This document shows positions 1 through 64,000 of a stretch of DNA of 64,000 bases, in pieces; positions within the stretch are counted from its first letter, which is position 1; each line of letters starts with the position of its first letter. The stretch is from Octopus bimaculoides. Lineage: Eukaryota. The position numbers and the translations under genes are program-made. The DNA is taken from assembly GCF_001194135.2 (NCBI RefSeq), contig NC_068982.1, forward strand, positions 188,568,516 to 188,632,515, read 5' to 3'. The notes below the pieces were generated by a model. It saw nothing but the letters and a program-made list of their open reading frames with translations. It was not told the origin of the DNA and did no database searches.

Positions 1-622
1 TGTAACAGTGTCTATGCAGTCAAAGATAAAAATAAAATGGTGTTTATATTTAAAAGCCAAGTTGAAATAGGGAAAGTGGACGACCCAGTTCTGTTGTGGG
101 ACAAGGAAAATAAGAGAGATTTAAGACATCATCATTGAGGTGTGACAACAATTGCATCGAGTTCTGATACTTCCCTGAATCCGAGTGGATTGCAATCAAT
201 TGGGTTTGACCAGTGAGAGACAACACAGTCCATCAAGACCCCCTTGTGGTCCACACCAAAATTTTGGTGATCCACATCCTGAGGTCTACATATTACAGTG
301 TACCTTTTGGGACGAATGGATGGGGGGAGTCTTATCCTCATGAATTTTGCAGGTCACTTTCAGTAAGAAAAAATAAAAAAAAACAGTTGTGTATCACTGG
401 TTAAGATGGTAAAAAATAGAAACTTAAAAACAGAAAAAGAGTCTTCTTGGAAACTACAAAGTTAAATAAAATATTTTAGCCGAGATGAGCTGACATCATT
501 GCTGGCAAGCAAAATATAATCGTGGATACTGTGCTGTCTTTGTTTTGTCTTTAAATTTTTTTTGTGCTTTTTTTTGTTTTTTTTAAATATTTTAAAATCT
601 AGTTTAAAAAGCTTTGGTTGTG

Positions 623-889
623 CTATCCATTGGTGAAGTGGTCTGTCACTGTACCAGAGCAATAATCCTTGTTAGGATTTGGATACTGGCACTGAGAGTT
701 CCCAGCAGCTGGGGTGGTGCTGCCAGAACTGTTACTTGAAGCAGATGGGGAGGAGGAGGACGCACCAAGTTCTAAGATCTCTTTAATTGCTTGAGGTAGC
801 TTCTTGCATTTCTTCAGCTGAAGACTAATGCTTTCAGCTTTGTTCAGAATTTGGTCCACATTGATGGTAAAAGACATATCATTGATGTG
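623..889 (-). CDS. TBC1D15: TBC1D15 coding exon 15 (HINDMSFTINVDQILNKAESISLQL...TNG-stop)
   Basis: Acceptor gtttttcag. HIN..S..I.V..IL.KAE.I motif, then a Ser-rich tail and TAG at 623-625. Confidence 0.9.
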   Translation of the reverse strand, partial: HINDMSFTINVDQILNKAESISLQLKKCKKLPQAIKEILELGASSSSPSASSNSSGSTTPAAGNSQCQYPNPNKDYCSGTVTDHFTNG

Positions 890-1681
890 CTGAAAAACAA
901 AGACAATCACAATTAGATATTTATCAAAAGCAATAAACCCAAACATGGCTGTGGGCTTGTGGCCCTAACCCATGAACAAATTAACCCTTCTGATAGCAAC
1001 CCACCTACAACCACTTCCTGTTTTAATCCTTTTATATAAACATAAAACGAAAATATAAAGCAAGGTAGTGAATCCAGAAGATGTGAAGGGGTTTGGAGAG
1101 AAATGAAACCAGCATAATTTGCCGTGTGTGTGTGTGTGTGTGTGTGATGTCAACGGGTTTTCCATACCGGCATGGGTTGGACGGTTTGACAGGAGCTGGT
1201 AAGCACCAGGCACCAATTGTCTGTTTTGGCATGCTTGCTACGGCTGGATGCCCTTCCTTATGCCAAACACTTTTACAGAGTGAATTCAGTGCTTCTTTTT
1301 TTTTTAACATGGCCCCAGCACATACATAAGGACTTGATGCACTGGAAGAAAAACTGGATTAGAAAAAGAGTTAGTTGTAGTAGAACAGATGAGGGAAAGC
1401 TAAGTTGATATAGATATGTAATGTATATAAATGATGACAGGTGGGTGAAGAAGTACCAGGAGATTCATGTGGAAGGAATAAGCAGAAGAGGATGGACCAT
1501 AGAAAGATGTATACTGAAGGCTGATCTTAGGTGAGAGAATGTTAGAAAGATGAAACCGAAACAGAACACATGACAGCATGCTGTGTTGAAAAATATCTGT
1601 CCAACCAATGAAAGCATAAAAATGGTGGTGGTGGTGGTGGTAAACAAGAATGTAACCCAATATTATGTTATAGGAACTTAC

Positions 1682-1798
1682 TTTCAAGATTTCAGTAAAA
1701 CCAAATCGATTCTCCATTAACGTAGCTTTCTCATTGTCTAAGATTGCCAAACAAATGAGCAAATGGTAGTTCTTACAAGGTAACCCGGTCCATAATAC
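1682..1798 (-). CDS. TBC1D15: TBC1D15 coding exon 14 (VLWTGLPCKNYHLLICLAILDNEKATLMENRFGFTEILK)
   Basis: 117 nt, phase 0/0; acceptor ctcaacag, donor gtaagt. Confidence 0.96.
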
Positions 1799-2167
1799 CT
1801 GTTGAGAAAATATAATGGAAAGAAGCGGTCTTTTAGACACAAAATGAACTGGGAACAAAGAAAGATTGGCAACAGTCAAACAGGCTTCTTTCAGTTTCTA
1901 TCTACTAAATTCATTCACAAGATTTTGGTTGGCTGAGGTATATAGAACACACTGGAACCATGTGGTCGGGAAGCAAACATCTTACCATACAGCCACAATT
2001 GCACCTCTTCTCACGAGTCAGATTAGCCATACAAAGACATTCACTGTTCCTTGGCATTAGCTCAACCACACACACACACACATCCTGTATTTTCAAGTTT
2101 ATATTTTAATATCTCCAACATTATTGGTAATTTATCGAAATTTGAAAAGAAAGGGTGCATACAGTAC

Positions 2168-2265
2168 CTCCCATAATCTCTGTATATCTGGGAAACTAAA
2201 TTCTCGTTTGAAGACAATCAACAACCAACGGAAACAAAAGTAGAAATTCCCTGAATCATGGCTCT
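2168..2265 (-). CDS. TBC1D15: TBC1D15 coding exon 13 (ESHDSGNFYFCFRWLLIVFKREFSFPDIQRLWE)
   Basis: 98 nt, phase 1 to 0. YFCFRWLL-FKREF motif. Confidence 0.96.
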
Positions 2266-2567
2266 CTGAAATTTAAGAACACAAAAAATGTCAAAATCTA
2301 AAAACATTCTGTAGTATAATCATCATCTTCATCATCCATTTTCCCATGCTGGCATCGATTGGATGATTTGACAGGAGCTGGTAAAGGCCAGGAGCTCGTT
2401 ATGGCCAGGAACTGGTTACAGCCAGATCTGGTTCAGATCATGAGAAGGTTCAGGCCGTGAGCTTCATCTGGCCGTGATCCGGTTCCAGCCCTGATCTGAT
2501 TCAGGCAATGAGTTGGTCCGGAGAAGATTTTGTTTTTAAAATTTATGTGCAATAAATTGCTTAAGCA

Positions 2568-2897
2568 TTATTTACATTATTTACATTTGACAGATATTTG
2601 TCCTCATCTTGTTTGTTGTTAACACAACGTTTCGGCTGATTTACCCTCCAGCCTTCATCAGTTCAAACCTGGCTTCTCATTCCTATTTTCTAATATTATT
2701 ATTTGGAGCCTGGTGCAGCCTTCTGGCTCACCAGTCCTCACTCAAACCATCCAACCCATGCCAGCATGGAAAGCAGACGTTAAACGACGACGATAATGAT
2801 GATGATTATTATTATTCAGGTCACTGCCTGGAATTGAACTCGGAATCTAGGGGTTAGTAGCCTGCACTCTTAACCACTGCGCCATATGCCCGTGGGC
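2568..2897 (-). mobile_element. Family A SINE copy interrupted by an RTE 3' fragment
   Basis: Same tail and tRNA head as the other copies. RTE tail at ~2700-2812 sits in the (ATT)n linker; the head ends in the palindrome-centre sequence tgcccgtgggca. Confidence 0.8.
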
Positions 2898-3392
2898 AAC
2901 CATGGAGTGACTTTTAGGGCTTATAAATTGTTTATGCTTCTACAACACAATCCTTTTATACAATTCCGAATATTTAATTATAGAAATACAGCAGGATTTT
3001 TTTATACACATCAAATGGCTTTGATGGTCCAGCAGAATAAAAGAAGAAATGGAGTGGAGCCATATAGGCAGAAAATGGTTGAGAACCAGTGCTTTAAATA
3101 AATCATCTGCACAGATTGTTCAGCAAGGAATTGCAAAACCCTCATCTGTCTACAACAGACAGATCCACATCCGGATGATGCTTTTCATGTGTCACCAGCA
3201 TGGGGAGCCTGTCAGGCAGCACTGGCAATGACCCATGCATGAATGTTCTGAGTTCAAATTCCACCAAGATCAACTTTGCCTTTCATCCTTTCGAGGTCGA
3301 TAAATTAAGTACCAGTTATATACTGAGGTTAATCTAATCGACTGTAACCCCCTCCCCGCAAATTTCAGGCCTTGTGCCTATAATAGAAAGGC

Positions 3393-3426
<34 letters not shown>

Positions 3427-3584
3427 ACTGCAATAACAAATTTTACCTTAAACTACTTCAAGATTTTTTTTATCTTGCATTGTTTATAATTAATTTCTCA
3501 AATTAATAATGAAGTTTAGCTACGACAAGAGAAAGACGAAAAGCTAGAGGGGGGCGGGGGTCTATTGTTTTAAGTAATACTCAC

Positions 3585-3684
3585 CAAGATAACTGCACAA
3601 TTCAGGGTCTACGAACTGCATCAAGGTATGCATTTGTGCAAGCTGCGTTTTCATACCTTGTTGATCCATTTCGAAGTTACTACA
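3585..3684 (-). CDS. TBC1D15: TBC1D15 coding exon 12 (CSNFEMDQQGMKTQLAQMHTLMQFVDPELCSYL)
   Basis: 100 nt, phase 0 to 1; acceptor ggtttcag, donor gtgagt. Confidence 0.95.
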
Positions 3685-4511
3685 CTGAAACCAAAACAAA
3701 AAAAAAAAAAAAACACCNNNNNNNNNNAAAAAAAAAAAAAAAACACCTCAAAATATGGTAAATAACTTTATGTTCACCCCTAACAAATACATAATTTAAT
3801 AGGGAGTTAACCTACTCAGAGCTGGGCCCTTGTGTCTAAACTTTACTCTATTTGAACTCCTGAGCAAAAAAAACACAATTACATTTCTAAATCTCTCAGA
3901 GATTATCTTGCTGCTACTGCATAAATCTCTGAGAGATTTAGAAATATATTATTTTCTATTTCAAAAATCAGTGAATGCATATGTATGTATATATATATAT
4001 ATNNNNNNNNNNTTTCAAAAGCGAATAGGCATGGACAGCTAGCAAGCCATGCTACTCCAGACTGATGATGAGCAATGACTCTGAAACCAGTCTCTGGATG
4101 CTGGCTTTGCAGGGTGGAGGTGCTTGTCTCCACTTTGAAAACATAAGGACACAGGAAATGTGTCAAGTCCAACAGGAAACGGTGTTTCTTAGGGCTAAAT
4201 AACAGTAGCATTCTTCCCTTTCATGGGACCATCACATTAAGTTGACAACAGAATCCTCAAAAAACTGAGCAGAAGAACAATGATGGGCCTTTCTCTCAAC
4301 TGCCATATTTGTTATCCTGGATCATTACTTCCTTCATCTCTTTCACCAGTTTCATTGCCCAAATCACTCTTATTGCCAGCATAAGTGTAAACTCTTCATC
4401 CAAAGAGTAAATATCACCAATAATTTGCACAAATGTAAGAGAAAAAAAAAAGTCTAGGCCTTGCATATTATTTACATTTGACAGATATTTGTCCTCATCT
4501 TGTTTGTTGTT

Positions 4512-4557
4512 AATACAAGATTTCGGCTGATATACCCTCCAGCCTTCATCAGGTGTC
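4512..4557 (-). ncRNA. Hammerhead motif, degenerate copy
   Basis: Core and stem II intact. ACGT palindrome changed to ATCT, and one stem I mismatch. Confidence 0.55.
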
Positions 4558-4767
4558 TTGGGGAAATTTCAAACCTGGGTTCTCATTCCTAAGGTAATTT
4601 GTGATGTTGTTGTTGTTATTATTATTATTAATCAAGTCACTGCCTGGAATCGAACTCGGAATCTTGGGTTTAGTAGCCCGCACTCTTAACCACTATGCCA
4701 CATGAATAATAATGATAACATTGAAAAATAGCTTAGGAATGATAACCCAGGTTTGAAATTTCCCCAA

Positions 4768-4813
4768 GACACCTGATGAAGGCTGGAGGGTATATCAGTC
4801 GAAACGTTGTGTC
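4768..4813 (+). ncRNA. Minimal type I hammerhead ribozyme motif (intact)
   Basis: GACAC-CTGATGA-A-GGCTG...CAGTC-GAA-ACGT-T-GTGTC. Stem I fully Watson-Crick, one G-U in stem II. Confidence 0.75.
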
Positions 4814-5111
4814 AAGAACAAACAAGATAAGGACAAATATCTGTCAAATGTAAATAATGTAAATAAATTCCTCATCTCTTAAATATAGAACTGTAGGCCT
4901 TGCATGTTTACAAAACAAAGTGCTGTGTTTATCACACGCTTGATTGATTGCAAAATCATTTTTCTTCTTTTTTTTGGTTAAAAACAAAAGTAAACAACAG
5001 CTGACTCCAAAGTTGCAACAAGGACCAGTTCGATTATTTTTAGTAGTTTATCTCTTTTAACAGGAATCCAGAAGAGATTTCGTTTATGCTATTCCCATTA
5101 TACCAGGAACA

Positions 5112-5555
5112 CGACAGGAGACCTTTGGAGATATGCTGTGATTGAGAAGACCCAGCAACTAAAGTGAAATTGCAGCCATGCATGACTGGCCCTGTTAAGA
5201 ATACCCAGATGCATCGGGCAATATGATATGCTTGAGAAGACTTACTGAGTCAAGTAGAACCAATGTCACAGCTGTGGCCAGCTCCCCCTTTCTGGCCCCT
5301 GTGCTGGTGGCACTTAAAAAGCATCATCTGAACTCGGTCGATGCCAGGTCCCCCTGACTGGCTCTCGTGCCAGTGGCACATAAAAAAAGCACCCACTACT
5401 CTCTCAGAGTGGTTGGCATTAGGAAGGGCATCCAGCTGTAGAAACATTGCCAGATCAGATTGGAGCAGCCACTGGCTCTCCAGACCTCAGTCAAACCTTC
5501 CAACCCATGCCAGCATGGAAAACGGATGTTAAATGATGATGATGATGATGATGAC
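5112..5555 (+). mobile_element. RTE LINE 3' fragment
   Basis: gacctttggagatatgctgtg...catggaaaacggatgttaaa(tga)n. Confidence 0.8.
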
Positions 5556-5681
5556 AGTGTGATGATAGGGTTGAAATAGTTTTATCATTGGAGACAAGAT
5601 ACGTAGAACCTTGGCAAGCTGCAGCTCTGGTTCAATCTTTGAAGCATATATTTAAAGTTTACGCAAAGAAAAGAAACTTAC

Positions 5682-5782
5682 AACAGTTTCCATAAAACCA
5701 GCGAAGCACCAAAAGGCATCAACCTCATTTTCCATTATTACTAATATAGGAGAGAGCAAGTCGCTCATTCCTTGAACATAAC
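5682..5782 (-). CDS. TBC1D15: TBC1D15 coding exon 11 (YVQGMSDLLSPILVIMENEVDAFWCFAGFMETV)
   Basis: 101 nt, phase 1 to 0. Carries the glutamine finger; acceptor ttttacag, donor gtaagt. Confidence 0.96.
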
Positions 5783-5833
5783 CTGTAAAATAAGGGAGAT
5801 AACTTTAGAAGAAATTATAAACATTGATTGATT

Positions 5834-6014
5834 ATTGTATCTGGGGAGACGAGTGTCTTTTAGTGCCTTATCAATTTAACACACTCACCAGCCTGATGGC
5901 CACTCATTTACTTATTTTTACTATGTGAAAATGAAGTGAAAAAGAGGAAATCAGACTGGTGAGTATGTTAAATTAATAAGGCACTAAAAGACAATGACTC
6001 TCCCCAGACACAAT
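5834..6014. repeat. Inverted repeat (~64-bp arms, ~52-bp spacer), MITE-like
   Basis: 5834-5897 is the imperfect reverse complement of 5950-6014. Confidence 0.75.
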
Positions 6015-6418
6015 AAAATATGCTTCAACACACAAATTCACATAAAGAATCTTGCAAACCAAATACAAAAACGAAATAGGTATTGTTTATTTTGATCTAC
6101 GATACCGTGAGTTAAAGTAGATTAAAGTTGGGTTTGTTAATCTAAAAACCAATTACTTCAGAAACAGCTACACTGTGGTCAGCATTAACAGAAATAAAAC
6201 CTGCAAATTAGAGGTTTTGAGGCCGTTGTAGAATTGAAAAGTGTAACTTAACCCTTTTGTTACCATTAACAGCACTTGTTTCATTCAATTCAAAAAATAA
6301 TGAAGACTTTAGTAAAATAACTGTCATTATTAAGCTGGAGTTTGAAGCATAAATTGACATGAAATCTTTTGGGTAAGTTTTAATTTAGCAATCACTTTAA
6401 AACAAGAAAGTCTGTCGA

Positions 6419-6480
6419 TGTTATTATTATTATTATTATTCAGGTCACTGCCTGGAATCGAACTCGGAATCTTGGGATTA
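6419..6480 (-). mobile_element. Family A SINE fragment (linker and B-box part)
   Basis: (att)n-caggtcactgcctggaatcgaactcggaatcttggg matches the other copies. Confidence 0.7.
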
Positions 6481-7104
6481 AGAAGAAAGTTTGTATTATA
6501 GAACCAGGGGTGGCTGGGAATCAAAAGGGCTGAACATTTTTGGGGGGCCAAATATATTTACTTTGTAATCCCGGAAACAACTCTAGAATTCTTCCAGATT
6601 ATATTCGTTTTTCTCTTGTGTTACCAAGTTAAAGGTTTTGCAAATCTGGAAAAACAATGCAACTCTGACCTGACTATAAACAAAGTTACCATTCATACCA
6701 AGATGGCATCATTTGTTTAGCAATTTTCTGTGAAAACATGTCCAGACATTCAGCTGCTCATGTCTGAATCAATAGACAAGTAGATTATCATCTCACTTGA
6801 AAAACAAGTGAAGATTGTTAACAGGAAAGGCATCGAGTTGTAGAAAAACTACTTCATGTACACTTGTTTAACCCATGCAAACACAGAGGCAGACACTTAA
6901 ATGATGATTCCTTGGTGAACTCCATCTCAATGCTATTATTAATATAAACTCGGTGGGACACCTTAAAAACAGAACTTCACTAATGGTTGAAATCTGTCCT
7001 AGTATCTCTTTTTTTTTTTTGTGGGGTGTGGGGTGTGGGTCTTTCTTTCAGAATTTTAAGCAACCAGACAAGACAAAATATTGAAGCAAAAATTCCAGAC
7101 TTAC

Positions 7105-7221
7105 TAAGATCAAAATTATACATGCAGTATGTTCTAAGAATGTCGTTTAGAACTTGTAAATTATGGTTTCCATCTCCTTCAAAGAACTTGTGAGTGCGAT
7201 CGGTTCTGGACACATCTTTTT
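7105..7221 (-). CDS. TBC1D15: TBC1D15 coding exon 10 (EKDVSRTDRTHKFFEGDGNHNLQVLNDILRTYCMYNFDL)
   Basis: 117 nt, phase 1/1. Carries the catalytic arginine finger; donor gtaagt. Confidence 0.96.
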
Positions 7222-8403
7222 CTAGAGAGAGAAACAAAAATGTCATCAGTTACACAAATATTGGCTTTCTCTGACAATGTCAAGAAAACTTATAATAAAA
7301 TACACCCATTTCTCTGATCTCATCTCAAGTCTACTTTGTCTCTAATCTTGGTTTGACTTGTTTTCACAGCTATGAGCTTCAAACACATGCTCCAGTCACA
7401 CTTCATGTCCTTATTATCAACAGAGCTATTTCGTTCAGGAAAATATAATCATTGTATAATTATTTCAACTTAATTGAACTAGGTCTGAAAAGCAAGTCTA
7501 ATGTGTGTGCGTGTGTACCCTGGTGTAATTACCCTGTCTACTAAGTCAAGAACCAGTGGACACCATTTGATATAAACAGTTCCTTCACAAGGCGGCTGTT
7601 TGATTTTTGTACATTAAACACACACCACCACCTCATATCTTCCCCACCATCACCACCACACTTTTGTACCTCTTAGGTTATTGTAAGGACAATAACCACA
7701 ATCCAGAGACCAAGAAGAGGAAGAGAGGAGTTATCCTGAAACCAAAGACTTGGCCTTCATGTCTGCAACAGAGTAACAAACTCTACGAAAGGCAACCAAT
7801 AGGCCAAACGGTATTGTTAAACCAGATGAACGCAGTTAGAATCAATACCACAAGGCACCTTGTTATGTGATGCTGACCATTCTGCCAATCACTGTCCTTC
7901 ACTGTTATTTATATTTATTGATCCTCCAAAAGATGAAAAGCCAAATTAACTTTGGTAGAACTTTCATGATTATTAAGGATACACTTGCTGAAATTAATTC
8001 CATGCTGGTACCAAATATAAAGTGCATACATGGTACCAACTAAATGTAGATAAATGTTACATCAAAGGACATTAGAACACTTATCCGGCAGAAACACATG
8101 TCGGATTGGAATTTAATGGGAATAATCCTGTAATAGGGGACAATGCTACTGTTGTTTACAGCCCCAGGAAGACATCTCCTCCAGCTGGCTAACGACACAC
8201 TGTCTGTGTCCAATTAGTATTTGTGAAGGAAAATCATCATTCCCATCTCTAGCCTAACATGATAGACAACAACCTTGGTTTCTGATACACACACACACAC
8301 ACACCTCCCTTGCATCTTTCTCTTCGGTCTAGGATTCTTTCTCATTGTGCATACATCATCAACCTCCAGTGATGTTCTGATTAAACTAATGATGCCAACC
8401 TAC

Positions 8404-8498
8404 CTATAAGTGTCTTGCTGTCTTTTAGTTTAGTAAACCGGCTTTCTTGTTCTGCACTTATGGTTTTCCACTGAAGCTTCATTTTAAAATAATCATCA
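8404..8498 (-). CDS. TBC1D15: TBC1D15 coding exon 9 (DDYFKMKLQWKTISAEQESRFTKLKDSKTLI)
   Basis: 95 nt, phase 2 to 1. MKLQWK motif; donor gtaggt. Confidence 0.95.
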
Positions 8499-10136
8499 CT
8501 AGAAACAAAAAACAAACAAACGTTTAGTTATTTAAAAAGAAAAACGACAGATTAACTTTTCACTTTTAAACACGACAGTAAAAGAATTTTGGCTTCAAAT
8601 TTCTCAAGAAAGGAGATACGAGAACCAAAATAACAAAAACTTCAACTCCATTACCTGCAAATGTAACCAAGATCTTGTTTCCAGCTAAATCATATATAAA
8701 CTTTGTTTATATAGGTTAGACAAAGGTCTAAATCTGGTTAGACATTATTTGCAACACTTACTACAACCACTGCTGTATCCTTAAATAAGCTACATGGCTA
8801 TTAACCATGGCCTGCAAACAGGCCCCAACTCAAATTCAATCAAAAAGTTAGTGCTGTAAGGTATATGGCCCTTACAAAAAACAGGTTGTACAGATTAGGT
8901 TAGAAGGTAAGCATGGGCATAGTAGTGTAGTTAAGAGGCTTGTTTCCAAACCACATGATTCTGGGTTTAGCCCCACTGTCTAACCCCTTGGGCAAATACT
9001 TTTTAATTTAAGCCCCCAGGCTGATCAAAGCCTTGTGAGTGGATTTAGAACATGGAATCGGAAAGAAACATGCATGCATGTATGTATATTTGTGAGACAA
9101 TGTTTATGTCTCCTCATCTGGACATGAAACAAAAACTGTAAACGAGGCTGACCGTCATACAGTGTTATTCATTTCCAATAGTCTGTGAAAACATGTCTGG
9201 CCAAGGGGAAATATTACCCACACTACATACATATATACATATGTGATGGGCTGTTTTTACTTTTCATCCAGCAAATTCACTCGCAAGGCTTTGGTCAATC
9301 CAGGGACCACAGTTGAAGATATTTGCCTCAAGATGCCACAGAGTGGGACTGAATGTGAAATCCTGTGGTCAAGAAACCAACTTCTGAACCATACAGTTAG
9401 ACCAGAGCCTAGCCATGTCTATTAACCAAATTTCTATAACTTGCTTTTTAAGGGCCAAGAGAGGGTTGTCAAGTGGAAAGGATTCAAGCTGTGGAAAATC
9501 TGCCTCAATCATCATCGTTTAACGTCCGTTTTCCATGCTGGCATGGGTTGGACGATTTGACTGGGGTCTGGGAAGCCAGAAGGCTGTACCAGGCTCCAAT
9601 CTGATCTGGCAGTGTTTCTACAGCTGGATGCTCCTCCTAATGCCAACCACTCCGAGAGTGTAGTGGGTGCTTTTTATGTGTTACTAGCACAGGGGCCAGA
9701 GGGGGCTGGCATCAACCACAATCAGATGGTGCTTTTTACGTGCCACTGACGGAGGGGGGTCACACTGTCCAATTCATGCAAGCATGGAAAAATCGATGTT
9801 CAAATGATGATATTGGCTAAGTCAACTGACCATTTATTAAGTCTTTGCCACTGGTTTGTTGTGCAACCATAGGTCAGCCTTGATTAAGCAAGGCTATGGT
9901 GGATTGTCAGGAAGTCAAATGAATGTAATCCGCATGAATTTACTTTGTGAAATCATGATTCATCAATATTTATCAGTGTTCATTTTACTGATCTCCAGTG
10001 ATTTATTATGCAGTAAAGCCCTTATAATCACTGACATTAGAGTTTGTTTCCTGGTCAAGGCAACAAGTTATGTATCTCATATAGAGACACAGCAGTAATT
10101 GTAACGAGTATTTAAATTTCTAACAATAATAGACCA

Positions 10137-10605
10137 TTACAAAATTACTATTTTTTAAATCTCACAACGTAAGACATTCAGCAACAGTACTTTGGAGTAA
10201 AGTACTGTTTACTCCAGTACTTTGGAATAAAGTACTGGAGTAAAGGTTGTTTGCTGACATAACATGGCGGTCCTGGTTTAGGACTAATATTGCTGTAATT
10301 TAAAAATAGTAATTTTCTAATTTATAGATCAGTGACTAGTTGTTACTTTGAAAACTATATATTTCAAACGGGAATTTAGCAGTGCCACCTCTAGCCAAAC
10401 AATTATTCTGTGCTGATGAAGGGAAATAACGATATACAGACATTGTTTTGAACTGAGTGGGGGTACTAGATTCCATTGTTGAAAAGTACAAGGACACAGA
10501 TCGTGTCGTATAGCCAGCTGGAGACGATGTCTCCTGTGGCTAAATTACAGCAACATTCGTCCTAAACCAGGACTGCCATGTTATGTTGGCAAACAATCTT
10601 TACTC
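10137..10605. mobile_element. Family B palindromic element (Penelope/retrozyme-like)
   Basis: Inverted 5' arm plus direct arm; 13-bp TSD caataatagacca (10124-10136, 10606-10618). Hammerhead-like motif partly deleted at 10407-10440. Confidence 0.82.
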
Positions 10606-11061
10606 CAATAATAGACCAGGTCTCAATAGATTTAGACCTTATTTAATTACATAGATGTAGTGAGACAATTTAGATATGTTCCATTCTGTATTTCCCTATA
10701 TATTCCTGTGCATCTGCAAATTCTCGGTGGCCACACAAGACACGTATAAACATACAAGAATTATGATAGAAGGACAGGAACAAGTGTCTTGCTGTAGAAG
10801 TTGGAAAGGAAGAAAAGGGAAAAGATGATGATAAGGTGTCAAGGGACACCTTTAAGGTACAAGAATGAGATATATGGTCAACAGGTGTGGTCTGTGTGCA
10901 ACGTTATGATGCAAATCACTGCTTGATCTGCTAGAAACAGTAGCTAAATTTCCTTCATCTTACCAAACTAATAAACAATATAATTGGAGAGGTGGTAGGG
11001 CTATTAAAATAAAATGATAACAATGATAATTTCCAATTAGATAATTAGAAAGAAAACTTAC

Positions 11062-11165
11062 ACTTTTCTCTTTCGTTCTTCCTCTCTACTCTTCTTTGTT
11101 GAGTCCCATTTATAATAATCTAAGAGAAACTTCCAAACTTCAACACGCATTGTAGGTTCAATACC
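11062..11165 (-). CDS. TBC1D15: TBC1D15 coding exon 8 (GIEPTMRVEVWKFLLDYYKWDSTKKSREEERKRK)
   Basis: 104 nt, phase 0 to 2. WKFLL motif; donor gtaagt. Confidence 0.95.
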
Positions 11166-11765
11166 CTAAAGTTAGTGGAGAAGATGAAGAACATGGTAAA
11201 TCAAAATGGTAAAAACTTTAGGAGAGAAAAAACCCCATAAAATCTGAATCCCCAAAATTATTCCCTCAGTTGTCATTTCACATTATTTGTATGGAGTTAG
11301 ACATTAAAGTGTTCATACATACAGCCTCGTTTAACACTGATTCACTCATCACTGGTCTGGAACAGCATGGTACACTCGACTGTCAACTGGGGGTGCCATG
11401 TAAAAAGCACCCGGTACACTCTGTGAAGTAGTTGGTGTTAGGAAAGGCATCCAGCCATAGAAACTGTGCCAAAACAGACAATTGGAGCCTGCTGCAGCTC
11501 TTCAACTATCAAACCACCTCACCCATGCCAACATGGGAAAACGGACGTTAAATAATGATGCTATCTTTAAGTATTCCTTTCCTTCCTTAGATACTTGGAC
11601 AAGTATACCCTGTCATATCATTTTCCTCATTTATATTTCTCTCTCTCTCTGTCTATAATTTCTTATGACTTATGCAGTCTACTAGATACACAAGGGACAA
11701 ATTTGAAACTATCAATGTATTTTGCTTGTAATAACTAAAAAAACATAGAAAAGCAATTCACTTAC

Positions 11766-11894
11766 ACCTCGAAATATAATTTTCTTCACTTCGTCAATAT
11801 TAGTAACCTTGCCTTCTGCATCCAGGAAACTAGTCCACTGGTGAGCTTGAAGTGGTTCTCCTCTGCTTGTTTCAGGTGGTGGCGGTAGTTTGGT
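11766..11894 (-). CDS. TBC1D15: TBC1D15 coding exon 7 (TKLPPPPETSRGEPLQAHQWTSFLDAEGKVTNIDEVKKIIFRG)
   Basis: 129 nt, phase 0/0, donor gtaagt. Start of the TBC domain. Confidence 0.93.
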
Positions 11895-12101
11895 CTTTTA
11901 GAATAGAAACAAAAGGGGAAATATATAAACAATAACAGAGAACATGGGAAATATGTTTATAAGACAATATGACAAAAAGGCAAAACACTGTTTTAGAAGA
12001 AAATGAAGACAACAGAACTGGATTTTCTATATTTCAGAGATGAGGAATTTATTTACATAATTGACATTTGACGGATATTTGTCCTCATCTTGTTTGTTGT
12101 T

Positions 12102-12147
12102 AACACAGCGTTTCGGCTGATATACCCTCCAGCCTTCATCAGGTTTC
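12102..12147 (-). ncRNA. Hammerhead motif, degenerate copy
   Basis: Core CTGATGA and stem II intact, but GAAACGCT (U16.1 changed to C) and a stem I mismatch. Confidence 0.55.
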
Positions 12148-12412
12148 TTGGGGGAAATTTTGAACCTGGGTTCTCATTCCTAAGGTATTTTTTGATGTTA
12201 TTATTATTATTATTATTATTCAGGTCACTGCCTGGAATCGAACTCGGAATCTTGGGGTTAGTAACCTGCACTCTTAACCACTACAGGCATATGGCATAGT
12301 GGTTAAGAGCACAGGCTAACCCAAGATTCCGAGTTCAATTCCAAGCAGTGACCTGAATAATAATATCGAAAAATACCTTATGAGTGAGAAACCAGGTTCA
12401 AAATTTCCCCAA

Positions 12413-12458
12413 GACACCTGATGAAGGCTGGAGGGTATATCAGCCGAAACGTTGTGTT
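12413..12458 (+). ncRNA. Minimal type I hammerhead ribozyme motif (intact)
   Basis: GACAC-CTGATGA-A-GGCTG-gagggtatat-CAGCC-GAA-ACGT-T-GTGTT. Stem I 5 bp, stem II 5 bp, palindromic ACGT in place of stem III, predicted cleavage after GUU (12453). Confidence 0.75.
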
Positions 12459-13577
12459 AACAACAAATGAGATGAGGACAAATATCCGTCAATTGTAAAT
12501 AATGTAGAACTGTATTTTGTATAAATGTTTTAAATTGTAACAACTGTACAATCACTGTCCTAGCAGTACTTTAGCATGTTTTGTTACACATTATATAACA
12601 CATCTCAAAGCCTGTCTTTTAGGTGAAGAGAAAAGCTGTTTCATTGTTTACATAAAGTCTAAGATCCATATAGAGAACTGATGTGTAAACATCAAAAATA
12701 AATCCACAGTAATTAGGAATTCAATTAATAAATAGCAGTTAATTAAAACTTCAACACATTGTTACAGTGAAGTAAATCCAAGAGGGACAAAACATATATC
12801 CTATTTTTGAGTAAAAATAGCTTTGAAATTAATTATGTATCAAAATTACGTAATTATACATTTAGTAATGTTTATCTTAATGAAACAGCTGTTGAATACA
12901 AAGTATGAAGTACATGTAAAATTTACGCTTTCCTGCTTATATTCTTAAGTTTCATTCCTTAACAGTGTTTAATGTTGTTCTTCCTGTTGTTCTAATTATA
13001 TCATCATTAAATTAACTTCTAAGAGTAATTATATTAATTACTTTCTGCACTCTACACACTTTGTGCTGTTTGTTTGAGGTAAACTCCTGTGTTCAATCAC
13101 TCCAGGATTGAAAACGCATCAAAGAGTCTGAGATCTTTCTATTGAGCCATTGACGTCATTGGATACAGAATCCTAAAACTGCTTCCAACAGTTTGGTCAA
13201 AGTCTTACTCCCAGCAAAGAACAGACCATGGAATCGGTACCACAAATGGTTTACTTATGTTGAACATAGGATTCTAGATTCCTCTACCAAGTCTCAAGTA
13301 GGTTTTGCAATGAGAACCAACAGAAATCAGTTTACTAGCAAAGTCAGATGGTGATGTCATTTTAAACTTCCACGGTGTTTAGCACCAGGTCAACAGAGCA
13401 GACCTGTAATCAAAGACACCCCAGCCATGACCATCCCCCGTTTTTCAGGCATTATATATCCTGGATGTGAAGGTGCATGGCATAGTGGCTAGGATGTTGC
13501 AACGACAACCTAAAGACCAAGGTTTCAATCCCCAGAACAAGTAACACGTTTTGTTCTTGAGCAAAACATCAGTCAAT

Positions 13578-14587
13578 CAGAAAACTACTATTTTTAAATC
13601 TCACACCGAGAGATATTCAGCAACAGTACTATGGAGTAAAGACTGTTTGCTGGCATAACATGGCAGTCCTGGTTTAGGACGAATGCTGCAGTAATTTAGC
13701 GCCAGGAGACATCATCTCCAGCTGGCTATACGACACAATCTGTGTCCTTATATTTTCAAACAAGGGAATCTAGCACCCCAACTCAGCTCAAAATAATATC
13801 TGTGTATCACGATTTCCGGGTTATTTCCTTTTATTAGCAAAGAATAATTGTTCAGCTGATGANNNNNNNNNNNNNNNNNNNNNNNNNNNNNNNNNNNNNN
13901 NNNNNNNNNNNNNNNNNNNNNNNNNNNNNNNNNNNNNNNNNNNNNNNNNNNNNNNNNNNNNNNNNNNNNNNNNNNNNNNNNNNNNNNNNNNNNNNNNNNN
14001 NNNNNNNNNNNNNNNNNNNNNNNNNNNNNNNNNNNNNNNNNNNNNNNNNNNNNNNNNNNNNNNNNNNNNNNNNNNNNNNNNNNNNNNNNNNNNNNNNNNN
14101 NNNNNNNNNNNNNNNNNNNNNNTCTCACACCGAGAGATATTCAGCAACAGTACTATGGAGTAAAGACTGTTTGCCGGCATAACATGGCAGTCCTGGTTTA
14201 GGACGAATGCTGCAGTAATTTAGCGCCAGGAGACATCATCTCCAGCTGGCTATACGACACAATCTGTGTCCTTATATTTTCAAACAAGGGAATCTAGCAC
14301 CCCAACTCAGCTCAAAATAATATCTGTGTATCACGATTTCCGGGTTATTTCCTTTTATTAGCAAAGAATAATTGTTCAGCTGATGAAGGGAAATAACCCG
14401 GAAATTGTGATACACAGATATTGTTTTGAGCTGAGTGGTGGGTGCTAGATTCCCTTGTTCGAAAATATAAGGACACAGATCGTGTCATATGCCCGGCTGG
14501 AGACGATGTCTCCTGGGGCTAAATTACAGCAACATTCATCCTAAACCAGGGCTGCCATGTTATGTTGGCAAACAATCTTTACTCCAT
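13578..14587. mobile_element. Family B palindromic element spanning an assembly gap
   Basis: 10-bp TSD atcagtcaat (13568-13577, 14588-14597). About 486 bp if the duplicated 264 bp on either side of the gap is collapsed. Confidence 0.8.
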
Positions 14588-16395
14588 ATCAGTCAATGAT
14601 GCTCTGCAATTACTTCAACATCTGATGAGGGGGCACACCATGCATCTGTACAGGTAACACCAATTTGATGGAGGGAGTGAAATGATGTACAGCGCATATG
14701 TTTGATCACTATAAACAAACCATCTGAGCAGGTTTTTCAGCAAGAAACTGCAAAACCCACATCCGTCACAAGAGAGTCCACAAAGTATATTCTGGATGGT
14801 AATGTTCAATGCATCCATTTTGTTAAAAGATGGTTGGTGTCAGGAAACTGTGGAGACCATGCCAAAATAGATNNNNNNNNNNACAACAACAAATTTTGAA
14901 ATATTTTGTCAAAAATCTTTGAAAAATAAAACAAAAACAAATTACATTGAAATAAAAATATAAAAGCAGTAATGAGAAAAATATAAGAAAAAAGCAGTTA
15001 AAAGAAAACCATGCTAGCATAAACTACTAGTTACACCAAACAGGGGGTAGTTTGGGGGTTTATTATACAGGAGGGTGGTATATAAATGCAAAACGTGAGC
15101 AAAGTTAAAATAAAGCATGCCAAAAAAAAAAACATTGGAAAACACTTGGAGAGAGTTAGTTTAAGAGTTATATGTGTGTGTGTGTGTCATATATATGTGT
15201 GTATATATACACACACACACTGGTCCCAAGAATTTGGAATAATAATGTCGTAAAAAAAGATTAAGTAAAATGGCCGTGGAGAAAACCAGGTCTCTCACAC
15301 AGGATTTTAATTTTTGATGTTACTTGCAAAATGCTAGAAAATTCAAAGCACTAAAATATATAAGTGTGCATGTGTGTATATATATAAGTGTGTGTGTATA
15401 TATTTATGATAGGCATTTATCATCTTTAATTTATATTTGGTTGATTGCTTTGTATATTGAGAGTAGATTCTGCAAAAGTATATTTTTCTTAGAATTCCAA
15501 ATTTGAGATATTGTATATATATGTATATATACACACACACACACAAGTCTATGTATGCACGTGTGTTTATATGTACTGTATTTACTCGTACATGATGCCA
15601 GAAATTTAAAATAAAACACCAAAAATACCAGGGTTAACATCGGTGGCTATTATTATACTACAGATAAATTTTTAAGATACAAAAAGGGACCACATTATGT
15701 TTGAAATTGCACTGCACTTGAGTAAACACAGAATACATCACTATACACACACACACACACACACATACACAAAAGTATATTCCTTTTCCAAGCCAGACTG
15801 TTTACTAGTTATAGCTAAAGCTTCTACCAGTTTCCATAATAAAAAATACTGAATTATATACCGACAGAATAAGGTACAGATGTATAAATGTTAGCCCATT
15901 GTAGGCTTCATTGTTCTAAGATATTAAATGCTGGAGTGTTGGATTCAAGTGCCAGTCAGCAAAACCTTGAATCTACGAGCACCAACATCTACCGAGATTA
16001 TGACAACAAACCACCAGTGTACAAAAATAGATATATAGGTTCTAATTGCAGCAGGATAACATTTTAAAGCCAATCTAAGCAACACTTTTAACATTTCACA
16101 CAAAAATAGATGACAAGATATACTAATTCCAATGCCTTTTGACTCCACCAGACCATTTCCAAAGACCTGAATAGAACTTCGAGACTTCATACAAGAGCTT
16201 CATCAATAAATGAAGTGGTTGGCATTAGGAAGGGCATCAAGCTGTAGAAACCATGCCAAAACAGACAGTTGGTGTTTGGTGCAGCTCTCTGGTTTGCCAC
16301 CTTGTCAAACCACCCAACCCATGCCAGCATGGAAAACGGATGTTTGATGATGATGATAATTCAGATAAAAATCCTAAATGGCCAACCTAACTATC

Positions 16396-16399
<4 letters not shown>

Positions 16400-16452
<53 letters not shown>
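16400..16452. repeat. Microsatellites: (TG)n/(TA)n here, and many (CA)n, (TA)n, (GA)n, (ATT)n, (CAT)n tracts across the window
   Basis: Directly visible, e.g. ~3405-3425, 17275-17300, 23120-23195, 40618-40647, 41780-41807. Confidence 0.95.
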
Positions 16453-16455
<3 letters not shown>

Positions 16456-17270
16456 AAATTAGTGTACATTTAAACACAAAAGAGGCGACCCTTAACAGGC
16501 AGCCTTACTTGCTAGAAGGAGCAGTCAAAACATCCAAAACCACATTTAAGAGCAATTTTGAAAGGAATGAAAAATAAAAACTTTTACCTTGTTTTGTACA
16601 GCCATAGCTAGGTTTCAAATTCTAATTAGCAAATAAAATAATTTGCTACGCGAAGTTCTCATCAGTGGCTATGCCAAAACACTAACATATAATTTAGAGA
16701 CAGAATAACACGTCTCCTCATTATATATCATAATTTTACTACATGTGTTTGTTTTCTTCTAATACTTTCGAATGCTTTGGAATAAATAGACACACTGGAA
16801 TGTCTACCGGCTGATGTATGTCGTTTTGTATCTTCTCCATTTTCTTATTTGCCATAGAAATTAAGGGTAAACCACTTTTTACCCCCGCCCATATTGCGAG
16901 ATTGCCACATAATAACCAGCATTTGGGTATGAATAATTGGGAACACTACCAGCAATATATTGGATAGGCATTATCCCTTGGTTGGTTTCCCAACCTCTAA
17001 CACTCACAGAAATACATATATATATTCACACACACACACACACACACACATGCATACCAGTAAAATGTTATAAGTCTTATAAAATCTCACATTGCCAAAT
17101 CCAAAATGGAAACGTTTTAACACCATTTTCTATGTTGAGTATTTGAAAATAGCAAATTCAAAAAGCATTAAACCTAAGGTTATGCACTAAAGTCCACAAA
17201 TAAGAAATAAGGGTTATAGTTTTGTTGATAAAAGTGCAGTGACTGTGGGGGATAGAAATAGTGTACCAGT

Positions 17271-17307
<37 letters not shown>

Positions 17308-17453
17308 AGTCTACTGAAATGAAGAGCTACTGTTCCAGAGAAGGAACTGGTGGTTAGCAGTGGAGTTATTCAAACCAAATAATAAAGCTTTCCTAGATGT
17401 TTTACGTTTATTTTTTAGATTTTATTTTTGTTAATTTTTTTTTTTTTTTTTAC

Positions 17454-17513
17454 CCTTTTGAACTTGGTTTGATTGTTCTGTCTAAACCTGACTGAGTGTA
17501 CTTTGTCTGGTTT
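17454..17513 (-). CDS. Candidate 60-nt in-frame cassette exon of TBC1D15 (KPDKVHSVRFRQNNQTKFKR)
   Basis: Very strong polypyrimidine acceptor (ttttcttttccccaactttctttctttcag), donor AGG|gtaaaa. Phase 0/0, no stop. Confidence 0.55.
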
Positions 17514-17592
17514 CTGAAAGAAAGAAAGTTGGGGAAAAGAAAAAAAAAACAAAAACAAAAAAATACCGGTAGCTTGAATTTATCATTTAAAA

Positions 17593-17889
17593 CAGTGGTT
17601 CTCAACCAGGGTCCACGTAACCCTTGGGGATCCTTATACGATTTGGTTGTTAAAATATGTGCAATAATACTTCTACAACAGACAAAATATTTTAACAAAT
17701 TCTTGACAAAATTCTACAAAAGGCACAAGGCCTGAAATTTTGGGGGAGGGTGCCAGTCGATTAGATCGAACCCAGTACACAACTGGTACTTAATTTATCG
17801 ACCCTGAAAGGATGAAAGGTAAAGTCGACCTCTGTGGAATTTGAATCACAGGGATCCAGAGGCAAAAAAAAATTGGTTGAGAAACACTG
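17593..17889. mobile_element. hAT-type MITE with a nested SINE fragment
   Basis: TIR CAGTGGTTCTCAACC / GGTTGAGAAACACTG, TSD atttaaaa/atttaaat. SINE piece at ~17720-17850. Confidence 0.72.
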
Positions 17890-18847
17890 ATTTAAATAAA
17901 AGTAAAAATAAAAATACAACAAAAAATATGAAAACTTGGAATTGTTGTTTCTCTCTCTGATTTCTGAAGAAGTCTGGGAGAAAAGAGGGGAGGGGGGAAA
18001 TGGGTCCAGAACCTCAGCTATTGCGATGGTGGGGAAACAGGTAGATGAAAGAAATAGGACTGGAAGATGAATTTTAATAAAGGGAGGATCAAATGATGCA
18101 AGCATGCACAGGCAAATATGGGAAGAAAATTAGGGGCTCTAAAAGAGGAGAATGTGAGAGAGAGGCAACATGCATGAATAAAACAAGGATAAAAATAAAA
18201 AAACAAAAAAACATATCTAGGTTTGATGGTTAAATCATGAAAGTGTGTATAAATGTGTATGAGATAGGATATATATTACAAGTTTAACAATATACAGGAG
18301 GTCTGAGAGAGAGAGAGGGGGGGATGTGACAAAGGAAGGGCATGAGAAAGACAGAGATGGTAAAAAGAGAGAAAGGGCCTTATGACAGAGAATATGTGAC
18401 AAAATCATGTGAGTGGATGTGGTAGACAAAACTGTGTGTCTGTGTGTATACCTCAGTCTTGACATTCAGGTGATACTTGTAGATGAATATCATCATACAG
18501 GTGAGGTTATTTATTTCCAGTCTTGTGTGAAAAACATGTCCAGCCATGGGGAAATATTACCTTGCTTGGAAACAGGAAGGGCATTCAGGTTTAGAAGACC
18601 AAGACCTATCTCAACAAATTCTGTCTGACCCATGCAAGCATGGAAAAGTGGACGTTAACAGGATAATGATGAAAGGACAAGGTGAGAGAGAGGGAGATGA
18701 TAAAGTAAGGCCATATGATAGACAAAGACTGAAGGGGTGGAGGGTGCTTGGCATTAAGAGAAAAGAAAGACAGGCAGACCTTCCTGAATATCAATCATGT
18801 TGTATATACAATCAACAAGTCATATATTTTATGATGTAATTGTTTAA

Positions 18848-19072
18848 CCCTTTTGTGCCGAAATTTTTCTTGTGAATAAAATTGCCTGAAAAATTCACAG
18901 ATATTATTCTGACCAAAGTAACAGCTGAAAAAATTTCATTGAAATCCATTTCATTCAGAACTTGTTTCATTCTTTGATACAGATCATACACAAATAACAA
19001 TTTGTGTCAAGTATTTGTCTTATACCCTTAAAAATTAAGGGTCAGTTTAAACGGACGATCAGCACGAAGGGG
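18848..19072. mobile_element. piggyBac-type MITE
   Basis: TTAA|CCCTTTTGTGCC ... AGCACGAAGGGG|TTAA. Confidence 0.65.
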
Positions 19073-21216
19073 TTAAGAGATTTGTCGAGAGTATATTACA
19101 GTAGAGTGTATGTTTTTTTGTATTTGGAGGAGGTGTGTGTATTTAGTAATACATGCTACATACACATGTACATACATGCAGACATCCAACTTTTGCCGTG
19201 CACACAATATAAACAATATACAGAATGTAAAATATAAAACAAATTTGATATCAAAAAAGGAAAAATGCAACAGAAAAACATTTATATAAAACCTGACATT
19301 TACAAATGGATATGGTAGGTCATGGTTGGGTTAAAGCTAGATTTTTTTTTTAATCATCAACCTTAGTCTTTGTCAAATGATATGCAAATACAAAGTCTTG
19401 GACATTTGGTTTGCACAAGGAAAAAACCCGAAGGGCCTCGATGTATCAGTTTATCATATTTCTCATTGTAACTCAAAACACTTTTGTCATTGAGCAGTAT
19501 ATTCTAGAGGAACTTCTTGGATTACCTAATACCTTTAAGATCATATTGCTAATGAAATGGACTACCGATGAGTTCTAGGTTCTAATTCCACTACATGACA
19601 CACTGACCATTTGTCTTCTATTCTAACCCCCCCCCTCCAGTCTACCAATACTTTGTGAAGGAGTCGAGAAGGCAGAAACTAAAAGAATCCTGTTATATGA
19701 ATATTTTCAGGAATGTTTATAAAACCATTTCAAGTTCCTTGACTCAACAGGTGAAATTTGGTCAACAAAATTATCCATTAGCTTTCATCATCATCAATGT
19801 CCATTTTCCATGCTGGTATGGGTTTGACAGGAGCTGGTAATATTAGGGATCACACCAGGCTCCATTGTTTGCTCTGACATGGTTTCTATGAATGGATGCC
19901 CTTTCTAATGCCAACCACTAGGCACTTTTTACATAGCACCATTACCAGTACATTTTACATGGCACCAGCACAGTTGCCTCCTATCTTGCACTAACATCAG
20001 TGCTTTTTACAAGGCACCAGCACCGACCAAGTAACTTGCAAGACAAAAACCCCTCCTAGCTTCGTGCTTTTGAATTCTCTGCAATAAGAATCTCTTTCTG
20101 GAAAAACAGGTAAGAGTTGGCTACAGGAGTTAGATTTGGCCATAAAAAACCCACTTCAAAATCTGCTTCTGCCCAAACCATACTCTCATGAAAACCAAAT
20201 GAACAAACAATATCATTCGTTTCATATATTCCTTGTTTTCCCACGCTGGCTTAGCTTGCAGGTGCAGGATTTTTAGGGCTGTATATTCTGTCTCCAACTT
20301 GTATCTATTTTTCAAGTACAGGATTTGTTTTTCTGTTCTTGAGGAATTTGAGAGAGTTGCTGAGTTAGAGGATTCTGCTGACAGGGAATGTCAGCAAACA
20401 TCACCAGTTGCAACCCAGCTACAAAGGGTGACGTCACTGTTTGGAGCTGAGCTGCAACTACAGGTAGTTAACATTAACACACAATAGGCTTCTTTCAGTT
20501 TCCATCTCCCAAACTCATCAACCTGGGATTATAAAAGACACTTTCCAAAGGTGTTGTAAAGTGATACAGAACCTAAAGCCATGTGGTTAAGAAGCAAACT
20601 TCTCAATCTCAGCCGTTTTGCTCCTTCCCTTCCTTGGGGGGGGGGGGGAGATAATGGTCTGTTTTTATTCCAAAAGAAATCTATTCATGCCATACCCTAC
20701 TTATCTCAAACACATTCTCTTCTGAGTAGAACTTTATTATACACACTGCTGGTTGGTTGGTTGGTGTTAGGAAGGGCATCCAGTTGTAAAAACCATGCCA
20801 CACCAGACAGGCTTCAGCCTGGTCAGCTCCTGTCAAACCGTCCAACCCATGCCAGCATGTAAGGCAGACGTTAAACAATGATGATGNNNNNNNNNNNNNN
20901 NNNNNNNNNNNNNNNNNNNNNNNNNNNNNNNNNNNNNNNNNNNNNNNNNNNNNNNNNNNNNNNNNNNNNNNNNNNNNNNNNNNNNNNNNNNNNNNNNNNN
21001 NNNNNNNNNNNNNNNNNNNNNNNNNNNNNNNNNNNNNNNNNNNNNNNNNNNNNNNNNNNNNNNNNNNNNNNNNNNNNNNNNNNNNNNNNNNNNNNNNNNN
21101 NNNNNNNNNNNNNNNNNNNNNNNNNNNNNNNNNNNNNNNNATATATATATATATAAATAATTTACGATGAAAGTAAACAAAGTTTGTTTTTAGAAGCGTT
21201 GAGATGTATCGAAAGA

Positions 21217-21515
21217 TACAGAAATAAATTTTTTTATTCTCAAACGTGTGATAATGGTATAAATAGCGTGATCAGGATAAATTATCCATAGCGTCTTATA
21301 AAGCTAAATTTATAAGTTCTAAAACAGCAGAAGAATTCATTACTGGGCAGTTTAGCTTAATGGTAAAGCACTTGACGCGTAATCACAGGGATGTGAGTTT
21401 GAGTCTCATGGCTGGCCGGTGACGTATTTTTCTGCAATGTATGGATAATTTATCCTGTTCATGCTATTTATTAGCATTATCATGCGTTTGATAATAAAAG
21501 ACATTTATTTCTGTA
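21217..21515. repeat. Palindromic element with ~75-bp inverted arms around a tRNA-like core
   Basis: 21217-21290 is the imperfect reverse complement of 21440-21515. Confidence 0.75.
21345..21418 (+). pseudogene. tRNA-Thr(CGT)-like pseudogene / SINE head
   Basis: D arm GCT-TAATGGTAA-AGC, anticodon loop CGCGTAA, T arm GTGAG-TTTGAGT-CTCAT. Acceptor stem and B box are damaged. Confidence 0.55.
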
Positions 21516-22519
21516 TATATGAATAAATTTTAAAAATACTAATTTAATCAACAATCAACATGGACAAAATGAAGAACCATGCATGAAGAACACAACACAA
21601 CTAGAGGGGTGGGGGAATGAATCTTTCAGGATCGGTGCCACCAAATTTTCAGACATCATTAAAAATGCAAGCATCTACAGACATGACTTTGTAATCAAAC
21701 TACAGTTACCGTTCTTGTGGAAAAGAAGGGAATTAAATAAAGAAAAGATACATTGTTCACTATTTCAAAAGAAAACAAGTAACACTCTATCGATTCATAA
21801 AAGAAAACAAGGGGTCCTTTTTCTCTCGTGCATTCATGTGATTTCCATAAAACATTTGAAATGGAACAAGTTTGAAATTATTTTCACATGTCTGCCTGTC
21901 TCTATTGTGGCTGGAATTGTGCACATTTCACCATTTCCTTTTCACTCCCCCCCCCCCAGTCTTAGGTGAACATTTTCTGGTTATAGAGGTTTCTATGTAA
22001 GCCAAGAAGTTAAAAGATATATTTATACAACAACAAAAGAAACAGACACCAACAAGAGAATATACACTGGACTTTGTATTATAACACAAACAAACTACTT
22101 AAAATCTTTTAACATGACCTCTGATACTTGGATGATGTGTTTCAAATGCCAAACTTTGGGGAGAAGAATAACATGCCATCATCATCATCGTCATTCAACA
22201 TCCGCTTTCCATGCTGGCATGGGTTGGACAGTTTGACTGGCAAGCCAGAAGGCTGCACCAGGCTCCAATCTGATCTGGCAATGTTTCTACAGCTGGATGC
22301 CCTTCCTAATGCCAACCACTCCGAGAGTGTAGTCGGTGCTTTTTACGCGCTCCTTGCATGAGGGCCAGTCTGGCAGCACTGGAATCAACCATGCTTGAAT
22401 GGTGCTTTTTACGTGCCACCAGCATGGGAGCCAGTCCGGTGGCACTGGCACTGGCACTCCTAACTTATAAACTTTGAAGTCATATCTGTTGCAGGCATTT
22501 TGGCATGAATCTTAGCAGT

Positions 22520-22655
22520 AAGCTTTTACCCCTAGTATGAGAAATAGGTACCAGATTGTCTGAAAGAGAAAGTGGCCTGTGAGACTAGCACCCTATCCAG
22601 GGGCAGTAGTCATCTCATTCCATCACCATGGAAACTGGGTTTAAGCCCTGGCTGG
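22520..22655 (+). mobile_element. Ancient V-domain-like SINE relic
   Basis: gagactagcaccctatccaggggcagtag...catggaaactggg resembles my recollection of the V-SINE domain (gactagcatcccatccagggg...gaaaccggg). Confidence 0.4.
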
Positions 22656-23153
22656 AAGGAACTTTAAGAATGGTGAATAATATTAAGGGATTTATGGCTA
22701 CGTGGTTAAGCGGTTTGCTTTGAAAAAATGTGGTTCCAGGGTCAAACCCTATGTGCAGAATCTTGGGCTAGCGTCTTCTACTTTGCATAGCCTTGGATTA
22801 ACCAATAGCTTGTACATGGAATTTGGTGGACAGAAACTGTGCAAAGCCTTGTGTGCATGTGTGTGTGCGTGCATGACTGTGTGTGTGTGTGTGTGTGTGT
22901 GAGTGTGTGTGCATGCGTGCCTTTCACTGATATATTCTTTTACTTTGTTTCAGTCATCTGACTGCAGCCATGCTAAAGCAAATTGACCCCAGGACTTATT
23001 CTTTGTAAGCCTAGTACTTATTCTATTGGTCTCTTTTGCCAAACCACTAAGTTATGGGGATGTAAACGCACTAGCATTGGTTGTCAAATGATGTTGGGAG
23101 GACAAACACAGACACACAAACATACACACACACACACATATATATATATATAC

Positions 23154-23196
<43 letters not shown>

Positions 23197-23626
23197 CGAC
23201 ATGCCTCTTTCACTTTCTGTCTACCAAAACCACTCACAAGGCTTTGGTTGGCCCAAGGTGCCACACAGTGGGACTGAAACCGGAACCATGTGGTTGGTAA
23301 GCAAGCTACTTACCACACAGCCACTCTTGCGAGTATCAGTGAAAGAATAAAAACGTCAAGAAGAAAACTGAGAAACTTGTGCTCTAAGAACAAAGTCCCT
23401 TGAGATATTTGTTCCACACCAAATTATAGACACTCTCGTTATTGTTGCTCTGTCAGAAAAGCAGTGAACAAGTGACTGACTTGCTGAAACTTTATAACCA
23501 ACAACACTATCATTCACAAACTACAAGAGGAAACCCCATCCGATTTCATCCTTCCTCTCCTTTTCTTCCTCCGACACTAACCATTTGAACTAAAATAAAA
23601 CTAGCAATTCTTAAAACACTACTTAC

Positions 23627-23656
23627 CAACTTACTCGATATAAATCGTTTCGGATA
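23627..23656 (-). CDS. Candidate 30-nt in-frame microexon of TBC1D15 (YPKRFISSKL)
   Basis: aatttttttag|TATCCGAAACGATTTATATCGAGTAAGTTG|gtaagt. Phase 0/0, no stop. Confidence 0.5.
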
Positions 23657-23785
23657 CTAAAAAAATTAAGAATTGAATAAAAGGTCGTCTTAAACAGTTC
23701 TTTTAATGAGAAGAAAGGAAAGAAAAAAAAAGATACATCAAAAATCTCATAATAACCTAAGGTTAAAAAAAGACAAACAATATAC

Positions 23786-23954
23786 CTTTGTGATAACTTC
23801 AAAACCTGGTTCGTCTTGTTGGTTAATCTCCATGCCAGGTAAGTCTTCGTTAAACATGACAGCTATTTCATCAAGTGGACGAGAATTCATGTGAGACGGT
23901 TGTAGGAGAGCATCTCGGAAGAAACTCGTGACTTTTGAAAAACCTCCCAATGTA
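23786..23954 (-). CDS. TBC1D15: TBC1D15 coding exon 6, 5' end lost in gap (TLGGFSKVTSFFRDALL...EINQQDEPGFEVITK)
   Basis: Conserved GFSKVT and INQQ-EPGFEVIT motifs; donor gtatat. The reading frame runs into the N gap at 23955-23964. Confidence 0.9.
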
Positions 23955-23989
23955 NNNNNNNNNNGTCATTTAATGTAAATGTTGTGGCT

Positions 23990-24305
23990 GAGTTCCTTTT
24001 GAGTGTTGGGCCTCACGGAGTCAATGACCAAGACCTTTGGCATTATGTCGTGCTTGAAATCACAGTTGTGGCAGATACCAGTGTCATGCAAATTGGCACA
24101 CAGATGGCACCCATGCCGGTGGCACCCATGCTGGTGGCACATAAAAGCACACATTACACTCTTGGAGTGGTTGGCGCTAGGAAGGGCATCCAGCCGGAGA
24201 AAACCATGCCAGATCAGACTGGAGTCTGGTGCAGCCTTCCGGCGTGCCAGCCCAGTCAAACTGTCCAACCCATACCAGCATGGGCAATGGACGCTGAATG
24301 ATGAT
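23990..24305 (+). mobile_element. RTE LINE 3' fragment next to the exon 6 gap
   Basis: LGLTESMTK... ORF end and 3' tail. Confidence 0.75.
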
Positions 24306-24445
24306 GCTCAATGGTGTCATGGGTTTGACAAGATCCGACAACCATTTCACAGCAACTTGTTTCATGATACCAGCACAAATGGCTTGCAAGACTAGGAATC
24401 ACCATTTCCCATTTCTGTGGTGCCCCACTTCCCTTGGTGCCTTAA

Positions 24446-25334
24446 CCCTTTCGTTACTATATTTCTGACCAAAATACACCCCTCATGAGTTTCAATTAAA
24501 TTCTAAAATAATCATGAATTTAGACTAGTCTCATTGAACACCTGTAACTTTTTTATTTATCAACATATTAATGTGATATTTGGAACATAATTAAAGAAAG
24601 GGTTCNNNNNNNNNNNNNNNNNNNNNNNNNNNNNNNNNNNNNNNNNNNNNNNNNNNNNNNNNNNNNNNNNNNNNNNNNNNNNNNNNNNNNNNNNNNNNNN
24701 NNNNNNNNNNNNNNNNNNNNNNNNNNNNNNNNNNNNNNNNNNNNNNNNNNNNNNNNNNNNNNNNNNNNNNNNNNNNNNNNNNNNNNNNNNNNNNNNNNNN
24801 NNNNNNNNNNNNNNNNNNNNNNNNNNNNNNNNNNNNNNNNNNNNNNNNNNNNNNNNNNNNNNNNNNNNNNNNNNNNNNNNNNNNNNNNNNNNNNNNNNNN
24901 NNNNNNNNNNNNNNNNNNNNNNNNNNNNNNNNNNNNNNNNNNNNNNNNNNNNNNNNNNNNNNNNNNNNNNNNNNNNNNNNNNNNNNNNNNNNNNNNNNNN
25001 NNNNNNNNNNNNNNNNNNNNNNNNNNNNNNNNNNNNNNNNNNNNNNNNNNNNNNNNNNNNNNNNNNNNNNCCATCTTCAAAGTTGAAAAAAATCAACGCC
25101 GCAAAAAATGTGGAAAAAAATCTTCCAAAATTCCCTGAGTTCAAATATCACGCCAAACAATGTGGGAGACAATAACTCAACTGTTTGCAAAGTGAAATCA
25201 GGTGTTTTAACGAATGTATTAACGAGAATTGGGTTCAAATATACATTTAAATAACAATGGGTACGCTCGGCCGGGTTAGTCTTATGAACCAAAAATTTTT
25301 TCGGCCGGCAACGGCCGGGTTAGTAACGAAAGGG
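24446..25334. mobile_element. piggyBac-type MITE/non-autonomous transposon (contains gap)
   Basis: TTAA TSD on both sides and perfect TIR CCCTTTCGTTACTA / TAGTAACGAAAGGG. Confidence 0.8.
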
Positions 25335-27209
25335 TTAAGCACGTGCTTAATCCAGCGCTGGCTAGTTGTGAATGGGGACAGAAGAACTGAGAGTGTGGGT
25401 GGGTAATGGTTGCAAGGGTGTAGGGGGGAGATGGGAAGGGAATAAAACAAAGAGCACACGTGGAATGGTTTGAGCAATTGGTTTTAGACATGGCAACACT
25501 GCTCACTGTTACTCAGCCGATCATAATGGAGAAGTAGTACTTCATTTGAGTCAATCGGAAAGAATGAGAATAGATAGGGGGAGACAACTACACTGTGTCT
25601 CTCACAGCTCAATAGGATCAGCCAGTAACATATTGGGACTAAACGAAATTACAGTAAACCCTCAACTATCAAGGGTGTTATGTTCCAAAACACCCCATGA
25701 TAGATGAAAATCTGCAAAGTAGAAACAGTAAGGCAGCGAGCTGGCAGAAATGTTAGCACGGTGGCCGAAATGCTTAGCGGTATTTCGTCTGCTGTGACGT
25801 TCTGAGTTCAAATTCTGCCAAGGTTGACTTTGCTTTTCATCCTTTCGGGGTTGATAAATGAAGTACCAGTTACGCACTGGGGTCGATGTAATCGACTTAA
25901 TCCCTTTGTCTGTCCTTGTTTGTCCCCTCTATGTTTAGCCCCTTGTGGGCAGTAAAGAAATAAGAAACAGTACTGTATATTTTTTCACATTATTTTTGGC
26001 TCATAGGTGCAGGAGTGGCCGTGTGGTAAGTAGTTTGCTTACCAACTACATGGTTCCAGGTTCCGTCCCACTGCATGGCACCTTGGGCAAGTGTCTTCTA
26101 CTATAGCCTCAGGGCAACCAAGGCCTTGTGAGTGGATTTGGTAGACGGAAACTGAAAGAAACCCGTCATGTGTGTATATATATATATATATATATGCGTG
26201 TGTGTACATAGGTATGTGCTTGTCTGTCTGTCCTCTCACCAGCATCACTTGACAACCGATGCTGGTGTGTTTACATCCCCGTAAATTATTTTGAGAATAA
26301 TGAAGAATTTATCAAAATTTGGAACTTAACTTAAAATGAAATTTTGATGATAAAGTTTTAATTAGATCACTTTAAAACAGAAGATTTGTTTCACAGAAGC
26401 AGGAGCAATTGCGAGGGGTGGGGGGATCATAAGAATTACTCAGGAGTTTTAAATCTTTCTAATGATATTTTGATGGCAGATTCTAATTGAGAACCCATGG
26501 AATCTCCAACAGGAGAACAGGGATGCCTCCCTTACATGTAAAAAAAAAAAAGGAAAAAGAAATCAAATGAGAGGAGCCTATAAGTAGTCATTCACTTTTG
26601 CTAGAAATAGCCTTCAAATCTCCCTCAAAGCACAACACTAAATGCATAGACACAGCTGGGGTTAAGAAGGTTGCTTCCGACTTCATGGTCCTGGGTTTTG
26701 GTCCCACTGTGTGATACCTCTGGCAAGTGATGTCTTCTATAACCCTGGGCTGACCAAAGCCTTGTGAGTGGATATGGTAACGGAAACTGAAAGAAGCCTT
26801 TGTTTAAGTGCATAAGTGTATGTTTGTGTTTCCTTGTCTTGACATCATGCCATCATCATCATCATTTAACGTCCATTGTCCATGCTGGCATGGGTTGGAC
26901 TGTTTGACCGGGGCTGGCCAGCTGGAAGGCTGCACCAGACTCCAGTCTGATTTGGCATGGCTTTCTATGGCTGGATGCCCTTCATAAGGCCAACCACTCC
27001 AAGAGTGTAACAGGAGCTTTTATGTGCCACCGGCACAAGTGCCATTTGTGTGACACTGGGTGCGTTTACATTCCGCTAGCACGGGTGCTAATTTGCATGG
27101 CACCAGTATCTGCCTTAACTGCAATTTTGATCAGCTCAATGGGTCTTGTCAAGCATGTTGTAAACCAATAGTTCTCAACTAGGATCCATATAGGATTTTT
27201 GGCGAAAAG

Positions 27210-27876
27210 TTGGACTTAAGAAGCATCAGATATGGTGTGCCAGAGAGACGACTGCAGTGGTATGGTCATGTGATGCGAATGGATGAGGACAGCTGTGTGA
27301 AAAAGCGTCACACCCTAAGCAGTTGAGGGAACCTGTGGAAGAGGTAGACCCAGGAAGACCTAGGATGAGGAGGTGAAGCTCGATCTTCAAACATTGGGCC
27401 TCAACCAGGCAATGATTAGTGACCGAGACCTTTGGAGATATGCTGTGCTTGAGAAGACCCGACAAGCCAGGTGAGACCATAACCCGTGGCCTATGCCAGT
27501 GGTGTATAACCAGCCCGCTTATGGATACCCCTCATTCATTTGACAATAAACTTTGCTTGTGAAGACCTACTGAGGCAAGTGAAATCAGAATCGCTGATGT
27601 GGTCGATGACAGTACCACCTGATTAGCACTCATGCCAGTGGAATGTTAAAAGCACCATCCAAGCGTGATCGTTGCCAGGGCTGCTGACTGGCTCTCGTGC
27701 AGGTGGCACGTAAAAGCACCCACTACACTCTCGGAGTGGTTGGCGTTAGGAAGAGCATCCAGCTGTAGAAACTTTGCCAGAGGCTGGTGCAGCCTCCTGG
27801 CTTCCCAGTCCCCAGTCAAACCGTCCAACCCATGCCAGCATGCAAAAAGGCACGTTAAACGACGACAATGATGATG
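27210..27876 (+). mobile_element. RTE LINE 3' fragment
   Basis: Same ORF2 end and 3' UTR as the 35904 copy, decayed. Confidence 0.82.
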
Positions 27877-30279
27877 GCACAAGAAAAATAGTAAATTGGG
27901 GATCCAAAACAGGATACGATGGGTAAAGGAACAAATTTTGCTTTACATGTAGAAATAGGGAGGTTTCTTTCACCAACATTTTAATAGTTCAAACTACACA
28001 AGTTAATTTGTGGAAAGCAAAACAGGAATTTTGAAAGAAGTGTCTATAAAACTAGTTTTTAAAGATTGAATGGTTATAGGGGTCCACCAGAATAAAATAG
28101 TAATCAAAGGAGTCTGTTGATAAAAATTGGTTGAGAACCACTGGTGTAAATGTGTGTCATTCATTCCCAATTTTGGGGGAAAAAAGTTGGGTACAGGAAA
28201 GGCATCCAGCTGTAGGAAATTTGCCTCAATGAATTCCATCTGATCCACAAAAGCATGGAAAAGTGGGCCTTAAATGATGGTGATGATGATGATGACTTAG
28301 TGATTTCATTATTTCCTACTTTGTGTGTATAACTGTTTGGTGAATGCATTCAAGGTGACTCTGTAGCAAGATTTGGCTTAGGTGAAATGCGAAGGGAGGG
28401 GGCTACTTGTTACCTCCTTTGTCTTGGTTCCTCAATCATTTCCAACTGCTTTGATTTATTTGGCCAGCATGGAAGATGGGTCAGAGGTCGTTTACTTTGG
28501 TAGAGGAGAGAGTGGTTAGTACGAACATCAAGGAAAGTAAGCGTGGCTGTGTAGTAAGAAGCTTGTTTCTCAACTACATGGTTCTGGGTTCAGTCCCACT
28601 GTATAGAAAATTGAGCAAGTGTCTTCTACTAAAGCCACGGGCCACCCAAATCCTTGTGAATGGATTTGGTAGACAGAAACAGAAACTCGTGTATGTGTGT
28701 GTGTGTCACCCACCACCATTTGACAATTGGTGTTGATACGTTTATATCCCCAGAACTTAGCGGTTTAGCAAAAGAAACCAATAGAAAAAAGTACCAGGTT
28801 TTAGAATTTAAAAAAAAAAAGTAAGTATTGGGGTGGATTCAACTAAAAATTCTTCAAGGCGATGCCCCAGCATGGCCGCAGTCTAATGACTAAAACAAGA
28901 TAAACAAGATTTTTTAAAATAGTAAACAAATTCATATCCCATTTCTATTTAATATTAGAAGCCACGGGTCAAACCACTGACATTTCCCAGGTTTATGTTT
29001 TGAGTGAAGAATTTTAATTCAAATATAAAAAGGGATTCCAAAACTTAGATTAGGAATCTTTGACGTATTAAATGAAATGGTGCCAAGACTAAATGCCACC
29101 ACATCTCAAAAAATACTGCCCTTGTTTTAGATCCATTCTAATTTAGACTGAACAGATGTGTTCAAAGGCATTCAAACCATGACCGTCCTTTCTTAAAAAC
29201 ATTAAACCCTGGCCTACATTGTCGAAGGGGTTGTGCTTTTTCTAAGGTAACCTCTAACCTCTCACTAGGCTAACAGCCGCTTTCCTTGGTTCCACTTCCT
29301 CTCTCAGCTAAGAAGTCTTTGTCTTTTGATGACCCTGCCGGTGCCATGTAAGAAGCATGTACGCTGGTGCCACATGAAAAACACTTGAGCTGGTACCATG
29401 TAAAGAGCATCCAGTCATACAAACCACGCCAAAACAGACAAGCGGAGCCTGATGCAGCTTTTTGCCTTGCCAGATCCTGTTGAACTGTTCAACCCATGCC
29501 AGCATGGAAAAACAAACATTAAATGATGATGAAGATGAATGTGTGGTTTGAGGGAGATTTTGCTGCTATTTCTACCAAGCTGAATGACGACATAAACACT
29601 CCCTCGTTGGCACGTTAAAATGCAGGTAGATGCAGACAGCAGCAATGAAGCAGAGGAAGATGTAAAACTTCCAAATGGAGAGAGCAACAGAAGAAAATAA
29701 ATAAACCACTTTGAAGCTGAATGGAAGAAAAAGATTTTTGTCCCCATTGTTTCCCTCAGAGAACCAATGGTACCATTTTGTCAGGACGTGAGCTGTTTAG
29801 CAAATTAAGGATATCAAGTGCAAAAGTGCTCGTTATAAACTATTGCCTTGCAGAAACACAAGAGCTACGAAGTGTAGGGTGAAACTGTTCAATGCACCTA
29901 GGTACTCACACAAGGTTTCTTCACAGGGTAGGGACCATAGAAAGCTTTATAAACCTGAAAGTATAAAAATCTCTTTAGGCAAGGTCACATCATATTTTGG
30001 GTTTCCATTTGAGATCAGAAAATATTTAAAACCCAAACAGCTGCATGACTATGTTACGAAGCAGAAAGTTTTCCCTATACCAGACAACCACTCCCATATC
30101 AAGGGGGAAGAGATTCACTCCCGTCAAACCAACAAATTCAGCATCTGTCAAAAGACGCAAGTGTGGTGGGGAAGACAGTTGCTGCTGCATCTCATTCAGA
30201 GGTCCAAAGCTACCATAGCACAAATCTTGTTCTCCAAGCTAGACAGAAAATACAAAATATAAAAAAAGATTAAACTTAC

Positions 30280-30391
30280 CGATACTAAATGTTCTGAAGA
30301 ATCGGTAAACAAGTTCAGTTTATCAAATGATTCAGAGAGCATACCAGGGTCATGATCTTCCACTATCCACAGGCGGTTGTCGTTCGGTGAC
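30280..30391 (-). CDS. TBC1D15: TBC1D15 coding exon 5 (SPNDNRLWIVEDHDPGMLSESFDKLNLFTDSSEHLVS)
   Basis: Acceptor tttgtag, donor gtaagt, 112 nt, phase 2 to 0. Resembles human SPQDKRTLLV...LSQSFENL. Confidence 0.88.
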
Positions 30392-32865
30392 CTACAAATT
30401 ACAGAAATTGACAAGAAATAAAACAAATTTTTTACAGTAACAAGATGTTTGTAATGTTCAGATTTTCTCCAAAGACATTAGTCATATGAAAGTAGAAGAT
30501 CTAGGCATGGAAACAGGGCCAATGGTCCAGGTTACAAAGAGAAGCTGACAATTTCTCACATAGAAACAAGACCAGATGGCCACCACTGCAGAATACATTT
30601 CTTTAACCCATTAAGCATTCAGATTCCTCTGTCAAAAGTAATCTATTCACTTTCTTTTGATAATCGTATTTTCTCACGACTTCAGGATTGCAACAATATG
30701 ATTGCTTACTTTCAGAATGACATTGTGGGGTATGCATGAGAGGTCTAATCGAGCCAGTTTGAACACAGAATAAGGTAGGACATCTGCACCAGATATGACA
30801 GGGTTTTGCAATACCATATAGTTACTCTTGAAGAATGTGATTATGACCAAGCGCCCTTCCAAAAATCAACCACCAGAACAGACTCAGTATATTTATCACG
30901 TGGTTGAAGGTTCAATCTCATTGCTTGGCAAATTTCTTCTATTATACCAGTTGAGGGAGCAATACCTTGTGAAAGGAAATTGGCAAATGAAAACTGCATA
31001 AAAGCTCTAAATGTGTATTTTTACTGTGTAGTACCTTGGGTATGTATCTTTGAATAAAGAACTCGCTGTCCAAAGCCTTGTGAGTGTATTTAGTAGACAG
31101 AAATTGAAAGAAACCTGTCGTGTGTGTGTGTGATGAGTGTTACTGTCATCCAGTGTCATTCATTTCTGATATTCTGCAAAAATAGGTCTGACCGTGGGGT
31201 AATATTACCTTGCCTTAGAAACAGGTGAGGGTTTGCAACAGACAAGCAGCCACAACAAACTGCGGCAAGCAAGCATGGAAAAGCAGGTTTTCAATGAGAC
31301 AATCATTAGTCCTCTGTTTATATGACAGTGAAAGTGACAAGGGATGGTCAGTGTAACTCAGGTGGAATAAGTACCAGAGGATTTTTATTCAAAAGCACTA
31401 GTGTGTCAGTTTTGGGCCTTATCCAACCTTTGGTAGATGGAAAATGGAGGAAGCTTGTCGTGCGCGCGTGTGTGTTTGTGTCTGCATACATCTGCGTCCT
31501 ATGAATGTTGCATGCTACAAGTGGTGCAATAGTTCAATTGCTTGGTGCCTTCAAAAATGTGTAAAATAAGAGATCTCTCACTTGATAAACAGGTAAAAGT
31601 TACCAAGAGGAAGGGCATTTGACTGTAAAACAGTCCCTCAGCAATCTTACACACCTACCCCTGCTAGTATGGGGAAAAGGATGTTAAAAATGAACAAAGT
31701 ATCAATGTTTACAGGTTTTCAACAAGACACTCACTGTATTTAAGTTGGTAAGAGTGGCAAAGGATAGTTTGTGCTTGTTGGCTGGTCTGAGGTGGTGACT
31801 GGTTAAGTTGTTGAATGAAAATGTTTCTCTTGCGCTGTGTGAAGAAGTAACTGGACAACACCAGGAACAATTAACGGAAGATTTATCATTTTATTATGGC
31901 CTTTTACAAATAATAACAGCAATAATTACATACTGGGGGAGATGTACAGCTTGGGGTTTACAACAAGCTTACTGAGTCAGAAATCTGTGGCTGGCCCCAC
32001 ATGTGGCAATGGAGGTTCCTGTCTCAACCATCTGACTGAGAAAGGAATGGAGATGCAATGTGCAGCTGCCTCAACATCCTGCAATTACCACCAAAAGTGG
32101 CTTTTTATAGGGCACAAGGAGAAAGGTCTAGATGATTGAATCACACAATGGCTTGATACTGATTGGTTGCTTAATAGACTAATCACATGAAACTACTGAG
32201 GCTCAGCGCTGATGTCTGACCAGTTACCTAGTGGTTCAATTTCGAATCACCACTACAATGTACTTCAGGTAAAGAACCACAGCTTTTTTTTTTGTTTTGT
32301 TTTTTACTAGAAATGCCTAGGTTATTGATGTTGTCAATGCTTATATTTTTTGAACATCAAAAGATGTACACATACATTTGGAGAATTTTTGAGATTATCT
32401 CCCCTTTTCAAGTGGAGTTGATCTCAGTTGCCATTTGATAACTATAATACACCCATGCCAGTGACATGTAAAAAGCATCCAGTACACACTGTGAGGTGGT
32501 TAGCATTAGGAAGGGCATCCAACCAAAGAAGCCATACCAAAACAGACAACTGGAGCCTGGCGCAGCTCTCTGGCCTTGCCAGCTCCTGTCAAACTTTTCT
32601 ACTCTAGGCACAAGGCCTGAAATTTTGGGGAAAAGGGAGCACTCGATTAGATCGACCCCAGTACGCAACTGGTACTTAATTTATCGACCCCAAAAGGATG
32701 AAAGGCAAAGCCGACTTTGACGAATTTGAACTCAGAACGTAAAGACAGACAAAATACCGCTAGGCATTTTACCCGGTGTGCTAATGATTCTGCAAATGTA
32801 TGACAAACTGTCCAACCCATGACAGCATGGAAAACAGATGTTAAAATGATGATGATCCTCTAAAG

Positions 32866-33041
32866 CAGTGCTTCTTAAACTATGGGTCACAAAGAGAAAT
32901 ACTGGGGTCGCGAAAATTAAATTCAAACACTTGAATTTCAGTTTACATGTTATTTCACAAATGTATATTCAATACTTGGGGTTGTGAAAAATCTTGTGAT
33001 GAAAAATGGGGTTGTAAAAGAAAAAAGTTTAAGAAGCGTTG
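32866..33041. mobile_element. hAT-type MITE
   Basis: TIR CAGTGCTTCTTAAACT / AGTTTAAGAAGCGTTG with exact 8-bp TSD ctctaaag. Confidence 0.82.
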
Positions 33042-34031
33042 CTCTAAAGCAACAGTTCTCCACCCTTTTTATACTTATGGACCCCTTTGGTTACTATTTC
33101 ACTAAGTTTTTTAAAGTCTTGTAAAGAGTCTAATATATTCTTTTGCAGTCTTTTTACCATCTTAGAAATATTTATTCTGCAATAAAATACTTACTGCGGA
33201 GAGACTTTTTGAACACCCTGTATTTATTTCTTTATTGCACACAGGGGTCTAAACATAGAAGGGACAAACAAGGACAGACATCAACCCCAGTGCATAACTG
33301 GTACTTATTTAATCAACCCCGAAAGGATGCAAGGCAAAATCAACCTCGGCGTAATTTGAACTCAGAAAGCAAAGGCAGACGAAATACCACTAAGCATTTC
33401 TCCCGGTGTACTAACAATTCTGCCAGCTCACTACCCTATATAATAGGGATATTATATAGGGACAAGTAAGAACAGTTGCGGAGACAGAAGGTAGAGCCAA
33501 AGTGCCACTAACAAAGTAGTACTCAATACAAAGCTTTGAAAGGGTCACACACTGGGATTGATTGTGAAGTCAGAAAATTTGAATTGCATATAACTTCCTT
33601 TTATCTTTTGTTTCAGTCACTGGTCTATGGCCATGCTGGGGCACCACCTAGAGTGGTTTAGCTGAATAACTCGACTCTAGTACTTGTTTCTAAGTCTGGT
33701 ACTTATTCTAGTGGTGTCCTTTGCCAAACCACTAAGTTACACACTAGTTGTCAAATGGTGTGGGACACACCACACCACACACATACATAGATACACACAC
33801 ACGACAGCTTCCACAGTTTTCGCCTACCAAATGCATTCTCAAGACTTAGGTCAACCCAGGGCTACAAGAGAAGACACCTGCCCAAGGTGCCACAAAGTGG
33901 CAAAGGGGGTGGTGGACAAAACTAAAATTATATGATTGCAAAGTGAACGTCTTAACCAGTCGGCCATGAATGCATCTATTTTTTTTTTTTTTTTTTTTTA
34001 ATGATGAATAATGTAAAACTAGAACACTTAC

Positions 34032-34245
34032 ATCTGAATGCAAACATGTTGGCTGAGGAGGGAGAAAAATTCCGATGATCCACCAGAATGAAAATGCAGT
34101 GCTGGATATGTGGTACCGTCTTTGAGGATGAAGATGAAGTATTTCCAGCCGTGATGAACTGAATTCGTTTTGAGACTTTTCAAATCGAGGATATCAAAAC
34201 TTATATTGTACTTCTTCCGCGTTTCAGTTTTGGAATTTATAGTCA
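34032..34245 (-). CDS. TBC1D15: TBC1D15 coding exon 4 (...KYNISFDILDLKSLK...GWKYFIFILKDGTTYPALHFHSGGS...)
   Basis: 214 nt, phase 1 to 2, donor gtaagt. Contains the PALHFH motif of the N-terminal domain. Confidence 0.92.
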
Positions 34246-34289
34246 CTAATAACAACAACAATAATAATAATAATTATAATAACAATTTC

Positions 34290-34890
34290 AAATTTTTTGC
34301 CACAAGGGCAGCTTGGGAAAGGGGATTAAGTCAAATGCATTGCCCCCAGTGCATAACTGGTACTTATTCAATCGACCCCAAAAGGGTGAACGGCAAAGTC
34401 GACCTTGGTGGAATTTGAACTCAGAACGTAGAGGCAGACAAAATACTGCTAAGCATCTCACCTGGCATGCTAACGACTTCAATAGTTTCAAAGCTGCCAC
34501 AGGGGCAGCAATTTTGGGGGAGAGGATGAGTCGATTAGATCGACCCCGGTATGCAACTGGTACTTATTCAATCGACCCCGAAAGGATGAAAGGCAAAGTC
34601 GACCTTTGCGGAATTTGAACTCAGAACATAGAGTAGACGAAATACTCAATCATTTCGCCCGGCGTGCTAACGATTCTGCCAGCACACCGCCTTAGATAAT
34701 AATAATAATAATAATTTTGGCAGAAGGCAACGAAGTTTGGAGGATGGGGTTAATTGATTACATCCAACCGAGTGTTGAACTGTCATTCTATTGACCCCGA
34801 AAGAATGAAAGGCAGTCGACCATGGCGGAATTTGAACTCAGAGCACTTTGCCTGCTGTGCTGACGATTCTGTCAGCTTGCCGCCTTCATA
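34290..34890 (-). repeat. Cluster of 3-4 tandem Deu/Nin-like SINE copies
   Basis: Repeated ctggtacttattcaatcgacccc...gtcgacc...ggaatttgaactcagaac units at ~34350, ~34560 and ~34790. Confidence 0.8.
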
Positions 34891-35460
34891 ATAATAACAA
34901 AATTAATAAAATTGTACATTATCTGATCAACGTGCAATGTCTTTTCAATTAGTGAAAAAAGAGAGAAAATATATAAAAGATTTTGTAAGGGGAGAGAATC
35001 CAGTAAACTGAATCGAACACAAAATTGTAATTACTCTGAAGCAGTTATGGACCTTGCTTGATGACGTAACTCTAGCCATTGAGTAAGTGGTTCGAATGCT
35101 GAGCATTGCTAGATGTTATTCAGCTTAAAACGTTTTGTTACCATATTAAAACAGAAACCATATTGAAATATGTTAATACTGCCTTTTTGTAATTAATTTG
35201 GAAAATAATGAAGAATTAAGCGAAACCACATTTTCATTATTAAGCTGGTCTTTGGAACATAAATTAGTTTGAAGTTTTGATTGAGATCTCTTTAACTCAT
35301 CTGTTATAATATTTCTGTTGAAATGCATTGCCTTTGTTTCAATTAATTTATAAACTAATGAAGAATTTAGTAAAATAACTTTCATCATTATTAATCTGGT
35401 GCTAATTCATAACGAACTGCCATCCAATGAGAACAAATAGATGAAAGCAATCGTCTTTAC

Positions 35461-35575
35461 CTGATTCAGACTGTCTGTCTAATTTATAACCAACAGCATT
35501 ACCAACCACAGCCCAATCGTGTTCATCAGAAGAAGGCACTTCTTCAGCTTTCCATTCTACAAATAAACCTTCCGG
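35461..35575 (-). CDS. TBC1D15: TBC1D15 coding exon 3 (PEGLFVEWKAEEVPSSDEHDWAVVGNAVGYKLDRQSES)
   Basis: Poly-T acceptor tttcag, donor gtaaag, 115 nt, phase 0 to 1. Confidence 0.85.
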
Positions 35576-35903
35576 CTGAAATAAAAAAAAAAAAAAGAAT
35601 AACAATAACTGAGCAGTTTGGCAAAAGAGACTGATAGAATAATTACATGGATTTTTTTTTTTAGAAAAGAAAGTACTGGGGTTGATCCATTTGACTACAA
35701 GAATTCTTAAAGGCGGTGCCCCAGCATGGCCGCAGTCTAATGCCTGAAGCAAGTAAAAAGATAAAATATATACACACAACAGTTATTATAATAAATAATT
35801 TCATTTTCCTGCTCCATAAATAACAAACAAAAGGGCAATGAATTGTTGGAGCAGGTTTTGTGGTGTGAAATGTGTCTTAACAGAAAACAATACTGGTTAG
35901 CCA

Positions 35904-36973
35904 TGAAATAGTTTCTGCGACCTAGGCAACCAAGTCTGTAGTGGGGTGGGGTTGCACTGGGAGTGTAGCGACTAGAGTAAGAATAGCCTGGACAAAGTTC
36001 AGGGAGCTCCTACCTCTGCTGGCAACTAAGGGCTTCTCGCTCAGGGTGGAAGGTAGACTGTATGATGCATGTGTGCAAACAGTTATGCTACACAGCAGTG
36101 AAACATGGGCCATGAATGCTGAAGATATGCATAGGCTTGAAAGAAATGAAGCTAGTATGATCCACTGGATATGTAAAATCAGTGAGCATACACAACAGAG
36201 TGTAAGTGCCCTGAGAGAAATGTTAGACATAAGAAGCATCAAATGTGGTGTGCAAGAGAGGTGGCTGTGCTGGTATGGTCATGTGTTACGTATGAATGAA
36301 GACAGCTGTATGAGGAAGTGCCACTCCCTAACTGTGGAAGAGGTAGACCCAGGAAGACAAAGGATGAGGTGGTGAAGTATGACCTTCGAACATTGGGCCT
36401 CACAGAGGCAATGACAGGAGACCAGGACCTTTGGAGATATGCTGTGATTGAGAAAACTCAGCAACTAAAGCGAGATTGCAGCCATGCATGTCCAGCCCCG
36501 TTAAGAATACCCCTGATGCATTGTGCGATATGATATGCTTGACAAGACCAGTTGAGTCAAGTAAAACCAATATCGTAGCTGTGGCCAGTTCCCCCTGCAC
36601 ATAAAAAGCACCATCCAAATGTGGTCGATGCCAGGTCCACTTGACTGGTTCCTGTGCCAGTGGCATGTAAAAAGTGCCAACCGAACGTGGCCAATGCCAG
36701 TATCTCCAGACTAGTTCCTGTGCCGGTGGCACATAAAAAGCGCTATCCAAACGTGGTCGATGCCAGTGCCGCCTGACTGGCTCCTGTGCCGGTGACACAT
36801 AAAAAGCACCCACTACATTCTCAGAGTGGTTGGCGTTAGGAAAGGCATCCAGCTGTAGAAACACTGCCAAATCAGACTGGAGCCTGGTGCAGCCACTGGC
36901 TTTACCAGAGCTCAGTCAAAGCATCCAACCCATGCCAGCATGGAAAGTGGACGTTAAACGATGATGATGATGA
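35904..36973 (+). mobile_element. RTE-clade LINE, 5'-truncated (end of ORF2, 3' UTR, (GAT)n tail)
   Basis: Translates as RIAWTKFRELLPLL...LYDACVQTVMLHSSETWAMNAEDMHRLERNEASM...WYGHVLRM, then a 3' UTR ending ggacgttaaacgatgatg. Confidence 0.88.
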
Positions 36974-37613
36974 AGGCACACATAGCACCTGCCTTTCTGG
37001 TCTCTGCTGCTGAAGAGGAGATAACCACCCTGAAATGCATGCATCCCACAGTCTGGATAGAAGACACTCTGGATGGATTCAGTGTATTTCCACCCATTTG
37101 TCTGCAGTGAGAAATGTTCTCACTAACAAAATACAGGGAATAGCTTTCTGATGAGTTTGACTATGCCCCTAAGCATATTTGAACTGGTAACTAGTGTGTA
37201 TGTACTGATATATATATATAGGGATGGATGTGTGGTAGGAAGCTTGCTAGCTAGCCACATGGTTCCAAGTTCAGTCCCACTGAGTGGCATATAGGACAAG
37301 TGTCTCTACTCTAGCCTCAAGCCAACCAAAGCCTTGTGAGTGAGTGGATTTGGGAGACAGTAATTAAAAGAAGCCGATTATGAACACACACACACATATA
37401 TATATATATATATGGGGGGTGGGGAGGGGTGTTCCCCACCTCCGCTTCACAACCACTGTTGATTCATGTCCTTGTAACTTAGCGGTTCAATGAAAGAGAC
37501 AGACAGGATAGGTATCAGGGTTAAAAAAGTACTAGGATTAGTTCGTTTGACTGAAAATTCCACAAGGCAGTGCTCCAGCATGGTCACAGTCTAATGAGTA
37601 CACACACACACAT

Positions 37614-39040
37614 TATCATCATCATCATCATCGTTTAACGTCCGCTTTCCATGCTAGCATGGGTTGGACGATTTAATTGAGGACTGGTGAAACCAGATGG
37701 CAACACCAGGCTCCAATCTGATTTGGCAGAGTTTCTACAGCTGGATGCCCTTCCTAACGCCAACCACTCAGAGAGAGTAGTGGGTGCTTTTACGTGTCAC
37801 CCGCACGAAGGCCAGTCAGGCAGTACTGGCAACGGCCACGCTCAAAATGGTGTATTTTNNNNNNNNNNNNNNNNNNNNNNNNNNNNNNNNNNNNNNNNNN
37901 NNNNNNNNNNNNNNNNNNNNNNNNNNNNNNNNNNNNNNNNNNNNNNNNNNNNNNNNNNNNNNNNNNNNNNNNNNNNNNNNNNNNNNNNNNNNNNNNNNNN
38001 NNNNNNNNNNNNNNNNNNNNNNNNNNNNNNNNNNNNNNNNNNNNNNNNNNNNNNNNNNNNNNNNNNNNNNNNNNNNNNNNNNNNNNNNNNNNNNNNNNNN
38101 NNNNNNNNNNNNNNNNNNNNNNNNNNNNNNNNNNNNNNNNNNNNNNNNNNNNNNNNNNNNNNNNNNNNNNNNNNNNNNNNNNNNNNNNNNNNNNNNNNNN
38201 NNNNNNNNNNNNNNNNNNNNNNNNNNNNNNNNNNNNNNNNNNNNNNNNNNNNNNNNNNNNNNNNNNNNNNNNNNNNNNNNNNNNNNNNNNNNNNNNNNNN
38301 NNNNNNNNNNNNNNNNNNNNNNNNNNNNNNNNNNNNNNNNNNNNNNNNNNNNNNNNNNNNNNNNNNNNNNNNNNNNNNNNNNNNNNNNNNNNNNNNNNNN
38401 NNNNNNNNNNNNNNNNNNNNNNNNNNNNNNNNNNNNNNNNNNNNNNNNNNNNNNNNNNNNNNNNNNNNNNNNNNNNNNNNNNNNNNNNNNNNNNNNNNNN
38501 NNNNNNNNNNNNNNNNNNNNNNNNNNNNNNNNNNNNNNNNNNNNNNNNNNNNNNNNNNNNNNNNNNNNNNNNNNNNNNNNNNNNNNNNNNNNNNNNNNNN
38601 NNNNNNNNNNNNNNNNNNNNNNNNNNNNNNNNNNNNNNNNNNNNNNNNNNNNNNNNNNNNNNNNNNNNNNNNNNNNNNNNNNNNNNNNNNNNNNNNNNNN
38701 TTATGTTCAGCTTTTCTCTCAAGATACTTACACTCTGTCGGGTATGCACACTGACAATAGACATCCAGCGGAGCATACTGGCTTCATTCCTTGCGAGCTT
38801 ACGCATGTCCTCAGCAGTCACAGCCCATGTTTCACTGCCATGTAGCATGGCTGTTCATACACATGTGTCATACAGTCTGCCTTTTACTCTGAGTGAGAGT
38901 CCCTTTGTCACCAGCAGAGGTAAGAGCTCTCTGAACTTTGCCCAGGCTATTCTTATTCTAGCAGCTACACTTTCAGCGCACCCACCCCCACTATTAACTT
39001 GGTCACCCTGATAGCGGAAGCTATCAACTACCTCTAGTTT
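37614..39040 (-). mobile_element. RTE-clade LINE fragment in opposite orientation (spans gap)
   Basis: MLHGSETWAVTAEDMRKLARNEASMLRWM on the minus strand; (CAT)n tail at 37614. Confidence 0.85.
37859..38700. other. Assembly gaps: 3718-3727, 4003-4012, 13863-14122, 14873-14882, 20887-21140, 23955-23964, 24606-25070, 37859-38700, 40060-40172
   Basis: N runs; most border microsatellites, hairpin elements or LINE copies. Confidence 1.
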
Positions 39041-40615
39041 TTCTCCTTGGAATGAGACAGAAGTTGTTTCCTGTTTGTTTACAGTATTTATTGCACCTGA
39101 ACATCAAAACAAAAAATAGTTAAAATATCTTTTTTAGTATATAATGGTGGCAAGTTTTACATCATCTGAAAGGTCATTAGTTGAACTATTAGTCCTCTTG
39201 CATTCTGGGAGCGTTTGAGTGACATTAGGCCTTAACAAGTGTCCATAAATTAAATGCATCTATCTGGGCCACGATCGTGGCCTGTTGCACTTTTTGTGTT
39301 AACTGTGTCTTAATGTAGATAATGTTTTAACATCCCCGCACCCTCCACCCCATGGTTTGCACTGGTAAATACCAAATATCTGCTGTTGAAACAACTGTCA
39401 AATTGTGAAATGTATGTGGGGGGGAGGGAGATTTTGCTGACACAGACTACCACTAGTTTTCTTATCATCATCATCATCATTAAATGTCTGTTTTCCCATG
39501 CTGGCATGGGTTGGATGGCTTGAGAGGAGTTGGCAACCTGAAGAGCTGTACCAGGCTCCCAGCCTTACCAGCTCCTGTCAAAGAATCCAACCCATGCCAG
39601 CACGGTAAACAGTCGCTAAATGATGAGGATTCTATGGCTGGGTGCCCTTCCTAACACCAACCACTTCAGAGCACAGGTACTTTTTATACGGCACCGGCAC
39701 CAGATACGACTGACCTAAAAGAGATGGGATGAAAGCAGAGAGGTTATGGAGCAAGGAGACAGAACATTGGAGACAGGACATGAATTGGAACTAAAGCAGT
39801 AGTAATTCCACAAGGCAAAGTGGCTGAGTTTCTTTTGAGCCAGCCATGTCATATTGAATCTCCCTGAGAACTACATTAAAAGTATACATGTAGGCGCAGG
39901 AGTGGTTGTGTGGTAAGAAGCTTGCTTACCAACCACATAGTCCTGGGTTCAGTCCCACCATGTGGCACCTTGGGCAAGTGTCTTCTATTATAGCCTCGGG
40001 CCGATGAAGGCCTTGTGAGTGGATTTGGTAGACAGAAACTGAAAGAAGCCTGTCGTATANNNNNNNNNNNNNNNNNNNNNNNNNNNNNNNNNNNNNNNNN
40101 NNNNNNNNNNNNNNNNNNNNNNNNNNNNNNNNNNNNNNNNNNNNNNNNNNNNNNNNNNNNNNNNNNNNNNNNATATATATGTGTGTGTGTGTGTGTGTGT
40201 GTTTGTTTTCCCCCCCAACATTACTTGGTGTGTTTACATCCCCGTAACTTAGTGGTTTGGCAAAAGATTCCCATAGAATAGGCCACTGAAACAAGTAGAA
40301 GGAAAAAAAAAAAGAATGTCTGTGGATCGCTCAGCCACTTGCACATTAAGTCCATGAACAGGCTGTTCTGTTGATCAGATCAACTGGAACTCCTCATAAC
40401 CAACGGAGAGCCAGTTAAGGATCAAATGAACAGATTAGAAATTGTTCAGGGAGCACCAGAACTAAGAAAAAACAAGGAAACACTACCTTGTGTGTTGTTG
40501 GATGGGATAGAAAGAAGAGAATTAGGAAAATGAAGTGGTTTATGTTGTAAGTAAAAAAAGATTTCATTTCATGAAGTTTACAATGTATATAGGTCATTTA
40601 TACCTATCTCTGATA

Positions 40616-40651
<36 letters not shown>

Positions 40652-41038
40652 AAGCAAGTCAGCACATTTCACTTTTGATCAGGATGAAAACAAACTAAAA
40701 ATAAAACCTCACACAAACTCACCGATTTAGCAGCAGAGACCAGTACAGGGGATGAGAAACAACCAGCTTAAGGAGAAGGGAAAGTGGGACAGCTGGTGTG
40801 TTGTGTATAAATTCATTGTATGTACTGTATACACCCTAATCAATTGCTGTCATAGATAAGTCAAACGATGACAACAACTGACAGGCTGAAGTAAGAGACA
40901 AATGAGAAAAAAAAAAAAAGAGAATGTTTTCTTTTTGTTTTTGCTTTTTAATTGCTTGTATAAACACAAGTATTGATTATTTTCGTTTGACCTTCATATT
41001 TTCTCAGGAAAGCTGGTGACGTGAATAGATTTACTTTT

Positions 41039-41685
41039 GTAGTAAAGATTGTTTGCCAACATAACATGGTAGTCCTGGTTTAGGACGAATGTTGCTGTAA
41101 TTTAGCCCCAGGAGACATCATCTCCAGCTGGCTATACAACACGATCTGTGTCCTTATATTTTCGAACAAAGATCGTGTTGTATAGCCAGCTGGAGACAAT
41201 GTCTCCTGGGGTTAAATTACAGCAACATTCATCCTAAACCAGGACTGCCATGTTATGTTGGCAAATAATCTCTACTCCAAAGTACTGTTGCTGAATATCT
41301 CACGTTGTGGGATTTAAAAATAGTAATTTTCTAATTTATAGATTAGTGACTAGTTGTCACTTTGAAAATTATATATTTTGAACAAGAATTTGTCAGCACC
41401 ACCTCTAGGCGAACAATTATTCTGTGTTGATGAAGGGAAATAACCCGGAAATCGAGATGCACAGATATTGTTTTTGAGCTGAGTGGGGTTACTAGATGCC
41501 CTTGTTCAAAAATATAAGGACACAGATCATGTCATATAGCCAGCTGGGGACGATGTCTCCTGGGGCTAAATTACAGCAACATTCGTCCTAAACTAGGACT
41601 GCCATGTTATGTTGGCAAATAATCTTTATTCCACAGTACTGTTGCTGAATATCTCTCATTGTGAGATTTGCAAATAGTAGTTTTC
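41039..41685. mobile_element. Family B element: inverted 5' piece plus ~1.5 tandem copies of a ~353-bp monomer
   Basis: 12-bp TSD agatttactttt (41027-41038, 41686-41697). agatcgtg... at ~41170 recurs at ~41523. Confidence 0.85.
41421..41465 (+). ncRNA. Family B hammerhead-like motif (degenerate copy)
   Basis: TCTGTG-TTGATGA-A-GGG-aaataa-CCC-G-GAA-ATCGAGAT-G-CACAGA. Other copies supply C3 (CTGATGA) and the A at the cleavage site. Confidence 0.5.
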
Positions 41686-41776
41686 AGATTTACTTTTATT
41701 TGTTCAGAATGGAGAGCTTTAGGGTTTTATAATATTTTAAACATTCAGTTAACAACAAAAGTTATCTTTTACAGAA

Positions 41777-41810
<34 letters not shown>

Positions 41811-42019
41811 GGAATTTTACAGGTTATTCGTGTGAAGTATTTTGTAGGGGAAAAACTGAATGACAATGAGGAATGAGTGATTAAAACAGACAAGCAGGTA
41901 TCATCATTGCTTTAATGTCCACTTTTCCTTGCTAGCATGGGTTGGATGGTTTGACAGGAGCTGCTTTGGCATAGTTTCTAGAGCTGGATGCCATTCCTAA
42001 CACCAACCGCTTTACACAG

Positions 42020-42365
42020 TGTACAGGGTAGGGGGGGGCTCTGAAAGGGGTCTCAGGGAGTAGCATCCCTGCCCTCCTGAGCTAGATTCCCACCACATTT
42101 CTTAAAAATCGTGGCAAAGGCCTTGGTCTCAGGACCACCCATGTCTAGAAACTGAGACTGGGGGTAAGCAAGGGCATGCTCCCTGTAGAAAATCCAGCTC
42201 CAAAAATGCCTCATGATAGCAAAGGAGAGTGGGCACCAGCCAACTCAAAGGTTGGGGTGGGCTGCACCTGCCAACCTTGGTTGCTATGGCGTTGAGGTAG
42301 ATCCAGCCATCCCCACCCCCGTTAACAGGGACAAAACCTGGATTTAAAACACTTGATGATGACGA
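42020..42365 (+). mobile_element. GC-rich 3' end of a second, divergent RTE-like family
   Basis: ggggtaagcaagggcatgctccctgtagaaaa parallels the main family motif and ends in (gat)n. Confidence 0.45.
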
Positions 42366-45274
42366 CAGGATGTTTATATATGTTATACTTCAGGTTGGTC
42401 ATTCCTTTCTTTTTTTTTTCTTGTCAAATAAACACACGCATAACATATTCGTTCTTTACTTCAGATTTATTACTATTCCATGTCCTTTGTCTGGAAATCT
42501 TTCATCACACATCCTGTGACCTCTTCAGCAGCTCTCCATCCCATGTATCTCCCCTTGTTCTGTTTAGTTCATTCTATCTATCATGCAGTTCAAGATGCAA
42601 TTTATTGATGAACCACAATCTGTTTCAAGTAATGAAATGGTTTGTGCTGTACATTAAGTTCACACCTGCCATCAAACTGACATCGCTTCCATGGGTCAAA
42701 GTGATCACAGAGCAACAGAACACAACACACCACTCAGTACAGGAATTGAAACCTCAATGTCATGATTACGAATGCAACAGCCCAGTGTATGTGTGTGTGT
42801 ACACACACAGACACAATGGGCTTCTTTCAGTTTCCATCCACCAAATCCACTCAAGACTTTGGGTGGCCCTGGCCTTTTACTAGGCAGTGGAATTGAACTT
42901 GAGACCATTGGGAAGTAAACACAGTCATTCATTGCCTGCAGACATGGCTGTGTGGTTGATTAACAGAACAACACTGAGGAAACCTTTGTACATTGATTCA
43001 GCCTGCTAGAAAAAAATACCAAACCTGCCTCTCGTCTTACCCTACTGATTTAAAACAGCAAAAACAAAAAATTAAAAAACAGGAAAATGTAGTCTTAGAG
43101 ACATTACAAGACTATATGATTGAAGCAAGGGAGTCGTAAGCAGGTTGGTATCAAAAGAGTTAAGATCTTAAGGGTAATCTTTCTATCCAACTTAATGCAG
43201 ATGTTTTAATCAATTTCTGACTTGGATAACATGTTATCATCATCATTTAAAGTTGGTTTTCCTTGTTGGCATGGGTTGGATGGTTTGACAGGAGCTGGTT
43301 AGGCCAGGGCCCACACCAGATTCCAATTGTCTGCTTTGACAGGTTTCTATGGCTGCATGTCCTTAATGCCAGCGTCTTTACAGAGTGTACTGGGTACCTT
43401 TTCACATGGCACCAGCACAGGGGCTCTTTTATGTGATGCCAGCACAGTTGTTTTCCTGCATGGCACTATCATAGGTGCTATCTCATGCGACACCGATGTG
43501 GATGTTGTCTCATGTGGCATGGACACAGGTGCAATTTTATGCGGCGCCGACAGGTGCTATTCTACATGGTGCCAACACTGGTGCCATTCTACATGGCACT
43601 GACATGGGTGCCTTTTACCTGGTGCCAGCACAAGATCAATGATGACAAGGAGGATTATTATTTCTATAGCTAAAATCCCTTCCTACTGCAACAGACTCAA
43701 CTGGAGAGGGGTCCCGTTGTTAATTAAGCAGACTGAGTCTGTCAGAGTTATGTATTTCAGGACACACTGGTGTTAGCAGTAGGGTTTCAAATCATATGTC
43801 CAGCAGTCCAGTAATCTCACTGCAATCATGCATTGTATCAATAATCTATAAAGGTGGTTCTATAAACAATAACTTCAAAACTTTGGTTATGATAACAGAC
43901 TTGCTAATAAGCAATCAATTAAGAAAACCTAAGCCGAGACTAATCAGGTGAGGACAAAAATCACAGGTGAGAGAGAAAGTAAATAATGATGCTTGGGAAA
44001 GTTTTTAAAGTTTATCCAGCAAGTGTCTGATCTTTTACTTGTCGCAGTCATTAGACGGTGGCCATGCTGGGGCACTGCCTTGAAGAATTTAGTAGAAAGA
44101 ATCACACACACACACCACCCCCGTACTTTTTTTATTATTATTTTTAGAGCCTGGCACTTATTCTACCAGTTTCTTTTGCTGAATCGCTATGCTATCAGGG
44201 ACAGACATACCAATACACCAATACCAGTTGTCAAGCAGTGTGGGTGGGGGTCTTCCCCACCCCACACACATATACATATATAGATATATACAACCGGCTT
44301 CCTTCAGTTTCTGTCTACCAAATCTACTCATCAGGCTTTGGTTGGCCAGAGGCTATAGAAGACGGCACTTGCCGAAGGTGCCTTGCAGTGCCGCCTGACT
44401 GGCTCTCATGCTGGTGGCACGTAAAAAGCACCCACTACACTCTCAGAGTGGTTGGCGTAAGGAAGGGCATCCAGTTGTAGAAACATTGTCAGATCAGACT
44501 GGAGCCTGATGTGGCCTTCTGGCTTGCCAGTCCCCAGTCAAACCATCCAACCCATGCCAGCATGGAAAACAGATGGTAAATGATGATGATGATGATGATA
44601 GAAAATAGAGCCTGGTGTGGCCCCCAGCCGTACCAGCTCCTGTCAAACTGTCCAATCCATGCCAGCATGGAAAACAGACATCAAATGCTGATGATGATAG
44701 GTAGGGCTGCATGGTTAAAAAAGCCTGCTGCTCTTGATCATGTGGTCCTAGGTTCAATCCTATACTGCAGCACCTTGGAATAAAGGTCTTCTACAGCCCC
44801 AAGCCATCATCATCATTTAGCATTTATATCCCGTGCTGGCATGGGTTAGACAGTTTGACTGTAACTGGTATGCTGGTACCAGGTGTTTTTTACGTGTTGC
44901 CAGCACAGGTGCCCTCCATGAGCCACCAGCACGAGCGCCCTCCGCGGGCCACCAGCACAGGCACTCTCTACGTGTCACCAGCAGTGGTCACAACTATGAT
45001 TTTACTTGACACATCTTCTCAAGCACACCAAATCACCAAAAATCTAAGCATTTCCAGTTTTCCCTAAAAAAACATGTCTGGCTATTGCTTTGTTTGGAAA
45101 TGTGAGGGTTGGTGACAGGAATGGCATCCAACCATAGAATATTTGTCTCAACAAATTCAATATAAAAAAATCCTGTCAAAGATCTAGGTTTGCCCTATAC
45201 TCACATGGGTCTGGCCTAAATCTTGGACAAAATTCTCTGTATTGCTATATTCAGATCTTTTCTGTTGCTGTCAC

Positions 45275-45600
45275 ATCATCGTTTACCATCTGTTTTCCAT
45301 GCTGGCATGGGTTGGACGGTTTGACTGGAGACTGGCAAGCTAGGAGGCCACACCAGGCTTCAATCTGATTTGGCAGTGTTTCTACAGCTGGATGCCCTTC
45401 CTAATGCCAACCACTCTGAGAGTGTAGTGGGTGCTTTTTATGTGCCACCGGCACAGGGAGCCAGTCAGGCGGATCTGGCAGCAACCCATGCATGAATGGT
45501 GCTTATTGCGTGCCACCAGCACTGGCAACAGCAACAACTACAATTTCCATTTGATTTGATTTACGTGACTCAATAAGTCTCCTCAAGCACGGCATGTCAC
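45275..45600 (-). mobile_element. RTE 3' tail; representative of many short copies (also ~1145-1330, 9510-9750, 11395-11560, 16215-16360, 19790-20040, 20750-20886, 22185-22460, 26850-27130, 29330-29535, 39470-39720, 43240-43640, 44390-45020, 47750-48060, 61160-61400, 61925-62215)
   Basis: Shared (cat)n-gtttaacgtccgttttccatgctggcatgggttgg...ctggatgcccttcctaatgccaaccac motif. Coordinates approximate. Confidence 0.8.
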
Positions 45601-46131
45601 ACATTTTGAAATTTTCAAATTAAGTGAAAATTTTCAAATTTGGTACATTGATGTAATTTTTCACATTCAATCCAATTTTGTGAATCATTTATTTTGGAAA
45701 AAATTTAGAAAAATGTTAGAGAGATTTAAAGTTTGATCATTTTTACCCAATCAGAAAACAAGATTTGAAAGTTGGCATTTTCTGCGTGATTACTGTCTAT
45801 CACAAAATAGTAAAAATGTTACAACAATGTTGAAACAAAGTGAAAGCAAAACATTACACCAAAAGTTGTAAGAAATTTTAATGTATAAAATGAAATAAAT
45901 ATTTTAAAAAGGGAAAAAAAAAATTGTCAAATTTCTTTGCAAAAAATTACAAAAAACGGTATATTAGGGTTAGAGTTTGACTCCTCATGAAAGAAAATAC
46001 AACACCAATGTGTCTGTGGTTTTTGGTTGGCTAAAATAATCCAAAATGTGCAGACTTTAAAAGCTATTAACTTTTTATTTTCAATTTATGGCATAAATGA
46101 TTTTCATTTTCATAATTAGTTTACAAAACTA

Positions 46132-47395
46132 TTGGGTTGGCAACTAAGTTCCCACTTAAATTCTGGAATTTATTGTGTTTTTAAATTTTGGAATCTATTT
46201 TTTTCGAGAATTCTATTTTTAAATCATTTTGGAATCTTTTTTTTTTTTTCCTAGTTAATTTTAGTTTATTTTCAGATCATTAAAATGAAATGTCAAGTTA
46301 AGAAAAACGAGCATTTTTTGCTTTTTATCAAGGTTCTAAGGCCTCAAAGCTGCTCGCGCCATTTGTGCTGTGTATGGAGAGGGTGCCATAGCTGAAAGAA
46401 CCACTCGTTATCGGTATGCCAAGTTCAAAAATGGAAATTTTGACCTCAAAGACTGACCTCGTTCCAGCCATCCAGTTGAGTTCGATGAAGAGCGATTAAA
46501 CCAACTTTTGCACAAAATTTCTCGTCAAATGACAAGGGAACTGGCAGAGAAAATGGAATGCTCGCACACTGCTATAGAGAAGCATCTTCAATCGATGGGA
46601 AAGGTTCAGAAGTATGGAGCATGGGTTCCGCATGCTTTAAGTGACAACAACAAAAATCAACGAGCCACAATCTCCGCTGGTTTGCTTCCTCGTCACTGCT
46701 CAACTCATGGACACAAAGAGCAATTTCTTTACCGAATCGTTACTGGCAACGAAAAATGGTGCCTATACATCAATATGAACCAATGTAAGGAATGGCTTAG
46801 CCCTGGTAAACAAGCGACACCGCGCGTGAAACAAGATCTTCATCCGCGTAAAACGATGTTGTGCGTATGGTGGGACTGTGAAGGGATTATCCATTATGAA
46901 TTGCTTGAACAGAACCAAACGGTCAACGCGGAACTCTATGTTCAATAGATGGAACGTCTCAACACGGCTATTCAAGAGAAAAGGCCTAATCGGCAGCATG
47001 AAGTTTTTCTGCTGTACGACAACGCCCGCCCTCATATCATCAATATGACCAAAGAAGCCATTCAAACGCATGGCTGGGAAGTGCTGCCACACCCGCCGTA
47101 CTCTCCTAATTTGGCACCAATGGATTTTCACCTCTTTCGATCTCTTTCAAATGCTATGCACGGAGTTTCGTTCAATACTGATGCAGAATTGAGAGCTTGG
47201 TTGGATCAATTTCTCAAGTCAAAATCGGGTGATTTCTACCAACGAGGTACTGAAAATCTTGTTGAACGTTGGGAAGAAGTCGTAAACAACAAAGGTGAAT
47301 ACATTATTGATTAATTGTTTGTTATTTTTTATTAAACCTTTTGAAAAAATTTCAATAAAAAAAAAAAAACCGTGTGAATGTAGTTGCCAACCCAA
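46132..47395 (+). mobile_element. Full-length decayed mariner (DD34D) DNA transposon
   Basis: TA duplications (46130-31, 47396-97), inverted ends TTGGGTTGGCAACTA / TAGTTGCCAACCCAA, 1,264 bp, internal transposase. Confidence 0.95.
46285..47314 (+). pseudogene. Mariner transposase pseudogene
   Basis: WVPHAL, VTGNEKW (first catalytic D changed to N), YDNARPH and YSPNLAPMDF motifs. N-terminal frameshift, an in-frame TGA after FDLKD, and TAG at 46946-46948. Confidence 0.93.
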
Positions 47396-47605
47396 TAAAT
47401 GGGTAAATTAAACTTGAAAATGACTGGAACAGAATTGGAAAAAAACAGAAAACTGCGACAGCAACAGAAAAGATTCCTATATTCTAACAACAGGTGATAG
47501 CATTTTACCAACATCAGATTGGTCCTCTATCACATGCACTAACTATTGCAGTTGTTGACATGCAGTTGCATCTTCTGTTGCAGAAAATGAAGTAAATACT
47601 CTTAC

Positions 47606-47704
47606 CTTTTGAACAAAGTAAAACTTTCCTAGGATGTGTGCATCATTTTCATTAGATTCCAACAGAGTGATGTGGATATAAACATTGTGTAGCTCGCATA
47701 AAAT
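47606..47704 (-). CDS. TBC1D15: TBC1D15 coding exon 2 (ILCELHNVYIHITLLESNENDAHILGKFYFVQK)
   Basis: Acceptor ttccatttgtag, donor gtaaga, 99 nt. Resembles human IIYEQEGVYIH...GILRVLEK. Confidence 0.85.
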
Positions 47705-48855
47705 CTACAAATGGAAAATAGAAGAAAACTGATTTTAAATGAAATCAAGACCATCATCATCATTTAACGTCTGCCTTCCATGCTGGCATGGGTGGGATGG
47801 TTTCACAAGAGCCAGCCAGGCAGAAGCCTGCACCAGACTTCTGTGATTGTTTTGGCAGGGCTTTTACAGCTGGATGCCCTTCCTAACACCAACCACTCAG
47901 CAGAGTGGACTTAGTGCTTTTTATATGGCACAAGCACAGGTGAGGTCAGCTTTGGTGAGGTTTTTACATCTGGATGCCCTTCCAAACACAAACCATTTTA
48001 CAGTGTAGACTGGGTGCCTTTTAAGTGGCACCTGCACTGACTGGGTTACCAAGTACCTTGTAAGGTAAAAAAGAAAACTCTTTTGAGAGGGGAGGGGGCA
48101 TTGGAGGAGGTGCTTTTCTGTCGGATGATGAAAGATTATAGAGAGACAGAGTGACAGAAACAGGTGTCTTGCTGTAGAGGAGGTATAAGGTTATTTGGCC
48201 GGAGAGAGAGAGAGAGAGAGAAGTTTTATGAATGTTCATTTAATAAAATATGAAATAAAAGCTGTTGATGACAATAACTTTGCTGTAGTTATTAATGATG
48301 ATCCTGAATGAACAAATGGACCTCATTTCTTATATATACATCCAGCAAAATCAATAGGAGATGAACAGATATAGTTCGATATTTGAACTGAATGAAATCA
48401 ATAAGAAATGTACAGCATGATGAAGCAAGCATTTAACAGAATCAATACAGAGTCTTATCTTGAACCGTTAGTTACTCTTGTATTTATTAAAAAGGGCCAA
48501 ATGGCACAACAGTGCCTTAGGAATAAGGGGCATAATCTACTCTGGGGTTCTGATATGGTGGATGTTGTAAGACAAGTCATGTCCTGAATTGTTCTGTTCA
48601 TGCAGGTTTTGTCAACAGAAAAGAAAATAAAAGACCTCAAAGCATTCAATATTGTGTACCCATAATGTGCTTAAAGCAATTACTTTTGAAATCCCTGAAG
48701 TTTGAGGCCCTGTAATACAACAATTTTGATCTCCCTAAGATTAAAAAAAAATACACTCCAGAATTGTCAGACATGCTTCAATTTTTCTAAAATTGAATAA
48801 AATAAATAAAATAATGATGAATAAACACATGCACATGAAGAACAAAATTAATGTA

Positions 48856-49808
48856 CCTTGAGAGACAAGTTGGACCTAAGAAACATCAGTTGTGGTGTGC
48901 AAGAGAGACGATTGCGCTGGTATGGTCATATGGCGAGAATGGATGAGGATAGCTGTGTGAAAAAGTGCCACACCCTCGCGGTTGAGGGAACCTGTGGAAG
49001 AGGTAGACGCAGGAAGATCTGGGATGAGGTGGTGAAGCACGACCTTTGAACATTGGGCCTCACCAAGGCAATGACTAGTGACTGAGACCTTTGGAGATAT
49101 GGTGTGCTTGAGAAGACCCGGCAAGCCAAGTGAGACCATAATCCAAGGCCTCTGCCAGGGGTGTAGCCAGCCCACTTATGCGTACCTTCCCTTCATTGGA
49201 CACTAAACCCTGTTTGTGAAGACCTGTTGAGGCAAGTGAAATCGATCCACATTTGACGACTAGCACCCATACCAACCTCTCCTTTCATTGGACACTAAAC
49301 TTGGCCTGCAAAGACCTGTTGGGGCAAGTGAAATTGAAATCGTAATTGAACCAAATTTGATGACTGGCACCTGTGCCAGTGGAGCACTAAGAGCACCATC
49401 CGAGAGTGATCATTGCCAGAGCAGCTGTCTGGTTTCCACGCCAGTGGCACGTAAATAGTACCATTTGAGCGTGATCGTTACCAGCGTTGCCTTACTGGCA
49501 CGTGAAAAGTCATTCAAGCGAGGTCGTTGCCAGTGCTGCTGAACTGGCTCCTATGCAGGTGGCATGTAAAAAACACCATTTTGAGCGTAGCCGTTGTCAG
49601 TATCACCTGACAGGCCTTCGTGCCGGTGGCACGTAAAAGCACCCACTACACTCTCGGAGGGGTTGGCGTTAGAAAGGGCATCCAGCTGTAGAAACTCTGC
49701 CAAATCAGATTGGAGCCTGGTGTAGCCATCTGGTTTGCCAGTCCTCAGTCAAATTGTCCAACCCATGCCAGCATGGAAAGCGGACGTTAAACGATGATGA
49801 TGATGATG
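48856..49808 (+). mobile_element. RTE LINE 3' fragment
   Basis: CGVQERRLRWYGHMARMDEDSCVKKCHTLAVEGTCGRGR, then 3' UTR and (GAT)n. Confidence 0.88.
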
Positions 49809-49849
49809 AACATAATATACATAAAATGTCAAATGTCTGCTGCATAACG

Positions 49850-50752
49850 TTTGGCTCATCATCATCATGCTGGCATGGGATGGATGGTTTCACTGAAAAC
49901 TAGTAAGCCATGGTCTGCACCAGGTTCCAATGCAAACTGGCAATGCTTCTACAATTGGATGCCCTTCCTAACGCCAACCACTCCGAGAGTGCAGTGGGTG
50001 CTTTTTATGTGTCGCTGGCATGGTTGCCAATAACCTGACACCAGCATCAGCCATTACTACGGTCTCACTTGGCTTGGCAGGTCAACATAAGCATGGTTTA
50101 TTGCCAAGGGTCTTGGTAACCGGTCACTGTCTTCACGAGACCCAACACTTGAATGGTGCTTTTTACGTGGCACAGGTGAGAGTCACAACTACAATTTCAC
50201 TCGGTTCAACAGGTCTTCGCAAGCACAGCATATCACCCAATGGCTGGTCTTTTCCCATCATTTTCATATATGTGTGTACACACACACACATATTATTTAT
50301 ATTATATATATATATATATATATATCGAAACTGAACCAAATTTGATGGCTGGCACCCATGCCAGTGGAGCACTAACAGCACCATCCGAGTGGGATCACTG
50401 CCAGAGCAGCGATCTCGCTTCTGTGCTGGTGGAACATAAAAAGCACCATTTGAGCGCCATCGTTTCCAGCTTCGCCTTACTGGCACTTGTGCCGGTGGCA
50501 TGTGAACAAAACATTGGACTGACGCCTGTGCAGGTGGCACGTAAAAAACACCATTTGAGCGTGGCCGTTGCCAGTACCGCTGGACCGGCCCTCGTGCCGG
50601 TGGCACATAATAAGCACCCACTAGACACTCAGAGTGGTTGGTGTTAGGAAGGGCATCCAGCTGTAGAAACTGCCAAATCAGATTGGAGCCTGGTGTAGCC
50701 ATCTAGTTCACCAGTCTCCAGGCATGGAAAGTGGACGTTAAATGATGATGAT
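49850..50752. mobile_element. Cluster of RTE 3' UTR pieces (minus pieces, then a plus piece)
   Basis: Minus-strand tail fragments at ~49850-50240, (TA)n, then a plus-strand 3' UTR at ~50330-50752. Confidence 0.75.
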
Positions 50753-51052
50753 ATACATTGTTATTTAAAGGCCATCTTCCACACTGGCATCAGTTGGGTG
50801 GTTTGACTGGTTCCAGCCAGTGTAAAGACTGCATCATACTTCACTGTGGCAGTTTCTATGACTGGATGTCCTTAAAGCTAACCACTTTACGACATGTATT
50901 GGGTGCTTTTTACATGGTAACAGCACAAGTGGGGTCACCATACAGTTTGCAAAACTAAGGTCCCTTTCAAATGTGCGGGGCCACAGTCGAGAGGGAGGCA
51001 ACTTCAGTAGAAAATATTTTACTTCTCATAGAACTATATTGACTATTTACAC

Positions 51053-51371
51053 CAGGGGTTCCCAACCTTATTTTGCGTGTGGACCCCCTGAGAGCTATCT
51101 TATTATCTGTGGACCCCATATATGCACATGTAAATTTTTGAAATAAAATATTTGTTTGTGGGTTAATAAAAACTAACAACAAAACAATTTCGTTAAATTC
51201 ATAACATAAATTCCAAAGACAAATCGTGAAAATTTCAATATAATACAAGAACCTCTCCTAGGAAACAAAATTTTTGTATGGACCCACAAATTACAATTTG
51301 TTACACGTGGACCCCCTTAAAACTTCTGTGAACCCCTGTGGGTTCATGTAGACTCCGGTTGGAAACCCCTG
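51053..51371. mobile_element. hAT-type MITE
   Basis: TIR CAGGGGTTCCCAACC / GGTTGGAAACCCCTG with exact 8-bp TSD atttacac. Confidence 0.88.
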
Positions 51372-51909
51372 ATTTACACAGAAGACTTAATTATAGCAAG
51401 GAAGTGTAGAACCAGCCACATGTTTTGGAGAAACTGACAATAGAAAAATGGTGTACTTTGTGTCTTACTCCTACAGCAATAAGGAATTTCTAAGTCCGCA
51501 TACTAATAATGATCTCTTGAATTTGCCACCAGGGCGAAAACTAATAATGCTAACTAATCCTTAATCCCACGGTCAGTTCGTCTATTTCTTTGATAGGTGT
51601 TATTTGGATCCTTCAGAGATCCCAGAACCTTCTTTACGAGGTTAACCGGTTGGAGTGATGGTTTAGTCACCAACGATTGTTATGGCTTTACATGCTGCAT
51701 CCCGCAAATACACACACGCGGCTAAGAATTATGACTAATCAAATTTAAGAATCATTACTCAAAAATTTGACTTTAATTTCATAAATAGACAGACAAGAAT
51801 ATTATATTCCAACTCGCCATTCAAAGAAATGGCTTCGTAGTGGCAGAGGTACCTACACAACGCTAGACTAATAAATCATTCGGGTTTGTTCAATCATATC
51901 TAGTATACA

Positions 51910-52140
51910 GGCGGCGAGCTGGCAGAATCGTTAGCACGCCGGGCGAAATGCCTAGCGGTATTTCGTCTTCTGTTACGTTCTGAGTTCAAATTCCGCCGAG
52001 GTCGACTTTGCCTTTCATCCTTTCGAGGTCGATAAATTAAGTACCAGTTACGCACTGGGGTCGATGTAATCGACTTAATCTCTTTGTCTGTCCTTGTTTG
52101 TCCCCTCTATGTTTAGCCCCTTGTGGGCAATAAAGAAATA
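51910..52140 (+). mobile_element. tRNA-derived SINE with a Deu/Nin-like central domain (near-consensus copy)
   Basis: A box TGGCAGAATCG, B box GAGTTCAAATTCC, central gtcgactttgcctttcatcctttcgaggtcgataaa, tail aataaagaaata. Further copies at 25732-25967 (+), ~32590-32800 (-), ~33200-33440 (-), ~3240-3400 (+), ~58325-58450 (+). Confidence 0.8.
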
Positions 52141-54570
52141 ATATATAGTATACAGATGATAAATTAGGTAGTGACCTCGTGCCAGAGAGAGAGCAAACGG
52201 AAAACCATTGTATTACAGAAAACACAAACATCCGGAAATCAAAATAAATATTACAAAATGATGAGTAATCGACAATTTTAACAGTTGTTACGCAATTTTT
52301 GCTGGGTAATAAAAATTTCCTAAGAAGCTGTTTATTAAGGGCTGAAAATGTTTTAGATATACCATGTACTAATACATTATTACAATATTTATATATTTAG
52401 TCAATATCTGCGTGTTAAACATTCAGGCTGATCCCTTTGCTAAGAGTTGCAAAAGTTTCTTAAAATTAAGTTGGAACCAGCACCAGGATTCTAAACATTA
52501 ATACTCGATATAGAGACCTTAATTTTGTGTAACTAATTCATTCAGATTAGAAATAAACTACGAAAACGGTTACCGGTACAGTGTCTTTTGTATCTCAACA
52601 CACAGGACAAAATATCACCCAACGCCCTCATTGCCCGTTTTACGTCCGACCTACAGGGGCCCCGCCCAAACCACTTTTCCCATTTCTTCAGTCTCGGAAC
52701 GTTACCTACCAGGTTCGTTTCTTGCAGTTGTTCGAGTTGACGACTATCGTCGATAGCCTCTGACAGATTCATCTCAGGTGAAAGGAAATAAATTGAAAGA
52801 TGATAGCAAATTTCGTTTTATTTAACAGAAACGAAAAAGAAAAAAAGGATACGAAAACATTTCCCATGATTTCACTTTTACGTTTTCGAAGTGTTGTGTT
52901 AAAGAATTTTTTTTCTATGTCGTAGTAAATGTCAATGTTTCGAAGATGACTCCAAAATTAGTGTAGCATCTACTTCCTGTCTTGTTAAGGAAGCGAATGT
53001 TGATAAACTAAAACTGTCAGAATGAAAAAAAAAAGTAAACAGTCCCAAAGAGAATAAAGATTTAACCCCAGTTAGCCCTTTTTGTAAATATTAAACATTA
53101 AGGACTACTTTGTCCTTTGAGAAGAGTAACTTTTTGGAGATATGGCCACTATTTCTAACAAACAGGTCCAGCAACCGCGTAGAAAGAGGTTATGGTCAGT
53201 GGTAGACAATTACAGGAATAATTAACCAGACCAGTAGATTAGTTGTACGTTTGAAATAATAATACAGTTTCTGTAATTACTATGTCCAGCAATCGCTTAT
53301 CCAACGTTACCAGGTAATAAAGAGTAAAACAAAGGCAGAACAATTATTAGCGTAGAAAAGCCAGCGGTTTATTGAATTGAGAGAGAATAGGCTACAGCAA
53401 ACATACATTTAAAACAAAGGGTTTATTGTATATGAAATACAGAAGACTGCTTAACTACGAAGTTAGGTGGTACGGGGAAAATCTTGTCATTTTTGTTAAA
53501 ATGCTTACTTAAAGAAGTTTGTTGTTGCTATTTGAAATTGCCAACTCCATAAATAATAACGAATAATTCACACACACCTGCTGCATGAAGATTTCTCCCA
53601 GCTTCTACTTTGAATGATTCATTAGATCTCAGAAAAAAGTATTTGTTCAAAAGAACTTCAGAAAACTAGGTTATCTAATATTCATTAAATGAACAAGCAT
53701 ATATTTTACGTTGAAAGGTTTAAGATGGATTTCTAATACTAAGCGAAGTTAAATTCTTGTTAAGACCTGTATTAAAGACATATATATGGTTTATAAACCT
53801 CTTACAAAAGCTTAAACTCCAGTTATGAATCACATCTATTATATAGATAATTAGGCTATCGTAGAGGCCTTGTGCTGGAGAGATGAAAATAATCGTTAGT
53901 CTATTACAAATAATACACAAATTAAGAAAATATTAAATAAAATGAGTAACCAATACGTCATTCTCTTTTCACCTCGTAAAACACTTGACAGTTTTCAGTC
54001 ATTTTTGTTGAGTAATAAAATATATAATAATTCAAAAATGTAATTGTTATATGTGACATAGTTTTAAATATATCCGGTACAAATACAAAATTAGTCTAGA
54101 GACAATATAGAAATATTTCACATACATACCAGAAATATCAATGAAACCAGCCTCAATGAAGACTTAATTCATACATTGAAAACCCTTAGATTTGCCAGCA
54201 AACTTTTGGAAAGATATATCGAACCCAAATTTTGACTTTAACAATACGTGTATTGTCATTAATGTTTCTTCTTCTTTTCAGGGGGTGGAGGTCTCCTTGA
54301 AAGTAAATAATCAACACGTGTGTTGCGTGGCAAAGCAAGCGGGACTTTGCACGCAAGACGTAAACTGTTGTTGTAATAATGCAAGTAGCAAGGTACTTTA
54401 TTGATTAGTAATATTGTTTTGATAAATGAATTACTTGGCATACGCTGACGTGTTCTACGTCGTCGACAGCATTTGTCACTAATACAGATTCAGTTAAAAG
54501 CACAAAGGGACATGTTTGCCTGTCAGGAAGAACAGACCCCGCCACAAAAACACTGATAACAGAGACTTAC

Positions 54571-54588
54571 CTTATCCGAAGATGCCAT
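54571..54588 (-). CDS. TBC1D15: TBC1D15 coding exon 1 (MASSDK)
   Basis: caatATGGCATCTTCGGATAAG|gtaagt. Phase 0 donor matches the next exon; vertebrate exon 1 is likewise a short peptide ending in K. Confidence 0.75.
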
Positions 54589-56099
54589 ATTGCTAGAACA
54601 GGCAACTGATTAGATGGGAGGAGGATGCAGTAGAGTGTTGTGAGAGGGGGAGGGGGGATTGGTTTACGTTGTAAGCGACCTTCATCCGAAAGTAATGCTG
54701 TGTTGCTTGTCTCTTTTTAGCGTAAGATAGGTTTCGCTCTGATTTACATAAAATACTCATAAAAATTAATTATAGAATTAATTATTAATACACGTTACAG
54801 AATTAAACGATAATTCATAAATATATATATATGTGTATGTGTGTGTATATGGGGTAATCTTGACCGAAAGCGGCGTCAATTAAAATGATGGGGAATCTAC
54901 AAAACTGATATGGCTATTTACATGATGGAATGAAAGGACGAAGAAATTGTTGCATATTTTCGAAATTTATTTATTGTTCATTACAGTGTGTAATAAATAT
55001 TTATTTACTTCTTGTAGGGATAAATATACGTTTCCATTCATAAATTTCTCTTTCAAAAACTTTTAAGCAAATAATCGCTAAAATTATAACTTTTTGAATG
55101 AACTATTTTTTCTATGGAAGAAATCTTCTTTTCAACAATGCTAACTTAATAAATTAACCAACCAATAGTGCTGAGAAACGAAAGGAATAATCTATAAAAA
55201 AAAAAGAAGCCTAATAAAAAGCGTTAATTTGATTCGTTTCAGTCATTCGAGAAAACCAAGTTTTTTTATCCTCCCCCCATTATTCTTGGCTTTCACTTCA
55301 ATTGCTGCCGACTTCGTTCAAAGCTATTTGTGTGTGTGTGCGTGCGTGTTAGTTAATGAGCCATTAGTAAGGAAAGAATTTAATATTTTGATAAAACGTT
55401 TTAGATGAGAAAAGAAATATAAAATCGTCTCTGATATATTTCCCAATGTCATGAGACTAAAGATTATCGGGCTGACTGTTGTATTTTTATATTACCTAAG
55501 CGGCTAAACATTTTAAAATATATATTTTAGGTATGGTGGCACGAACAGGAGAAATAAAACTCATTACGCAAAAGCGTAGCATATATATATTTTTTTATTG
55601 CTGTTTTATCTAAGCTTCACACATACACAATAAAAACCGAATAATTCTATTATTTTTTATTAATTTCCTTTTCATCTCGCCCCCCCCCCAAGCTGTCCTC
55701 GTGACTGATGACGTCATCGGACCAGCCATTGTACTTGTTGTCGTCTGTCACAGTTTTCATCTTCCATGGTCTCTCTCTCTCTGGCTGTCCTTCCTCCTCT
55801 ACTCTAATGTAGTGTAGTAAACTCTATATTGCTTCCAACACTACTAACATTTCTCCAGACCGTCGCTGCCACCAGACAAGCAACCAACAAGCCCAAACAA
55901 CCTGTTTATTTCCTTGCTCTTCTCTGTCACTTACGCAACATTACTCTTATGATGGCCATTCGGATTATCACCACTTAACTCCTTCCACCGATGTTTTGCT
56001 TTCATCCATTCATGGTTTGCGTGTTCTGAATACAAACACGTCCTTCTCTAAGCCCACTCAGTCATTATACAACCCCAACAGTCAAAACATCTCAGCAAA

Positions 56100-56134
<35 letters not shown>

Positions 56135-56308
56135 AAATACCAACACAGACACACACCAGGTTAAAGATACCAACAACCAGCAACACTCAGTCACGCACAC
56201 AACTTGCCCAATATTTCACCATTACATACACACACTCACAATATACCAATAATATAATATATATATACGTATTTCTGAGCTGTCTAGTTCTCCTATTGAG
56301 GAGGCACC
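54589..56308. promoter_or_regulatory. Putative shared (bidirectional) promoter/5' UTR region of TBC1D15 and RAB21
   Basis: 1,720 bp between divergent start codons. Richer in CpG than the introns and lacks the SINE/LINE copies seen elsewhere. TSS positions unknown. Confidence 0.6.
55707..55718. promoter_or_regulatory. Perfect CRE/ATF-type palindrome GATGACGTCATC
   Basis: TGACGTCA core extended to a 12-bp palindrome between the two start codons. Function inferred only. Confidence 0.45.
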
Positions 56309-56464
56309 ATGGCCAACAGTGGCCTTGTTGGAGGACATGCAAGTGCGTCTCATAACTATTCTTTCAAGATTGTTTTGTTAGGCGAGGGTTGTGTAGGCAA
56401 AACCTCTTTGATTCTTCGTTACGTTGAGAACAAATTTAACGACAAACACTTCTCGACATTACAG
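56309..56464 (+). CDS. RAB21: RAB21 small GTPase, coding exon 1 (MANSGLVGGHASASHNYSFKIVLLGEGCVGKTSLILRYVENKFNDKHFSTLQ)
   Basis: Kozak gcaccATGG, P-loop GEGCVGKTS and ENKFNDKH..TLQ typical of Rab21; donor CAG|gtaagc. Not present in the supplied ORF track. Confidence 0.93.
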
Positions 56465-56539
56465 GTAAGCTAACACACCTCTACTTTATTATTGTTCGTT
56501 TTTTTTTTCGATTATCATGATGTTTTTTTTCTTCATTTT

Positions 56540-57335
56540 AGTAATTAACTCCTTGTTTAGCCCCTGGTCAAAAGGCCTATGGTATTAAAGAAACATTCTA
56601 GCTGTGACAATCCCATTTTTTTTTTTAAAGACGGATTATATCATACATAATTAAGTAGGACCATGTTATTTAATATGCCCTTCCTGTTCACCCCACTCCC
56701 ACCCAAAAACATCCCATAGGGTGTGATATGAGGAGATTTGGCTGCTATATTTAGCGGTCAGAGTAACACGGTAGAAGCTTTCTCGTTGGATCGTCAATGG
56801 CTGTTGTTTAGCTGTAGATCCACTACTATGAAACAGACCTATGATCAAGGATATTCCGGACGTGACCATCCTATGTTAATAGCTGTGGGGAGTACGACAT
56901 TTGCTACTAATGTATCCTTGTTTTATATAAGACGATAGGGTACGATTTGGCTGCTATTTTTAGCAAAGCAGCACAAGGCTTCATTGGATCGTCAATGGCT
57001 GTTGCTTTATCGCATGAAACCGACTTAGGATCAAAAGTATTCCATATGTGACCATCCTGTCTTTGATGCTTGAAGGACTAAAATTAGCCAATAATATGTC
57101 CTTCGCAAAACGGTAGGGTGTAATTTGAGGGAGATTTGGCATGTATATCTAGCAATTAGACGCTTATTCGTTGGATCGTTAATGGCTGTTGCTTCACCAC
57201 AGGTCAACTTTCGTGAAACAAGACCTATGATAAGAGGTGTTCGAGATGTGACCATCCTATGTTTTTAAATGGGCGGAAGGCTGCAACATAAGCTATTATC
57301 TGATGGGGGGATTAAGCTGCTATTTCTAGCAAGAG
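56540..57335 (-). repeat. Degenerate tandem array (~190-200 bp unit, ~4 units) in RAB21 intron 1
   Basis: ttggatcgt(c/t)aatggctgttg recurs at ~56787, ~56985 and ~57171; gtgaccatcct and gatttggctgctat recur once per unit. Confidence 0.75.
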
Positions 57336-59945
57336 TTGAACTTCGGTTCGTTAGTGATTCAGGAAGGTTGAAACCGTATTTAGTTTCGTCGTTCTTCGTT
57401 CAAGATCAATAAATCCAGCTATGGTTATATACTAGGAGTAGGGGGGGGGGTCCATTGGCTGTTATGTCTGTGAGAAACTAGATGGGGCTGTAAAGAGCCC
57501 CCCTCTCTCTCTTCATTCTGATCCAGTTTCCTTCGGGGGTGGTGAAATAAGAAACAACCAACGAGGGAGTCTCCTTTATGACCCACTAGAAATAACAGCA
57601 AAACTTCTCAAATCACACTTTAATCGTTATATAAAAATGAGGATATAATGAATGTGGCAGTAACAGATAACACGGTGTTCTGAATCTTGGACTCTGTGTG
57701 TGATAAATTTACTCAATGAGTGCTGACCTTGGGTTAAACAACAGCAGCAGCAGCATGTGTAGTTGGAAATGCTTATGATTCATAGGTGGCTTCTGTTTGA
57801 CCTCGGGCTAAACAACATGATTGTCAATATGCTTCGTGTACCATTCAAGTAGTTTCTTCTTACACGGTCATTAAACTTGAGCTAAAAAATTCTGCTCAAA
57901 TCTTCCATTTGCTTTTTATTTCTTTTTGTTACATTTAACATGAAATATAAAAAAATATTGCAATTTTTACTCTACATGAGTAAACAATTAATGAATTGAT
58001 CAATGATGGAGTTTCTGATTCCAACTCCCCTCGTGGGGTAAGGAAAATATTACGAAAGGAACAAGGTACAGAGTGTTGTAAATGTTATAGTGAAAAATTG
58101 AATTTATATTTTATTTTTAGCAATATAATTTCTGTTGTATGACACAGAAATAGCAAAAATAATTGGTTTTATTTCTATATTTACTGACAAAGACGAAAAT
58201 ATAGACAGTGAGTCTGAAAAGTAGCCGAGTTAACTGAAGTGGTTTATAATAAACACTACCACCATCACAAGTTTTTAGTTCCTTTTTCTTCAATTTGTTT
58301 GATGTGAAACATTTTTAAAAAATGTTCCGAGTTCAAATTCTGCCGAGGTCGACTTTGCCGTTTATCTCTTCGGGGTCGATAAAATAAGTACCAGTTAAAC
58401 ACTGGAGTTTCCCTTCCCCGAAACTGCTGGCCTTGAACCGAAGTTTGAAACTATTGTTATCGTTATTATTATTATTATTTTGTCACCTGCTTCTGTAGTA
58501 CAAAGGAATAAAGTTTTAACATTTAACCGAGAAGTTTCTAGTAAAACTTAAAACATACAAATGACATTTTATTTCATGCTTGTTTCAATCATTGGACTGC
58601 AGCCATGTTGAGGCACATCCTCGAAGAGTTTAACCAAACAAATCGCCTCCAGTGCTTATTTTTTTTAATGTAGTACTCATTCTGTCGGTCTTTTTTGCCA
58701 AACCGCTTGGTTAGGGGGGACACAACCCAACATCGCTTTCCAAGACATGCACACACATAATGGGCTTCAGCTGAGTTTCTGCTTACCAAATTCACTCGTA
58801 ATGCAATTGGTTGGCCCAGCGCCATTTGCCCAAGGTGCCATGCATTGAGAGTGGGACTGAACTCGAAGCTGTGTGGTTGTAAAGTGATCTCAGTTGTAAC
58901 ATTGTTCATCTAAAATAAAATAAGTTGGTTAAACCAGTGACAAACAAGCAGTGGTTCCTAACTGGAGGTGTGTGGCACTTTGGGCAAATATCTTCTGCAA
59001 TAGCCCCAGGCTGACCAACTATGGTTGGATTTGGTTGACAAAAACTGAAAGAATCCTGTCTGTGTGTGTTTGTACCCCACCACCACTTGACAACCAATGT
59101 TGGTGTGTTTACATCCCTTTAACTTAGTGGTTCGGCAAAAGAGACTGATAGAATGAGTAGAAGGCTTTAAAAAATAAGTACTTGGATCGATTCATTCGCC
59201 TAAAGGATCTTTGAGGTGATGCCCCAGCATGGCCACAGTCTAATGACTGAAATGAGTAAAAGATGAAAAATAATAATATATATATATATCATCAAGACTC
59301 CATTGAATGGCTCTGGAGGTTCTGTAGAATAAAACAGGAATTAAAGTGGTCCCTAGGTAGAAAAAATGGTTAGCCACAGCATCGCTCTAAATACTGGAAA
59401 TAACAGCCAACTCTTCCCTCATGTCATTTTCTGACATCTTTAAAACTCTGCATTTTATTTTGTATGAGAAACCTTCATTTTTATACTTCAACCTGAATTT
59501 ATGAGTAAAAAGTTTCCATTATCACAATTTTTAATTGTTTTCTTTTTATATATATATTTTTTTAATGAATCAGCTGTTACATTTGTTTAGAAAAATCTGT
59601 TGACAAGTGTGGTGAATACACAGATTGATGGTAGCTCTGTTAGTATGGCTCAGTAACTATTTGGGAAATGGAAAGCTCTTTTTATTTTTTACTTGTGTCA
59701 GTCGTGAAACTGCGGCCGTGCTGAGGCACAGCCTTGAAGAATTTTTAGTTGACCAAATCAACCCCAGTACCTATTTTTTTCTTTTTTAAGCCTGGTATTT
59801 ATTCTATAGGTCATTTTTGCTGAATCATTAAGTTATGGGGACATAAACACACCAACACCAGTTGTCAGGCAGTGGTGGGGTACGAACACAGGTACAAAGA
59901 CACACATTCCCACACACACACACTCTGCACGGTAGAATGTAAATG

Positions 59946-60460
59946 ACTTAAGAGGCATCAGATGTTGTGTGCAAGAGAGAAAACTGGTTTGGTCATGTCA
60001 TGCGTATGGATGAGGACAGCTGCATAAACAAGTGCTGAGCTCTGGTTGTGGAGGGTACCTGTGGAAGGGGTAGACCCAGGAAGACATGGGATAAAGGGGT
60101 GAGAAAGGATCTTTGGATGCTGAGCCTCACTGAGGAAATAAGGGACCGGGAGAGATGTGTTTTGCTGTATTTTGATAAAACATGTCAAGCTAAGTAAAAC
60201 TGCCGTCTTCCACACATACAGGCTTGGCCTTTGCAGGTGCCAGTGCCACTTAAACGGCACCTGTGCTGGTGCTGTGTAAATGCACCCATGCCGGTGGCAC
60301 ATTAAAAGGAACCCAGCATGATCTGTTAAGTGGTTGGCATTAGGAAGGGCATCCAGCTGTAGAAACCATGTCACAACAGACGATTGGAGTCTGGGCAGCT
60401 CCCAGCTCCATTTCAAACCATCCAACCGATGCCAGCATGGAAAGTGGATGTTAAATGATG
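59946..60460 (+). mobile_element. RTE LINE 3' fragment in RAB21 intron 1
   Basis: CCVQERKLVWSCHAYG... decayed ORF2 end plus the conserved ggaagggcatccagctgtagaaa tail. Confidence 0.8.
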
Positions 60461-62957
60461 TTGTTGATATATATACAATCAGCTTCTTTCAGTTTCCATC
60501 TACCAAATTCATTCAGAGGACTGTGGTTGGCCTGAGGCTATAGTAGGAGACATTTGGCCAAGGTGCCACAGAATGGGAGTGAACCTGGAATCCTGTGGCT
60601 GGGAAGCAAACCTCTTACCACACAGTCACCATCTAGTCATATGGTGTTCTACAAGGAGGCCTATATGAATCACCTGTCATAATGACTTTCAGGTTTTTTT
60701 GGGGGGGGGGTTTGTTTTACTAATTTAAAGTTATATGCTGGTCATGCAAAAATACATTTATTTATTGATACCAATTCAGTTTTATATAATTCTAAAATTT
60801 GATCTCCACTGGTTCTTAATAAAATTTGCATTTGTTTTCGGCTGTCCAAAAATGTTCGGTTTAACATCTTGGTTTCAAAATAATTAATAGTAATTATTTC
60901 TGACCTGGGAATTCTTGTAACTGAAGATTTGATGTTTACATTACATTGGTGGTTCTCAATCAGAGTCTGTTTGACATTTGAGGGCCCTGCTGCCAAAACA
61001 GTCTCAGAAGTCTTGTGCTGGCTTTGGCCTGGCCAGCTCCTGTCAAATTGTCCCACCCATTCCAGCATGGAAGGCAGACGTTAAACGGTGATGATTTCTT
61101 TTAAACATTGAATGTTTATAAAGGTCCAGTAGAGCAAAATAGGATTCAAAGGGGTCCATCATCATCATCATCATCATTTAGCGTCCATTTTCCATGCTGG
61201 CATGGGTTGAACGGTTTGACTGGGGACTGCACCAGTCTCCAATCTGATCTGGCAGTGTTTCAACAGCTGGATGCCCTTCCTAACGCCAACGACTCCAAGA
61301 GTGTAGTGGGTGCATTTTACGTGCCACCAGCATGGGGAGCCAGTCAGGTGGCACTGGCAACAACCCACGCATGAATGATGCTTATTGCGTGCTGCCAGCA
61401 TGAGTCCATAAGTAAAAAATGGTCAAGAACCATTATATTGCACTGAGCTATGGCAGTCCACTTCCAAAGTGTTTCTTAAGAGCAAAATTTAATCTCTTTA
61501 GTAGGGTGGGGTAGGCAGTGCCCTTGTGCCTTCACAGGGCCCATGTGACTCGTGAGAAGGAAGAAGGTATCCTCAGGCCAGATGCCCGAACTGAATGCTT
61601 ACAACAAGCTGGATTCCATTAAAGATGCTAGGTCAGTGGCATTAAACCAGGTAATGGATTGATCACAAAATCGTCTTGTCACGGAGATCTTTAAGTCCTT
61701 ACATGTTAACAGCTATTGACCGTGTTGAGTGAGGGCAGTGTTCTTTTATTTATCTAGATCATTTAAAAAATTCTGACCCTTAAAGAAAGAAATTAGCTTC
61801 CCAACCACATGTTTCCAGGTTCAATCCCATGGCATGGCACTTTAGGCATGTGAAGATAACCAGTGCTGGTATGTTCACATCCACAAACCTAGCTGTTCAG
61901 CAAAAGAGACCAATAGAATAAGTATCATCATCATTTAACATCTGTCATCCATGCTGGCATGGGTTGGACGGTTTGACCAGGGATGGCAAGCTGCAAGGCT
62001 GCACCAGGCTCCAGTCTGATTTGGCATGGTTTCTACGGTTGGATGTCCTTCCTAATGCCAACCACTCTGAGAGTGTAATGGGTGCTTTTGTGTGCTGTCT
62101 ACGTGGCACCAGTATCTGTCATGACTGTAGTTTATTTGGCTTCATGGGTCTTCTTCTCAAACACAACATAATGCCATAGGCTTCGGTCATTGCCTCTTTA
62201 AAGCCCAACATTCGGAAGGAGCTTGGTCTCAGCCCTTGCTTGTGTGACACTTTAAAAAAGAAAGTTCTGGGGTCAGTTCATTCAACTAAAATCCTTCAAG
62301 GCAGTGTCTTTGGAATGGTTGCAGTCTAATGACTGAAACAAGCAATAGATAAAAGTTGAGTATTTTCCTTAATGATTTGTTTTTCAAAAGTGTAATAATT
62401 TTGATACAAGATGTCTAAGAATTTTTTGTTGGCATTCCTTTGATATTGGTCTACAGTGTGCCAATGTGAAGAAATGGTGTCATTCACCCTCCTTTTTCAG
62501 CCTAGCCTCTTTATCTACATCCTGAGGGATGGTTGTGTGGGTGAATGACGTATACCAATGCCAAAGGATTACCATTCTGTTTTACAAATGGAACTGTCTC
62601 AATGTGAATCAGAAAATCTGATTACGATGGATAATTCAAACATTGTTTTGTATGTCTTGGGAATTTTCTGAAAGGTAGGGTTATGTTTTGACTCTTTGAG
62701 ATTAGTCTAACCCATGCTAGCATGAAAAAATAGACAAAAAGGAAAAGGAATTTATTCATTTTGTTGACAGTGCCATAGAAATTTTATCAATAGTCATCGG
62801 CCTTAATTATTAATACTAGCTCTATGCTTGTGGTGAATCCTTTCTTTAGATGATGTTCAGTCTTTATGAAAAAAAAAAAAAAGGTCCTTTATGCAAGTTA
62901 AACAAGACAGAAAAAGGAGAGGTGCTACGAGGTGTGGTCGATTGGGTGGAATATATA

Positions 62958-63285
62958 GGCACAGGAGTGGCTGTGTGGTAAGAAGCTTGCTTCCCGACCA
63001 CATGGTTCCTAGTTCAGTCTCACTGCGTGGCACCTTGAGCAAGTGTTTTCTACTATAGCCTCGAGACGACCAAAGCCTTTGGATTGGATTTGGTAGATGG
63101 AAACTGAAAAGAAGTGCATCGTGTGTGTCCCACCATCGCTTGACAACCGATGTTGGTGTGTTTACGTCCCCGTCACTTAGCAGTTCAGCAGAGAGAGACC
63201 GATAGAATAAGTACTAACCTTACAAAGAATAAGCCCTGAGGTCGATATTTGTTTGACTAAGGGCGGTGCTCCAGCATAGCCGCAT
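62958..63285 (+). mobile_element. tRNA-derived CORE-like SINE; representative (also ~22945-23330 -, 26006-26285 +, 28545-28905 +, 33600-33970 -, 37220-37600 +, 39893-40295 +, 44030-44390 -, 58565-58880 -, 58930-59270 +, 59690-59920 -, 63600-63934 -)
   Basis: Head ggcgcaggagtggctgtgtggtaag...ggttcagtccc, CORE-like accttgggcaagtgtcttct, internal (TA)n/(TG)n, tail ccagcatggccgcagtc...gactgaaac. Confidence 0.8.
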
Positions 63286-64000
63286 AAAAGAATGTAACAT
63301 AAAGGAATGGGAGGGGGTTAAAATCCAAGCAGGTACCTTATGAGCACTTTGATGCAGTCCAGATCTGGCTAACCACATTGAATGATGAGGAACATTTAGA
63401 AGCGGTTAAAATAAACAATTAAACTGTGCTATACTCGATAGGTAAATCCAGAGTTCACTTCCTCAGATTTACCCTGACATACAGAGTAATGTAATCAAAC
63501 CACACAAAGTAGAATGGAGAATTGTAAGTCTTCACAATTTATTTATCAAAGAATTAAACGCTTTAATATATTTTGGAGATGAATAATTCTCCATTTTTCA
63601 ATGTATTTTTTACTTGTTTCAGTCATTTGACTGCGGCCATGCTGGAGCACCGCCTTTAGTCGAGCAAATCGACCCCAGGACTTATTCTTTGTAAGCCTAG
63701 TACTTATTCTATTGGTTTTCTTTTGCCGAACCGCTAGGCTACGGAAACGTAAACACACCCGCATCGGTTGTCAAGCGATGTTGAACACACACACAAACGA
63801 CGGGTTTCTTTCAGTTTCCGTCTACCAAATCCACTCACAGGGCTTTGGTCGGCCCGAGGCTATAGTAGAAGACACTTGCCCAAGGTGCCACGCAGTGGGA
63901 CTGAACCCGGAACCATGTGGTTGGTAAGCAAGCTACATTATTTCATAAATTTGCCATTAGCGGCATTACATAGAGGGAACAAACAATAACAGACAAACAT

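What the first reader, a model, noticed from the sequence alone, without database searches (positions are those of the whole stretch)
54571..56464. RAB21 and a TBC1D15/17 Rab-GAP sit head-to-head, 1.7 kb apart
Seen: divergent start codons 1,720 bp apart, separated by transposon-free DNA. Known (from memory): RAB21 and TBC1D15 are also neighbours on human 12q21, although in tandem orientation. TBC1D15 is a Rab7 GAP, and its paralogue TBC1D17 has been reported to act on Rab21. Octopus genomes are noted for scrambled ancestral gene linkage. Inference: an ancient Rab/GAP gene pair kept together, here possibly co-regulated from one promoter.
Basis: partly seen in the sequence, partly recalled or inferred. 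Interest (0 to 1): 0.7.

Follow-up and report, generated by a model that had tools for sequence, protein, structure and literature searches.

The report
Conserved head-to-head Rab21/TBC1D15 gene pair
In this octopus sequence the genes for the trafficking switch Rab21 and the Rab-inactivating protein TBC1D15/17 start back-to-back 1.7 kb apart, an arrangement also found in an argonaut, a limpet and an annelid worm, so it is an old gene pair of a known kind that probably shares promoter DNA.

Summary
Rab21 coding exon 1 lies at 56309-56464 (+). A complete 17-exon TBC1D15/17 gene runs from 54588 to 623 (-). The start codons diverge across exactly 1,720 bp.

The spacer lies in the longest repeat-free stretch of a window that is 33% repeat, and it keeps its CpGs.

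The same head-to-head layout occurs in Octopus sinensis (1,776 bp), Argonauta (~3 kb), the limpet Lottia (450 bp) and the annelid Owenia (369 bp). No other neighbour is shared among the three non-Octopus loci.

It was not found next to Rab21 in a starfish or an acorn worm. It was also not found within 10 kb upstream of TBC1D15 in amphioxus, a spider or gar.

One 62-64-nt block with a palindromic CRE (TGACGTCA) is conserved between octopus and Argonauta. Its 15-mer core recurs once, in the same orientation, in the Lottia spacer.

Best reading: an ancient divergent pair, at least lophotrochozoan and probably bilaterian, held together by shared or interleaved promoter DNA. Transcription start sites and co-expression remain untested, and the Rab21/GAP functional link is weak in the literature.

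It is a new member of a known kind. Interest is moderate.

The parts
56309..56464 (+). Rab21 coding exon 1 (52 aa: N-terminus, P-loop GEGCVGKT, start of switch I). The donor GT follows at 56465.
   Evidence: PDB Rab21 scores 63.7 bits against 34.5 for the next Rab. 51/52 identical to O. vulgaris Rab21 P0324. Pfam Ras E 8.8e-9.
54589..56308 (.). Divergent spacer between the two start codons (1,720 bp). No intra-window repeats, no Rfam or tRNA hit, only short microsatellites.
   Evidence: CpG o/e is 0.84 against 0.41 for the whole window.
54571..54588 (-). TBC1D15/17 first coding exon (MASSDK), followed by donor GTAAGT.
   Evidence: The identical exon lies at L010 10001 in O. sinensis. It is conserved in Argonauta.
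623..54588 (-). Complete TBC1D15/17 coding region in 17 exons: 54588-54571, 47704-47606, 35575-35461, 34245-34032, 30391-30280, 29954-~29906, ~23953-23786 (5' end cut by assembly gap 23955-23964), 17513-17454, 11894-11766, 11165-11062, 8498-8404, 7221-7105, 5782-5682, 3684-3585, 2265-2168, 1798-1682, 889-623 (stop included).
   Evidence: 631/658 identical to O. sinensis isoform X3, with GT at every chosen donor and AG at every chosen acceptor (the script only considered GT/GC and AG sites, and the exon 6/7 junction at the assembly gap is wrong). Pfam PH_RBD 48 bits plus RabGAP-TBC 157 bits. PDB TBC1D15 470 bits, TBC1D17 411 bits, next TBC family 62 bits.
7105..7221 (-). Exon carrying the arginine-finger motif IxxDxxR (I-EKDVSR-TDR).
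   Evidence: The motif definition is from PMC13090580.
5682..5782 (-). Exon carrying the glutamine-finger motif YxQ (YVQGMSD).
55689..55750 (.). Deeply conserved spacer block, 594 nt from the Rab21 ATG and 1,111 nt from the TBC1D15 ATG.
   Evidence: 86% identity over 64 nt to Argonauta L001 9045-8982, E 1e-15; four-species alignment; score 43.5 against a null maximum of 25.
55707..55718 (.). 12-bp perfect palindrome GATGACGTCATC containing the full CRE/ATF site TGACGTCA (55709-55716).
   Evidence: The same full site lies inside the block in O. sinensis and Argonauta. In Lottia the block has ACGTCA, and a separate ATGACGTCAT lies 100 bp from the TBC ATG.
55700..55714 (-). 15-mer ACGTCAYCRGTCACG. 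It is unique in the window, in both other cephalopod loci and in the Lottia locus, and each time it lies in the Rab21-TBC1D15 spacer in the same orientation.
   Evidence: With up to one mismatch allowed, none of 100 shuffles of the 26-kb Lottia locus gave a match, and one of 100 shuffles of the window did.
54610..54680 (-). Proximal region upstream of the TBC1D15 ATG conserved in three cephalopods: GGTCGCTTA(N2)ACGT (54680-54666), CCAAT (54662-54658, Octopus only), then a pyrimidine tract ending CAG|TTGCC 20 nt before the ATG. This is either a proximal promoter or a 3' splice acceptor of a 5'UTR intron.
52151..56716 (.). Longest repeat-free stretch of the window. It overlaps a CpG-undepleted domain (about 52250-55750, o/e 0.63-1.55, mostly above 0.8).
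54299..54449 (.). Second block conserved with Argonauta, inside TBC1D15 intron 1 (contains CACGTG). Possibly a promoter-proximal or alternative 5' exon element.
   Evidence: 68% over 152 nt, E 1e-9.

Best explanation
This is an ancient divergently transcribed gene pair. Rab21 is an endosomal Rab GTPase. Its partner is the single invertebrate pro-orthologue of vertebrate TBC1D15 and TBC1D17, a catalytically intact Rab GAP with an N-terminal Rab-binding domain.

Shown:
- The 5'-to-5' arrangement dates at least to the common ancestor of molluscs and annelids.
- In compact genomes the start codons are only 369-450 bp apart, so the two promoters must overlap there.
- In octopus the spacer has grown to 1.7 kb. 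It has stayed free of the repeats that fill the surroundings, it keeps its CpGs, and it retains one deeply conserved block with a palindromic CRE/ATF site.

Inferred:
- The pair is held together because any breakpoint or insertion in the shared or interleaved promoter would damage one or both genes.
- The CRE block is the core of that promoter. Rab21 is transcribed rightward from it. TBC1D15 is transcribed leftward either from it (through a non-coding first exon and a ~0.9-1 kb 5'UTR intron) or from a separate proximal module about 60-90 nt upstream of its ATG.
- The tandem adjacency in tetrapods is the same ancestral linkage after inversion of RAB21. Ambulacrarians, and probably amphioxus, arthropods and teleosts, lost it.

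Not established: that the GAP acts on Rab21.
For: Gene identities.

Head-to-head with DNA in hand:
- O. sinensis L010: Rab21 ATG at 8224, TBC ATG at 10001.
- Argonauta L001.
- Lottia L002: 450 bp.
- Owenia L003: 369 bp.

Other linkage evidence:
- Consecutive locus tags in Sinanodonta (ACJMK2_030276/030277) and Pomacea (C0Q70_11256/11257).
- No other neighbour is shared among Argonauta, Lottia and Owenia, so the constraint is on the pair itself.

Spacer properties: repeat-free and CpG-undepleted.

Conserved elements: the CRE block and the unique 15-mer shared with Lottia in the same orientation.

Vertebrates: rab21 and tbc1d15 are listed among the genes near tph2 in tetrapods (PMC6470480).

General precedent: conserved ancestral microsyntenic pairs are enriched for 5'-5' orientation and short spacers (Irimia 2012, PMC3514665).
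Against: - No transcript, CAGE or expression data were available. Start sites and co-expression in octopus are inferred.
- The ATG-to-ATG distance (1.72 kb) exceeds the usual 1-kb definition of a bidirectional promoter.
- A second conserved module next to the TBC ATG fits two separate promoters about 1.1 kb apart equally well.
- The block sits 0.6 kb from the Rab21 ATG in Octopus but 2 kb from it in Argonauta.
- Owenia lacks the CRE block.
- The Lottia-octopus similarity is not significant by local-alignment score and only P about 0.01 by longest common substring.
- The pair is absent in Asterias and Saccoglossus. It was not seen within 10 kb in amphioxus, spider or gar.
- Plakobranchus has the two genes listed on scaffolds of different length.
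- The human tandem orientation rests on memory.
Confidence: 0.7

Rival explanations
1. There are two independent promoters, and the adjacency is retained passively. The ancestral spacer was so short that few rearrangement breakpoints could fall in it without killing a gene. The pair therefore persists without shared regulation or any functional relation. In octopus the two promoters are now separate modules about 1.1 kb apart.
For: Spacers of 369-450 bp in Lottia and Owenia. A distinct conserved proximal module with CCAAT near the TBC ATG in addition to the CRE block nearer Rab21. Saccoglossus Rab21 is head-to-head with a different gene, TSG101-like, 693 bp away, so Rab21's promoter tolerates other partners.
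Against: After the spacer expanded to 1.7-3 kb in cephalopods, whose genomes are heavily rearranged (from memory, not tested here) and repeat-rich (33% of this window), the target was no longer small. Yet the pair and a repeat-free spacer persist.
Confidence: 0.2
2. The pair is kept together by selection for coordinated dosage of a Rab and its own regulator. TBC1D15/17 would be the physiological GAP of Rab21, or would bind Rab21-GTP through its Rab-binding domain as an effector while inactivating Rab7.
For: TBC1D17 stimulated Rab21 GTP hydrolysis in vitro (Fuchs 2007, PMC2064371). No validated RAB21 GAP exists (bioRxiv 10.64898/2026.01.30.702430). The octopus protein keeps both catalytic fingers and the PH_RBD domain. 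The pair alone, and not the surrounding genes, is conserved.
Against: TBC1D17 was more active on Rab35 and acted on many Rabs, and RAB21 depletion did not copy its Shiga-toxin phenotype. A Drosophila RAB21 modifier screen that included Tbc1d15-17 RNAi lines reported TBC1D25 instead. The genes are separated in starfish and acorn worm with no sign of gene loss. Many conserved head-to-head pairs are functionally unrelated (PMC3514665).
Confidence: 0.2
3. The lophotrochozoan head-to-head pair and the tetrapod tandem neighbours arose independently. The pair would then be a lophotrochozoan innovation, not a bilaterian one.
For: No adjacency in Asterias or Saccoglossus, and none seen within 10 kb in amphioxus, spider or gar. 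The orientation differs in tetrapods (memory). Teleosts lack rab21 near tbc1d15/tph2 (PMC6470480).
Against: Two specific genes becoming immediate neighbours twice by chance has odds of roughly 1 in 10,000 for a genome of about 20,000 genes (my estimate), whereas loss of adjacency is common. Ptychodera lists both genes with the same 53-Mb contig length.
Confidence: 0.2

Closest known systems
Conserved ancestral microsyntenic pairs (CAMPs) of the co-regulated, 5'-5' type (Irimia et al. 2012, PMC3514665), e.g. HSPE1-HSPD1 with a shared bidirectional promoter
   Same: Two non-homologous genes in divergent orientation. They are adjacent across phyla while surrounding genes differ, with very short spacers in compact genomes and conserved spacer sequence.
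   Different: Whether this pair is in the published CAMP list could not be checked, because no supplement is held. The octopus spacer is 1.7 kb, start sites are unknown and co-expression is untested. The pair is missing in the ambulacrarians examined.
Human RAB21-TBC1D15 neighbourhood at 12q21 (with TPH2 downstream)
   Same: The same two orthologous genes, listed among the genes near tph2 in tetrapods (PMC6470480). Gar keeps TBC1D15 followed by a biopterin-dependent hydroxylase gene that I take to be TPH2.
   Different: In human the genes are in tandem, not divergent, with tens of kb between them (from memory, not tested here). A shared core promoter is therefore not possible there.
Vertebrate TBC1D15 (Rab7 GAP) and TBC1D17
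   Same: PH_RBD plus TBC architecture, IxxDxxR and YxQ fingers. 470 and 411 bits to the solved TBC1D15 and TBC1D17 domains.
   Different: The octopus gene is treated here as a pre-duplication pro-orthologue of both. That rests on the Drosophila name Tbc1d15-17; no tree was built. Its substrate is unknown.
CRE/ATF-driven TATA-less bidirectional promoters
   Same: A perfect palindromic TGACGTCA sits in the only deeply conserved spacer block. A palindrome can serve both directions.
   Different: No binding or activity data exist. Owenia uses other motifs (ATGGCG, TCTCGCGAGA).

Membership tests
Rab21 subfamily of Rab GTPases | Ras/Rab G-domain with P-loop GxxxxGK[ST] | tested here: met
   GEGCVGKT is in exon 1. 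Pfam Ras E 8.8e-9 on the 52 residues.
Rab21 subfamily of Rab GTPases | Closer to Rab21 than to any other Rab | tested here: met
   PDB Rab21 63.7 bits against Rab9A 34.5 and Rab5 about 30. 51/52 identical to annotated O. vulgaris Rab21.
Rab21 subfamily of Rab GTPases | Complete gene with switch II, G4/G5 and C-terminal prenylation cysteines | not testable with these tools
   Only exon 1 is in the window. The O. vulgaris orthologue is a full 215 aa ending in GCC.
TBC1D15/TBC1D17 Rab GAPs | TBC domain with arginine finger (IxxDxxR) and glutamine finger (YxQ) | tested here: met
   IEKDVSRTDR and YVQ are present. RabGAP-TBC scores 156.8 bits.
TBC1D15/TBC1D17 Rab GAPs | N-terminal Rab-binding domain (PH_RBD), found only in TBC1D15/17 and SGSM1/2 among TBC GAPs (PMC13090580) | tested here: met
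   PF12068 48.2 bits at residues 12-177 of the window-derived protein.
TBC1D15/TBC1D17 Rab GAPs | Closest to TBC1D15/17 among TBC families | tested here: met
   470/455 bits (TBC1D15) and 411/401 bits (TBC1D17), against 62 bits for the next family. The top 120 database hits are named TBC1D15 wherever a source gives a family name.
TBC1D15/TBC1D17 Rab GAPs | GAP activity on a defined Rab (Rab7 for TBC1D15) | not testable with these tools
   Needs a biochemical assay.
Bidirectional-promoter (head-to-head) gene pair | Divergent 5'-5' orientation with no gene between | tested here: met
   The same layout is seen in four other species.
Bidirectional-promoter (head-to-head) gene pair | Transcription start sites less than 1 kb apart | not testable with these tools
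   ATGs are 1,720 bp apart in the window and no transcript data were available. The condition is necessarily met in Lottia (450 bp) and Owenia (369 bp).
Bidirectional-promoter (head-to-head) gene pair | Correlated expression of the two genes | not testable with these tools
   No expression data.
Conserved ancestral microsyntenic pair (Irimia 2012) | Adjacency conserved across distant phyla | tested here: met
   Mollusca (Cephalopoda, Gastropoda; Bivalvia by locus tags) and Annelida. For tetrapods the literature only places both genes near tph2.
Conserved ancestral microsyntenic pair (Irimia 2012) | Present on both sides of the protostome/deuterostome split in invertebrate lineages | tested here: not met
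   Absent in Asterias and Saccoglossus. Not seen within 10 kb in amphioxus. Only the tetrapod evidence supports the deuterostome side.

The most novel reading that the evidence does not exclude
The Rab21-TBC1D15/17 pair is a bilaterian-ancestral regulatory unit. A CRE-containing bidirectional promoter more than 500 million years old has been preserved because TBC1D15/17 is the long-sought physiological partner of Rab21. It would be either Rab21's GAP, or a Rab21-GTP effector (through the Rab-binding domain) that switches off Rab7. On this view genomic context identifies a Rab-GAP circuit that biochemical screens have missed.
Probability: 0.15. Interest if true: 0.7.

Novelty: new member of a known kind. 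Interest (0 to 1): 0.45.

Why it matters
Deeply conserved head-to-head pairs are rare markers of regulatory constraint, and octopus genomes have lost most ancestral gene order. A pair that survives there, with a spacer kept clear of repeats and a promoter motif shared with a limpet, is a clean case for studying how bidirectional promoters evolve when a genome expands.

It also gives an independent, genome-context reason to test TBC1D15/17 against Rab21. According to a 2026 preprint, Rab21 still has no validated GAP.

On its own it does not change any established view. The kind of arrangement is well described.

Tried and rejected
- Searching the protein database with only the 52-aa Rab21 exon returned fragments of 38-91 aa that were useless for synteny. 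A 167-aa Owenia-derived query was used instead.
- Two contig look-ups failed because the isoform given was not the one on record. The cluster listing gave the longest isoforms, which worked.
- For Ptychodera no DNA was returned, because the gene model spans 200 kb.
- Window against O. sinensis is about 89% identical throughout the spacer, too close for footprinting. Argonauta was informative.
- Smith-Waterman scores between the Lottia or Owenia spacers and the cephalopod spacers were not above AT-rich shuffles. The longest-common-substring test gave P about 0.01 for Lottia against O. sinensis only. The pattern test carries the claim, with the caveat that the 15-nt sub-block was chosen after inspection.
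- The supplement of Irimia 2012 with the pair list is not held. No paper in the library holds both 'Rab21' and 'microsynteny'.
- Rfam, tRNA and tandem-repeat scans of the spacer found nothing beyond short microsatellites.
- The 180-codon stop-free stretch at 55813-56352 (+) was set aside as non-coding. It is low-complexity CA-rich sequence, with no database search run on it.
- I considered that the 6-codon TBC first exon was a chance ATG. I rejected this because the annotated O. sinensis protein starts MASSDK and the exon plus donor is conserved in Argonauta.
Full report
**What is in the window**

The window is animal DNA with many interspersed repeats and nine N-runs. On the + strand, an ATG at 56309 opens a 52-codon exon that ends at 56464 and is followed by GTAAGC.

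Its product is MANSGLVGGHASASHNYSFKIVLLGEGCVGKTSLILRYVENKFNDKHFSTLQ.
- It matches solved Rab21 structures at 63.7 bits. The next best Rab (Rab9A) scores 34.5 bits and Rab5 about 30.
- It is 51/52 identical to the N-terminus of annotated Octopus vulgaris Rab21. That protein continues ...TLQ|ASCLNKK, so the exon boundary is exact.
- No further Rab21 exon lies between 56465 and 64000, so intron 1 is longer than 7.5 kb.

On the - strand, ATGGCATCTTCGGATAAG|GTAAGT (54588-54571) encodes MASSDK. Octopus sinensis TBC1D15 isoform X3 begins MASSDK|ILCELHNVY..., and the next exon is at 47704-47606.

Spliced alignment recovers 17 coding exons down to the stop at 623. Every chosen junction has a GT donor and an AG acceptor, which is what the script searched for. 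They give an open 650-aa product that is 631/658 identical to the O. sinensis protein. The only defect is at coding exon 7, whose 5' part is cut by the assembly gap at 23955-23964.

The window-derived protein has the following properties.
- Pfam PH_RBD (48 bits) plus RabGAP-TBC (157 bits).
- The IxxDxxR and YxQ catalytic fingers.
- Scores of 470/455 bits to solved TBC1D15 domains and 411/401 bits to TBC1D17, against 62 bits for the next TBC family.

The naming of the single Drosophila gene as Tbc1d15-17 fits a pre-duplication pro-orthologue of both vertebrate genes. I built no tree.

The window is about 96-98% identical to O. sinensis at the protein level and about 89% at the nucleotide level in the spacer. 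It therefore comes from a different Octopus species.

**The observation**

The two start codons diverge, and 54589-56308 between them is exactly 1,720 bp.
- A self-comparison shows that 33% of the window is made of repeats present elsewhere in the window, with up to 34 copies. The spacer has none.
- 52151-56716 is the longest repeat-free stretch: 4,566 bp against a mean of 455 bp over 90 gaps (P about 0.001-0.004 under an exponential model).
- CpG observed/expected is 0.41 for the window, with a median of 0.34 per 500 bp. From about 52250 to 55750 it is 0.63-1.55, mostly above 0.8, at or above the 90th-95th percentile in most of those windows. That is what an unmethylated promoter domain in a methylated genome would look like (inference).
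- Rfam, tRNA and tandem-repeat scans find only short microsatellites.

**Is the pair old?**

I fetched the genomic surroundings of orthologues. Loci are oriented with the queried gene on the + strand and carry flanks of up to 10 kb.

| Species (locus) | Group | Arrangement | Gap between start codons |
|---|---|---|---|
| O. sinensis (L010) | cephalopod | Rab21 ATG 8224 (-), TBC1D15 MASSDK ATG 10001 (+) | 1,776 bp |
| Argonauta hians (L001) | cephalopod | Rab21 exon 1 at 6998-6855 (-), TBC1D15 from 10001 (+) | about 3.0 kb |
| Lottia gigantea (L002) | limpet | Rab21 7040-9550 (-), TBC1D15 from 10001 (+) | 450 bp |
| Owenia fusiformis (L003) | annelid | Rab21 1412-9631 (-), TBC1D15 from 10001 (+) | 369 bp |

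- The two genes carry consecutive locus tags in the bivalve Sinanodonta (ACJMK2_030276/030277) and the snail Pomacea (C0Q70_11256/11257).

No other neighbour is shared between Argonauta (calcipressin downstream), Lottia (TIP_N/G-patch and a glycosyltransferase) and Owenia. What is conserved is the pair, not a larger block.

The arrangement is missing elsewhere.
- In Asterias, Rab21 is flanked by a HIT-domain gene and a SAPS gene.
- In Saccoglossus, Rab21 is head-to-head with a TSG101-like gene 693 bp away.
- No Rab21 exon lies within 10 kb upstream of TBC1D15 in Branchiostoma floridae, the spider Uloborus or the gar. In gar TBC1D15 is followed by a biopterin-dependent hydroxylase gene, which I take to be TPH2.
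- Plakobranchus and a teleost list different contig lengths for the two genes.

The 10-kb flank limit means that 'not seen' is not 'unlinked'.

For vertebrates, a synteny study lists rab21 and tbc1d15 among the genes near tph2 in tetrapods but not teleosts (PMC6470480). The tandem orientation in human is from my memory.

The chance that two given genes become immediate neighbours twice independently is roughly 1 in 10,000 (my estimate). Loss of adjacency is common. I therefore think a bilaterian origin with several losses, and an inversion in vertebrates, is more likely than convergence. Only the lophotrochozoan age is demonstrated.

**The spacer**

Against Argonauta, only four pieces of 54000-57000 align:
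1. Rab21 exon 1.
2. The TBC1D15 ATG exon with about 20 nt upstream.
3. A block in TBC1D15 intron 1 (54299-54449, 68% identity).
4. One spacer block, 55689-55750 (86% over 64 nt, E 1e-15).

The local-alignment score of the two spacers is 43.5 against a shuffle maximum of 25.

The spacer block contains the perfect 12-bp palindrome GATGACGTCATC, which is a full CRE/ATF site (TGACGTCA, 55709-55716).

The 15-mer ACGTCAYCRGTCACG, written from the three cephalopod sequences, behaves as follows.
- It occurs once in the 64-kb window, once in each of the other two cephalopod loci, and once in the 26-kb Lottia locus.
- Each occurrence is inside the Rab21-TBC1D15 spacer, in the same orientation relative to the genes.
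- Allowing up to one mismatch, none of 100 shuffles of the Lottia locus contains it, and one of 100 shuffles of the window does.

Two less targeted tests are weaker. The longest common substring between Lottia and O. sinensis gives P about 0.01, and the Smith-Waterman score is not significant. The sub-block was also chosen after inspection. I therefore call the mollusc-wide conservation of this element likely, not proven.

Owenia lacks the element. Its spacer has ATGGCG and TCTCGCGAGA instead.

| Species | Block to Rab21 ATG | Block to TBC1D15 ATG |
|---|---|---|
| Window | 594 nt | 1,111 nt |
| O. sinensis | 581 nt | 1,180 nt |
| Argonauta | 2,019 nt | 968 nt |
| Lottia | 141 nt | 294 nt |

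(All.)

Close to the TBC1D15 ATG, three cephalopods share GGTCGCTTA(N2)ACGT. Octopus also has a CCAAT box there. A pyrimidine tract then ends in CAG|TTGCC, 20 nt before the ATG. This can be read two ways.
- It is a proximal promoter. The start sites would then be about 1.1 kb apart.
- It is the 3' splice site of a 5'UTR intron. TBC1D15's true first exon would then sit next to the CRE block, giving a genuine bidirectional core promoter.

I cannot decide between these without transcript data.

**Mechanism**

In Lottia and Owenia the two promoters must overlap physically. A breakpoint or insertion there would damage a gene, which is the standard explanation for conserved 5'-5' pairs (PMC3514665).

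In cephalopods the spacer has expanded four- to eight-fold, yet several features persist:
- it is repeat-free;
- it is CpG-rich for its context;
- it is anchored by one conserved palindromic element.

This argues for continuing constraint rather than mere small-target persistence. I put 0.7 on 'ancient divergent pair held by shared or interleaved promoter DNA'. Within that, I put about even odds on a single bidirectional core in octopus.

**The Rab/GAP idea**

The literature link is thin.
- Fuchs et al. 2007 wrote that TBC1D17 'might be a GAP for Rab21' from an in-vitro panel and could not validate it.
- A 2026 preprint states that no GAP has been shown to act directly on RAB21. It notes that TBC1D17 was more active on RAB35. 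It included Tbc1d15-17 RNAi lines in a Drosophila modifier screen that reported TBC1D25.

The conserved pairing is a new, independent hint that deserves an assay. Conserved head-to-head pairs are often functionally unrelated, and the genes have separated in echinoderm and hemichordate lineages without obvious consequence.

**Comparison and novelty**

This is a conserved ancestral microsyntenic pair of the co-regulated 5'-5' type, comparable to HSPE1-HSPD1. I found no paper in the searchable library that describes it. Supplementary pair lists were not available, so it may already be tabulated. I rate it a new member of a known kind, of moderate interest.

**Verdict**

Noticed in passing
window 54299-54449: A block in TBC1D15 intron 1 is conserved with Argonauta (68% over 152 nt, E 1e-9) and contains an E-box CACGTG. 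It may be a promoter-proximal or alternative-exon element.
   Followed up: partly
window 54061-54225 (minus); L010 10440-10487: The alternative first coding exon of O. sinensis isoform X1 (MNQVLIKAGFSIYIFL) maps here. In the window it has TAA at codon 3 plus indels, while the donor CTG|GTATGT is kept. It is probably a non-coding alternative 5' exon or an annotation artefact.
   Followed up: partly
window 23955-23964 (and eight other N-runs, e.g. 37859-38700, 24606-25070): Assembly gaps. The one at 23955-23964 removes the 5' part of TBC1D15 coding exon 7 (about 11 codons, KFIHDPYTTTL).
   Followed up: yes
window, whole; e.g. 26001-28000 and 36001-38000: 33% of the window consists of dispersed repeats with up to 34 copies, which I read as SINE-like without classifying them. 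A reverse-transcriptase-like ORF fragment lies at 38858-39103 (minus) in TBC1D15 intron 2.
   Followed up: no
window about 52250-55750: A CpG-undepleted domain (o/e 0.63-1.55, mostly above 0.8, against a window median of 0.34) covers the 5' part of TBC1D15 intron 1 and most of the spacer. It drops to 0.5-0.65 between the CRE block and the Rab21 ATG.
   Followed up: partly
L008 1-10001 (Saccoglossus kowalevskii): Rab21 is head-to-head with a TSG101-like gene (UEV + Vps23_core) 693 bp away. Rab21 keeps a divergent partner here, but a different endosomal one.
   Followed up: no
L003 about 9760-9815 (Owenia fusiformis): The 369-bp spacer lacks the CRE block. It carries AATATGGCG, which I read as YY1-like, and the palindrome TCTCGCGAGA, which I recall being associated with bidirectional TATA-less promoters in mammals (memory).
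   Followed up: no
L002 9899-9908 (Lottia gigantea): A second, perfect ATGACGTCAT site lies about 100 bp from the TBC1D15 ATG. CGCTTACA follows the 15-mer block within 45 nt, resembling the octopus proximal element GGTCGCTTACA, which lies 1 kb away from the block in octopus. This could mean an ancestral compact promoter was split by insertion, or the match could be chance.
   Followed up: no
L009 20905-44965 (Branchiostoma floridae): Three large LRR/Ig genes are nested on the opposite strand inside introns of amphioxus TBC1D15.
   Followed up: no
literature (PMC12834770): TBC1D15::RAB21 fusion transcripts are reported in human AML. I take this as consistent with the two genes being close neighbours in human, though the report itself was not found to say so.
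   Followed up: no
Bradybaena has two TBC1D15 genes. I suspect lineage-specific duplications, which would let one ask which copy keeps the pairing.
   Followed up: no
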